From: Macrostomum lignano
Lineage: Eukaryota
NCBI GenBank assembly: GCA_002269645.1
Contig: NIVC01000785.1
Coordinates: 220,054-284,053 of the forward strand
Length of the DNA: 64,000 nt
Direction of reading: 5' to 3'
In this document: positions 1 to 64,000 of the stretch, piece after piece
Numbering within the stretch: position 1 is the first letter of the stretch
Layout: each line of letters begins with the position of its first letter
Made by a program: the position numbers and the translations under genes
The notes under the pieces: generated by a model
Told to the model about the DNA's origin: nothing
The model's database searches: none
What the model saw: only the letters and a program-made list of their open reading frames with translations

Positions 1-32
1 GTTCAATTGCTGGATGTACTACTAGGAATCTA

Positions 33-820
33 CCCTGATGCTGTACACAGTGTCACTGATGCTGTACACAGTGTCACTGATGCTGTACACAGTGTCCCTG
101 ATGCTGTACACAGTGTCACTGATGCTGTACACAGTGTCCCTGATGCTGTACACAGTGTCACTGATGCTGTGCACAGTGTCACTGATGCTGTACACAGTGT
201 CCCTGATGCTGTACACAGTGTCACTGATGCTGTACACTGTCCCTGATGCTGTACACAGTGTCACTGATGCTGTACACAGTGTCCCTGATGCTGTACACAG
301 TGTCCCTGATGCTGTACACAGTGTCCCTGATGCTGTACACAGTGTCCCTGATGCTGTACACAGTGTCCCTGATGCTGTACACAGTGTCACTGATGCTGTA
401 CACAGTGTCACTGATGCTGTGCAGTGTCACTGATGCTGTACGCAGTGTCCCTGATGCTGTACACAGTGTCACTGATGCTATACACAGTGTCCCTTATGTT
501 GTACACAGTGTCCCTTATGTTGTACACAGTGTCCCTTATGTTGTACACAGTGTCCCTGATGCTGTACACAGTGTCACTGATGCTGTACACAGTGTCCCTG
601 ATGCTGTACACAGTGTCACTGATGCTGTAAACAGTGTCACTGATGCTGTACACAGTGTCCCTGATGCTGTACACAGTCCCTTATGTTGTACACAGTGTCC
701 CTTATGTTGTACACAGTGTCCCTTATGTTGTACGCAGTGTCCCTGATGCTGTACACAGTGTCCCTTATGTTGTACACAGTGTCCATGATGCTGTACACAG
801 TGTCACTGATGTTGTACACA
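33..820. repeat. 21-bp minisatellite (CTGATGCTGTACACAGTGTC[A/C]), about 37 units
   Basis: Direct periodicity; produces the 7-aa-periodic ORFs at 7-894. Confidence 0.97.
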
Positions 821-976
821 ATATTCCTCTGTACCCGATCCTGAACACCATATCCCAAGTGGCAGTGTCCCTGATCCCGTACAAAACACCATAAATATCA
901 AAGTCGGAGTTTAACTTACACAATAAAGCGAAACAGCTCCAGCAGTTGCAGGTCGCTCAGAAAGTAAAGTGCTCGC

Positions 977-1672
977 TTAGCTGATGTACAGGGTGTTGAG
1001 CACCAATACGTGGTGATTGTTTTTAGCCAGGGTCACCACATAGCCCTCGCCAGTGATCTTCAGGCCGCAGCAGCGGGACACTTTCACAGTCGGGCACTCG
1101 AACTCGGAGGTCAGCTGGCCCAGCCTGTTAAACACGGCCACGTGGAATTTGTTGCCATGGGAATCGCCGACTAGAACGTCGCCGTGGTCGCTAATGTCGA
1201 TGCCGTTAGGGAAATTGGTGATAGCCTCGGAGCCGATGCGGCGAAGGTACACGCCATCCTCCTGGAACACGCAGACGCAGTGGCCCTTGAAGTCGCAGAT
1301 GAAATACTCGTTACCGTGGATAGCGATATCAGACGGCTCGCGCATATAGCTGGAACAGTCGAACCATTTCACCAGATCGCCAGCCTCGGCGATGACAAAC
1401 ACGGTTGGCGACACGGAGTCCACGGCGACGATGTGCTGCTTACTGTTGATAGCCAGGCCGGCCACAATGTCAATGTAGCGGATGGTGATTTTGCGCAGGA
1501 AATTGCCGGACCGGCTGAAGATCTGCATACGGCTGCGCTCGCTGCCGCGGTCGCACACGATGAACTTGCCAGTTTGGCGGGCCACCACCACTTTGCGCGG
1601 ATACCAGAGCTGGCCCTCCTCTCGGCCGGGCACGCCGAATTGGAATTTGTGCTCGCCGGATTTTTCGAATAC
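977..1672 (-). CDS. mei-P26: TRIM-NHL (mei-P26/NHL-2 type) last exon, NHL repeats
   Basis: Acceptor ttgcgcag|GTA at 1673/1672; [28 protein letters not shown]...[20 protein letters not shown] at 977-979. The motifs match the Mei-P26/NHL-2 NHL domain as I recall it, not Brat or LIN-41. Confidence 0.92.
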
Positions 1673-1799
1673 CTGCGCAACAAATATGGGAGTCAGGCTT
1701 TTTTCTAACTACTACTATCAGTACTAAGTAGAGAGAGTCACGTAGGGTATCCAATTGAATCGTTTGAGTCATTGTACGCGACTCTTGTGGCGACTCAAA

Positions 1800-1945
1800 T
1801 CGGGCTTTCAAGGGAGCAGCTCTCAGCGCCACGACCCCCTTGCTTCGATTCCGTGCGCAGCATATCCCGGCCAACACCCAAGAGAGTGTACATGCCTGAC
1901 GATTAGAAAGTCAGGGCTGCTGTACACTCTGTGTGGGCGTGTGCT
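1800..1945 (+). mobile_element. Degenerate, internally deleted SINE relative in mei-P26 intron
   Basis: Shares B-box-like 'ttcgattcc' and the GTGTACA...TGTACAC hairpin with the SINE at 5884-6245. Confidence 0.55.
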
Positions 1946-2008
1946 CATATGTTTTGTTACGCTACTAAGAATTCGTATTTAGAAAATTTTGTCTGTTCTC
2001 TTTTTTAC

Positions 2009-2641
2009 CTGAACTCGATGATTTTGCGTGTCGGCCACAACAATTTCTTCGTCAACGCCCAGACAGAAGCCGTGGGGCGAATTGAACTGACCCCTAGACG
2101 AGCCCAGCGAGCCCCAACGATGCCGTACAGTCATCGAAGAGCAGCGGCCCATGCGATTAGGGTAAGAGCTACTGCCGCCGCCGCCGCTAGCAGAGGATTG
2201 CAGCGGGCTGCCCAGACTGCCGGGCGCTCCGCCGCCTGTGATGACGCCGCCGCCAGTCGCGGCGCCGAAATCCAGGCTGCCAGTCGGCGTGCCAGTTCGA
2301 CCAATGGCGGCGGCGGCCGCTGCTGCCGCGGCGGTGCTGAGAGCAGCGGGATCCGTGACCAGCTGCAGCTTGGCGGCTAGCATAGAGCTCAGCAGCGCAT
2401 CGGAGCCGTTGCTAAGGCCGCTGTCCGAGCCGGGGGCGCCGGGGCTTGGCTGCGATTGCGTCGGTGGCGGCAGGCCAAACAGGGCCGGGTTGCTGTAGGC
2501 GGCGGCGGCCGCGGCTACGGCGGCAACCGAAGGGTTGGAGGATGCGTGCGCGGCATCGAGTGCCGGCTCAGAGACCGCGACGGCGCCTTCGACATCGGCG
2601 GCGCCGACACTGCCAGCAACGGACGCGACAATCGAGGTAGC
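2009..2641 (-). CDS. mei-P26: TRIM-NHL exon: Ala/Gly/Ser linker plus first NHL repeat
   Basis: Acceptor ctctctttag|GCT; 211 codons ending GQFNSPHGFCLGVDEEIVVADTQNHRVQ|gtaaaa; phase 0 at both ends. Confidence 0.9.
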
Positions 2642-2664
2642 CTAAAGAGAGGGCAGAGGCGGTG

Positions 2665-3870
2665 CCCCAATGAATAACCAGGGGGAGGGGGTGGGTGCGA
2701 GAGAGAGGCGGTGGCCATATAAATAATCAGGTGGGGTGGCTGCGAGACAGAGGCGGTGGCCCTATAAATAATCAGGGGGGTGGCTGCGGGACAGAGGCGG
2801 TGGCCCTATAAATAATCAGGGGGTGGCTGCGAGACAGAGGCGGTGGCCCTATAAATAATCAGGTGGGGTGGCTGCGGGACAGAGGCGGTGGCCCTATAAA
2901 TAATCAGGGGGTGGCTGCGAGACAGAGGCGGTGGCCCTATAAATAATCAGGGGGTGGCTGCGGGACAGAGGCGGTGGCCATATAAATAATCAGGGGGGTG
3001 GCTGCGAGACAGAGGCGGTGGCCCTATAAATAATCAGGTGGGGTGGCTGCGAGACAGAGGCGGTGGCCCTATCAATAATTAGGGGGGGTGGCTGCGGGAC
3101 AGAGGCGGTGGCCATATAAATAATCAGGGGGGTGGCTGCGAGACAGAGGCGGTGGCCCTATAAATAATCAGGTGGGGTGGCTGCGAGACAGAGGCGGTGG
3201 CCCTATAAATAATCAGGGGGGTGGCTGCGGGACAGAGGCGGTGGCCATATAAATAATCAGGGGGGTGGCTGCGAGACAGAGGCGGTGGCCCTATAAATAA
3301 TCAGGGGGGTGGCTGCGGGACAGAGGCGGTGGCCATATAAATAATCAGGGGGTGGCTGCGGGACAGAGGCGGTGGCCATATAAATAATCAGGGGGTGGCT
3401 GCGGGACAGAGGCGGTGGCCATATAAATAATCAGGGGGTGGCTGCGGGACAGAGGCGGTGGCCATATAAATAATCAGGGGGTGGCTGCGGGACAGAGGCG
3501 GTGGCCATATAAATAATCAGGGGGGTGGCTGCGGGACAGAGGCGGTGGCCATATAAATAATCAGGGGGGTGGCTGCGGGACAGAGGCGGTGGCTATTTAA
3601 TAATCAGGGGGGTGGCTGCGGGACAGAGGCGGTGGCTATATAAATAATCAGGGGGTGGCTGCGGGACAGAGGCGGTGGCCATATAAATAATCAGGGGGCT
3701 GGCTGCGGGACAGAAGCGGTGGCCCTATAAATAATCAGGGGGGGGGGTGGCTGCGGGACAGAAGCGGTGGCCCTATAAATAATCAGGGGGGTGGCTGCGG
3801 GACAGAAGCGGTTGCCCTATAAATAATCAGGGGGGTGGCTGCGAGACAGAGACGGTGGTCCTATAAAAAA
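2665..3870. repeat. About 43-bp intronic minisatellite (AATCAGGGGGGTGGCTGCGGGACAGAGGCGGTGGCCCTATAAAT), about 28 units
   Basis: Direct periodicity; fills intron 2642-3913. Confidence 0.97.
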
Positions 3871-3913
3871 CAGAGGGTGGTGGGAATGGGCCAAGTCGCT
3901 GTTCAGGTCTCAC

Positions 3914-4393
3914 CTGCAGGTCTCCAGCCGTGGTGGTGGTCACGGGAGCTGCAGCAGAAGCAGCAGTGACAGTGCCAGAATTAATCTGAGCCCTATCGCT
4001 GCCAAAAGTGCCGAAATTGGCCATTACAATGGCTTTAAAACTGGGATGATTGGCCGTGAAGGGCACTGATGTGGGCAGGTCAGTGTCCCAGTGGGCCCGG
4101 AGCAGAGTGGCAGACCAGTCGTGCAGCACTTTAGCAGCGTAGGCCAGCACAACGGGCCCGGCCCGGTCAGTATACGCCTGTACAAAGCTGGCAGCCTCGG
4201 CCATCTGCTCGGCGCCTTTGGCAGTGTGCTCCATTAGCTCCATAGCGCGCATCTCAAGCTCGGAATGGACTCGACGATTCTCTTCAAGAAATCGTTTGCC
4301 AGCTTCGTCTAAGAAGGCCCGATAGCTGGCCAGGGCCTCCTTGATGGCGCCTTCGTTGTGCTGGCGGCTGTCGGCGATTTCGGACAAGCGCTC
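3914..4393 (-). CDS. mei-P26: TRIM-NHL exon: coiled-coil
   Basis: ttctcag|GAG ... CTGCAG|gtgaga; 160 codons ERLSEIADSRQHNEGAIKEALASY..., phase 0. Confidence 0.85.
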
Positions 4394-4606
4394 CTGAGAA
4401 GGGGGTAGAGAGATTGCCGCTAAACTGTGTTAATATGAAATGCTATCTGTACTACTCAGTGCATTTAGTAAAAGCTTCTGCGCATAACTTTTAAAAGTGT
4501 AAATTCATACGATATGAAGAATAGCAATATCCATTAATTATATTTGGACTTAAGCGTGTATGGTGTTTATCTGTCTTTACTAGAGGCAGGTATAAAAATA
4601 CAGTAC

Positions 4607-4902
4607 TAGTGATAGACCGAATGTGGATTTATGCAAGCTTCCGAAACCGAATCCGAATGTACAAAAAATTCCGAATTCGAATGTGTTTCCGAATGTAAGC
4701 AAAGTAAAGGGTGAACGGCGGGAGTAACTATGACACTTTTAAGTAACGAAAATGCCTTGTCGTCTAACTAATGATCTAAGTAAGCAACTAGACTACTCTT
4801 TAAGTGAAATTCAAGTGAAATTGCAAGGATTGAAACTTAATAGAGACTAAATAAGTTTGAATAAGCGAGACATTTTTTTCGGATTCGGCGGATTCATCAA
4901 TA
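4607..4902. mobile_element. hAT-like MITE
   Basis: Ends TAGTGATA... / ...CATCAATA, subterminal CCGAAT repeats, flanks TACAGTAC (4599-4606) and TACAGTAG (4903-4910). Confidence 0.6.
4709..4775 (+). pseudogene. Decayed 28S/LSU rRNA fragment (helix 69-71 region)
   Basis: GGGTGAACGGCGGGAGTAACTATGACACTTTTAAGTAACGAAAATGCCTTGTCGTCTAA versus conserved 28S GGGTAAACGGCGGGAGTAACTATGACTCTCTTAAGGTAGCCAAATGCCTCGTCATCTAA. Confidence 0.8.
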
Positions 4903-4991
4903 TACAGTAGATATGAAACAGCTTTTGAAAACGCACTGTACTTACATCAATGAATATAAAATGTGTACTAAAACAAACATGGATGACCAAC

Positions 4992-5195
4992 CTGCAGTTT
5001 ATCCTGCTCTCGCTCCCAACGCCGCCGACTATCGCGCAGAGATCGAGCGTCTTGGCTAAGCAGAGTCTGCAGTTCGGCACCGGCAGTGGTAGCCTGATCA
5101 ATATTGTGCAGCTTGTGCCCGGTGGCCACACATTCCGGGCAGTGAAGACTGCCACAATCACGGCAGTAGTATTTCAGCTGATCGGCTGGGTGCTC
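4992..5195 (-). CDS. mei-P26: TRIM-NHL exon: B-box 2 (absent from the ORF track)
   Basis: caaccag|GAG ... CAG|gttggt; hand translation EHPADQLKYYCRDCGSLHCPECVATGHKLH...EQDKLQ (68 aa). Confidence 0.87.
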
Positions 5196-5279
5196 CTGGT
5201 TGGGATGGGTGGGGACAGGTTTAATGGTTTGAAATCGATCGCATAGAAGCTAGATAATGCCAACCATTCATACATGTAC

Positions 5280-5504
5280 CTGGCAATAAATAGGCTTATG
5301 CAGCAGTCCGCTATCAGCCTCGGGGTCGCTACCCGGCTGCTCAAGATCTTTCACGTGGTGACGGCTGAACATTTTCATAACGGAATGCGCCTGTCGGCAG
5401 GTGCTGCACAGATAATCGGCGCATTCACGACACTTGGCCACGGCCTCCGCTCCGGTGGTGCAGCCGCCGCATTTCACCTCGGCTAGATGGGAGCCTTGCA
5501 GTTC
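5280..5504 (-). CDS. mei-P26: TRIM-NHL exon: B-box 1
   Basis: gcgcag|GAA ... CAG|gtacat; CGGC...CRECADYLCSTCRQAH...H pattern. Confidence 0.9.
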
Positions 5505-5883
5505 CTGCGCGGATGAAAAGGATGGGGGAATACTATAATTAGGCCAGGGTACAATAATGTAACACCAGTACTGAGTAATACCGAGGTTTGAGCTTGTAAA
5601 GTTGATCGCCACACACACACCCTCAGTTACCCCAGCTAATGCTGGCACCCATTTTACAGCTGGTCCTGCTCAAGGACGCATATCACGGTACAAGTCGCTA
5701 AAAAGTCGTCAAAGAGTTGCCTAAGAATCAATTTGAAGCGTTTTATCGTCTAAGACTTTGAAATGATTCTGGGGCGACGGTATAACGACTTTCGGGTCGT
5801 ATAGTCACTGAGTTGCGTTCGAAGCGCATTTGCATTGCTTGATGAATTAGAGTCACATCACGTGACGCGCTTTTGACGCTTTT

Positions 5884-6245
5884 GCCGTAGCCCAGCGGTC
5901 TAGCGCAGCTGCTCTGGTGTGCCAGCGACCCAGGCTCGATTCCAAGTGCAGTCACATTAATTTGGGGCTCAATTGGAATCTCGGCTTGGCTCTGCTCGTG
6001 CAATTAACGGCCTTGAGAGCCAACCCCCCAAGGCGCAGTGAAGTGTACATGCCTAACGATAAAATAAAGTTAGGGCCGCTGTACACTCCTGTGTGAGTGT
6101 GTGCCTGCGTACGTATCCGCGCGCTTGTGTGCCTGCTCAGGGGAGTCGGCGGAATGGGCAGTAATGCCTCTCGCCGGTTGTGTGCCTATGTCGCTTAAAG
6201 TGCGCCAGGGTGCACACAACCCCCTGCCTCTAATAAGAAAAAAAA
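5884..6245 (+). mobile_element. tRNA-derived SINE, apparently full length
   Basis: A-box-like TAGCCCAGCGG, B-box-like GGCTCGATTCC, central hairpin, 3' stem GTTGTGTGC/GCACACAAC, A-rich tail; related copies elsewhere in the window. Confidence 0.75.
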
Positions 6246-6273
6246 TTAAATCGCAACAAACTTAACAACTCAC

Positions 6274-6684
6274 CTGCAAGTACAGGTGATCTCTAGTCAG
6301 GCCAGCCAGTCCAGCCTCCGGATTAAGCACGGTAGGAGTCTGGCAGCGCGGACAGAACAGCAGGAAACCGCCAGCCGCGGCAGCCTGAGCGGCCTCCAGA
6401 CAGGGCAAATCGAACCGGTGCAGACAGGCCAGAATCACCGGCTCGGTCAGCTGACGCTGGCACAGGGAGCATTCCGAGTTCGCGCCGCCGATTATCGCGT
6501 CTGCGCCGTTACCGCCGCCGCCGCTACCGCCGGCGCTGCTGCCGGCCCGGCCGCCGTCGCCGCTGCCGTTCAAGCCGGAGCCATTGATGTCGTCGTCGGC
6601 GTCGCTGCCGAAAGTTTCGCGCAGAAGGTTCTGGAAAATCAGTGGCAATGGGCCGGTAGGCTCTATCAATAAATTATTATTCAT
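6274..6684 (-). CDS. mei-P26: TRIM-NHL exon: RING-like domain (5' boundary uncertain)
   Basis: CSLC...CLHRFDLPC...CPRC; donor CAG|gtgagt at 6274/6273 is in phase with the B-box 1 exon. ATG at 6684 or an upstream acceptor; unresolved. Confidence 0.75.
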
Positions 6685-6894
6685 ATTCTTACCGACTCTT
6701 CTCAGTGATCGGATGAGATAAAAATAATCCGGATCAGGATCCCATGTTATGAATTTTGGATTAATGGTGTCATTTCGGATACTGTCCAATCTGTAACTAG
6801 AATTAGAGGATCGGACAAAGGAAGCAAAACGTTCGGGAGTTGGTACCGTCCCATTTTCACTGGAATTATTCTAGGCCCTTAGGACTAGGAGGCT

Positions 6895-6927
6895 AAGACA
6901 GACAGACAGACAATCAAAAAGGCAGGC

Positions 6928-6958
<31 letters not shown>

Positions 6959-7160
6959 AACTCAGAGAGGCAGAAAGACAGACAGACAGACAGAAACTCA
7001 GAGAGGCAGACAGGCAGACATACCGACAGACACTCGGAGAGGCAGACGGACAACTCATGCAGTAAGACCGACAGGTAGATAATCAGAAAGGCAAACAGAC
7101 AGACAGACAGGTAATCAGAAAGGCAGACAGACAGCCACTCAGAGGCAGACAGACACACTA
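6895..7160. repeat. Degenerate (CAGA)n microsatellite
   Basis: Direct. Confidence 0.9.
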
Positions 7161-7250
7161 AGACATACTAGCCAAAACGTGACTGCTGATTGGCGAGATG
7201 CACATTGGGGATCATACAATACATGGGCAAAGAAAGCAAGCTAAACTAAC

Positions 7251-7466
7251 CTGGTCGTCTTCTTCCTCCTCGCCGCCATTGCCGCCGAGAAGGCACTCGC
7301 CAGCATTCTCTAAAGCATCTCCGGCGGAGCGCAGGTCGTCCCCTGGGATGCCTAAACCGCTGCCAGAGTCGTTGCCAGAGGCTGAGCCATTATTCATCAT
7401 CATTAGCAGGGAGACCTCGCGATCTTCAAGTAGGTCTTCCACAGCATGCGCCATATCGTCGGACAT
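7251..7466 (-). CDS. Possible first exon of the TRIM-NHL gene
   Basis: GC-rich ATG-started 72 codons ending at donor CAG|gttagt; no strong phase-0 acceptor links it to the RING exon. Confidence 0.45.
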
Positions 7467-8924
7467 TTTTAAACTACTTGCACTGATTCCCTGACAAGTG
7501 CTGTATATAAACAGTTATAACTGTCCAAATCTTCCTCTTAAATTTAATATACTTTCCGTTGGCACTTTAGAAATTAAAAAACGTAGAAGTGAAGCTACTA
7601 AACTGAGCGATTTTATAATTAGCACTGCACTGGCGTCCTTAGAGATCTAGATGCTGCCAAAATTGAGATGAAAATTGGCAGGCATGAATCAACAAATAGG
7701 ATTTATGCAACTTCAATAGTCTGATACTTTTACAATGCACCACAAAATTACTGCCATGCAGCTACACTGCAAAAGTAGTATATGATTTTGAAATGCTATG
7801 AAAAACATTAAGTATAATCTATGTTGCTTAACACAATGAAGTCTACTTAGAGCTCTGACTTAAAATATAAAAATTATATATAAAATTTACTGATTGAATA
7901 CAATAACTATATAGTGTAAATATAATAGCTAATATAAAGACATGTTAAAATTGTGCAAAACCAAACTAACCATGCTAGCAACAATAAAAAATTGTTGTAT
8001 TTGTATTAAAGCCCTTAAAGGCACAGGTAAACAGTCAGGAAATTGAGTTGAATGACTGCTTGAGTTATGAGTCAAATATATCTGCCTTGTAATGAATGAC
8101 TTACTATTGATTAAGTCTATATACCTGACTGATAGCAGACTTCAGGCCAAAGACATCTTTCAAACTGTTACTTAGCTGACTATTATTTTGTTTATTACAA
8201 TATATGACAAATATGATATTACCCATTGGTTTTGAGTTTAGAAAAACATAGTGATAAGATAATCAGATAATGAACTTATTTTTTAATATAAACAATTGAC
8301 AACTTATGCTAGAAGCATGAGCATATCTAAAATAATCCCCACATATCTTCATGAACAATAATTTTTCATTTATACTAGCAATCTAGTGCCTCCCTTTGAG
8401 GCATGCAATAAGCAAGGAGCAAAAATTATTGATGCAAATCAATTATAAAGCACATTTCCTTAGGAACAATTTTTTCTTCAGTTTTATAAATCACCTTATT
8501 CAATTAAAATTGTCACACACAAAGATGTTTGCTAAGAATCTCTTTTTTGTAAAAAAAATAACAAAAATACAGTAAAAAAAGCCTTTATAAAGATAACATG
8601 CATTTGTCTCTTTGACACCTGCTCAGAGCTAGTGAATGCTAAGCTTGGGTAGGCCTGAGTTCTAAGCACAAACAGCAACAAAACAGCAATAAAACAGCAA
8701 GAAAAATGAATTTTTAAAGGCCTTTTTTCTGCTATTTATTAAGACTTTAAACTCAAATTAAGCACTTGGAATTGTGCTATCTGGAAAAAAGCAATAAGAA
8801 ATTTAATGATTAAATAATCACAAAAGCTATATAGACCATAGTATACTTTAAGTGAAATTGTCACACAACTGGCAAGAGGCATTACTTACTATCCATTCCA
8901 CAAACTCCACTTGAGCAGAAGGAT

Positions 8925-9960
8925 AGAAATGAGCTTGCTGAGAAGGATAGAAAGGATAGAGGAGAGGGGATAAGAGGGGAAGAGAGGAGTGAGAAGAGAT
9001 GAGATAGAGATAAGAGAGTGGTGAAAGAAGAGGGGAGAAAGGAGATATGAGAGTAGAGGGAAGAGGAGAGAGGAAAGAGATGAGGTTGTAGAGATGAGAG
9101 TAGAGATGAGAGATAAAAGAGGAGAGAGGAGAGTGCAAAAAAGACAAGAGAAGAGAAGAAGGTAGAGAGTATAGAAGAGGGAAGAGAAGAGAAGAGCAAG
9201 GAAAGAGAGGAGTCAGAAGAGGGGAAAGAGAAGAGTACAGAGGAGATAAGTGAAAGAACATATAAGAGAGTAAATATGACAAATGAGAGAGCTGCGAGAG
9301 CAGAGATAAGAATGAACAGATGAGAGACAGGAGAGTAGAGAGAACAGAGGAGAGATAAGAGATTATAGAGACTAGAGGAAAGAGGAGAGACAGGGAGAGA
9401 AATGAGTGAGGAGAGAAAAGAGGAAAGAGGAGAATAGAGGGGAGAAAGTAGAGAAGAGAAGAGAGATGGGAGGAGAGAAAAAAGAGAGAGAGAAAGAAAG
9501 AGCAGAGCAGAGAGAAATGAGAAGAGATAAGAGAGAAAAGATAAAAGAAAAGAAAGGAGATGAGATAGCAGACAAGAGAGAAGAGAGGTAAGGGAAGAGA
9601 CGAGAGATGAGGGGAGAGAGGAGATATTAAACAAGAAAAGAGATGACAGGAAAGAGGAGAGATAAACCAAGAAAAGAGATGAGGAAAGAGAGAGAGGAGA
9701 GTGGAGAGGAGAAGAAAGAGATGAGAGAAAAGGGGGAGAGGAGAGAGAAAAGAAGAGAGATATAAGATAAGAACAAGAAGATAAGAAGATAAGATAAGAT
9801 AAGAAGATAAGAAGACAAGATAAGAAAGATAAGATGGATGAGGGAAGATATGAGAGAAGAGGGGAGAGAGGAGAGAGGAGAGAAGAAAAGAGATAAGAGG
9901 AGAAAGAGAAGAAAAAAGAGACAAGGGAGAGAGATGAGAGGAAACAGAAGAGAAGATACA
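8925..9960. repeat. About 1-kb polypurine (GA-rich) low-complexity tract
   Basis: Almost only A/G on +; source of the Leu/Ser/Phe ORFs. Confidence 0.95.
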
Positions 9961-10269
9961 AATTGCAATGGATCCAAGGGACGTAGGGAGAGTCAGAGGC
10001 AGAGGCCAGAGTTTGCCAATACATGTTTTAGAGTCAGATAGACATTGCTTGACATTCTGCATAGCATCTCAGCCAACAATATCAAATGTTTGCCTGAAAT
10101 CCTAATTTTACAAAAACGTACTCCATTTTATGTGTACTCTATCTTACAAACTTTTAACAAGTTTGTTTGAGTATGGCCTTAGATTTCAAAGCCTATGCAC
10201 AAATATTTTAGGGAATTGGAATTCACTGGGTTCAAAATCCACGGGTTTCAAAAGCTTATATACTATAAA

Positions 10270-10398
10270 TTTCAGTGTTTTGCACAAGCAAAGCCAAGCC
10301 AAAGTTTCAATTTAGCCTACAAATTAATGTGACTAAACTTGGAATCAAGCCTGGGCTATTGGCATATCAGAGTGCCATACTATACCTCTAGACTAAGC
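10270..10398 (-). mobile_element. 5' fragment of the same SINE family
   Basis: Reverse complement ...CCCAGGCTTGATTCCAAGTTTAGTCACATTAATTTG...GGCTTGGCTTTGCTTGTGC aligns by eye to about 5900-6002. Confidence 0.75.
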
Positions 10399-10651
10399 CT
10401 TTTAAATTAAAGTCAAATGTTCAAAATGCCATATATCCTCAATTCAAAATGTGCTTACAAATTGTTAGGCCTTTCTTATCTAACTTAAGTATTATATAGG
10501 GGATAATTATATATTTTAAATATTCTGATAAAAACTTAACTATAAAAAAGAAAACTTATTATAATATAAATTATTTTTATATAACTTGCTATATCTTATT
10601 ATAAAAAGTAATCATATCATTAATATAACTTTTATATTCCTTTTTTAAATT

Positions 10652-13600
10652 GGAAGTGCTTATCCCCACAGGCCACAGTCCCATACTGATAATTCCAATT
10701 TTATATATATGGATATATGTTGATAATTTCTAGCTTATCCCCATAGCAGCTTATTAAAATGGCTGCCACCATTCAAGTCTAGGCTATGTCAATAATTCAA
10801 ATTTTATTCACACAGATCCATGTTGATAATTTTTAGCTTATCCCCACAGCAGATTGGAATAAAGAATCTTAAAATGAATCTGTTAAAAAAGCATCTATTT
10901 GTTTTCACTGTTTTACAAATCTTCCAATTTAAATAAACTAGGGCCTATTGAATTGAATACTGAATAGTATTGAGTACTTTGTTAAAACTTTTTTATCATT
11001 AAAAGGATTAATTTTAAATATTTGCTTAGCTGTTGGCTTTGCTTAGAATGACTAAACAACCCTAAAATTGAGGCAAATGAGATGAGACTTGCAAAATTCA
11101 AAATGTAATAATAATAATGATTAATAATACTGATAATGACAATATCAATTTAACATCAGTACACAAAACTAAACACAAACAACTGCAGAATCTTAGCTGT
11201 GGGGATTAGCTAAAAATTATCAACATGGATCTGTGTAGGCCTAGATAAAATTGGAATTATTAACATGGCCTATAGACTTAAATAGTGCAATGGAAGCTAT
11301 TATAATAAGTGGTTCCAGCCAAAGTTGTCATATTTGAGATTGTCATCTGCAGCTTACGGGAAAAACAACTAGATTATCTAAATTGTCATCATCTCAGTAT
11401 TAGACAATGCTGCATTCACTAAATTGTCATATTGTGTTGCATTGGCTACACAAGGATCTTAGCTCATGGTGGCAGCATATTTTTGTTTGGCAACAAATTA
11501 AAATGATTTACAGTGTATAACTTAATGCTTATTCAAACTACAATACTTGTATTCTAGAAACTTCCGCAAAACACGCACTTTCTATAGGCCTGTGATGTCA
11601 TTGCACTACAGGAGATGTCTATCAGAGCCGACCTCAGACTTTACTGTGAGGACCTGGGCGCCGGTTGGACACTCTGGTACACTCAGCGGATGAGCCGTGG
11701 AGGAGTTGGAGCGCTGATCGGACCAAGGCTGCAACAGAGCTGTCGCTGCGTCTCCTTGTCTTCTTGGCTGCTTTGGGTTGATATCCAACTTTGCGGCCGG
11801 AATGCCCACCTGTTCTGTGCATATGCGCCACCTGCTACCTGCTCCAATGAGGCTCAGGCCTTCTTTGAGCAACTCTTGGTGTGGGTGGAGGGGATGGCAC
11901 AACGTGACACAGTGGTCATTTTTGGAGACCTGAATGCAGTTCTGCGTAGGTCCGAGCAATTGCTGTTTGTGACAGCGCGCAAGAACGGCAACACCGGAGC
12001 GCTAGAGGACTTCTTGGAGAGACAGGACATGGTGTCGGCCAACACCAGATTCTGCAAGGGAAGATCTGGAGAGGCTCCATCTGAGTGGGCGGCAAAATTG
12101 CGAGGCGGAGGAGACTCTGGTGGCTGTTTACCTGCAGCGGCAGCAGTTTGCTGTCGTTGACGCCATTCAAGCCATCTCTGACGCAAGGCCCGATGCCAGA
12201 GGGCGCGTAGCCTGGTCCATCATCACTCTGACGGGGCAAAAGCGGCGCATCGCGCTCAACCTAGCAGGCAACACTCTGGATGAACACAAGAATGAGCTGC
12301 GCGAGTTCTTCGCTGCCATTGTCAACGCACCACCTCTTCCACTTCCAGAAAATCTGAGACTGCCGCTGGAGATGCCGTTGCTGGCAGAGGAAAGCTTCAA
12401 CGTTGCCCCAGTCAACACAGCCGATGTTGTGAAGTTTGCTTAGCAGTCGCTAGGCGGCAAAGTGCTTGGTCTGGACGAGGTGCCCACCGAGGTGCTACGG
12501 ATCCATTGCGTGGCTACTGAGGTCGCCAGAGTTATGAAACGCGTGCTTTCTGGTGAGGTGGCGCCAAACGAATGGACCACGGCGCACATCATTGCCATTC
12601 CAAAGAAGCCGGGCACCACCAAGCTTGAGGAGCATCGAGGCATCTGCCTACAGTCCTGCGCCACAAAGCTGTTCAACCGCATGCTACTATTGCAGTTACA
12701 GCCTGTGCTGGACCCGTACCTGCGGCCTGAGCAGAACAGATTCCAGCCCCATCGCGGCACAGTGACGCAGATCCTGGCTTTTTGGCAAGTCATCGAGGGG
12801 GCGCGCATCCACCAGTTGACCCTGATCCTGATTGATTTCAGGAAGGCCTTTGACTTGGTCATGAGTGACGCACTCCCAGAGGTGCTCCATGCGTATATGC
12901 CAGAGCTGCTGATTTCTGCTGTCATGGCGCTGTACCACGGCACAACGGCTGCTGTCTCAACACCGGACGGCCTATCGGATTTCTTTGAAACATCCTCTGG
13001 GGTGCTCCAAGGAGATACGCTAGTGCCGTTCCTATTTATTCTGGTGCTTGACTAGGTGCTATGGACTGCTCTGCCTTCCAACAACGACGGCTTCCTGCTG
13101 TGGCGATGTGTGGGTCAACACCAACTAGAGAGACGGCTCAGCATGCTTGGCTACGCCGATGACCTCGCCCTGCTGTCCTCGACCGTCGAGGGCGCCCAAC
13201 GACAGCTGGATAGGCTGGTTGCCGTTGCGGCAAGCGTCGGCCTGGTAGTCAATATGCAGAAAACCGAAGTGCTATGCATGCCAAACCACATTGAGGCTAC
13301 AATCTTTTGCCAAGCGCTGACGGACAGGAGAGTGAGCTTCCAAGATGTCAGCAGTTTGTCTACCTCGGTGGTCTGGTTCCTGACATCTGCAAGGATCTGC
13401 TGCGTCGCCGAGGACTTGCCTGGGCTGCCTTTCATTCTATAAGCCTGCTGCGTGCCGCCTTCAAGATTGGCAACGAGCGAGTCACCAACATGGTGCTCTA
13501 TCATTGCACTGGCCTGGCCCATCCTAGCAATCTGCTATGCCGTCGGCGACTCCAGCTGGCAGGCCACGTCATCAGCGCTGAGGCCTACTATCTAGAGCCA

Positions 13601-14430
13601 GTGCAGGAGGTGCGCTACTTACGTTGCAGACACCCTACCAGTAAGGACAGGCGAGGACTCGGCACTACGTCAACTGTCTACTGGCTGATGCCGGCGCCCC
13701 GGACTCTGCTGGTGGTGCGGCCTTTGTTCGCATCCAAGCTTTGAAGTGCACAATTGACGCTGCTTTTGTGAACTGGCAGCATATTCTGTTATTGTTTTTA
13801 GACCTATTTGGCATTTTGAACTCCCGCGTACCCCTTTCTAAAAACTGCTTCTAGAACTTTCTGGATTCTAGAATGTTCTATTAACACATATAAATAATAT
13901 ACAGCATCCTAACACGCGATTACTTGACTATTTATTATTTTCCACATAGAAAACAATCAAAGAAAAATTAAAGAAAATGAACCACTGCGTTTCATGCCTC
14001 ATTTAGGCCTTATTTACATAATTCTACAGGTGCATGCAAGGGATTTTTGCCTGAAGGTAGGAAAATCCTAAATTAATACACCCTTGCCTTTGGTCAAAGT
14101 CGTCATATTTAAATGTTTAAGTCTTCCAGATTTGTTCAAGTTGTCATCATCATATGACGATTTTGAATAAAACAATTTTGGCTGCATCCTAATAGGCCTA
14201 AGCAGCAATCTTCAAGTTTCGTTCATTTAATTATTTCCGGAATTATTTCGCCCTCTATTCAAGGGTGGTGGGGGGGGGGGTGGGTGTTGGAATTAAACGA
14301 ACGAAACTTGAAGATACCCGCCTAAGCTGCCATGGGGATAAGCTAAAAATTAAATTATCAACATGGATCCGACTCATCCATGTGGATAAAATTGGAATTA
14401 TTGGTATGGGACTAGGGGAGAAGTACTTCC
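10652..14430. mobile_element. Old MULE/foldback-like TIR element interrupted by insertions
   Basis: 10652-10750 is inverted at 14325-14430 and 10750-10850 is inverted at about 11195-11310; terminus resembles that of 48789-49452. TSD not recognisable. Confidence 0.5.
11587..13796 (+). mobile_element. Decayed non-LTR retrotransposon (APE endonuclease plus RT; RTE/RTEX-like)
   Basis: DVIALQE, GDLNAVL, DFRKAFD, LQGDTLVPFLF, GYADDLAL; stops, frameshifts and deletions; homologous to 56797-59311. Confidence 0.93.
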
Positions 14431-14933
14431 TTCAAATATTCCTACTTTTAAATTTTAAATATATCTATTACCTAGATTTTTCTATCATTCTATCAAGCTA
14501 GGTTCTTCTGCTGGCAATGGCTAGAGTTCTGGCACTGGAACCTATTCTCTAAGGGCTATGGATCCAGCAGTGGTACTCATTACTCTAGTAGGCCGGACTA
14601 GGCCCTAGTGCAAGTATAATTTATGGGTATAATAAATAATAGACCTATAGTATAGGCATAGCAGAAACAATGAAACATTTTACTTTTTAATGGGTGGTTG
14701 TGTTGATATTTTGTTTAGGATAGGCCTTAGGCTAAGATTAAAATGAAACAATGAGATTTAAAACAAGATACTTCGAATCTAATGTTCAAAGATTTTCTTA
14801 GTAGATAACTGCCTGCAGAAGACTGCTAGATCTATAGGCCTAGCCATTAGAAAATGGGTTCCGGTGCTAGAACTCTACTAGCCATTACCAAAATAGCACT
14901 AATAAATAACTGTTTTAAAATATACTTCTTTGC

Positions 14934-15173
14934 CGGGGTTTTCTTTTTTGCCAGAGACAAGCAAGGTGCAAAATCGCACCCTATGCTCACTTTCATAGTG
15001 CAATTGTAAGGCTCAAAGTGCAATTTCTCTTTTTTCTTACTTCAAGGCAATGCAAATGAGGTTATAAATAGGTTATAAGATTGCACCTAAACTGCACCTA
15101 CATTTCAATTTCAGGGTGCAATTTTTAAATTTAAGGTGCATACGCACACTCTATGCACAAAAAATAAACCCTG
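14934..15173. mobile_element. hAT MITE (240 bp)
   Basis: Ends C(A/G)GGGTTT; exact 8-bp TSD TTCTTTGC at 14926-14933 and 15174-15181. Confidence 0.75.
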
Positions 15174-16695
15174 TTCTTTGCAATGTAGTTGATCAAAATG
15201 GCAATCAAACATAGCATTAAACAGTGAGATAAGGAGTTCCTACGACATTAAGTATAAAGCATAAAGCGTAAAGCTACGCATTAAGCACTTATAAGCATTC
15301 TAAGGAATTAGCGAGTAAAATTTCTCAATACTCGAAAAATACTGATTTGAAAGCATAACTTAGTTACCTGAACATTTTGCAGTAAACAGTTTTAACAAAA
15401 GAAAATTTACAACGTATTTTGAACTTTGAAATAAAAGCATAGTTGCTAAACGAAAGAATTAAAACTGACGATAATACAATAAATTCAACTTATAATGAAT
15501 AACCTTTGCTACTTCATTTTTTTCATTTTTATAAATTGTGAAACAACCTTTCATGTTACCTAATAAGTTCCAATGGGGTCGTTCTCAAAGCTAGGTCACA
15601 ACTTTTTGTTATTGCAAAAAAAGTTTATACATCGACCAATAATCGTACAAAAAAAATTATTTCGACAATTTCTGTAAGAAGCTGCTACTAAAACCACAAG
15701 AAAACTTGAAATTGAGAAGAAATCAAGGCTATTTGTTATTCTTTGTTGCGGAAAATAAACGACAAAAATATTAAAGAGAAAATAAAATTTTCTTCTATTT
15801 TTATTTTAAATATGCAGTTAAATTTCTTTTGCAAAAATAAAAGAACAAGAAATTGACAAAGGAAATGTTTTTGAGCACAGCATTTTGTTACTCTGCTCTA
15901 ATTCCCAGACATTTAAAATTATCGTGTGCGAAAAAGTGCGAAATTATTATAGCATGCACTCGAAAGGACTTCGATCAGTTTAACTAATCACTGAATTAAG
16001 AAGTCTAAATAAGTCTTGAAAGGTTGAATTAAAAATCAAGTTTTCACTATGTATATTTTCAAAGTCAAGATGATTCGACAAATAAAGAATGTTCATTTTT
16101 ACGGTGAATAGAATTGTTCATTTTTACATTAAATATAATAAAATCTAACTAATAATAGAAAAAGTCAGGGAACTATCCTTGAACACCAAAAAGCACATTG
16201 TGGATTTAATATCAACTGCATGTTCCTTAATAAAGGAATTCGGATTCTAGTATATATTTGATTATTTGTAGCATAATTTCTGAAAACTATAACTTGCTTG
16301 ATTTTACTTTAAGTAGTTATTACATTAATACTTATACCAAAGCTACATGTACTTAAAATAAAAAATTATAGTTACTTATTAGACATTTTACTCCAATTAA
16401 CTTGAAATAATTCAAATTTATTTTAATTAATTCATTTTTTGAAACTTTTTGGAAAATAGACAAAATTGAATTATTTAATTACCAAAAACCTACTAGCTTA
16501 ACTAAAATAGCAATTAGTCTTTAAGAAAAGAATTCACTTGTTAATTGAGAAAAATGAGGATGTGCGAGGTGTAAAAATGCGAAAGAGCATGCAGGAAACA
16601 GAGACAAACAAAAATGTAGGTAAAAGACACTGCACATGCACATAATATGATAACCAGACATAATGTCACGTTATTGGCGTAGCGGCCAGCTATGC

Positions 16696-17454
16696 GGTGA
16701 CCCTTAAAAGGGCCGTTTTAGTCCCAAAATAAGTTGAAGTCAATTCTTGTAAAGCGGATTTTGTAGCGGAGCACTTGGCGATAAAGGCAGGAACTGCCGT
16801 AGTTGTCTTTATTGTTAATATCAGTATTAAGCTTGGTTGTTACTGGCAATAAACAGACTATAGCTTTCTGGGCACTGGCGGCTGCAACAATGGGTTGAAT
16901 ATAATTTGGATATGAAGTCAAGTGGCAGGCGAATGACACAATGGCGACGTGACGTGAGCAGTGGCTATGAGCACAGTGAAGGCAGTGAAACGTAGTGGCG
17001 AGTTGGCGTCGGTCGTGGCGTTAAACAGTCAAGTAAGTGTGTGAGCAGGCTGGCCCAGACAGAAGGGCCGTGGTGAGAAATAAGGAGGCTCGAGGCAGCC
17101 AGACAAACAGATAAGACAGCTAAGAGGCCGCAGGGAAGGAAACAAGGAACAAGCGGGGAGTGCCGCCGCCAGGCGGGGGGGGGTTTAATAAAAGAGCGCA
17201 GAGGGGGTAGCGCGAGCACGAGTGATTTCATTGGCTGGCGAGAGAACTTAAAATTATCGATCGTGCCAATTTTATACGGTTGCGAGAGAGGATAGCAAAA
17301 TATACAATGAATTATAAATTGCCACAAAATCGTTGGGCACTACTACAAGTAAACGTCGCAATAAACGAATGGAAAAGTTTAGTTGAAACGGTGAAACTGA
17401 AGGGTTGAATGACTATGGAGAACAGCAGTCCAACGGCCCTTTTCGGGACCACCT
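16696..17454. mobile_element. Possible Kolobok-like non-autonomous element
   Basis: Imperfect 22-bp IR GGTG...AAAAGGGCCGTT; TTAA present only on the right. Confidence 0.3.
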
Positions 17455-20400
17455 TAAACTGACAACGTCACAATAATGCGCACACTGAAACACCAGTAGC
17501 AATGACGCCCAAGCTTTTGATGATCACAAGCGAAAAGGCAAAACCCAGCCATCAATCAAAGAAGTAGACTTTAGCACGCATCTTGAGTGCATCACGCATT
17601 TTTTGCAGAGAAGCTCGAAAATTAACATTGTATTCTGTGCACAACCACCAACTGCGACAGGGTCTGCCGGGGGATTTGTGGGCACGCGGTCGCGGATACA
17701 AATCGGAGGAGTCGCTGACCATTCTGAAATTACTAGCTAGTACATGTAATTTTGTGTATTAATATATTTAGCCCGCTTTATTTCTATGCTCTCGTCCGCC
17801 TCTCGTTAATGCATCCCCAGACCCCAGACTCTTGCAATAATCAAACTTATGATCGAACTATGCATGGCTTCCGTCCCTCGCTTTGAATCTCTCACCTCCC
17901 CATAGTTCCATCAACCTTACCTTAGTGGCTTCCTATGCAAAAATCATCCCTCCGCATCTTACACAGGCTACTTCAGGCTGTAGACTGTACTACACTTTTA
18001 CTTCAGTAATTAGTTGCGCTATAAGGAATCTACATGCATTTTGCTCGCAGCGCAGCGCGTTGCTCAAAGAAGTTTAGTTCTATCTAGATATTCTAGTAAT
18101 TTCAGGTTTGTCGATAGACTAGAGCTCATGAGATGAGAATTCCATTAACTAGTACATTTAATATGAATGAACTGCGTGTGTGTGTGCTGTGCATACATAT
18201 GTATAATATACGAGTAGTTTATGGGCCAAACTATTGTGTGGCACAATTCTTGGCATCACTCAGCAGGCACAAGATGCAGTTAAGCAGCGCACGAAAATTC
18301 TACAAAAGAAATTGAGCCTGGTTGAGGTGATGCGAGGAGGCAGATCCACACAATCTCAGTGAATACACCAGACTGCACCAGATACGAGTCCAGTCGAATG
18401 AGTGCACTGGTCTAAGCAGCACACGCATGTCCTTCTGACAATGACGGCACCTAGCTTCGTCCAAGCCTTTGCCAGCGTCACTGACAGCGTTAATACTACC
18501 ATGCAGTGCCACCTGCAGCACCGACAACGGCAATTCCTCCAGTTAGCCCACAACAGTGGCTAAACTGAGGGACAGGGAACCTACCCACAGAAGACACACA
18601 CATACACACACAGCACCGGCAGCAGCACTCTGACAGCATAACCTAAAGCTCCATGAGCTCAGTTTTCAAGCATTGAAGAAGCAGAAGCAGTCATCTTGGA
18701 TCCAGGGATCAGGAAGAGTGTTGCATGTCCGACATGTGCTGTTTCCGTGGCAAAAGGTGATGGAGCAAATTAATCAACACTTACTATCTAGCTCGTATTA
18801 AGACTAAAAAACTGAGGCAAGCAGGGATTAAACCAAAGAAAATTTTTTACTATACTTTTTTACCATACTTTTACTATACTTCTATAGTATAGTAGAGAGG
18901 TAGGCCTACTCTATTTAAATGCAGTAAGAAGTGAAACAAATTTATATATTTAATTATTAAATTAAATTAATTCAAGGTAAATAACAAATTTAACCAATTT
19001 ATTAGGAGTATTTATTATTATAATAAATTGATTTTTATACCTTACACGAAATAAGCTCTACATTCATTTCTTAGCTTGGGGCCCATCTGTATAAGGTCAG
19101 TTTCTTCAAAATGCTGATTAATTAATTAAGGCCTGTTGTCTTTACTTAAATTTATAAGGGCATCTTAGAAGTTAATATTACTATATAATACATGTATAAT
19201 AGTATTACTATATTATAATAATATAGTTGCAATTTTAATGACTATTAAATAAGTTTAAATGCTTCCCCTATTGACTCTAAATATATGGTATCTTTCCCTT
19301 CAGAAAAAATTAGCATAGAATGACTTGATGAAAACAAAAAAATCATTTAGAGATACACATTTGCTGATCATTCAGGTCAAATTTCAAGGTCCAGTTTTGC
19401 ACATGTTTCTCTGTAGCTTGGTTACAAGGATTTTAATAAAAATATAATAAATATGTCCAATGAACTAACTGATACATAGCCAAATTGAAGTATTTTCAAA
19501 AACAAAAAAAATCATTTGCTCAGTTTACTTTACTGGATATCTGTGTAAAATTTCAGCTCAAAAGGTGCTCCATGGAGAATGCTAGTGTGGTTACAGGATA
19601 TTTATTTTGTGCTTCAAAGTAGGAGTTTATTGCGATGCATGGTTGCTTTTAATTATTTTTATCAACAATAGTGCTCTATTTCATAACAATTTTTTACAAA
19701 AAGATAATAAGACATGTTTTTCTAATTATCTGCATCAAAATGTATCATTTTAAGCACGCATTCTAGACGTCAGCCGAAAAATACATTTTGTGAGACGCAA
19801 AGAGGCTATCCCACCGGAAATGCTAGGCGTACAGTTAAGCGTCTATAAAATCATTTGTAGTGCAGTTTATTGAGCTTTAAAAAATTCTTAAATTAAATTT
19901 ATATAAGCTTTAATTTTAAATGTAATATAGCAAGGTTTCAACACAACAACAACTTTTTTTAGCTACAGACATCTTGTAGTATCAAAAATTAACATCGGTG
20001 AAATGATTGAATTTGAATTTTTTCAATGCTAATTATCGCTTAATACCGCCAGATGATTAAAAACACTGTTGTATGATAAAGTTCAACCCAAAAATTATCT
20101 TTATTGACAGATAAAAGTGTCCTATTATTTTCAATATGGCAGTAATAATAGTAAATGTTTGGAAAATTGTTAAAATTTTTGCTCCTCCTAGAATTTGCGA
20201 ACGACCCAATGGCCCCATGAGCATGATTAAATGCATGCATGGTTCGTCGTCCCCTCTGCTTTTGTGATAGGGTAACGTCAGGTACTTGTGTATGTCCTTT
20301 TGCTCCTAGACTTGTCTCGCATTTTGCCAAAATAGACAAAACTGTCACAAAAATTTCTATTCACCATCCCTAGACACTAAGACACCACTAACTAACCACT

Positions 20401-20897
20401 GACTAACTACCTAACTACCTAACTACCTAACTAACTAACCACTAGGCCTAGGCCTAACCACTAACACCACCGACTAGGCTTAACATTATTTAATATCTTA
20501 ATATGTAATAATATATGTCGCCAAAATAGCTATCCATTCCTTTTGGTGTCTATATATTATTGCATTTTTGCATTGCATTTTTGCATTGCATTGCATTTGC
20601 ATTTGCATTGCATTTGCATTGCATTTATTGCATTTTTGTTTACTCACTTAAATTTAGGATGCTAGGCCTAGGGCCTATTTAAAAATTAAAATAAATAAAT
20701 ACTAAATAAAAATATTATGTAGCATAGCATCTTTATAATTATATGAAGAATAGCAGCATGTTTAACTCTTGACCAGCACTTATTTTTTTTATTTTACAAA
20801 GACATGTTTATGCACTTTTTACTTGATTGGTGGTTCTTTAAAATTAGGCCTAAAAAGGTCTAATAACAGAAATAGGTAGTGTATACCAAGACTGCCA

Positions 20898-23441
20898 CCA
20901 TGGTCAGGAAGGTGCAGCGCGTGCGCCGTAATAACATCCATCAAAATTTTTGTTGTGCGCCACATGCGCCAAGAAAAAAAATTACTTGTGTGCCATATGC
21001 CCAGAAAAATACACTTGAAAAAGCACCAAGTATTAAGTATCTAAATTGAATCAATACCAATTGAAGTTCAAGCAGTTCAATCATGGCTTCTATTTGCAAA
21101 ATATTTAAGCAAAAAGGCACAACAAAAGCTGCAAAAGGCACAAATTTGTTAAGTAAAAAGTACATTGTACATGATATAGTCAGACATATATGTAGTAAGC
21201 ATATGTATAAGTATAGTAAGCATTATAAGCATATACTAAGTATAAGTATTAGGCCTAAGGCCTATTCACACCGGTCAAAGAGACCAAATTTTGTGTGATC
21301 ATGTAATTTTTTTTATTGATTTTCATTCCTTTTGTGTCGTGTAAGTTGGTGGCTCACACCCTCACTCGATCGCAGTGTGAATGGGCCTCAGATAATAGGC
21401 CTAAGTGAAATAAATTGCATTGTCCTTCTCTACTCAACTCATAGACCAACCTACTCTAGCTAGACTCGTCACTGCTCCTCAGCTTCTGCTTCCTCAGCCA
21501 ACTGACGCCGCTGATGCTGATACTGGCCAATGAAAGGACAGTGAGGGATGGAGTTGCTGTGCCAGTCAACAATCTTGCTTACGCAATACTTTTTTGCTGC
21601 CTGCTGCTGAATGTCGTAGAAAAATGGGCCACGATAAGGCCGAAGACCGCGTTGCCTGTCTCCGACAAAAAAGAGCCTAGCAGCTTTGTTCAAAAGCAGT
21701 CGGCACTCCGGCATATTTACTTTGAGGGGCAGCATCCAGCTTAGTTTAGTTCATAACGCTAGAGTGTCATTAGTTTGGCCCCTTTGCTGCTCCTGCAATC
21801 GCATTACTGAGTAATACATTTCAACTATCGCCTCTGAAATTAAAATATATGTTGTTTCTCCTGTCTATTGTCATATTTTATAATTGCTAACAGTACTTGT
21901 AGCTCGTACTTTTAAACCTATTTCTATATACAGAAACTTTACAAGCAGAAAGAAACTTATATAGACATCAAAATACTTTAAGAATTACTAAAATACTTTA
22001 TGAAAGGCATAAAAAAAATATTTTCACCTGTGCCTCCAAGGTGAAGCACAAAGTCTAGCAAGCGGCATGCCTCCTGGCCAGCTGCTTTGTAAAGCCTTGG
22101 ATCGGAGTACAGCGACCTGTACATGGCAGCTTTGTTCAGCCATACTGAGCTCTTGTATCCGGACTCAGTAGTCACAACAAGCTGCAATGAAGCGAAAGCA
22201 CGTTTGGAGCACACAACTCTGAGCATACGACTCGTTTGATGGGCCCTTTCATGCTGGGTTCGAGCCAGGAATCGCAGCCAACACCAGACAAAAATTCCTG
22301 GTGAATGGCACCGGCATAGTCGGCCACGTACTTCCGAGCCAGCTGAGACCTCACACGCAGACTCTAGTGCTTCTCAGCCTGCTCGACGAACTTCAGAATG
22401 GTGGCAGAGGTGGTGAACTCCTCAGTGCTAATTTTGGGGTTGGCGGAGGTCAGAAACAGGATAATATTAGTTGCATCCAATACCATCGCACTAGCAGCCA
22501 CAGAGGAGTGCTTGTCAGCCTTCGCTATACATGATGAGAGGCTCTCAAGCAGGGCAGCAGACAGCCAGACCAAGTCCTGCTCCATGTCACGGAGGTCCCG
22601 AGCAGTCCAGTTGACACGCTGGTCTCTCTCGTCATCGTCCGTAAGCCAGCTGTCAAGCAGGGGCACACCGCAGAATGTACCACCTGTTGATAGAATTTGA
22701 TTTATTGAAAATATGTTGCTTGGGCTAGCTTATAGAAATTTTTATAAATTAATAAAAATAAGATTTAGCACCCAGTCTGAGTCTACCTGGATGAAGTGAT
22801 CCGTAACAAGCTTTTAGCCTCGGATAATCCTCGACATTAAAGCCTCAAGCTCGGCATTCTAAGAAGCTAGCCACCTTCAGAATATCATGATATATGATAT
22901 TCGATATTGATAATTGATAGTCATCATTGGAAATTTGGAATTTGACTCCACTTGGAGTTGGACGACCCACCTTTGGCATTTTTACTGATGGTAGTAGCCG
23001 TGCCCGTAACTCCAACTTCAAAATCTGCATCACGATCACTGTCACTGTCACTTGAGTGACTTGACCTTGACTTACTCATACTGAACTGAACTCAAGATGC
23101 TCCAACTTGCTCCATTGCTCGTTGCTTTGCAATCATTAAAAGCTATGATTTATGAAATTTGAAATAGAAACAACATTGGAAATAATGACTATCATATCGA
23201 CTATCGTTTATTTTATTGATTGATTGACATTTAATATACGTTTTTTTATTATTCATTATTATATTGTCACGTACACTGACATACCTTGTGCACCATGCGC
23301 CAAGCCATGCACCAATGCACCGAGCCATGCGCCGATGTGCCGAGCCCATGCGCGCGGCGCAGTGAAGTGTGCGCCGTGTGCCAGCAAATTGCTGATTTGC
23401 GCCAGAAAATTCCGAGGATTCTACCATCTTCCTGGCTGTGG
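20898..23441. mobile_element. TIR DNA element with CCATRG ends and decayed internal ORF
   Basis: CCATGGTCAGGAAGGTG / RC CCACAGCCAGGAAGATG; exact 8-bp TSD GACTGCCA at 20890-20897 and 23442-23449. Confidence 0.7.
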
Positions 23442-24541
23442 GACTGCCACACTTGAAAAGCTAGGGAGGAATTTGGCTCAATGTTTTATTGGATAGTGCT
23501 AAAGAAGAGATAAGTGGGTAGGAAAGCCAGTAAAACAAGGCTGTGAGCTAGGTTTTTTGGGTTATATAGGGTTTTTGTTTTTTGGCCCCTTGAAAATCTC
23601 ATTGGCAACTGGATTTTTGGCATCAGAGGCCAATCTGGCACTTCATTTCCTTGTGCCAGTTGCCACTTTCAGAAAATGATTTTGCAAATGTAATAAAAGT
23701 GCCATATGAATCTAAGTTGTGGCAAATACTAAGTTGCAAAAATTGCCAATGTCAATAACAAGTCCCAGATAGTCTCATTCCCATAGTCATATAGTGCATA
23801 CATGTTTAATGAGCCTCGGAAATATCTATCCTCAAGAATGTGGCTAGTTGCCAATGGGCAACCAAAAATAGCCATTGGCAACTAGATTTTAGGCCCCAAG
23901 GGCCAGCTGGCATCTAAATTTCCAACCTTAAAAAAACCCAGGCTGTAAAAGAGGTACCTGTGAGAGGAATAGCAATGCTAGAAGATTGGTAGCTCCCTTT
24001 CAAAACTAGTAGCCAGTAATAGGCCCTAGCTGTGGCAAATAAGCTATACCAAATAGGCTATGCACGAAATAGGCTATGAGTAGGCCATTGGGAAGTTGCT
24101 TTTTTAAAAAGTACCAGCACCTTAACTAGTACTGGAAGTTATTATCCAGTACTGGGAACATAAAGGTTGGTAAACAGTAAAATACTTATAGACCTAGATA
24201 TTTTTTAATTTTTGGTTATTTTTTAAAATAGGTTTTATTTTTCCTTTTGATTTCTTTTTGTAATGACTTTATAAAAAAAGAATTGAATTTATACCAGTTT
24301 TTTTAAAGTATTAGAATATTTATTTGCTAACACTAATAGAAAAATAATCTAATCTAAACCAAAAGTATAAAGTAGTTTTTAAATCTAAAACCAATTTTAG
24401 ATTAAATAAAATAGGGCCTATATGCAAATATACTAGGCCTTAGGCTAAATTAACATATCAAATAAGTTATATTAATAACTTAAACAGTATATTATTTTGC
24501 ATGTGTAGTGGGCCGCTAGTTTAGTGTTTGGCGTTCCCCTT

Positions 24542-25550
24542 TGTTAGCAGTCTCCCTCGCTCTCGCCCTGGGTTGCTATCTCCCGCTGGTCAGCTTCCTA
24601 CCCCCTTGGCCCATTTGTTGTTGCCCTTGGCTTGTTCTGCCCTTCCAGGTCTCTTTTCTTAGCCCTCAGCTTCTCTGCTGCAGGCTGTCTCTGTTTCATT
24701 CCCATCCCATTTTCCTCTGTCATGTGAGCAAGTCACATGATATATCTTGCATTCTTGGAGTCTTAAAGTGCAGTAAACATGTTTACTGCACTCGTTGGCC
24801 CTGTTTACCAAGAGAATCACATGCCTTCGGACCCCTATCTTCTCTAAGGAGAGGAGTGACTCATGTTGCTAAAAATAGCAACTGAGTCACAGCCACATGT
24901 ACTTTGGCCAGAGACCTCAAGTGATGTCAGTTCTAAAAATAGAACAAGTCACAAGGTCTTGTGCGCACTGAGACACTGCCCCAAGACCTCAAATGACATC
25001 AGTTCTAAAAATAGAACAAGTCACAAGGTCTTTTGCACGGGAGAATCCTGGCTATAAATAGGACCCCTCTATTTAGTCACTTGTTTCCATCAATGAGTCT
25101 TTGCCGGAGTCTTTGCGTGCTTCTAAACTTCTAAGATCCCTTGTGCATTATTGACTGAACTAAGTGCCCTTTGCTTACACTGAATCTGCTTGTACTGGTC
25201 TGACTAAGACCCCACTAAAGCCCAACCTCAAGCCTACAAGAGGCTAACTCAGCCCTCCCTGAACCAACCAAGCCTGGCAGGTGCTGCTGATGAGATGCCT
25301 TGTATTGTTGAACTACAAATCTATACCCGGTGCTGAGTTTGTTGACTTTGTTATTTCATTCTGACAGGAAGCTCACCTCATTGAAGGCTGAGACCTGAAG
25401 TAACTGGTGGCAGCACTACCTATGCTACTAAGAGTTAAGAAGGCTTCCAAGTGAGAAAACAGAGAGCCCAAGTCACTATGCTAGACAGCAAGAGAAACCC
25501 CAAGACAACCATAAGTATTTCACTGGTGGCAGCAGTGGGATTTGAAGACC
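24542..25550 (+). mobile_element. LTR-retrotransposon relic (LTR plus tRNA-Leu PBS)
   Basis: TGTTAG start, TATA-like TATAAATA, internal duplication, TGGTGGCAGCAGTGGGATTTGAA at 25524 complementary to tRNA-Leu 3' end including CCA. Confidence 0.45.
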
Positions 25551-25980
25551 TACCAGGCCACCCCGTAGACAACCATTAGTACTTCAGATGTTATTCTATA
25601 TATTAGACCTATTATTTAGAATATTCTGTATAGTATTCCTACATTCTATATATTTTGTGTATTACATATATTCTATAAATTATATATTTTTCCATTTTCA
25701 TTTTTCTATAATGTGGATAAACTTTATAGGATATAGAATAATATTTTAATAATTCATGACTTACTCATAGCTTATTGTTTTTCATATAAAAGTTATAGTT
25801 TTTTGTATATTTAGAGTACAAGCATATTTAGCTATTGTATTTTCTATTGTCCGTTTCAGATTTGTTTTATTAATATATAGCTTGAATCTAAAAGAAGTTA
25901 GCAACTAATCCTGACATTACTCTGCTTTGTTAAAGTGCACTTCCTGTGTGCTAGATTGTTGGAGAAATCTACTTCACAGG

Positions 25981-26227
25981 ATGCTGTTATTGCTATTGAT
26001 AAGCACTTCGCTATTGGCGGCATCGCCTGTCAGAGCTGTTTGCCATATTTGGCAGGACATTGTCAGCTATAGTTTGACCAAATCGCAGACAACTAGAGGT
26101 GGTATTTGTCACACTGACAAGCTGTTTCAACAGACTGGCCAGCTGATGACGATTGCCATCACCTTGTACAGGTCTGACGAAATGTCGCTTTCTTATCGAA
26201 ACAGTTTGCTGCACTTCAATGCCACTG
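25981..26227 (+). CDS. Orphan type-I membrane protein, exon 1 (signal peptide)
   Basis: MLLLLLISTSLLAASPVRA...; donor G|gtgagg phase 1 matches exon 2. Confidence 0.55.
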
Positions 26228-26424
26228 GTGAGGATTCATTTGGTTTTGAATGTTAAATTGAGTGCGTGTCTTTTCACGAAGCCAATATCTGATTGTTTTT
26301 TTGCCTGAGTCAGCCCGAGTTATTCAGCTCTGCATTTTTGTTTTCGGTTTTTGCTTTTGCCTGGCAGTTAATAATTATGTATTTATATAGATTTATACTA
26401 TCAACAATTGTATATTATCTGTGG

Positions 26425-26685
26425 TCTCACCCCAAAGATTCTCAACCCATAGACTCTCACCCCTCGCTAAGGAGTCTCAGCCCTAAGATTCTCACCCTTC
26501 GCTAAGGAGTCTCAGCCCTAAGATTCTCACCCCTCGCTAAGGAGTCTCAACCCTTAGACTCTCATCCATCGCTAGGGAGTCTCAACCCTAAGACTCTCAC
26601 CCTTCGCTAAGGAGTCTCAGCCCTAAGATTCTCGCCCCTCTCCAAGGAGTCTCAACCCTAAGACTCTCACCCCTCTCAAAATCTC
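26425..26685. repeat. 35-bp minisatellite, about 7 units
   Basis: GCTAAGGAG at 35-bp period. Confidence 0.9.
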
Positions 26686-26990
26686 ACTCTAACCTCAGTT
26701 TTTACCTATTTCTATGTTAAATGTTTAATCTCTTTTAAACTGCTCTTTTCGTGCTTGGATTGCTTTTATTATTAAGTAACGGTTTGAAACCGTTTTAAAA
26801 CGCTTCTATTGTCTTTTTATGCGTGCCTGAGGCTGCTAATTTAACAAAAAGCTTTTGTTTAGCCACTGTTTTTTGAGAGGGCTTGTTTAATTTTATATTG
26901 AACTCGTTCTCGTCGATTTTTTTTACTGTTCTTCAATCGTTGTTTGCGTGTCTCACGCAGTTCCAAGGCCTGCTACCTAAGCGGGTAGGA

Positions 26991-26993
<3 letters not shown>

Positions 26994-27060
<67 letters not shown>
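26994..27060. repeat. (GA)n microsatellite
   Basis: Direct. Confidence 0.98.
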
Positions 27061-27061
<1 letters not shown>

Positions 27062-27744
27062 CCAATCCGTGCATTTTATTTCAGGTGCATTGCGAGATAC
27101 AAAAATTGTCAAATGTAAACCCGGTGCATTCTGGCTTGCCGGCTTTACTCTGTGAAAAGAAAGGGTTGGGGGGGGGCGTTAGCTGTCACGGGTTTGTTCT
27201 CCGGGCAGCCCCGGTCCAGGAGAACTAATAATCAGAGTCTGGTGCGATATAACTTGTCTGCATTCACAAATCTTAGATGAAAATATCAATATTTATATTT
27301 AGAAATAAATTTTCTATATCTCCCGGAGCTACGAAAATTTTATTTTGGTTTTAAATGTGAGCAAAGTTTGTACAAAAAAATCGTGTAAACAAAAATGACG
27401 TTAAAAAACGGGTAAGAGTTGTTAGTCCGGAGCTCTGGCTCTAGACCGCCTTGACCGGAGCTGACCTCTTTCTGTTTGCTTTTCTTTTTAGTTCAGGTCG
27501 TCAGTTCACTGCTTGTAAGATAAGTGTTTTTTTGTCGTCGCTATTTCTAAATACGCTTGTAGCTCTTCAGCTCTTGTTTTGTTTCAGGCGCGTGTAGGTT
27601 TTGTAGTTAAACGAGTTCGGGGTCATAAAAACTTTGCAATGGTTATAAATTTAGCGGCATACTATGAGTAAGAGCCAAACTATGAGCTATTGACTTAGGC
27701 AGGTCGGCTCAAAGGGTAAACGTATCTGACTCTTGTATCGGGGT

Positions 27745-28665
27745 CGGGGCTGGATCTCGGGACAATTCAGGACTGAATCTCGGGACAATTCGGGACTGAA
27801 TCTCGGGACAATTCAGGACTGAATCTCGGGACAATTCGGGACTGAATCTCGGGACAATCTGGACTGAATCTCGGGACAATCTGGACTGGATCTCGGGACA
27901 ATTCGGGACTGAATCTCGGGACAATCTGGACTGGATCTCGGGACAATCTGGACTGGATCTCGGGACAATTCGGGACTGGATCTCGGGACAATTCGGGACT
28001 GGATCTCGGGACAATTCGGGACTGGATCTTGGGACAAGTCGGGACTGAATCTCGGGACAATCTGGACTGAATCTTGGGACAAGTCGGGACTGAATCTCGG
28101 GGCATTTCAGGGACTGGATCTCGGGACAATTCGGGATTGGATCTCGGGACAATTCGGGACTCGATCTCGGGACATTTCGGGACTGGATCTCTGGACAATT
28201 CAGGACTGGATCTCGGGACAATTCAGGACTGAATCTCGGGACAATTCGGGACTGAATCTCGGGACAATTCAGGACTGGATCTCGGGACAATTCAGGACTG
28301 AATCTCGGGACAATCTGGACTGGATCTCGGGACGATTCGGGACTGGATTTTGGGACAATTCGGGACTGGATCTCGGGACAATTCGGGACTGGATCTCGGG
28401 ACAATCTGGACTGAATCTCGGGACAATTCGGGACTGAATCTCAAGACAATCTGGACTGAATCTCGGGACAATCTGGACTGGATCTCGGGACAATTCGGGA
28501 CTGGATCTCGGGACAGTTCAGGACTGAATCTCGGGACAATTCGGGACTGGATCTCGGGACATTTCAGGGACTGGATCTCGGGACAATCTGGACTGAATCT
28601 CGGGACAATCTGGACTGGATCTTGGGACAAGTCGGGACTGGATCTCGGGACAATTCAGGACTGGC
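27745..28665. repeat. 22/23-bp minisatellite (GGGACTGGATCTCGGGACAATTC), about 40 units
   Basis: Direct periodicity. Confidence 0.97.
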
Positions 28666-29172
28666 CAGGAATGTTTCATTCAGCTCAGCTGATAATATAA
28701 CCAAGTCATTTTTGCTTGGCAACTCATCCAGTATTCGGACCGGTTGAATATTCCTCTGGGATTTCGAGAGTGCGTAGGGGGAATGGTTTCATAACTAGCA
28801 ATTTTCCCGTATATTTAGCTTATATTCGCTCCTTACTGGGCGCTCTTTTGGCCTTTGGTAGAATCTGGCGATCTAAAGGGTGGAGATCCTCCTTCAGCTC
28901 CTCCCTGTGTGCGCGCCTCGCGCCTGTACTGGTGGTGAACGAACGACCTTGGCCTTCCCGCCACCCCCTCCTCCCTCTCCTGAACCGCTAAGCTTATTAG
29001 AGAGAGAGGGGAGGAGAGAGCGAGTCACATGACTGGATTTCCTATTTACAACCCCTCCTATCTCTGTTTTTCTTCTCTCTCCTCTTCTCTCCCCCCACTC
29101 CCCCATTGCCCTTGGCCTGTACTAGTTAGTGCGCCTGCACTGATAAGTGAGTGCCCTCCTGGACCGCGTGAC

Positions 29173-30113
29173 TAGGGATTCCAAAATCCCGACATTTTAC
29201 AATCCCGGGATTGAATAGTCCCGAAATCCCGATGCTGTTGAAATCCCGGGATTCAAAATCCCGGAATCCCGGTGCTTTTGCAATCCCGGGATTAAAAATC
29301 CCGGGATTCGATTCCCAAAAAAATCCCGGGATTCAAATCCCGGATTTTTGGCCCCAATCCCGGGATCCCGGGATCCCGGGATTGGAATCCCTAAATTGCT
29401 AGACGGACTGTGCGGCGTGCCGCGTGCAGTAGTCATGGTCTCGCGACTCTCAGAGTCTCAGGGCCTTTTCATATTACCAATTCCAGAACCAGAATCGGTT
29501 CGGAATTCGAAGAAAAACAGCAGTATAACTATTAAACTCTGTTAATATTTGACTGCCTTAACAGCCTCACTTAGCACAATTTTTCACTTTCTTCTTGGCG
29601 ACTGTCATTCAATAATAAAAACTTTATAGCACGTATCTCCCTCTAGTTATGGAGACAAAAAGTTTATACTTCACAAATTGGTTCTTGTTCTGGAACCAGA
29701 GCAAGCAATATGAAAAGGCCCTCAGTCTCGTCTCGTGGTAGAAAACGAAAAAAAAGTTAAAATTATCTATAATTTACAGTTCACATTAACAATTTTTAGC
29801 TCAATTAGGACAGGAGCTTTGCAAATGTTTAACGTTTCATTGAGAAACAGCAAAAACAAATAAATGTTTTATTATTCAAATAAACGTTTAGACTTTAAAT
29901 TATCTAATTTAGGCATTGAAAGGTCGTTCTGATCCCGGACCAATCCCGGGATTAAGGCCTTGAAATCCCGGGATCCCGATCCCGGTCTTTTGCAATCCCG
30001 GGATTAAAAATCCCGGGATTCGATTCCCAAAAAAATCCCGGGATTCAAATCCCGGATTTTTGGCCCCAATCCCGGGATCCCGGGATCCCGGGATCCCGGG
30101 ATTGGAATCCCTA
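29173..30113. mobile_element. hAT-type composite MITE
   Basis: TIR TAGGGATTCCAA/TTGGAATCCCTA; exact TSD CGCGTGAC at 29165-29172 and 30114-30121; ATCCCGGGAT subterminal palindromes. Confidence 0.88.
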
Positions 30114-30259
30114 CGCGTGACACTACCCGGGCGCTGAATCCCGTTTCATCGCATCCCATTCTATGCCATCCCACGCAAAATTTCTTCTTTTTTGCTTAGC
30201 ATTTCCGCTTTCTAGTGTAGTGCAATTTGCTTTTTTTCTTAGTTATTTTTTGCTTAGGC

Positions 30260-30365
30260 CATGGGGGTCGGCAAACTCTGGCCGCGGACCACATGCGGCC
30301 CTTAAGGCCTCTCTATTCGGTCCTGGGGCCTTTAAAACTTCACAATAGCAATGTGGCCCGCTTAA
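30260..30365 (+). mobile_element. hAT-Charlie-like 5' end fragment
   Basis: CATGGGGGTCGGCAAACT...GGCCGCGGACCACATGCGGCCC resembles Charlie-type termini. Confidence 0.45.
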
Positions 30366-30384
30366 GGTTTGTGTCTCTTCTCAG

Positions 30385-30690
30385 CTGTCCCCTCTTCTCC
30401 CCTCTCATCCCTCGCCTCTCTTCTCTTCTCTCTTTCCTCTCTTCTCTCCTCTCTTCCGTCTCCCCTCTTCTCTCTCATCCCTCCCCTCTCTTCTCCTCTT
30501 CTCTCTTCTCCTCTCCCCTCTTCTCTCTCCCCTCTCCCCTCTCCCCTCTCCCCTCTCCCCTCTCCTCTCTTCTTTCTCCTTCTCCCCTCTCTCCGTTTTC
30601 TCTCTTCTCTTCCCTCTCGCCTTTCCTTTCTCACTTCTCTCATCTTTCTACTTCTCTCTCCTCTATTCCCTCTCCTTTCCACTCTCACCT
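30385..30690. repeat. Polypyrimidine low-complexity tract
   Basis: Direct. Confidence 0.93.
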
Positions 30691-30994
30691 GACCATGATC
30701 TTAGGCTTAGGCTCCAAAATATACACAAAAAACTAAAAAAAAAACATTTCGCTTCAAGGTTCACTTCCAATTCAGTCTGCAGGCATTTTTATGCTTTTTT
30801 AGCTCTTAATTTGGCAATGTTTTCATCTTTTTGGCTTCTCGATTTTGGCTTTTAGATTCAAGCACGATCAGGTGCGCATACCAGCTTGATATGCATATTG
30901 GTTGTCTCATATAAATAAGACAGTGTTCTTCTACTGTTAATTTTAAAAAAGTATGTCGCTTAATGTTTTTTTGAAGCGATATTGGGCCATTCAA

Positions 30995-31830
30995 TTAATT
31001 GGGATCGGTAGGAGTAGAGTGTGGTAAATTTGGGATCGGTAGGAGTAGAGTGTGGTAAATTTGAGATAGGTAGGAGTAGAGTGTGGTAAATTTTAGATTG
31101 GTAGGAGTAGAGTGTGGTAAATGTGGGATCGGTAGGAGTAGAGTGTGGTAAATTTGAGATTGGTAGGAGTAGAGTGTGGTAAATTTGGGATCGGTAGGAG
31201 TAGAGTGTGGTAAATTTGAGATCGGTAGGAGTAGAGTGTGGTAAATGTGGGATCGGTAGGAGTAGAGTGTGGTAAATTTGAGCTTGGTAGGAGTAGAGTG
31301 TGGTAAATTTGAGCTTGGTAGGAGTAGAGTGTGGTAAATTTGGGATCGGTAGGAGTAGAGTGTGGTAAATTTGAGATAGGTAGGAGTAGAGTGGTAAATT
31401 TGAGATAGGTAGGAGTAGAGTGGTAAATTTGAGATAGGTAGGAGTAGAGTGGTAAATTTGGGATCGGTAGGAGTAGAGTGTGGTAAATTTGAGATAGGTA
31501 GGAGTAGAGTGTGGTAAATTTGAGATAGGTAGGAGTAGAGTGGTAAATTTGAGATAGGTAGGAGTAGAGTGGTAAATTTGGGATCGGTAGGAGTAGAGTG
31601 TGGTAAATTTGAGATAGGTAGGAGTAGAGTGTGGTAAATTTGAGATAGGTAGGAGTAGAGTGTGGTAAATTTTAGATTGGTAGGAGTAGAGTGTGGTAAA
31701 TTTGAGATAGGTAGGAGTAGAGTGTGGTAAATTTGAGATAGGTAGGAGTAGAGTGTGGTAAATTTTAGATTGGTAGGAGTAGAGTGTGGTAAATTTTAGA
31801 TTGGTAGGAGTAGAGTGTGGTAAATGTGGG
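30995..31830. repeat. 31-bp minisatellite (GGTAGGAGTAGAGTGTGGTAAATTTGAGATA), about 27 units
   Basis: Direct periodicity. Confidence 0.97.
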
Positions 31831-31879
31831 ATCAGGTGTGGGATCTCTGCAGTTAGTACTTGTTTTGTTAAAAGATCAG

Positions 31880-32841
31880 TGGGTACATTGAGTTGGTGTG
31901 CAAGCGGCATTCAGTGGCTAAATATTGCTGCCCCTTATCGCCTCTCCGCCTCAGGCTTCGCCGACTTCCGCGGCGACAAGCTGATCTTAGTGATTGCCAG
32001 CAACGCCGCCAAGCGCCGTATCGAACTGCGCATCGAAGATCCGGCCGCGTTGCGAGTGCCGTTGGAAATTTTCCACAACCTGCACCAGCCAGACGGCCTG
32101 AGCATCGGCAGCCCCCTGCCGCCAGGCCAGCAACTGACGGTGAATCGCTTCAGCCGTAGCATAGCCGGGCTGAATGACATCCTGAGCGAGATGGGCCGGC
32201 TTAGACCTGCTGCCTACGTCGGCGCCATCCTGGTGATCCCATATACCAATGCCGTTCCCGAGGCCAGGTTTAGCCGCGTTGCCGGCCGCTATCCCAGCCC
32301 GCCGCATGTTGACTCCGAGGCGGCCTGTCAGAGCCGCTCTAACTACAAGATGCTGCAGCCGTTGTTGCGGCATTTTGCCCAGGTTGCCAGACAGCCAGTC
32401 CCTGTGCAACTGTTCGACACTCGCAGCCAGATGGCCCAGCCGTTCTGCCGCCTCCAGCCCGATGCTACTATTATTGCTCTGCATTTTATCAATGGTGAAC
32501 CGTTGGTTGCTATGGCAACTATTATTGTCAGCTTGATTGGCAGCGAGTCCACTTTAGTCCTGCTGGCCGATCGGGGCGCCGCCTGTCCGCGCCGATTGCG
32601 ACTGCGCGCCGATAATTCTCTGTTGGCGCCCAGCACCGCCGCTGGTCCTAATGCCAGTCTGACCGTACGGCACAACTGCGCTGATGACACCGAGATCTGG
32701 GCCGAGTCCAACCTGCTAGACTCTGTCGGTGACCGACTTCGAATCGAGTCGGTGCCCGAGCTGAGTCTGGCTAGTATTCGTTTGACTGGCCGGCTGCTGC
32801 GACATTTTATGATTCAATCGGGGCATTTCAGGAATAGCGAT
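31880..32841 (+). CDS. Orphan membrane protein, exon 2
   Basis: GC-rich 320-codon open frame; atcag|TG phase 1, GAT|gtgagt phase 0. Confidence 0.75.
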
Positions 32842-32934
32842 GTGAGTAACGTTTAGCTGTGGGGCAGCAACTCGTTGCTGTTTTAGATTTTTTAACTGTT
32901 GGATGATTTAGATTAGATGTTTAGGCTTTCAACT

Positions 32935-34000
32935 GAATCTTACCACCCCTTACTGAAATCTCACCACCCCTTACTGAAATCTCACCACCCCTTACTGGAA
33001 TCTCACCATCCCACAGTGGAATCTCACCACCCCTAACTGAAATCTCACCATCCTACAGTGGAATCTCACCACCCCTTACTGGAAACTCACCATCCCACAG
33101 TGGAATCTCAACACCCCTTACTGGAATCTCGCCACCCCTTACTCGAATCTCACCATCCCACAGTGAAATCTCACCACCCCTTACTGGAATCTCACCATCC
33201 CACAGTGGAATCTCAACACCCCTTACTGGAATCTCGCCACCCCTTACTCGAATCTCACCATCCCACAGTGGAATCTCAACACCCCTTACTGGAATCTCGC
33301 CACCCCTTACTCGAATCTCACCATCCCACAGTGAAATCTCACCACCCCTTACTGGAATCTCACCATCCCACAGTGGAATCTCAACACCCCTTACTGGAAT
33401 CTCGCCACCCCTTACTCGAATCTCACCATCCCACAGTGGAATCTCAACACCCCTTACTGGAATCTCACCACCCCTTACTCGAATCTCACCACTCCTTCCT
33501 TGAATCTCATACCGTTTACTGGAATCTCGCCACTCCTGACTGGAATCTCACCACCCGTTACTGGAATCTCACTATCCAACTGGAATCTTATTATACCCAC
33601 TAGAATCTCACTATCCAACTGGAATCTCATTATCCAACTGGAATCTCACTATCCAACTGGAATCTCACTATCCAACTGGAATCTCACTATGCCTAAGGGA
33701 ATCTCACTATGCCTAAGGGAATCTCACTATCCAACTGGAATCTCACTATCCAACTGGAATCTCACTATCTAACTAGAATCTCACTATGCCTAAGGGAATC
33801 TTACTATCCAACTGGAATCTCACTATGCCTAAGGGAATCTCACTATCCAACTGGAATCTCACTATGCCTAAGGGAATCTCACTATCCAACTGGAATCTCA
33901 CTATCCAACTGGAATCTCACTATCCAACTGGAATCTCACTATGCCTAAGGGAATCTCACTATCCAACTGGAATCTCACTATGCCTAAGGGAATCTCGCCA
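32935..34000. repeat. Compound minisatellite: 21-bp units grading into 19-bp units with shared GGAATCTCAC core
   Basis: Period 21 to about 33500, period 19 from about 33560. Confidence 0.95.
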
Positions 34001-34060
34001 CCCCTAATTACATGTAGAGAAGTCTCACCGCCGCAGCCCCGCGCCCCACTCACACAACAG

Positions 34061-34951
34061 AGCGAGATCACTTTCGACGTGCAATTCAACCAGTGGGTCT
34101 TCAGGCCGATGGCCGCCCTGCAGACCAAGCGAATAGTCAGCGGTTTCACTGCGGACTCGGCCCTTGTGCACCTGGATAAATCCGTGCTGAACAACTGCAC
34201 GCACCGGCTGACCAACCTGTCCATCGGTGACTGTCCGCTAATTGACAACGGCACGCATCTCCACCGGCTGCTGCCCACCGTGGGGCTGCTCAGCGCCTGT
34301 CGGATGAGGCGTAGCGGCAACCACATGCTGGCCACTCTGTCAGCCAGCGTCCAGCTGCCCAGCAATGCCGGGCAATTCCTCATCTCGCTGCCATTCTCCT
34401 GGACTCTGCCAGCCGGGATTAGCGCTAATCTGCCCCTGACTGAGCAAACTCGCGACAGTCGCGCTTCGCCAACATCGGCCAGTTCCGCGGCCAGCGCTGC
34501 GCTGGACAAATTTCCATTCCGGCTGACTGTCAGCCAGCTGCTGTTGGATGGCCACTCCAGAGCGATTGAACTGCAATCAACAAGATTGGAATATTTGTAT
34601 AGCGGCGAGCTCATCCATTGCGAGCTAATTGTCCGGGGCTGCGGACAGCCGGTTCCGCTCGTGTCCGACGGTTGCACCAGGAGCGGCGCCCTCTGGCTCG
34701 GTCCGGGCGTCGCCGTGCCGCTGCTCCGACTGCCGTCCTCGCTGCCATCCAGGGTCTGCAGAGGCAGCGGCACCCGGATGGCCGTCGTCGCCTGCCGACT
34801 GGCCGTCTGCCGACTGGCCGAGCCTGAGCTAGCTGGCTTGACATCCGACGAGGCTGTTGCTATGGGAATGCGGCGCTGTCGGCCGCAGGGCGAGGCTTGC
34901 GGCGAGGCTGCTGGACGAATTGCTGCTCGGAATCAAAGTCGCTTGGTTTTG
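34061..34951 (+). CDS. Orphan membrane protein, exon 3
   Basis: cacaacag|AGC (alternative acceptor at 34037), TTG|gtgagc; phase 0/0. Confidence 0.75.
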
Positions 34952-35029
34952 GTGAGCGTCACACGCTAATGCTCCAACTCTCCTGACATATCGCCATTCT
35001 CAAATCCCATCCGCTTAGCATCGCCATTG

Positions 35030-35912
35030 AATGAGATCTCACCCTCTTGACACTGTCAGTCGATGAGATCTCACCCTCTTGACACTGTCAGTCGATGAGA
35101 TCTCACCCTCTTGACACTGTCAGTCGATGAGATCTCACCCTCTTGGCACTGTCAGTCGATGAGATCTCACCCTCTTGACACTGTCAGTCGATAAGATCTC
35201 ACCCTCTTGACACTGTCAGTCGAGGAGATCTCACCCTCTTGACACTGTCAGTCGAGGAGATCTCACCCTCTTGACATAGTCGATGAGATCTCATCCTCTT
35301 AACATAGTCAATGAGATCTCGCCCTCTTGACATAGTCAATGAGATCTCACCCTCTTGACATAGTCAATGAGATCTCACCCTATTGACATAGTCAATGAGA
35401 TCTCACCCTATTGACATTGTCAACGAGATCTCACCCTCTTGAGATAGGCAATGAGATCTATCACCCTCTTGACACTGTCAGTCAATGAGATATGACCCTC
35501 TTGACACTGTCAGTCGATGAGATCTCATCCTCTTGACATAGTCAATGAGATCTCACCCTCTTGGCATAGTCAATGAGATCTCACCCTCTTGACATAGTCA
35601 ATGAGATCTCACCCTCTTGGCATAGTCAATGAGATCTCACCCTCTTGACATAGTCAATGAGATCTCACCCTCTTGGCATAGTCAATGAGATCTCACCCTC
35701 TTGACATAGTCAATGAGATCTCACCCTCTTGGCATAGTCAATGAGATCTCACCCTCTTGACATAGTCAATGAGATCTCACCCTCTTGACATAGTCAATGA
35801 GATCTCACCCTATTGACATTGTCAACGAGATCTCACCCTCTTGAGATGGGCAATGAGATCTATCACCCTCTTGACACTGTCAGTCGATGAGATCTCACTC
35901 TCTTGACACTGT
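35030..35912. repeat. 32/28-bp minisatellite (GATGAGATCTCACCCTCTTGACACTGTCAGTC)
   Basis: Direct periodicity. Confidence 0.97.
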
Positions 35913-35972
35913 ACAAACACCTGAACACGTACCAACTGTTACAATCATAAATGATCAGTTATAATCCTACAG

Positions 35973-36587
35973 TCTGATTTCCACCGCCATCAGAGCCGCA
36001 ATCTGCCGCTGCTGTCACTGGAAACCGAGGCCCTGCCGTTGAGCACATTGTTTGCCGGTGCCAATGCGTCAGTTGTTAACCATGCCGATGAGCACCAAGC
36101 CGCCACCGACGCGCCTCCTGCAGTTGTTGCCGAAGTCATTTCATCAACCAATGTCACAATGCTGGCAGCGTCGATGACTACGGCTCAGCCTACTGCGGAG
36201 GCCCGACCGGGCACTGAGAACCCGCGGCTTAGTCAGAGTGCCGCGGCTAAACCGGACAGACCAGCCTACCAACTGTGGTCGCATCTGCTAGCAGCCGTAT
36301 TGGCTTTCATTCTTGGCATTGGCACCATAGCGTCGCTCTGGGCTATTGTACATCGCCTGCGTTGGCAGCGTCGTCGGCATCGGCGACAGCTTCGCGAGTG
36401 TCGCTGCAGCAGCAGAAGCAACAGCGGCGGCGGCGGAGGCGGCGGCTGCGCTGTTGCCAAATCTTCAGCTGATCCTCTGCTCCGCTTGGGTGGCGGTGGC
36501 GGCGGCGCAGGCGGTGGAGGCCATTCCTGCGACTCCTCATCTGGCGTTGGCGACTGCGGCGGCGACGGCGGCAGAGCGAAAGTTTAA
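35973..36587 (+). CDS. Orphan membrane protein, exon 4 (TM helix plus cytoplasmic tail)
   Basis: ctacag|TCT; LLAAVLAFILGIGTIASLWAIV followed by HRLRWQRRRHRR; TAA at 36585-36587. Confidence 0.78.
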   Translation, partial: SDFHRHQSRNLPLLSLETEALPLSTLFAGANASVVNHADEHQAATDAPPAVVAEVISSTNVTMLAASMTTAQPTAEARPGTENPRLSQSAAAKPDRPAYQLWSHLLAAVLAFILGIGTIASLWAIVHRLRWQRRRHRRQLRECRCSSRSNSGGGGGGGCAVAKSSADPLLRLGGGGGGAGGGGHSCDSSSGVGDCGGDGGRAKV

Positions 36588-36694
36588 AACTGAGAGCTCT
36601 AGAGGGACATGATGAGGCGTTACTCTATAATAATAGCGCCACCTTTTGCTCATTTGAAGATCATATGTTTGATCTATCTGATCATATAGATTAG

Positions 36695-37195
36695 ATATCG
36701 CCCTCTTGGCACTGTCAGTCGATGAGATCTCACTCACCCTCTTGGCACTGTCAGTCGATGAGATCTCACCCTCTTGACACTGTCAGTCGATGAGATCTCA
36801 TCCTCTTGGCACTGTCAGTCGATGAGATCTCACTCTCTTGACACTGTCAGTCGATGAGATCTCATCCTCTTGGCACTGCCAGTCGATGAGATCTCACCCT
36901 CTTGACACTGTCAGTCGATGAGATCTCATCCTCTTGGCACTGTCAGTGGATGAGATCTTACTCTCTGGACACTGTCAGTCGATGAGATCTTACTCTCTTG
37001 ACACTGTCAGTCGATGAGATCTCACCTCTTAACACTGTCAGTCGATGAGATCTTACTCTCCTGACACTGTCATTCGATGAGATCTCACCCTTTTGACACT
37101 GTTAGTCGATGAGATCTCACCCTTTTGACACTGTCAGTCGATGAGATCTCACCCTTTTGACACTGTCAGTCGATGAGATCTCACTCTCTTGACAC
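36695..37195. repeat. Second array of the same 32-bp minisatellite
   Basis: Same unit and orientation as 35030-35912. Confidence 0.96.
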
Positions 37196-39084
37196 AAACT
37201 CCTGATCTCTAAAGTTTTAAACTGAGGGCTCTAGAGGGAGGGATGGCTTATATTTGCAAATGTAGAGCATTATTATTATTACATGATGAGGCGTTACTCT
37301 ATAAAAATAGCGCATTCGCAATCTGGCGATTCCCATTCATTGTGACTACCTCTTAGGTCTGTTTAGTATTTGAATTTGTTTGTTCTTAGGTGAGTAGTGA
37401 TTGTGTGCAAGTGTACAGTAGTTGTTGTGTTAGATGTTGTACATAACGAAGGGTGATTTTTCAACTAGACCTACCGATATGTCAGCCTCTAGTCTATCCG
37501 TCTGTCTGTCTGGCTTATGCCACGCGTTCTGTCTCCAAATCGTTATTCCAGGCTAAAAAACTGTTTCATTGCTCACTAATCAGTGCAGGTAAACCATTTT
37601 TTAACGGTTAGAATTCTTTCTAATTTGAAGTTGCGATCAGGGTTTTGAACAGTAGGTTAGTGATTTTGTGAGAAATAGTGAATTCTTGCTATGCATCTTT
37701 CTGTTCCATCCGATTAATTATGGAGATATTTTTATGCAAAGCAGCGGCGCGTCTTTTCCTTTTTCCCTCCAATGATTAACAGCTGCTGCAATTAATTGCG
37801 CGAGAGTGTCGAACGCCTTCTGGATATCCCTTAGGGGGCCAAACAAGTCTAAGAAATATTGAACGGCTTGGTCTCAAAAGGGGAGAAAAATAATCCTTAG
37901 ACAGCGGCGCGTGACTTGTCCGGCTTTCTGACTTGACCTCGTTTTGTCCTCTGGGATTTAACCCCCTCCCCCTCACTTGCCGACTATCAAGTAATTAGGA
38001 GTGAATGTTAAGCAAAGCTGCCGTATTGAAATAATTACAGCTTTTTTATTTGCGTAAAAATGCAATTTAAACACACTTCTGCAGGGCTCCTAAATCACTA
38101 ACTGCCTCAGTATATTAATTGTACTTTAAATTTTTTGCTTTTATTGCTTCTCTGCTTGCCTGTTATAAAGTTGTCAAATTTTAATAGGGACTCAAACTTG
38201 ACTAAGTTTTTTACGCTTCAAAAATCATATTTTTCTGTTCGAATAATTCTTTAATTATGTAAAAATCTATAAATCTTGCAATTGCTTTGTTTCTTGTCTT
38301 GTAAATTTTATATTGTCTGCAACTGTGCACTACTTACTTGACTAACAGTAGTATATATTGTATGCAAACCCGGCAATTCGCCGCAGCGTAACAATCAGGG
38401 ATTTATTGTTTCATTTTTTCACCTGTCGATATCGGATTTGAAAAGAGGATTGTACACCAAGCACCCCGCTCCCCAAGCCGCTGTGTGTGTTTCATTCAAC
38501 CCATAATTTTCCATTTCAATTTGTTTCTGTACAGGCCTGTACGCATCGTTGTCTTATATTGTCTTATAATTATGCAATTGATGTGTAGCCCGTATGTACT
38601 TTTCCCATAATAATCCTCTGCTGTTGCATAGGAATCTACCTCGGTTTTTGCCAGGCATAGCAACAAGCTGGATATCAAGTCGAGCTGAATTCCAGTGATC
38701 TATTTTTCAAATAATATACCCCTACGCCACGTAAGGTTATGCAATTTTTCGAAGTCTACTACTTCTTTGTCAGAGTAGTAGTATGAAAGCAACACAGTTG
38801 AGAACACGTGTTTCAAACTGATTTGTGAGCAGACGATGAAAGGCTTGTTAGCCTAAGATTATGCATTCAAATTTATTGCATTACATTACTGGGTCGGCAG
38901 AAACGACAAACCGCAAAATAAAATTTCATGTAACAAACTGACAGAATTACCAGAAAACAACGCTGACATAAGCACAAAATTGAGCATAAAAGTAAGTTAA
39001 TGTGAATTTTTTGACAACAAATTCCTAATTACACGCGAGATTTAATTGTAGAAGTTCAAATTTTTTTAATCTGGCTGCACGCAC

Positions 39085-39445
39085 AGTATCTATGGGATGG
39101 TTGTTGTTTTCGGTATCAATTCGGTAGCTATTCCGTATTTATGGGCCACACCGTTGCTTTTCGGTATCTATGGGACACCGTTGCTATTCGGTATCTATGG
39201 GACACCGTTGCTGTTCGGTATCTATGGCCCACACCGTTGCTGTTCGGTATCTATGGCGCACTATGTTGCTATACGGTATCTATGGAACACCGTTGCTAAT
39301 GGGACACACCGTTGCTATTCGGTATCTATGGGACACTGACACACCGTTGCTATTCGGTCTCTATGGGACACCGTTGCTATTCGGTATCTATGGCACACAC
39401 CGTTGCTAGCCTAGGGGAACATGTTGCTATTCGGTATCTGTGCTT
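39085..39445. repeat. About 27-bp minisatellite (ATTCGGTATCTATGGGACACCGTTGCT)
   Basis: Direct periodicity. Confidence 0.92.
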
Positions 39446-40026
39446 TGCCATTGCTAAAAGTGACTACAAAGCAACCAAATTGGTACTAAAGAGGCTTTAA
39501 CTGAATAAAAAATGCAGTGGCTGATAGCTTAGAGTGATAAATTTAAGTGTTGAAAAAGCCGCTAAACTCATTTATAAATAGCTACGAATGCAGCTGCATA
39601 ACCTGATGAACTTTGCTTAGTGAGATGAGAAATGATTATACTGGGCCGTAATAACTAAAATAATGTGTAACAAACGAGTACAGATTGGGTTACTACCAAT
39701 GATTTCTCGATAAAGAAAAGGCACAACATGTTCTAATCAAAGTACTACTGATAAAAGAAAACAGTAGATAAGAGCGCGAGCGCGTTCCCCATTCAAAATA
39801 TTTAACAATAGATATTCGGTATGCACTACTTACCTGAGCAAAAAACGCAGGTAAGTAGAAAGTGACGAATAGAAGCAGAAAAAAATTGCGCGGAAATAGA
39901 AACAACTACGAGACAACCAGAAGTAGGAAGCTGCTAGAACTGATGGAGTTCCATGCTAAAAATGATACAGATCGCTCTTTAGGTGAATATTTTAATCCAA
40001 CGTGACAGACAAACTCGATTCCCAAC

Positions 40027-40503
40027 TCAAATCAGCCTGAGAACCTCGGCCGAGTCCAGGAACACTCGGCCGGAGAAGCCGCCAAGCGCCAGTAGAGAAT
40101 CGGCGCCGAGCGCCACCAGACCCAGACCGGCGCGCGGCACCGCCAGCTGAGCGGAGGACGCCGACAAACAAGAAGCCGATGTCGCTTTCGCCGATGCGGC
40201 GAGATTCTCGCAGCCGACCAGCGCCGGCTGATGGCCGTCGGAGCCGCCGACGAGCCACAGGTCGCCGGGGCCCAGCGAGGCCATGGCGGCGCCGCGCCTC
40301 GGACAGGCGAGCGACAGCGGCTGCGACTGCGTCGGCTCAGCGTCGTCCACGAAGTCGTCATCTGAGGAGGATCCCCGGCCGAGCATCAGGTCGGATGTGA
40401 CCGGATTGGCGTCCCAGCGGTTGACGCGCGGATCCCACACTTCTAGGCTGGCCAGACAGCCGCCGCTCCAGCCGTCCGAGCCGCCGGCAACCCACAGCTG
40501 GCC
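40027..40503 (-). CDS. IVNS1ABP: BTB-Kelch protein exon 5 (last Kelch repeats)
   Basis: catcccag|GGC; GQLWVAGGSDG...PRRGAAMA...GGFSGRVFLDSAEV; TGA at 40027. Confidence 0.8.
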   Translation of the reverse strand, partial: GQLWVAGGSDGWSGGCLASLEVWDPRVNRWDANPVTSDLMLGRGSSSDDDFVDDAEPTQSQPLSLACPRRGAAMASLGPGDLWLVGGSDGHQPALVGCENLAASAKATSASCLSASSAQLAVPRAGLGLVALGADSLLALGGFSGRVFLDSAEVLRLI

Positions 40504-40537
40504 CTGGGATGGCGGATGGGGCAGCTGGGTGTTCGAC

Positions 40538-40614
40538 TGTCTGTCTGTCTGTCTGTCTGTCTGACTGTCTGTCTGACTGTCTGTCTGTCTGTCTGTCTGT
40601 CTGTCTGCCTGTCA

Positions 40615-40654
<40 letters not shown>

Positions 40655-40740
40655 TAGTGTCTGTCTTAGTATCTGTCTTAGTGTCTGTCTTAGTGTCTGT
40701 CTTAGTGTCTGTCTGTCTGTCTATCTGTCTGTCTGCCTGT
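40538..40740. repeat. (CTGT)n microsatellite with 12-bp variant
   Basis: Direct. Confidence 0.95.
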
Positions 40741-41110
40741 GTCCTAGTGATAGTTAATCTATCCTTCTGACTTTCTGCTATTGGCATGTCTAAGTGACTA
40801 ACGGTAGGTAACACAGGTAAAATAGGAAAGAAATGAAATTTTAGAGACGACTCTAAAACGACGAGATGTCACGTTACAGGTCGCCACGTTAGAGTCGCCT
40901 GAGAGCCACTCTAAAGTGTTTTTATTGTTTGCGACTCTGGAGCCGCAGAGTCAGATCTGAGGCGTGCCAGAGACGCTGCAGAATGACTGATTTGCGTCTA
41001 AAGCGCATCTGAGTCACTTTCAATTACATCATTGTTTTTTTGTCAATATTAAACTAACCTGGGCAACGCGCATCAATGTCGCGCTGCCAGTACAGCTATC
41101 AGATACTTGC

Positions 41111-41335
41111 CTGGTGAGCGGCCATGCAGCACTCGTTTCTGGGTTCGGACAGTCCCGGCATTGCCTGCCAGCGGCCGACGCGCGGGTCCAACCATTCGGC
41201 GTAGCGCACCGACGCTGCGCCGTATCGGCCGCCGACGGCAAACACGGCGCCGTTTAGTTCGGCGACGGCGCAGCCGCTGCGGGCGCGCGACATCGGCGGG
41301 CCGGGCAGCCAATGGTTGCCGTCGAACTCTTCAAC
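41111..41335 (-). CDS. IVNS1ABP: BTB-Kelch protein exon 4
   Basis: gctcag|GTT ... CAG|gcaagt (GC donor); MSRARSGCAVAELNGAVFAVGG. Confidence 0.82.
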
Positions 41336-41364
41336 CTGAGCGAGCGAATGGCGAGGATTCAAGC

Positions 41365-42250
41365 CTCAGGGATCTGAGGAGGTGCTCAAGCTGAGGATCC
41401 AATGAGGAGGTGCTCAAGCTGAGGATCCAATGAGGAGGTGCTCAAGCTGAGGATCCAATGAGAAGGTGCTCAAGCTGAGGAGTGCATGATGAGGAGATGC
41501 TCAAGCTGAGGAGTGCATGATGAGGAGGTGCTCAAGCTGAGGATCCAATGAGAAGGTGCTCAAGCTGAGGATCCAATGAGAAGGTGCTCAAGCTGAGGAG
41601 TGCATGATGAGGAGATGCTCAAGCTGAGGAGTGCATGATGAGAAGATGCTCAAGCTGAGCAGTGCATGATGAGAAGATGCTCAAGCTGAGGAGTGCATGA
41701 TGAGAAGATGCTCAAGCTGAGCAGTACATGATGAGAAGATGCTCAAGCTGAGGAGTGCATGATGAGAAGATGCTCAAACTGAGGAGTGCATGATGAGGAG
41801 ATGCTCAAGCTGAGGAGTGCATGATGAGGAGATGCTCAAGCTGAGGAGTGCATGATGAGAAGATGCTCAAGCTGAGGAGTGCATGATGAGGAGATGCTCA
41901 AGCTGAGCAGTGCATGATGAGAAGATGCTCAAGCTGATGAGTGTATGATGAGAAGATGCTCAAGCTGAGGAGTGCATGATGAGGAGATGCTCAAGCTGAG
42001 CAGTGCATGATGAGGAGATGCTCAAGCTGAGGAGTGTATGATGAGAAGATGCTCAAGCTGATGAGTGCATGATGAGGAGATGCTCAAGCTGAGGAGTGCA
42101 TGATGAGGAGATGCTCAAGCTGAGCAGTGCATGATGAGGAGATGCTCAAGCTGAGGAGTGTATGATGAGAAGATGCTCAAGCTGATGAGTGCATGATGAG
42201 GAGATGCTCAAGCTGAGGAGTGTATGATGAGAAGATGCTCAAGCTGAGCG
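41365..42250. repeat. 29/31-bp minisatellite (GCTCAAGCTGAGGAGTGCATGATGAGAAGAT)
   Basis: Direct periodicity. Confidence 0.97.
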
Positions 42251-42281
42251 CTCAGCCTGTGACGCTGGGACTCCAGCTCAC

Positions 42282-42830
42282 CGTGGCCAACTCAGAGACG
42301 CCATCGGAGCCGCCGCAGGCGAATACACGGCAGGCGCCGGTTCTGCCAACAACAGCGGCTGCAGAGAAGCGACTACGCGGGCCGCCTGCTAGCTCGGGTC
42401 CGGGACGCCAGGCGCCGCTGTCCGGGCAGTAGATCTCGCAGCTGCGCAGACACTGACCGCGATTATAACCCCCGGCAACCAGCAGTTTAAATCCGCCTTC
42501 GCTTTTATCGTCCAGTCTAACAGCGCCAAAGGAGGCCCTGGGCGACAGCATGTACGGGAAATGATCGCCGTGGCCGCTAGTAGACGCCGAGTTGTCGCTG
42601 TGAAATGAGACCACGCTGCTCTGGGCGGACGAGCGGCGTCGAACCCGGCACTGCTCCCGCAGCAGGGGGTCCTCGGCTAGGGGCAGCTGGCGCACGCTCA
42701 TGAGACAGAGGGAGGGGCCGAGCCGGGCGAGCAGGAGCAGGCAGCTGGCGCCAGCCCGCTGCTGCGGCTGCTGATCGATTATTGACAGCACTCGAGAGGG
42801 CAGCTGACGTGAGGAGCGCTGGTTGTTGCT
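42282..42830 (-). CDS. IVNS1ABP: BTB-Kelch protein exon 3 (linker plus first Kelch repeats)
   Basis: aatcccag|AGC ... ACG|gtgagc; AGGYNRGQCLRSCEIY resembles NS1-BP AGGYNREECLRTVECY as recalled. Confidence 0.8.
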
Positions 42831-42892
42831 CTGGGATTTATTAGGGAAGAGAGGGAGGCTGAGGCTGTTGTATTTGAAAATCACAGTGTATC

Positions 42893-44015
42893 AGGCTGGC
42901 TCAGCAACTGACACTCTGGGAGGCTGGCTCAGCAACTGACACTCTGGGAGGCTGGCTCAGCAACTGACACTCTGGGAGGCTGGCTCAGCAACTGACACTC
43001 TGGAAGGCTGGCTCAGCAACTGAGGATCTGGGAGGCTGGCTCAGCAACTGACACTCTGGGAGGCTGGCTCAGCAACTGACACTCTGGGAGGCTGGCCCAG
43101 CAACTGACACTCTGGGAGGCTGGCCTAGCAACTGACACTCTGGGAGTGGGAGGCTGGTCCAGCAACAGAGGATCTGGGAGGCTGGTCCAGCAACTGACAC
43201 TCTGGGAGGCTGGCCCAGCAACTGAGGATCTGGGAGGCTGGCCCAGCAACTGAGGATCTGGGAGGCTGGCCCAGCAACTGACACTCTGGGAGGCTGGCCC
43301 AGCAACTGACACTCTGGGAGGCTGGCCCAGCAACTGACACTCTGGGAGGCTGGCCCAGCAACTGACACTCTGGGAGGCTGGCCCAGCAACTGAGGATCTG
43401 GGAGGCTGGGCCAGCAACTGAGGATCTGAGAGGCTGGCACAGCAACTGAGGATCTGGGATGCTGGCTCAGCAACTGACACTCTGGGAGGCTGGCCCAGCA
43501 ACTGACACTCTGGGAGGCTGGCCCAGCAACTGACACTCTGGGAGGCTGGCCCAGCAACTGAGGATCTGGGAGGCTGGCCCAGCAACTGAGGATCTGGAAG
43601 GCTGGCCCAGCAACTGAGGATCTGGGAGGCTGGCCCAGCAACTGACACTCTGGGAGGCTGGCCCAGCAACTGACACTCTGGGAGGCTGGCCCAGCAACTG
43701 ACACTCTGGGAGGCTGGCCCAGCAACTGACACTCTGGGAGGCTGGCCCAGCAACTGACACTCTGGGAGGCTGGCCCAGCAACTGAGGATCTGGGAGGCTG
43801 GCCCAGCAACTGAGGATCTGGGAGGCTGGCCCAGCAACTGAGGATCTGGGAGGCTGGCCCAGCAACTGAGGATCTGGGAGGCTGGCCCAGCAACTGAGGA
43901 TCTGGGAGGCTGGCCCAGCAACTGAGGATCTGGGAGGCTGGCCCAGCAACTGAGGATCTGGGAGGCTGGCCCAGCAACAGAGGATCTGGGAGGCTGGCAT
44001 AGCAACAGAGGATCT
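42893..44015. repeat. 28-bp minisatellite (GGCTGGCCCAGCAACTGACACTCTGGGA), about 40 units
   Basis: Direct periodicity. Confidence 0.97.
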
Positions 44016-44022
44016 AACGCAC

Positions 44023-44531
44023 CATGATCTTAGCGTGCATCCGACGCGAATCAATGTAATCCCTCAGCTGAGGCAGGTGGCTGGCCAGCTCAAGCTTCGC
44101 GTCGTCGGCGGCCGCAGCGTCCTCGGGACCCGAGGAGTCGGACAAAGCCACCGCAGCAGCCGCAGCGACAACAGCCGTGGCGAACTGCTGCTGCTCGCAG
44201 TCGATAACAGCCGAACCGTCTGAGGTCAGGTAGAGCAGGTGAACCTGGCCGGCGATGTGCGCCAGGAGTCGCTGAGCAGTGGCTGTCTGGCAGAAGTCGC
44301 CGAGAGTAGCGACAGCTTCGCCGTACTCCTTCGCCCCGCCGGAGCCAGTCACTGTATTCCGGTCCGCGTCCCCGTTGTCGCTCAAGTCCGTGTCGCTGTC
44401 GGACGAGTCGGAGTCGGAAGTGCGGCGGTGTCGATCCCGACAGTCCAGTATCAGACGGTGTAGGGTTCCGGCGAACCAGTCGCACAGCAGGTCGCCTATA
44501 GCGGCTGAGCTGGCGGTCTCAGTGGAGCCGA
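44023..44531 (-). CDS. IVNS1ABP: BTB-Kelch protein exon 2 (BACK-like, acidic Ser insert)
   Basis: ctcgcag|TC phase 1, ATG|gtgcgt phase 0; open throughout. Confidence 0.75.
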
Positions 44532-44547
44532 CTGCGAGTGAGGACAG

Positions 44548-45082
44548 GTGTGTGTGCTGCCAGCTCTTGTTTGTGTGCTGCCAGCTCTTGTTTGTGTACT
44601 GCCAGCTCTTGTTTGTGTGCTGCCAGCTCTTGTTTGTGTACTGCCAGCTCTTGTTTGTGTACTGCCAGCTCTTGTTTGTGTGCTGCCAGCTCTTGTTTGT
44701 GTGCTGCCAGCTCTTGTTTGTGTGCTGCCAGCTCTTGTTTGTGTGCTGCCAGCTCTGAGCTCTTGTTTGTGTGCTGCCAGCTCTTGTTTGTGTGCTGCCA
44801 GCTCTGAGCTCTTGTTTGTGTGCTGCCAGCTCTTGTTTGTGCGCTGCCAGCTCTTGTTTGTGTGCTGCCAGCTCTTGTTTGTGTGCTGCCAGCTCTTGTT
44901 TGTGTGCTGCCAGCTCTTGTTTGTGTGCTGCCAGCTCTTGTTTATGTGCTGCCAGCTATAGTGAGTGTGCTGCCAGCTATAGTGAGTGTGCTGCCAGCTA
45001 TAGTGATTGTGCTGCCAGCTCTTGTTTATGTGCTGCCAGCTATAGTGAGTGTGCTGCCAGCTATAGTGAGTGTGCTGCCAGT
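44548..45082. repeat. 21-bp minisatellite (GTGCTGCCAGCTCTTGTTTGT)
   Basis: Direct periodicity. Confidence 0.96.
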
Positions 45083-45704
45083 TCTGAATCAGTCAGTGGG
45101 TAGGTACCTAGTGACACCAATACATTACATATTAAGGGAAACCTCTATAAAGTCACACGATATAATAATACTCATACGTGGATTTCGCATGGTATTCATA
45201 GCATAACTTTCAACGGAAAGCAGCTAACAGAACCCAGTTTTTCAGGCAGTTTAAACCCAGTTTTAGTTGTAGGAGTTACCAGTAAATCGAATAGCGATAC
45301 ATAAATCACATGCAGTCAGCTAAAGTAGCAATTTCACTCTCACTGCTAGTGCCTGCTATGCCATCCCAAAGCGGTGTAGCTAGGAAGGCAACAAGTAAAC
45401 ATGTTATTGCGCACTTTTATAATCAAGTCGCGACTCGTGACTTAAGAGAAGTTTGTTAATTTTAAAGATATTAAGAATTCATATAGATTGCGTAACTCTT
45501 ACCTAGCAGGTCAACTTTTATCTTAGGCAGCGGACAATCCAAGTCCAAGTCTACTATCTCTGCCAAATGCTGCACAATGTAGTTATCGATACCGTCAACT
45601 AGGCTGTCAAAGTCGGTTACTTGGGAGCGAAGCTCTGAAATATGGCACAGAGTTTTGGGAGAATTCATACAGATAGTATTAGAGGAATTCATGCCGGATT
45701 ACCC

Positions 45705-46095
45705 GTGACACCTGTGGGATTTTAGATCAATGGGGGATTAGTGGCAACACCTGTGGGATCTGATATCCATGGGAGATTAGTAGCGAGACACCTGTGGGAT
45801 CTGAGATCCATGGGATGTTAAAGGCGAACATCTTTGGGATCTGAGATCCATGGGAGATTAGTGGCGAGACACTTGGGGGATCTGAGATCCATGGGAGATT
45901 AGTGGCGAGACACCTGGGGGGATCTGAGATCCATGGGAGATTAAAGGCGAACACCTGTGGGATCTGAGATCCATGGGAGATTAGTGGCGACACTAATGTG
46001 AGATCTGAGATCCATGGAGATTAGCGACACCTGGGGGATCTATAGGAGATTAGCGACACTAGTGGGATCTGAGATCCATGGGAGATTAGTGGCGA
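45705..46095. repeat. About 40-bp minisatellite (GGGATCTGAGATCCATGGGAGATTAGTGGCGA...)
   Basis: Direct periodicity. Confidence 0.9.
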
Positions 46096-46164
46096 CATGT
46101 GGGGGAGCTCCAAGATGCACAATCAAGCTGCGGAAAAGAAGGCACAAAAGCAGAATACACCAAC

Positions 46165-46552
46165 CAAGCACGTTGCGCGGCTTCAACCCAGCCAGTAGTG
46201 TCTGGGCGCAGTACTTGACCAGAACAGGCAGGCGTAGGTAGCAGGCTGCCGAGTGCAGCTGGGCCAGAGCCAGAGGCTCCATCGAGCCGGGATCCGGCAG
46301 GCAGCCGGTGTAGACAAAGTGCAGCGCATGGCTAAACGCATCAGGCGTGAGATGACGCGGTAGGTTAAAGTGTCCACAGTTTGGTTCCTCAGTTAGCAGG
46401 CGCATGAAATGCGGTGACGCCGCCGCTAGAACGCATTTGTGCGCCAGAAAGCGGCGCCCGTGAACGCTAATCTGCAGATCGCAAAACATGCCCTCCTCGC
46501 GTAGCTTGGCCAGCTTGGCCAGGTGATCGGGTATGCCACTAGGCTCAGACAT
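46165..46552 (-). CDS. IVNS1ABP: BTB-Kelch protein exon 1 (BTB)
   Basis: FCDLQISVHGRRFLAHKCVLAAASPHF; donor G|gttggt phase 1. Joined CDS is 2148 nt (715 aa). The symbol rests on recalled similarity only. Confidence 0.85.
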
Positions 46553-47644
46553 TTGGGATACGGTATAGCCTGTCCGTTTAAATGTTGTGGCCTCTCTGGA
46601 CTGCTAATTTTAAGTGCAACGCATTCAAGCATGCAATTTTTTATTCAGAGTCTTGATGTTCAGAATGAACTTGAATAGACAATATAATGGCATGAAAACA
46701 CAGTAAACACAATCATGCTTAAGCCATGGATCACTGGTTTGATTTTGTGTGCATTCATATTAGTTTGTGGCTTGTGCAAAAAATATCCTAAGGCTACATT
46801 GCTGCTAAGCTTTTGGAAAAAAAGGCCTACATTTCGGTTTACACACAATGATAAACCTTAAACTTAATTTGGTATATAAACAAAGTTTATCAGAATATAA
46901 ATAAAAGAAATTTGTAATCAATTTAAATGATCAAAACATTTTGAACATTTTGCATAGGAACATGAATTTTATTAAGTCAAATGTATACTTTTACAATTAA
47001 AAAACATAAAAAGCATGTTTAACTTCATCAGAACTATATAAATAGCAATGCTATAGTACTTAGCCATTGCTACTACGAGCTATTTAAACATTTTTTAAAT
47101 TATCAAGTTAGTTCATAGATAAAACAATTTCTAATCTTAGCATATTAGCATAAGGTGCTAATATTTGTTTTTATTGTAATAGGCAATCTAACAACATTGC
47201 TATTAATATTTTATTAAAATGCCATAGGGTTAATAATCTCTCTATTAAAATCTACATATACTAATTAATGTAATAAACATGACATTAGGAACAAAATTTA
47301 CTCCATAATGTTTTAGCTCTAACTTTTTTTGCTTAAACTCTAGCTACATTTCAAAAAGGCTTTAGATCTTATAGTTAGACATAGTCCATTGGATTTTTAA
47401 TACAAATAGTTGGTAAATCACTAGATCAGTAGCAGCATTGTTATAGACAAGATTGGCAATAGCATCGGGCAATGGGCATTGGCACTTATCACATTTTTTC
47501 TAGTATACACATACACTAAGCTATGCCTTTACTTAAAAAAATAATTATAAATAGTAAAGTGATTGCAGTTTCACTTTAACTTTATATAATTTATCCCATA
47601 TATACTTAAAAAAATTTATGAATGATATAGACATATTGTATAAT

Positions 47645-48290
47645 GGCAACCAATCAAAAGGGTGACAGATGAAAAGGGCAACAGTCAAAAGGGCGATAGT
47701 CAAAAGGGTGACAGGGTATTAGACCAAGAACTACTTAAGTAGAAGATTGGGAAACCTTGTTTCTTTGAAAATCTTAGAATCTGCCTCCTATCAAAAGCAA
47801 TAACAAGATATGTTAAGACATTAGAAATATTAGGCCTAGAATTGTAAGTGTTGGTATTGTGCATGTATATATACATTAATGTACATTTAAACAGTTCAAT
47901 GAGGTTTATTTATTTTATTTATTTACTTCAAATACTGGAGAAAATTCAGCCGTGGCAACTGCTTAGCAGATGATCTACTAAAGGCAGTTAGTGAAATAAA
48001 TGGACCTCACTGAACCACATTTTAACATTAATAGTGTGTCCAATATGTGTCCAGCTTTTATACATAACTGCTTGTACATTTTTAACAATGTAACAATGTA
48101 TGGTAACAATACCATATATTGTTTTAACAAATACAAGTATGATACATTTTTACTGCTCTAGCAGTAACAAATACTTCTAATGTATATGGAACTTGTAATT
48201 TCAATATAAGTACACTGTAACTGTCGCCCTTTAGATTCTCGCCCTTTTGACTATCGCCCTTTTGATCTGTCACCCTTTTGACTTGCAGCC
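47645..48290. mobile_element. MULE-like MITE
   Basis: GGC termini, inverted CAAAAGGGYGAYAG subrepeats, exact 9-bp TSD TTGTATAAT at 47636-47644 and 48291-48299. Confidence 0.82.
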
Positions 48291-48788
48291 TTGTATAATG
48301 TAGTAAAAATAAATAGTATAATAAAAATAATAATGAAAAATGATAGACAAAAATTGAAACATTTTATACTATTAATAGATAAAGGTTTTTGGATAGTTTC
48401 TTCTTTTATTTTCTATCTTTATCTTTATTTTAAGTAGACATATTAGTTTTAATTTAGAAAAAAGTTTCTTTTTACTTATCCATAAATACAATTACAAAAC
48501 CTATTAACTATTTACTATACTTTAGACAAAAAAATTATTTTTCTTATATTTAAAAAATAGGTCCTATGCCTTACTATTTAGAATTCTTATGGCATAAATT
48601 ATGACCATCAATGCCACCTTATCTATAATGTGCAAAGTAAAGATTCCAATGATATATTTTTTGATATTTTAAGATTTTGATGTCCAACTTATTTGTTTAA
48701 GTAAAAGACCCTAGGATCTTTTTTGCTTAAAAAGTTTTAATTTTTTATTGATTTTTGTATATTTTTAGTAGCTGGGTCATTTTAAGAT

Positions 48789-49452
48789 GGCAGTGCTTAT
48801 CCCCACGGTACCGTAGGAATAATTTCTGTCTTATTCCAACGGTACCGTGCGAATAATTTTCTGCTTATCCGCACGGCACACTGAGGAGATAGCTGCCCTA
48901 TCTTCTACATATGCCGTGCGAATAATTTTCTGCTTATCCGCATGGCACACTGACGAGATAGCTGCCCTATCTTCTACATATGCCGTGTTTAGTACATACG
49001 ATTTGAGTGCAGTATAACAACTTTGTTGAATTATTGTTGAATAAGTATACAGAAGGGTATCAGTAAAGCAGAATAACACGCATTTACACATGCATATACT
49101 AGTCTAGAACTGATTCGAGTTTATACATCATCAAGATCAACAGCTTCTTAGTATCCTCAGTTCAAATTCCCTTTCAATAAGCTATAAACTATTCACGCAC
49201 AACATATATATGTAGCAGATAAAAACCGATAGGGCAGCTAGTAAAGCAGAGGAAATAAAACAGAGGACGTGTAGGGCAGCTATCTCGTCAGTGTGCCGTG
49301 CGGATAAGCAGAAAATTATTCCCACGGCATATGTAGAAGATAGGGCAGCTATCTCGTCAGTGTGCCGTGCGGATAAGCAGAAAATTATTCGCACGGTACC
49401 GTTGGAATAAGACAGAAATTATTCCTACGGTACCGTGGGGATAAGCACTGCC
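48789..49452. mobile_element. MULE-like mini-foldback with about 190-bp internally repetitive TIRs
   Basis: GGCAGTGCTTATCCCCACGG / CCGTGGGGATAAGCACTGCC; exact 9-bp TSD TTTTAAGAT at 48780-48788 and 49453-49461. Confidence 0.9.
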
Positions 49453-51294
49453 TTTTAAGATAGGGTGTCCTATCATGTTTTTTAACTTAAAACATTTGTA
49501 ACTTTTGAACCAAAATAGATCTAGAACAAGGCTGCAAAAAGCAATCTATATCAAACTTCTAGTTATATATTTTTATATAGCTGCTTATGAATCCTAAATT
49601 AACTAAACACATAGGTCATAGTAGAGCATAAACTAGGCCTATGCTGATGGTTATTTGGTGATAAAAATGACTTGACTTAGTTTGAATTAATTTATTTGTA
49701 TACCTAACTTTTATGCTTTTTCCTAGAATGTTTCCATAGTTCAGATTGTGTTTTAATGTACACTGGGTTTATGCCAGAAAAAATGACAAGACCTCATTTG
49801 TATGCCAGGTCCATAGTCCAGATCATGCTGGGTGCATGCCTGAACAAAAAATCAATAGTTACAAATGCACACTAATAAAACTGAGTGCATGTGCCCATTC
49901 TTAAAACTCTATAGGTGCTGCAACAACAAATGACCTTTTTCACATTGTGACAATAAATGACCTTTTTTATTGCATAATAGACCTTTTTGACAGATATTTG
50001 GTTTTGGCAATACTATTTATAGTAGAAAATTGATACATGCATAGATTTGTTTAAATGACTTATTACTAAAAAAATTATGATTGATATTTTCTTATTTAAC
50101 AAGTCTACTTTATGACTTTCAGACTTATGTTAATGTTGGTTGCTTGCTTGCAGGTTGCAGCCATTGCTGGTTGGGTTGGGCTCCCTAAATACATATGCCC
50201 TTGTAATAGTAGTAGCAATATTAAATGACTCAGGAAAAAAGCCTGACTGGTCAATATGAAAAGCTGTTTATCTAATTTTCTTGTTAAAAGTAAATTGAAT
50301 GTACTAAATCTAAATTATAGGCCTCCTCTTGGGCCTAGGCGCCTCCCGAAGTTAATATTTTCTACGAACTTATTAAATTTGAGTTTGCGCAAATTCAAAT
50401 TACTTTTTGTATATTAAAAACAAAGCAAAACACGCCAAGTACAGTAAACTTTGTAGCACAAAATAATATTAGCTTTAAGAAAAAATTATTTTAGTATATT
50501 TAAATCTTTCGGTTTCACACAAGTTGTGTAGGCTGAAGTATTTATGGTGACGTTTAAATTTGACTCTCCGGCCCGATCGACGAGGCGCCGCGCGGCTCTG
50601 CGCTGCCCTGCCCGCCGACTAATTAGGTCTATGAGCAAGGACAAACCTATGCAATTTTTGCCTTTTTTAATAATTCCTGTTCTGTATTTAAATACAGCCT
50701 GTTGTTCTATTGTTTTTCGTTGAAGACCACCCGAAGATGCTGTTAAATATATTAGACCGAAAGGCGTGCTTTTAATTAAATACAAAATTTAGTACTGTGA
50801 TTAGTTCTGTAATTTGTAAATTCTGTAAAACAAAGTTCTGTAATGTGTAAATTATAAACTTTTACTAGGGCCTAGTACTGTTTTATTTCTAAGTATATAT
50901 TAGGGCGCCCAATAAAATGCAGAATCCACAGCGGAATTGGAATAGTAATAGAATAGCTCAGTAAAATGCGGAATCCGTAGCGGAATGGTATAATGCAGAA
51001 TGAGCAATGGAATCCAGTAACTTTAACTAAAATGCAAATGCAAAGTAGCTGAAGTGCATTTTGATCTATTATTATATATAATCTTATAACAATAAAGCTT
51101 TCAAAATTTTACCAAACTACTAGAGAGAAAATTATAATACTTTTCAACACCCATCAGCCATGTTATTTATGAGAGAACCTATATTACTACTTTGAGTAAG
51201 GTCCAGTAGATGCTGCTATTTCTAGTTCAGTTTGCCTCCATATAGAATCATATTCAAATTTCTTTATATTGATGCAGGCCCCTTCGCAAGTTTA

Positions 51295-52035
51295 TAATAT
51301 CCCACCGACTTGTCACCAAGTTGTTGTAGGCGTTCTCTCTATTTCTACTGGATCCCACAGCTGATACCAAGTTGTACCAGGCCTTCTGGCTCTCTCTATT
51401 TAATTCTAAAGTTTAATCACTGAACTGCACTAAAACTGCTAAATTTGCTATTTCTAAGAATCCTATTTCTATATACTTATATGTACTTTTACGTTATGGG
51501 CTATCGTCGCTACGAATTACCCTTGGTAGCTTCAGTGCCCGAGCGGCAAGACACTGCTGACTACTGCTAAATTCCTAAAATTATCCAGTCCAAACACGGC
51601 GTTTACCACAGACCGAGGGTTTCCGGCTTCTTTTAGTACTGTCTCTTACGACTTAGAACTGCATCACGCTAATCTGAGCAACCTGAAAATAATCCCTTCC
51701 TGGGTAATCCAACCTTTCTACACTGGGTATTCCACCCTTTGTACTGGGTATTCCACCCTCTTTGCACTGGGTATTCCACCCTCTTTACTGGGTATTCCAC
51801 CCTCTTTGATCAGCAATCCCTGCTTATCACTGTACTGGCAAAACGCTTTCTGCTATCCAACACGGTAACTTAGTCTGCAATACTGCTTCAAAGGACTAAT
51901 TCAGAAGAACCAAGAAATCTTTTCCTGTTTCCTGTTAACTGATTAGGAAATCGAAAGGTTGAGGTTTCGTTTTATTTTGGCCTTGTATTTATACTAGTAA
52001 TTAGAGTCTTGTTTCATTGGCTTACGTATCTAACA
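51295..52035 (-). mobile_element. LTR relic with PBS-like motifs (far boundary uncertain)
   Basis: Minus strand ...GGTACA-act-TGGTATCAGCTGTGGGAT, resembling a tRNA-Leu PBS; short tandem repeats in the presumed LTR. Confidence 0.35.
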
Positions 52036-52776
52036 TTAAAACAAATGAATGGCTAAAACAAATTATTCGCATCATTAAAACAAAATATTATTCAGTAAAA
52101 CAAATTTACGAATTAAAACAAATCATACGGTACTTATTATTTTGGCGGGAATTTAATTTCGCGGAAACAAACTAATTTTCTAGGAATAAACATAAGCCCT
52201 TCTACAATATATCTTTTTTATATAGTTAAATTGCTGTTGGCAAAGCTATATATATTTAAAATTTCATTTTTTATCCTTACATTTTTCATTTTATGTTAGT
52301 GGATTCCATAGTCAGGAAGGTGGCAAGTGCACGCGGGAATCAATTTATGGAAAAATCCTTGGTGCACGCCAATGTACACCAATTTTTTAAAACCCTTAAC
52401 ATGACGTTTCTGTTGCATGCCAAAAATCTTGAATACCAAAAATCATGTACGCCGAAAATTGTAGTATACCGTATTAGATACTATTTTTAAATAAATTTTC
52501 TACTTACGTTAAACAAAGTTTATATATAGAAAAAGGAAATTCGCTTCAAAGAACATAGTGAGTATCAAAAACTTTTTCTTCACATTTCAAGAAACAAATA
52601 AACTAAAAGTCTACAAGAGTCACAAAATAAGAGCGTTTAAAAGTTATTAGATATTTTAATTTTAATGTTGGCTAGTAGAGTGTAGGCCTGGACTGTACGC
52701 ATTTGTTTCCCCATTGATATTCGCATTGATATTCGAATTTTAACAAAAGCAAAATACTAAAAGCAACCCGTAGCAT

Positions 52777-55700
52777 GAAACTTTACACAGAGTAAACTGC
52801 AACCGTGAAACGACTATTGGTCAAGTTTCAGCTCGATATGTAACTTTGGCTCTGAGCAGGAGCGATTTTCGATGTGTTCCATTTAAAATACATGTGATTC
52901 CAAAATTCGTATTGATATTCGAGTACAGGTACTTCTGCTTCACTGATCTTGACGAAACTTTACACAGAGTAAACTGCAACCGTGAAACGACTATTGGTCA
53001 AGTTTCAGCTCGATATGTAACTTTGGCTCTGAGCAGGAGCGATTTTCGATGTGTTCCATTTAAAATACATGTGATTCCAAAATTCGTATTGATATTCGAG
53101 TACAGGTACTTCTGCTTCACTGATCTTGACGAAACTTTACACAGAGTAAACTGCAACCGTGAAACGACTATTGGTCAAGTTTCAGCTCGATATGTAACTT
53201 TGGCTCTGAGTAGGAGCGATTTTCGATGTGTTCCATTTAAAATACATGTGATTCCAAAATTCGTATTGATATTCGAGTACAGGTACTTCTGCTTCACTGA
53301 TCTTGACGAAACTTTACACAGAGTAAACTGCAACCGTGAAACGACTATTGGTCAAGTTTCAGCTCGATATGTAACTTTGGCTCTGAGCAGGAGCGATTTT
53401 CGATGTGTTCCATTTAAAATACATGTGATTCCAAAATTCGTATTGATATTCGAGTACAGGTACTTCTGCTTCACTGATCTTGACGAAACTTTACACAGAG
53501 TAAACTGCAACCGTGAAACGACTATTGGTCAAGTTTCAGCTCGATATGTAACTTTGGCTCTGAGTAGGAGCGATTTTCGATGTGTTCCATTTAAAATACA
53601 TGTGATTCCAAAATTCGTATTGATATTCGAGTACAGGTACTTCTGCTTCACTGATCTTGACGAAACTTTACACAGAGTAAACTACAACCGTGAAACGACT
53701 ATTGGTCAAGTTTCAGCTTGATATGTAACTTTGGCTCTGAGCAGGAGCGATTTTCGATGTGTTCCATTTAAAATACATGTGATTCCAAAATTCGTATTGA
53801 TATTCGAGTACAGGTACTTCTGCTTCACTGATCTTGACGAAACTTTACACAGAGTAAACTGCAACCGTGAAACGACTATTGGTCAAGTTTCAGCTCGATA
53901 TGTAACTTTGGCTCTGAGCAGGAGCGATTTTCGATGTGTTCCATTTAAAATACATGTGATTCCAAAATTCGTATTGATATTCGAGTACAGGTACTTCTGC
54001 TTCACTGATCTTGACGAAACTTTACACAGAGTAAACTGCAACCGTGAAACGACTATTGGTCAAGTTTCAGCTCGATATGTAACTTTGGCTCTGAGCAGGA
54101 GCGATTTTCGATGTGTTCCATTTAAAATACATGTGATTCCAAAATTCGTATTGATATTCGAGTACAGGTACTTCTGCTTCACTGATCTTGACGAAACTTT
54201 ACACAGAGTAAACTGCAACCGTGAAACGACTATTGGTCAAGTTTCAGCTCGATATGTAACTTTGGCTCTGAGTAGGAGCGATTTTCGATGTGTTCCATTT
54301 AAAATACATGTGATTCCAAAATTCGTATTGATATTCGAGTACAGGTACTTCTGCTTCACTGATCTTGACGAAACTTTACACAGAGTAAACTGCAACCGTG
54401 AAACGACTATTGGTCAAGTTTCAGCTCGATATGTAACTTTGGCTCTGAGCAGGAGCGATTTTCGATGTGTTCTATTTAAAATACATGTGATTCCAAAATT
54501 CGTATTGATATTCGAGTACAGGTACTTCTGCTTCACTGATCTTGACGAAACTTTACACAGAGTAAACTGCAACCGTGAAACGACTATTGGTCAAGTTTCA
54601 GCTCGATATGTAACTTTGGCTCTGAGTAGGAGCGATTTTCGATGTGTTCCATTTAAAATACATGTGATTCCAAAATTCGTATTGATATTCGAGTACAGGT
54701 ACTTCTGCTTCACTGATCTTGACGAAACTTTACACAGAGTAAACTGCAACCGTGAAACGACTATTGGTCAAGTTTCAGCTTGATATGTAACTTTGGCTCT
54801 GAGCAGGAGCGATTTTCGATGTGTTCCATTTAAAATACATGTGATTCCAAAATTCGTATTGATATTCGAGTACAGGTACTTCTGCTTCACTGATCTTGAC
54901 GAAACTTTACACAGAGTAAACTGCAACCGTGAAACGACTATTGGTCAAGTTTCAGCTCGATATGTAACTTTGGCTCTGAGCAGGAGCGATTTTCGATGTG
55001 TTCCATTTAAAATACATGTGATTCCAAAATTCGTATTGATATTCGAGTACAGGTACTTCTGCTTCACTGATCTTGACGAAACTTTACACAGAGTAAACTG
55101 CAACCGTGAAACGACTATTGGTCAAGTTTCAGCTCGATATGTAACTTTGGCTCTGAGCAGGAGCGATTTTCGATGTGTTCCATTTAAAATACATGTGATT
55201 CCAAAATTCATATTGATATTCGAGTACAGGTACTTCTGCTTCACTGATCTTGACGAAACTTTACACAGAGTAAACTGCAACCGTGAAACGACTATTGGTC
55301 AAGTTTCAGCTCGATATGTAACTTTGGCTCTGAGTAGGAGCGATTTTCGATGTGTTCCATTTAAAATACATGTGATTCCAAAATTCGTATTGATATTCGA
55401 GTACAGGTACTTCTGCTTCACTGATCTTGACGAAACTTTACACAGAGTAAACTGCAACCGTGAAACGACTATTGGTCAAGTTTCAGCTCGATATGTAACT
55501 TTGGCTCTGAGCAGGAGCGATTTTCGATGTGTTCCATTTAAAATACATGTGATTCCAAAATTAATATTGATATTCGAGTACAGGTACTTCTGCTTCACTG
55601 ATCTTGACGAAACTTTACACAGAGTAAACTGCAACCGTGAAACGACTATTGGTCAAGTTTCAGCTCGATATGTAACTTTGGCTCTGAGCAGGAGCGATTT

Positions 55701-56798
55701 TCGATGTGTTCCATTTAAAATACATGTGATTCCAAAATTCGTATTGATATTCGAGTACAGGTACTTCTGCTTCACTGATCTTGACGAAACTTTACACAGA
55801 GTAAACTGCAACCGCGAAACGACTATTGGTCAAGTTTCAGCTCGATATGTAACTTTGGCTCTGAGCAGGAGCGATTTTCGATGTGTTCCATTTAAAATAC
55901 ATGTGATTCCAAAATTAATATTGATATTCGAGTACAGGTACTTCTGCTTCACTGATCTTGACGAAACTTTACACAGAGTAAACTGCAACCGTGAAACGAC
56001 TATTGGTCAAGTTTCAGCTCGATATGTAACTTTGGCTCTGAGCAGGAGCGATTTTCGATGTGTTCCATTTAAAATACATGTGATTCCAAAATTAATATTG
56101 ATATTCGAGTACAGGTACTTCTGCTTCACTGATCTTGACGAAACTTTACACAGAGTAAACTGCAACCGTGAAACGACTATTGGTCAAGTTTCAGCTCGAT
56201 ATGTAACTTTGGCTCTGAGCAGGAGCGATTTTCGATGTGTTCCATTTAAAATACATGTGATTCCAAAATTCATATTGATATTCGAGTACAGGTACTTCTG
56301 CTTCACTGATCTTGACGAAAATTTACACAGAGTAAACTGCAACCGTGAAACGACTATTGGTCAAGTTTCAGCTCGATATGTAACTTTGGCTCTGAGCAGG
56401 AGCGATTTTCGATGTGTTCCATTTAAAATACATGTGATTCCAAAATTCATATTGATATTCGAGTACAGGTACTTCTGCTTCACTGATCTTGACGAAACTT
56501 TACACAGAGTAAACTGCAACCGTGAAACGACTATTGGTCAAGTTTCAGCTCGATATGTAACTTTGGCTCTGAGCAGGAGCGATTTTCGATGTGTTCCATT
56601 TAAAATACATGTGATTCCAAAATTCGTATTGATATTCGAGTACAGGTACTTCTGCTTCACTGATCTTGACGAAACTTTACACAGAGTAAACTGCAACCGT
56701 GAAACGACTATTGGTCAAGTTTCAGCTCGATATGTAACTTTGGCTCTGAGCAGGAGCGATTTTCGATGTGTTCCATTTAAAATACATGTGATTCCAAA
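52777..56798 (+). repeat. 177-bp satellite, left arm (about 22.7 units)
   Basis: Period 177 (52846 to 53023; ORF starts 885 and 1062 bp apart); units nearly identical. Confidence 0.98.
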
Positions 56799-59311
56799 CA
56801 ACAACAACAACAACAGAGTACGCTGCCAGTTCGCAAAAGCAGCGTCAGATGGCGCGCTTCGAAGCTTGGGCGCGAACAAAGGCCGCACCGCCGGCAGAGT
56901 CCGGGGTGCCGGCGTAAGCCAGCAGACAGTCGACGTAGCGCCGAGTCCTCGCCTGTCCCCGCCGGTAGGGTGCCTGCAACGTAAGTAGCAGCACCTCCTG
57001 CACCGGCTCCGGACAGTAGGCCTCGGTGCGGATGACGTGGCCTGCTAGCTGGAGTCGCCGACGGCGCAGCAGATCGCTAGGACGGGCCAGGCCGGCGCGA
57101 TGATAGAGCGCCGTGTTGGTGACTCGCTCGTTGCCGATCTTGAAGGCGGCGCGCAGCAGGCCAGCGTGCGCCGCGTCGACTTGAGCCTCGAGCGAGTCTA
57201 TCAGCGTCCAGGTCTCGGCGTTGTATAACAGGACGGTCTCGATCACCGCCTGGAACAGCGCCGCCCTCTGGCGGTCCGGTAGGGCCTCGGACTGCAGGAC
57301 TGACCTTATAGAACGAAAGGCAGCCCAGGCAAGTCCTCGGCGACGCCGCAGATCCTCGCGGACGTCGGGAACCAGACCGCCGAGGTAGACGAACTGCTGA
57401 CATCTTGGAAGCTCACTCGCCTGTCCATCAGCGCCTCGGCAGAAGATTGCAGCCTCGGTGTCGTCCGGCACGCATAGCACGACGGTCTTCTGCGTGTTGA
57501 CCACCAGGCCGACGCTCGCCGCAACGGCAACCAGTCTATCCAGCTGTCGTTGGGCGCCCTCGAGGGCGAGGTCATCGGCGTAGCCAAGCACGCTGAGCCG
57601 TCTCTCCGGTTGGCGTCGACCCACGCGTCGCCGCAGCAGGAAGCCGTCGTCGTTGGAAGGCAGAGCAGTCCGTAGCACCCAGTCAAGCACCAGAATAAAT
57701 AGGAACGGCGCTAGCGTATCTCCCTGGAGCACCCCGGAGGATGTCTCGAAGAAATCCGATAGGCCGTCCGGTGTTTAGACAGCAGCCGTCGTGCCGTGAT
57801 ATAGCGCCATGACAGCAGAAATCAGCAGGTCTGGCACGTTGTACGCACGGAGCACCTCTGGGAGCGCGTCCCTCACGACCGAGTCGAAGGCCTTCCTGAA
57901 ATCGACGAAGATCAGGATCAGGGTCAACTGGCGGATGCGCGCCTCCTCGATGACTCGCCGAAGAGCCAGGATCTGCGTCACTGTGCCGCGATGGGGCCGG
58001 AATCCGTTCTGCTCAGGCCACAGGTACGGGTCCAGCACAGTCTGTAACCGCGATAGCAGCATGCGGTTGAACAGCTTCGCGGCGCAGGACTGTAGGCAGA
58101 TGCCTCGATGCTCCTCGAGCTTGGTGGTGCCCGGCTTCTTTGGAATGGCGACGATGTGCGCCGTGGTCCATTCGTTTGGCGCCACCTCACCGGAAAGCAC
58201 GCGGTTCATCACTCTGGCGACCTGAGTGGCCACGCAGTGGATCCGCAGCGCCTCGGTGGGCACCTCGTCTGGACCAAGCGCTTTGCCGCCCGGCGACTGC
58301 CGAGCGAACTTCACAACGTCGGCTGTGCTGACTGGGGCAACGTTGAAGCTCTCCTCCGCCGGCAACGGCGTCTCCGGCGGCAGCCTCAGATTTTCTGGAA
58401 GCGGAGGGGGCGGCGCGTTGACAATGGCGGCGAAGAACTCGCGCAGCTCGTTCCTGCGCTCATCCGGAATGTCGCCTGCTTGGTTGAGCGCGATGCGCCG
58501 CTTTCGCCCCGTCAGAGTGTTGATGACGGACCAGGCCACGCGCCCTCTGGCATCGGGCCCTGCGGCAGAGACGGCTTGGATGGCGTCATCGACAGCGGAC
58601 TGCTGCCGCTGCAGGTAGACAGCCGCCAGAGCCTCCTCCGCCTCACGAGTTTGCCGCCCACTCAGACGGAGCCTCTCCAGATCTTCCCTCGCTTCGTCGA
58701 TCGCGGGGTCGTCCTGCCAGACCGGCTGCCCGCGCTGGGCCGGTCGCATCAGCGGGACTGCTTGCTCCGCAGCGGCTCGAACTGCAGCGCTCACCTCCGC
58801 GTACTCGGCTCCTCCACGCTTGTCGCCCAGCGCAGTGACAAAGACACCGGCAAAGCGACGCCGCGTCTCGGCGTCCCTGAGCGCGCGGTAGCAGCGCCGC
58901 GGTGGCCGCTTTGGCGGACGGTAGAGCGGGTCCCGAAGCCGAAGGTCGCAGATGAGCAGCCGATGGTCGGACAGCAGAGCCAGCGGCGTAATGGTGCGGC
59001 AGTTGGTGACGCGGCGGCACTCACGAAAGCGCATAAGCACGTGGTCGAGCTGTGCCAGCCTCCGCGTAGCGTTCCGGCCGCGCGCGTTCCGCCGCCTCTG
59101 CTTGCAGCCGACGAAGGTCGCGAGCCTGCCCGGTGACTTGCGGAATCTGGTGTTGGCCGACACCATGTCCTGTCTCTCCAGGAAGTCCTCTAGCGCTCCG
59201 GTGTTGCCGTTCTCGCGAGCTGTCACAAACAGCGATCGCTCGGACCTACGCAGAACTGCGTTCAGGTCTCCGAGAATGACCACTGTGTCACGTTGCGCCA
59301 TCTCCTCCACC
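56797..59311 (-). mobile_element. 5'-truncated, young APE-RT LINE with (TTG)n tail
   Basis: ORFs 57775-59310 and 56845-57732 are one frame split by a single TAA; partial APE, RT (FVDFRKAFDSV, LQGDTLAPFLF, YADD); tail at 56797-56814. Confidence 0.96.
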
Positions 59312-60701
59312 TGTACTCGAATATCAATATGAATTTTGGAATCACATGTATTTTAAATGGAACACATCGAAAATCGCTCCTGCTCAGAGCCAAAGTTACA
59401 TATCGAGCTGAAACTTGACCAATAGTCGTTTCACGGTTGCAGTTTACTCTGTGTAAAGTTTCGTCAAGATCAGTGAAGCAGAAGTACCTGTACTCGAATA
59501 TCAATATGAATTTTGGAATCACATGTAATTTAAATAGAACACATCGAAAATCGCTCCTGCTCAGAGCCAAAGTTACATATCGAGCTGAAACTTGACCAAT
59601 AGTCGTTTCACGGTTGCAGTTTACTCTGTGTAAATTTTCGTCAAGATCAGTGAAGCAGAAGTACCTGTACTCGAATATCAATATGAATTTTGGAATCACA
59701 TGTATTTTAAATGGAACACATCGAAAATCGCTCCTGCTCAGAGCCAAAGTTACATATCGAGCTGAAACTTGACCAATAGTCGTTTCACGGTTGCAGTTTA
59801 CTCTGTGTAAAGTTTCGTCAAGATCAGTGAAGCAGAAGTACCTGTACTCGAATATCAATATGAATTTCGGAATCACATGTATTTTAAATGGAACACATCG
59901 AAAATCGCTCCTGCTCAGAGCCAAAGTTACATATCGAGCTGAAACTTGACCAATAGTCGTTTCACGGTTGCAGTTTACTCTGTGTAAAGTTTCGTCAAGA
60001 TCAGTGAAGCAGAAGTACCTGTACTCGAATATCAATACGAATTTTGGAATCACATGTATTTTAAATGGAACACATCGAAAATCGCTCCTGCTCAGAGCCA
60101 AAGTTACATATCGAGCTGAAACTTGACCAATAGTCGTTTCACAATTGCAGTTTACTCTGTGTAAAGTTTCGTCAAGATCAGTGAAGCAGAAGTACCTGTA
60201 CTCGAATATCAATATTAATTTTGGAATCACATGTATTTTAAATGGAACACATCGAAAATCGCTCCTGCTCAGAGCCAAAGTTACATATCGAGCTGAAACT
60301 TGACCAATAGTCGTTTCACGGTTGCAGTTTACTCTGTGTAAAGTTTCGTCAAGATCAGTGAAGCAGAAGTACCTGTACTCGAATATCAATACGAATTTTG
60401 GAATCACATGTATTTTAAATGGAACACATCGAAAATCGCTCCTGCTCAGAGCCAAAGTTACATATCGAGCTGAAACTTGACCAATAGTCGTTTCACGGTT
60501 GCAGTTTACTCTGTGTAAAGTTTCGTCAAGATCAGTGAAGCAGAAGTACCTGTACTCGAATATCAATACGAATTTTGGAATCACATGTATTTTAAATGGA
60601 ACACATCGAAAATCGCTCCTGCTCAGAGCCAAAGTTACATATCGAGCTGAAACTTGACCAATAGTCGTTTCGCGGTTGCAGTTTACTCTGTGTAAAGTTT
60701 C
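59309..60701 (-). repeat. 177-bp satellite, right arm, inverted (about 7.8 units)
   Basis: Reverse complement of the left-arm unit. Confidence 0.98.
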
Positions 60702-62210
60702 ATGCTACGGGTTGCTTTTAGTATTTTGCTTTTGTTAAAATTCGAATATCAATGCGAATATCAATGGGGAAACAAATGCGTTGGACTGTAGGCTAGGCTG
60801 TAGCCTCAACTAGTTGGTTTAATGAATATTCAAATTCAATTGTTCACGTTTAACTTTATATATTGTATATATATAGTGTATACATCTATATTTGACTTGT
60901 TGATATACTGTCAGTTTGTATTTGCACGCCAAGGTTACACGCCAAGTAAAAAACTTATACGCTGAAAATTTAGGCGTGGCTTGAGACCCCTATTTGCACG
61001 CCAACTTTGCACACCAAAATTTTAGCGTGGCTTGTGCACGCGGGAAAATTCCCGCGTGCAGGCCACCTTCCTGAGTATGAAGTGGATTCCATATTTGATT
61101 TTGTATTTTACCATTCTGCTGCTAATTCTACGTTTTACTATGCTATTCCATTCTGATTCCCCTGTGGATTCCACATTTTACCGGGTACCATATATTAGGC
61201 CTAGCAAATACAGATAATTTGTTCAAAACTTTAGAGCAATGCTAGACCTGTGCCATGGAGGATTTAGTAAAAAAAATTCACATTTTAAGCAATTTTTGCA
61301 CTTTGGATAGAAAGACTTGGATTTAGAAAATTTTAAAATAGCCTATGTTAGATGTCACTTTCTATATATGTTCATTTTTATGCTTAGTATATCATGGCCA
61401 TAAGATAAAGATAGTCTCGACTCTCTTACTAGGCCAGCCCTAGGCTTACTATAAATGTAAATTTTGAATTTTATAATTTAAGCATATTTGAATGGCAATA
61501 AGGCAGGACTACTAGCTATATAGTAACAAGCTTATTTGACTAAAGGCAAGCTAGTGCTAGCTAAATAGTAGAAAAATTTTATGGGCAATAGGCCCAGCTG
61601 GCTAGCTAGAGTTTTGGCACCACAACACAACTCATTTTCTAAGTTCTAATGGCTATGGATCTGGCAGTGCTATATAGAACTTAAAAAATATTTTAAAAGA
61701 TTAAAAAGACTAGGCCTAATAAGAATATGGCTTATATCTATTTAAAATTCAACATTAAAAGTATCTCCTTTCAAATCTTGAGACTCATCATCTAGTCTTA
61801 AATCTTATCTAGAACAAAGTCTCAATTTCTGCTACTTATAGAAAAACTATACTCCAGAAGGCATAGATCATGCTGAAAAATTCTGGCATGCATTTAGTTT
61901 AGCCTAAAATTGTAGCATGCATTGGCATATATTTGGGTATTGTATGCCAAAAGTGGCATGTTGGCATGCTATGGCATAGAAATAGCAGGCATAATAATAG
62001 TGAGGCATATTTTTTAAGACAAAAGTTCATGAAAAGACTTTGTATTGTGAAATGAAGACAAGAATTCATACTTATTTTTATTGCAAAATAACAAGTAAAT
62101 TTTATTGTGCCAAAAAAAGTTATTTACTTAGTATATTTATTATTTGCATGCTACAATAGTTTTAAAAAATGTTGAAGACTCAATAACATGATCTACATAC
62201 ATGTGCAAAT

Positions 62211-62350
62211 TTGGGAATCACCCGGCCATTTCTATTGGCAACATACACATGTAAGTCGCTATTGGCTGAGAGCAGTCACGTGACTACTATTCCGTCCAAT
62301 AGCAACTTACATGTGTGTGTTGCCAATAGAAATGGCCGGGTGAATCCCAA
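62211..62350. repeat. Near-perfect 140-bp palindrome (MITE-like)
   Basis: GGGAATCACCCGGCCATTTCTATTGGCAAC... / ...GTTGCCAATAGAAATGGCCGGGTGAATCCC. Confidence 0.85.
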
Positions 62351-63336
62351 CGTTGCGCCCAAGCATGATGATCTAGACTATAGTAGAAAAACAATATTGA
62401 AGAATGTTCCTAATATTATAATAGCCTTGCCAGATCTATAGCTATTAGAAAATGAGTTCTAGTGCCAGAACTCTAGCCAGTGCCATTATTTTTACTAGTA
62501 TAGCTATATGGGCTAAATAAACACTGTTATTTATACTAAACTATATAATTTTTTAATATATAGCCTCCAAGCTAAAATATAAATTTTCACATTTGAAGCT
62601 AGCTAGGACCAATCTCAAATGGGATTAGCCTAAGTCTAAGAAGCATAGCATAATAATCTATAAAGTACTACTACTGACAGTAGGCACAAGCGCTATAAAT
62701 AGGCCATGAAAGATGAGGCCCCTACTGCAAGTCCCTAAAGTAGAGTAGAAATGTTTGTATTTTGATTGATTTTAATGCAATGAAATAGTTTCTCCTATAT
62801 TAGATATATATTACCTTGTATGCTTATGACTATGTTCTAATAAATATAAAATGCTAGTACTAGTCATAATGATTATATTGGCTATTGAATGCTTAAAAAT
62901 CTAGCTCTTTTACTTTGAGTAGACTAGTGTAGTGAAAGTCCTTTTACTTGTCAATAATTAATTATTATATATAGCTAGAAGTAAATTTTATTAAAAGTAG
63001 TTTTGCAAATAAATAGGAGCCTAACTTTGCAATGCAATTACATATATTAGAAGCCTGCTTAGACCTGAAAGCCATATTTAATTTGGTAATTGTGATTTTG
63101 GTTTTAACATTTTACTGTAAGCATAGCCTTGCAACTTAGTATATAAAACGAGTCCATTACTAAAATTTGTTTGAATGAAGGGCTATTGCTATGCTTCCAG
63201 ATTTATACTTCTACACACATTTAAAGTACACTATTATGTGCCAGTGCATAACAACTTTTTAATGCATTTCAATGTCTTGTTTATATGCATGTAACAACCA
63301 ACTGTCCAGCCAACCAGACAGAGCCCAGTCATCTCC

Positions 63337-63678
63337 ATGGCAACCAGAGCTGGTGGTGATGCCACCTACTCGGTGAATGACAAGGCTAAGCCAGGCTTCA
63401 TTCGGGTCTCCTTTGACCTGCCAGGTCTGAAGAAGGGCCTGCTAGATGGCAGCAAAAATGCCAAGAAGACTAGCAATTCAACCCTGAATGTGTCAATCGC
63501 GCCTGGCTCAGCTCACTTTGGCAGCGTGTCAATCAAAGGCCAGACGAAAGGTCACGTGATTGAGTACCAGCTACGCGCTGATCCCTCCGAGCTGCTCGGC
63601 GCGTGGCTTGGCTCCCCGCCCAGCTACTATGAGGTTGAGCAGGGAGTCCTGAGGGTCTTTCTCAAGCTAGCTGATTGA
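63337..63678 (+). CDS. Small protein, possibly HSP20/alpha-crystallin-like fold
   Basis: GC-rich island in AT-rich DNA, ATG in CCATGG context; VSFDLPGLKK and EQGVLRVFLK resemble alpha-crystallin beta3 and beta9 motifs. Confidence 0.5.
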   Translation: MATRAGGDATYSVNDKAKPGFIRVSFDLPGLKKGLLDGSKNAKKTSNSTLNVSIAPGSAHFGSVSIKGQTKGHVIEYQLRADPSELLGAWLGSPPSYYEVEQGVLRVFLKLAD

Positions 63679-64000
63679 TTGGATTTTTAATGATAGGATG
63701 TGCAATTGTGTCTTTGAAATTAGCAGTTAGAAATTGCAAGCTAGCTAGACATTTATTGACCATATTCGTCGCTAGTAGATTTATGTTATTATTTCTGCTA
63801 TTAAGCGTCCATGAATATTATTGTATTTGTCATGCTTATCGGTTTATTAAAATATAAAGTTATTTTACTATGATCTATATTTATAAAATTTTGTTTGTCT
63901 GCTGTTTTGCCGCTAATAAAAATCAGTTGTTGCTGTATAATCGGCAAGTGATTTGCTTTTGTTTATTTATCCCAAACAAGCAAGGCTCGCTTCCACCGCC

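Follow-up and report, generated by a model that had tools for sequence, protein, structure and literature searches.

A Foldback Transposon Insertion with Arms of 177-bp Tandem Repeats in the Flatworm Macrostomum lignano

Introduction

There are few concrete routes for tandem arrays to reach new sites on chromosomes and seed satellite DNA. Foldback elements with satellite-sized repeats in their arms provide one, and the well-documented cases come mostly from Drosophila. FB (Foldback/FB-NOF) of Drosophila melanogaster, a member of the Mutator superfamily, is built from 10/20/31-bp units that expand inward; it makes a target-site duplication (TSD) of 9 bp and has a known partner, NOF. Galileo, a P-superfamily element of the Drosophila buzzatii group, has a 7-bp TSD and ends that fit the P-type consensus. 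Its foldback-like terminal inverted repeats (TIRs) are long, up to ~1.2 kb with few repeats, and it encodes a P-like transposase. THAP sites of this transposase have been footprinted in the TIR tandem repeats, the internal repeats carrying extra binding sites (PMC3688188). In Tetris, a foldback element of Drosophila virilis, each TIR combines a unique flanking domain at its tip with an array of satellite-sized units, and dispersal of its repeat as an independent satellite has been documented genome-wide (Dias et al. 2014, PMC4079207). Rehavkus, Phantom, and the flatworm elements Curupira and MuDR_Sm combine TSDs of 8–11 bp with long TIRs and minisatellites, and extend such features to Platyhelminthes (PMC6446971).

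The 8.1-kb insertion described here lies at positions 52697–60781 of the window, the whole 64-kb stretch of Macrostomum lignano DNA that was analysed. It is a genuine foldback transposon insertion of an already known structural class, a clean new example rather than a new kind of element or a new mechanism. A preliminary description of this DNA had compared it to FB and Tetris, and the comparison is apt. As in Tetris, a flanking domain precedes the array (units of 220 bp there, 177 bp here), the TSD is within 8–10 bp, coding capacity is absent, units per arm vary, an autonomous partner is not known, and flanking domain and unit have a stretch in common, 37 bp at ~80% in Tetris and 18 bp at 17/18 here (PMC4079207). 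The flanking domain of Tetris reaches 866 bp, however, whereas that of the present element is 80 bp (PMC4079207). Unlike Tetris, the M. lignano element has neither an inner TIR domain nor a native middle domain, its centre being a LINE fragment. The hosts belong to different phyla, the likeness is one of architecture only, and sequence kinship is not expected. FB is similar in that its inverted arms consist almost entirely of tandem repeats and are unequal in length, and in that most copies are non-coding (PMC4079207), but it differs in its short units, set against a 177-bp satellite here, and in its TSD, which is 8 bp here in the simplest reading. Rehavkus, Phantom, Curupira and MuDR_Sm are defined by their transposases, and their minisatellite adjoins one TIR rather than forming both arms (PMC6446971). 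A literature search found no paper joining foldback elements with flatworms or Macrostomum.

Results

The element ends in two unique, non-satellite domains of 80 bp. The left one (52697–52776, plus strand) begins ACGCATTTG, and the right one (60702–60781, minus strand) is its exact inverted copy, with 0/80 mismatches. The 27-mer ACGCATTTGTTTCCCCATTGATATTCG has two sites in the window, namely the two termini, even when up to three mismatches are allowed (0 expected by chance); no further copy of the 80-bp terminus occurs elsewhere in the 64 kb, and one copy of the element is visible. Directly outside the termini stands TGGACTGT, at 52689–52696 on the left and, identically and in direct orientation, at 60782–60789 on the right; at fixed positions, 8 bp would match exactly by chance with a probability of 1/65536. 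Both features agree with what had been proposed in the preliminary description, and long inverted tandem-repeat arms with a TSD directly outside them are features of foldback elements, along with dispersal as a multi-copy family whose TSDs differ between loci. The base that follows the right TSD copy is A, which is also the first base of the element, so that formally the TSD may be read as 9 bp, TGGACTGTA, with the ends shifted by one base; the 8-bp reading is the simplest. The pre-insertion site would have read ...GTAGGCC TGGACTGT AGGCTAGG....

Between the termini and the centre lie two arrays of a 177-bp repeat in opposite orientation. Tandem Repeats Finder (TRF) places the left array at 52777–56798 (plus strand; period 177, 22.7 copies, 99% matches, 39% GC) and the right array at 59309–60701 (minus strand; period 177, 7.9 copies, 98% matches), close to the approximately 22.7 and 7.8 opposed units counted earlier. 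The arms measure 4102 and 1473 bp, of which the arrays make up 4022 and 1393 bp, and the inverted match runs from the termini inward for 1473 nt at 99% identity. The outer left arm (units L1–15) displays a higher-order periodicity of six units: units that stand 6 or 12 apart differ by a mean of 0.33 mismatches, compared with 0.8–1.5 at other spacings. This 6-unit amplification in the left arm accounts for the inequality of arm lengths. Variants 133A, 132A, 5A and 30C of the right arm match the inner left arm (L14–L21), and 133A is confined to L14–21 and the right arm (Fisher p ~0.001–0.003). The distribution of such shared derived variants is the only informative signal of how the arms are related; a single register based on total mismatches was tried and rejected, a hand count giving 17, 16 and 15 at shifts of 0, 14 and 15 units.

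An inversion between near-identical arrays could stem from a long read of chimeric, palindromic form, such as one with a missed adapter, or from a mis-join within the satellite array. Arrays of this kind do assemble poorly, and the units per arm could be miscounted. Palindromes produced in this way are symmetrical, however, with two identical arms of one length and flanks that mirror each other. Here the arms differ in length (22.7 versus 7.9 units) and in their patterns of variants, a 2.5-kb LINE bearing a tail of its own separates them, and the unique DNA beyond the two outer junctions differs from side to side and carries the TSD. A false inversion is therefore extremely improbable.

The only open frame in the arms, 59 aa per unit, has no homologues among 5.8 billion proteins, and the arms contain no tRNA and no member of an Rfam family, even at E values up to 1. 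A SINE origin was set aside on the same two grounds, no tRNA and no Rfam match. A hammerhead or retrozyme-like satellite was also considered and rejected: a CTGATC...CGAAAC likeness to the hammerhead core fails, and Rfam gives no match. The predicted single-strand structure of the terminus plus one unit is no better than that of shuffled sequences (z = 0.63).

Terminus and repeat unit are linked by a short motif. They have 18 bp in common (17/18), at unit positions 129–146, with a score of 31 against a shuffle mean of 16.5 (sd 2.3), and within this stretch lies the 12-mer ATTGATATTCG[C/A]. The string ATTGATATTCG has 34 occurrences, where 0.02 would be expected. In the left terminus it starts at 52713 and 52725, forming the tandem 12-mers ATTGATATTCGC ATTGATATTCGA (52713–52736, plus strand), 17–40 bp from the end; the pair is mirrored at 60743 and 60755 in the right terminus. 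Every unit that reaches the relevant phase carries one copy, in constant orientation relative to its own end. Thus the motif had been rightly described as occurring twice per terminus and once per unit, save for the truncated last unit of the left arm, which ends at phase 128, before the motif.

The tandem 12-mers form a candidate transposase-binding site. By analogy, the copies in the units plausibly provide about 30 extra candidate sites. The analogy is with Galileo, the functional model for the 12-mer, where such binding has been shown (PMC3688188), and with Tetris, where it has been proposed. A search for the double 12-mer in 241 million JGI metagenome records, in which the host genome is not expected, returned 16 loci. 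These are chance matches, covering the motif itself alone and at most 28 bp.

An unforeseen feature of the locus is its centre. The preliminary description had missed that the central 2510 bp (56799–59308, minus strand), 31% of the element, are a dead fragment of a 5′-truncated non-LTR (LINE) retrotransposon that is foreign to the element and replaces the former arm junction. Its GC content is 64–66%, as against 38% in the arms. It displays the attributes of a non-LTR insertion, namely a reverse transcriptase ORF, a 3′ tail and 5′ truncation. The 821-codon ORF runs from 59310 to 56845 on the minus strand and is interrupted by one premature stop, at 57775–57777; it matches RVT_1 twice (E = 7e-13 and 7e-5), and proteins with an Exo_endo_phos domain align to its N-terminal half. 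A (TTG)n 3′ tail occupies 56799–56819. The closest named relatives are in M. lignano, and a longer paralogue in the window, at ~11887–13799, is 88% identical with a T/G-rich tail of the same kind. LINE relatives also lie on short contigs (up to 3 kb) from metagenomes or Logan, and these contigs are free of satellite.

The position of the LINE bears on the question of whether the structure arose in place. An immobile 177-bp satellite array could have broken, undergone an inverted duplication by foldback (hairpin) formation, and had its break patched by LINE cDNA; the apparent termini would then be the unique edge of the array, duplicated together with it. The LINE does lie exactly at the switch of orientation, its junctions show microhomology of 2–3 nt (CAA on the 3′ side and GGT on the 5′ side), a pattern also seen in end-joining or in endonuclease-independent capture of LINEs, and the right arm is similar to the inner part of the left. 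A foldback duplication would, however, have copied in inverted form DNA from outside the array edge, but here, left and right alike, the inverted identity breaks off exactly at ACGC. Beyond that point the flanks show no likeness except for the direct 8-bp repeat, which is the signature of integration at a staggered cut. An origin in place thus seems very unlikely, and insertion of a foldback element is preferred.

A further question is whether the arms once enclosed a transposase gene. In such a case the locus would be a master element of Mutator-, hAT- or P-like type that lost its gene by deletion upon LINE insertion, rather than a MITE-like passenger. Indeed, no original middle domain survives between the arms, and the geometry implies that LINE insertion entailed a deletion across the centre; the arms of FB-NOF, and those of Galileo (PMC3688188), can flank a transposase gene. 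But nothing transposase-like is left in 52697–60781, where the sole Pfam match is RVT_1, and the window's large ORFs include no transposase either. Furthermore, most described foldback copies are non-coding, including all copies of Tetris (PMC4079207). Such a decapitated master is quite improbable, and a non-autonomous element remains the favoured reading.

Assignment to a superfamily leans towards Mutator-like elements. The hAT terminal consensus is 5′-YARNG, and the P superfamily, Galileo included, has TSDs of 7–8 bp and CANRG-type termini. A TSD of 8 bp fits hAT, but the ends, ACGCA or, in the 9-bp reading, CGCAT, do not match YARNG; for P, the TSD length is compatible but ACGCA does not fit CANRG. 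The remark in the preliminary description that the ACGC ends fit no consensus thus holds for both of these, and the terminal nucleotides are not known to fit the consensus of any superfamily. A TSD of 8 bp, or of 9 bp with the left end at 52698, lies within the range for Mutator-like elements (MULEs), although its length is not specific for them because hAT and P elements also give 8 bp. MULE TSDs are 8–11 bp, usually 9, and MULEs have been reported in Platyhelminthes (PMC6446971).

The same window contains two further, small elements, foldback-like MITEs whose TSDs are 9 bp long and whose tandem repeats are subterminal; transposases acting on such ends have therefore been active in this genome. 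The other minisatellites of the window have no flanking inverted repeats clearly above the level of shuffled sequences. A homologue search with a neighbouring BTB exon gave none, and an ORF of 113 aa lies nearby at 63337–63678.

Discussion

The locus as a whole is probably best explained as a non-autonomous foldback class II element, mobilised by a transposase supplied in trans and later invaded at its centre by a LINE. The history proposed here goes beyond the observed anatomy in its assumption of mobility in trans, in the binding role given to the motif, and in the order of events. The element would have been inserted as a unit by a trans-acting DDE transposase. This enzyme would have recognised both of the identical 80-bp ends, probably by way of the 12-mer ATTGATATTCG[C/A], which is present in tandem 17–40 bp from each tip, and would have made a staggered cut of 8 bp, possibly 9 bp, at TGGACTGT. 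The 177-bp arrays, with the motif once per unit, may work as TIRs of great length that offer about 30 secondary binding sites, and would gain and lose units through unequal exchange. Whatever junction or middle domain originally lay between the arms would have been lost later. A 5′-truncated LINE copy would have entered the palindrome at its centre, with deletion of target sequence, and would now serve as a 2.5-kb spacer.

The element has also been called young. The perfect identity of the termini and the intact TSD make this plausible, but since insertion of the element the LINE has entered and acquired a nonsense mutation, and the argument is weakened because identity within arrays can be maintained by homogenisation.

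A bolder reading is that the locus represents an undescribed flatworm foldback family, currently or recently active, which spreads 177-bp arrays, seeds satellite DNA and adds to the tandem-repeat load, unusually high in genomes of the Macrostomum type, with recurrent LINE capture stabilising its long perfect palindromes. The ACGC ends suggest that its transposase might lie outside the well-characterised superfamilies. This wider proposal is rather doubtful. Simple or tandem repeats make up ~15% of the M. lignano genome (PMC5730564).

Three shaping processes are recorded at this one locus: amplification of a block of units, asymmetry of the arms, and LINE invasion of the palindrome centre. The element also supplies a defined candidate binding motif for biochemistry. 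A clean and apparently recent example from a flatworm would extend to another phylum the route by which foldback elements move satellite arrays.

Termini and Target Site

The feature at 52697–60781 is a genuine, well-preserved insertion of a foldback transposon, with arms of 177-bp satellite and a dead LINE at its centre. The exact inverted 80-bp termini reported in the preliminary description are confirmed: 52697–52776 and the reverse complement of 60702–60781 show no mismatch in 80 bases, and the 27-mer at the tip, with up to three mismatches allowed, has two sites in the whole window (none expected), both of them at these termini. The claim of an 8-bp target-site duplication (TSD) also stands, since TGGACTGT abuts both tips (52689–52696 and 60782–60789) and comparison of left with right DNA outside these copies reveals no relatedness. 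The right copy is followed by A, the base with which the element also begins, so the duplication could formally be 9 bp long, TGGACTGTA, the ends being shifted by one base. A duplication of 8 bp, which leaves the ends perfectly symmetrical, is simpler. Weak inverted similarity links the flanks at 50913–51016 and 61083–61180 (73% over 104 bp), and again at 52307–52340 and 61048–61079 (88% over 34 bp). The landing site may lie inside an older, decayed element with terminal inverted repeats (TIRs).

Satellite Arms and a Candidate Binding Site

The arms had been described as near-identical 177-bp units in opposite orientation. Tandem Repeats Finder reports 22.7 copies with 99% matches in the left arm (52777–56798) and 7.9 copies of the same unit, inverted, with 98% matches in the right (59309–60701). 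The inverted match running inward from the tips extends for 1473 nt at 99%. The motif ATTGATATTCG, said to occur twice in the terminus and once in every unit, is present 34 times in the window against 0.02 expected: two copies in each terminus and one in each 177-bp unit that reaches the motif phase (its position inside the unit), the truncated last unit of the left arm, which stops short of this phase, being without it.

Local alignment relates terminus to unit through 18 bp, terminus positions 23–40 matching unit positions 129–146 at 17 of 18 (score 31; shuffles 16.5 ± 2.3). This stretch, ATTCG[C/T]ATTGATATTCGA, comprises 1.5 copies of the tandemly doubled 12-mer of the terminus, the rest of which is unrelated to the unit. 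By analogy with known systems, the 12-mer is a candidate transposase-binding site. In Tetris, a stretch of 37 bp is likewise common to flanking domain and 220-bp repeat, at about 80% identity (PMC4079207). In Galileo, THAP-domain binding sites footprinted near the end recur in the long TIRs, within their tandem repeats (PMC3688188).

A search of the whole window at the Rfam gathering threshold matched no family, nor did a search of the terminus and units at E up to 1; no tRNA-like sequence was found, and an RNA element is rejected. The single-strand fold is not unusual (z = 0.63). The arrays do contain pseudo-ORFs of 291–731 aa (52846–56988, plus strand, and 59262–60632, minus strand), which arise because 177 is 59 × 3 and one frame of the unit is stop-free; one open frame in six over 59 codons is unremarkable. 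They have no homologues among 5.8 billion proteins and are judged a chance effect; a coding role for the arms is rejected. An assembly palindrome is rejected as well: the arms are unlike in length and variant pattern and have a LINE between them, and the outer junctions carry a direct duplication and lead into unique sequence that differs between the two sides.

History of the Arrays

Each unit was scored against the consensus for variant patterns. Among the outer left-arm units L1–L15, the variants C81T and C58T recur at six-unit spacing, and units six or twelve apart differ by a mean of 0.33 mismatches, compared with 0.8–1.5 at other shifts. This periodicity points to unequal exchange having amplified a block of about 1062 bp. 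Variants G133A, C132A, C5A and T30C are confined to L14–L21 and the right arm; 133A is found in none of 13 units in L1–13, six of nine in L14–22 and five of eight in the right arm (Fisher p ~0.001–0.003). The rare 5A + 133A pair appears in one unit per arm, L21 and R7, at similar distances from the centre. By these shared variants the right arm is the counterpart of the inner part of the left. The arms were probably more symmetrical at one time, with roughly 8–10 units each, before an expansion of the outer left arm. Taken alone, total mismatch counts between the arms favour no single register.

A LINE at the Centre

The preliminary description of an 8-kb foldback with satellite arms holds for the arms but overlooked the centre, 2510 bp at 56799–59308, where GC content is 64–66% against about 38% in the arms. 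Its minus strand carries one 821-codon reading frame with a single premature stop (57775–57777). Both halves of the frame match Pfam RVT_1, the N-terminal half aligns to proteins with an Exo_endo_phos endonuclease domain, and the closest named relatives are Macrostomum lignano reverse-transcriptase proteins. A longer paralogue lies in the same window at ~11615–13803 (plus strand), 88% identical in nucleotide sequence over the matching part (~11887–13799); it reaches further 5′ and carries an RVT_1 ORF at 12462–13055. A T/G-rich tail closes both copies, that of the central one being (TTG)n at 56799–56819. Nothing but a dead, 5′-truncated non-LTR retrotransposon therefore occupies the centre, and no middle domain native to the foldback element survives.

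Where they meet the LINE, the left arm breaks off at unit phase 128, the right arm at phase 154. The junctions show microhomologies of CAA (satellite ...TTCCAAA against the tail) and GGT (satellite ...GTACAGGT against LINE GGTGGAGG). Ordinary target-primed insertion duplicates or deletes co-linear target, and long perfect palindromes are fragile at the centre. Since the two LINE flanks are oppositely oriented, each belonging already to its own arm, the segment lost between the breaks would necessarily have included the point at which orientation switches. In the simplest account, the palindrome would have been present before the LINE; it would have been broken or nicked at or near its centre, and the LINE would then have integrated there with target-site deletion, or been captured in repair. 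A 2.5-kb spacer would stabilise the palindrome. The LINE may have entered the element either before its landing here or afterwards, the data being compatible with either order.

Genomic Surroundings

The element lies in AT-rich non-coding DNA about 6.1 kb upstream of the start of a BTB-Kelch gene (42252–46552, minus strand), in which minisatellites separate the BTB exon (46040–46552) from the Kelch exon (42252–42884); a word-indexed search found no homologue of the BTB exon. A TRIM-NHL (Brat/NCL-1-like) NHL-repeat exon at 977–1633 (minus strand) shares 90% identity with UniRef A0A1I8HPL8, a B-box/NHL protein of Macrostomum lignano, its next-best matches being molluscs and arthropods at about 80%; it probably belongs to a copy of the gene other than the M. 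lignano reference one. Taken with the relatives of the LINE, the exon points to a Macrostomum-like flatworm as the host. At least 11 minisatellite arrays, many GC-rich, with 21–63-bp units and 0.4–1.2 kb each, occupy parts of 33–46095 (for example 33–820, 2687–3883, 27744–28664, 30999–31837, 32935–34005, 35030–35908, 41375–42248 and 42893–44006) and together account for roughly 17% of the sequence in the window that is not part of the element. Inverted repeats flanking them do not rise clearly above shuffle level.

Two foldback-like MITEs lie nearby, both with 9-bp TSDs, GGC... ends and subterminal tandem repeats. One, of 664 bp (48789–49452; TSD TTTTAAGAT, ends GGCAGTGCTTATCC...), has inverted arms of 181 nt at 98% identity with 34- and 69-bp tandem sub-repeats; the other, of 646 bp (47645–48290; TSD TTGTATAAT), has 15-bp repeats, TCAAAAGGGCGACAG, in each arm. 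This genome has therefore seen activity of transposases acting on repeat-laden ends. A third candidate, at about 10810–11236, has the motif ATAATTTTnnGCTTATCC in common with the MITE at 48789.

Affinities and Significance

Tetris, FB and Galileo are close architectural analogues of the element. Its 8-bp TSD is compatible with hAT, P and the low end of the Mutator range. The terminal consensus is YARNG for hAT and CANRG for P, and the ends found here, ACGCA, mismatch both; Mutator ends are poorly conserved. Mutator TSDs span 8–11 bp and MULEs are present in flatworms (PMC6446971), and the majority of foldback elements have been classed as Mutator (PMC4079207). On these grounds we lean towards a Mutator-like element, a tentative placing with slightly less than even chances and not a claim of membership. 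The literature searched yielded no paper linking foldback elements with flatworms, a weak hint that the family may be undescribed. Its importance would rise if the transposase were unusual, or if the family were multi-copy and seeding terminus-free blocks of 177-bp satellite.
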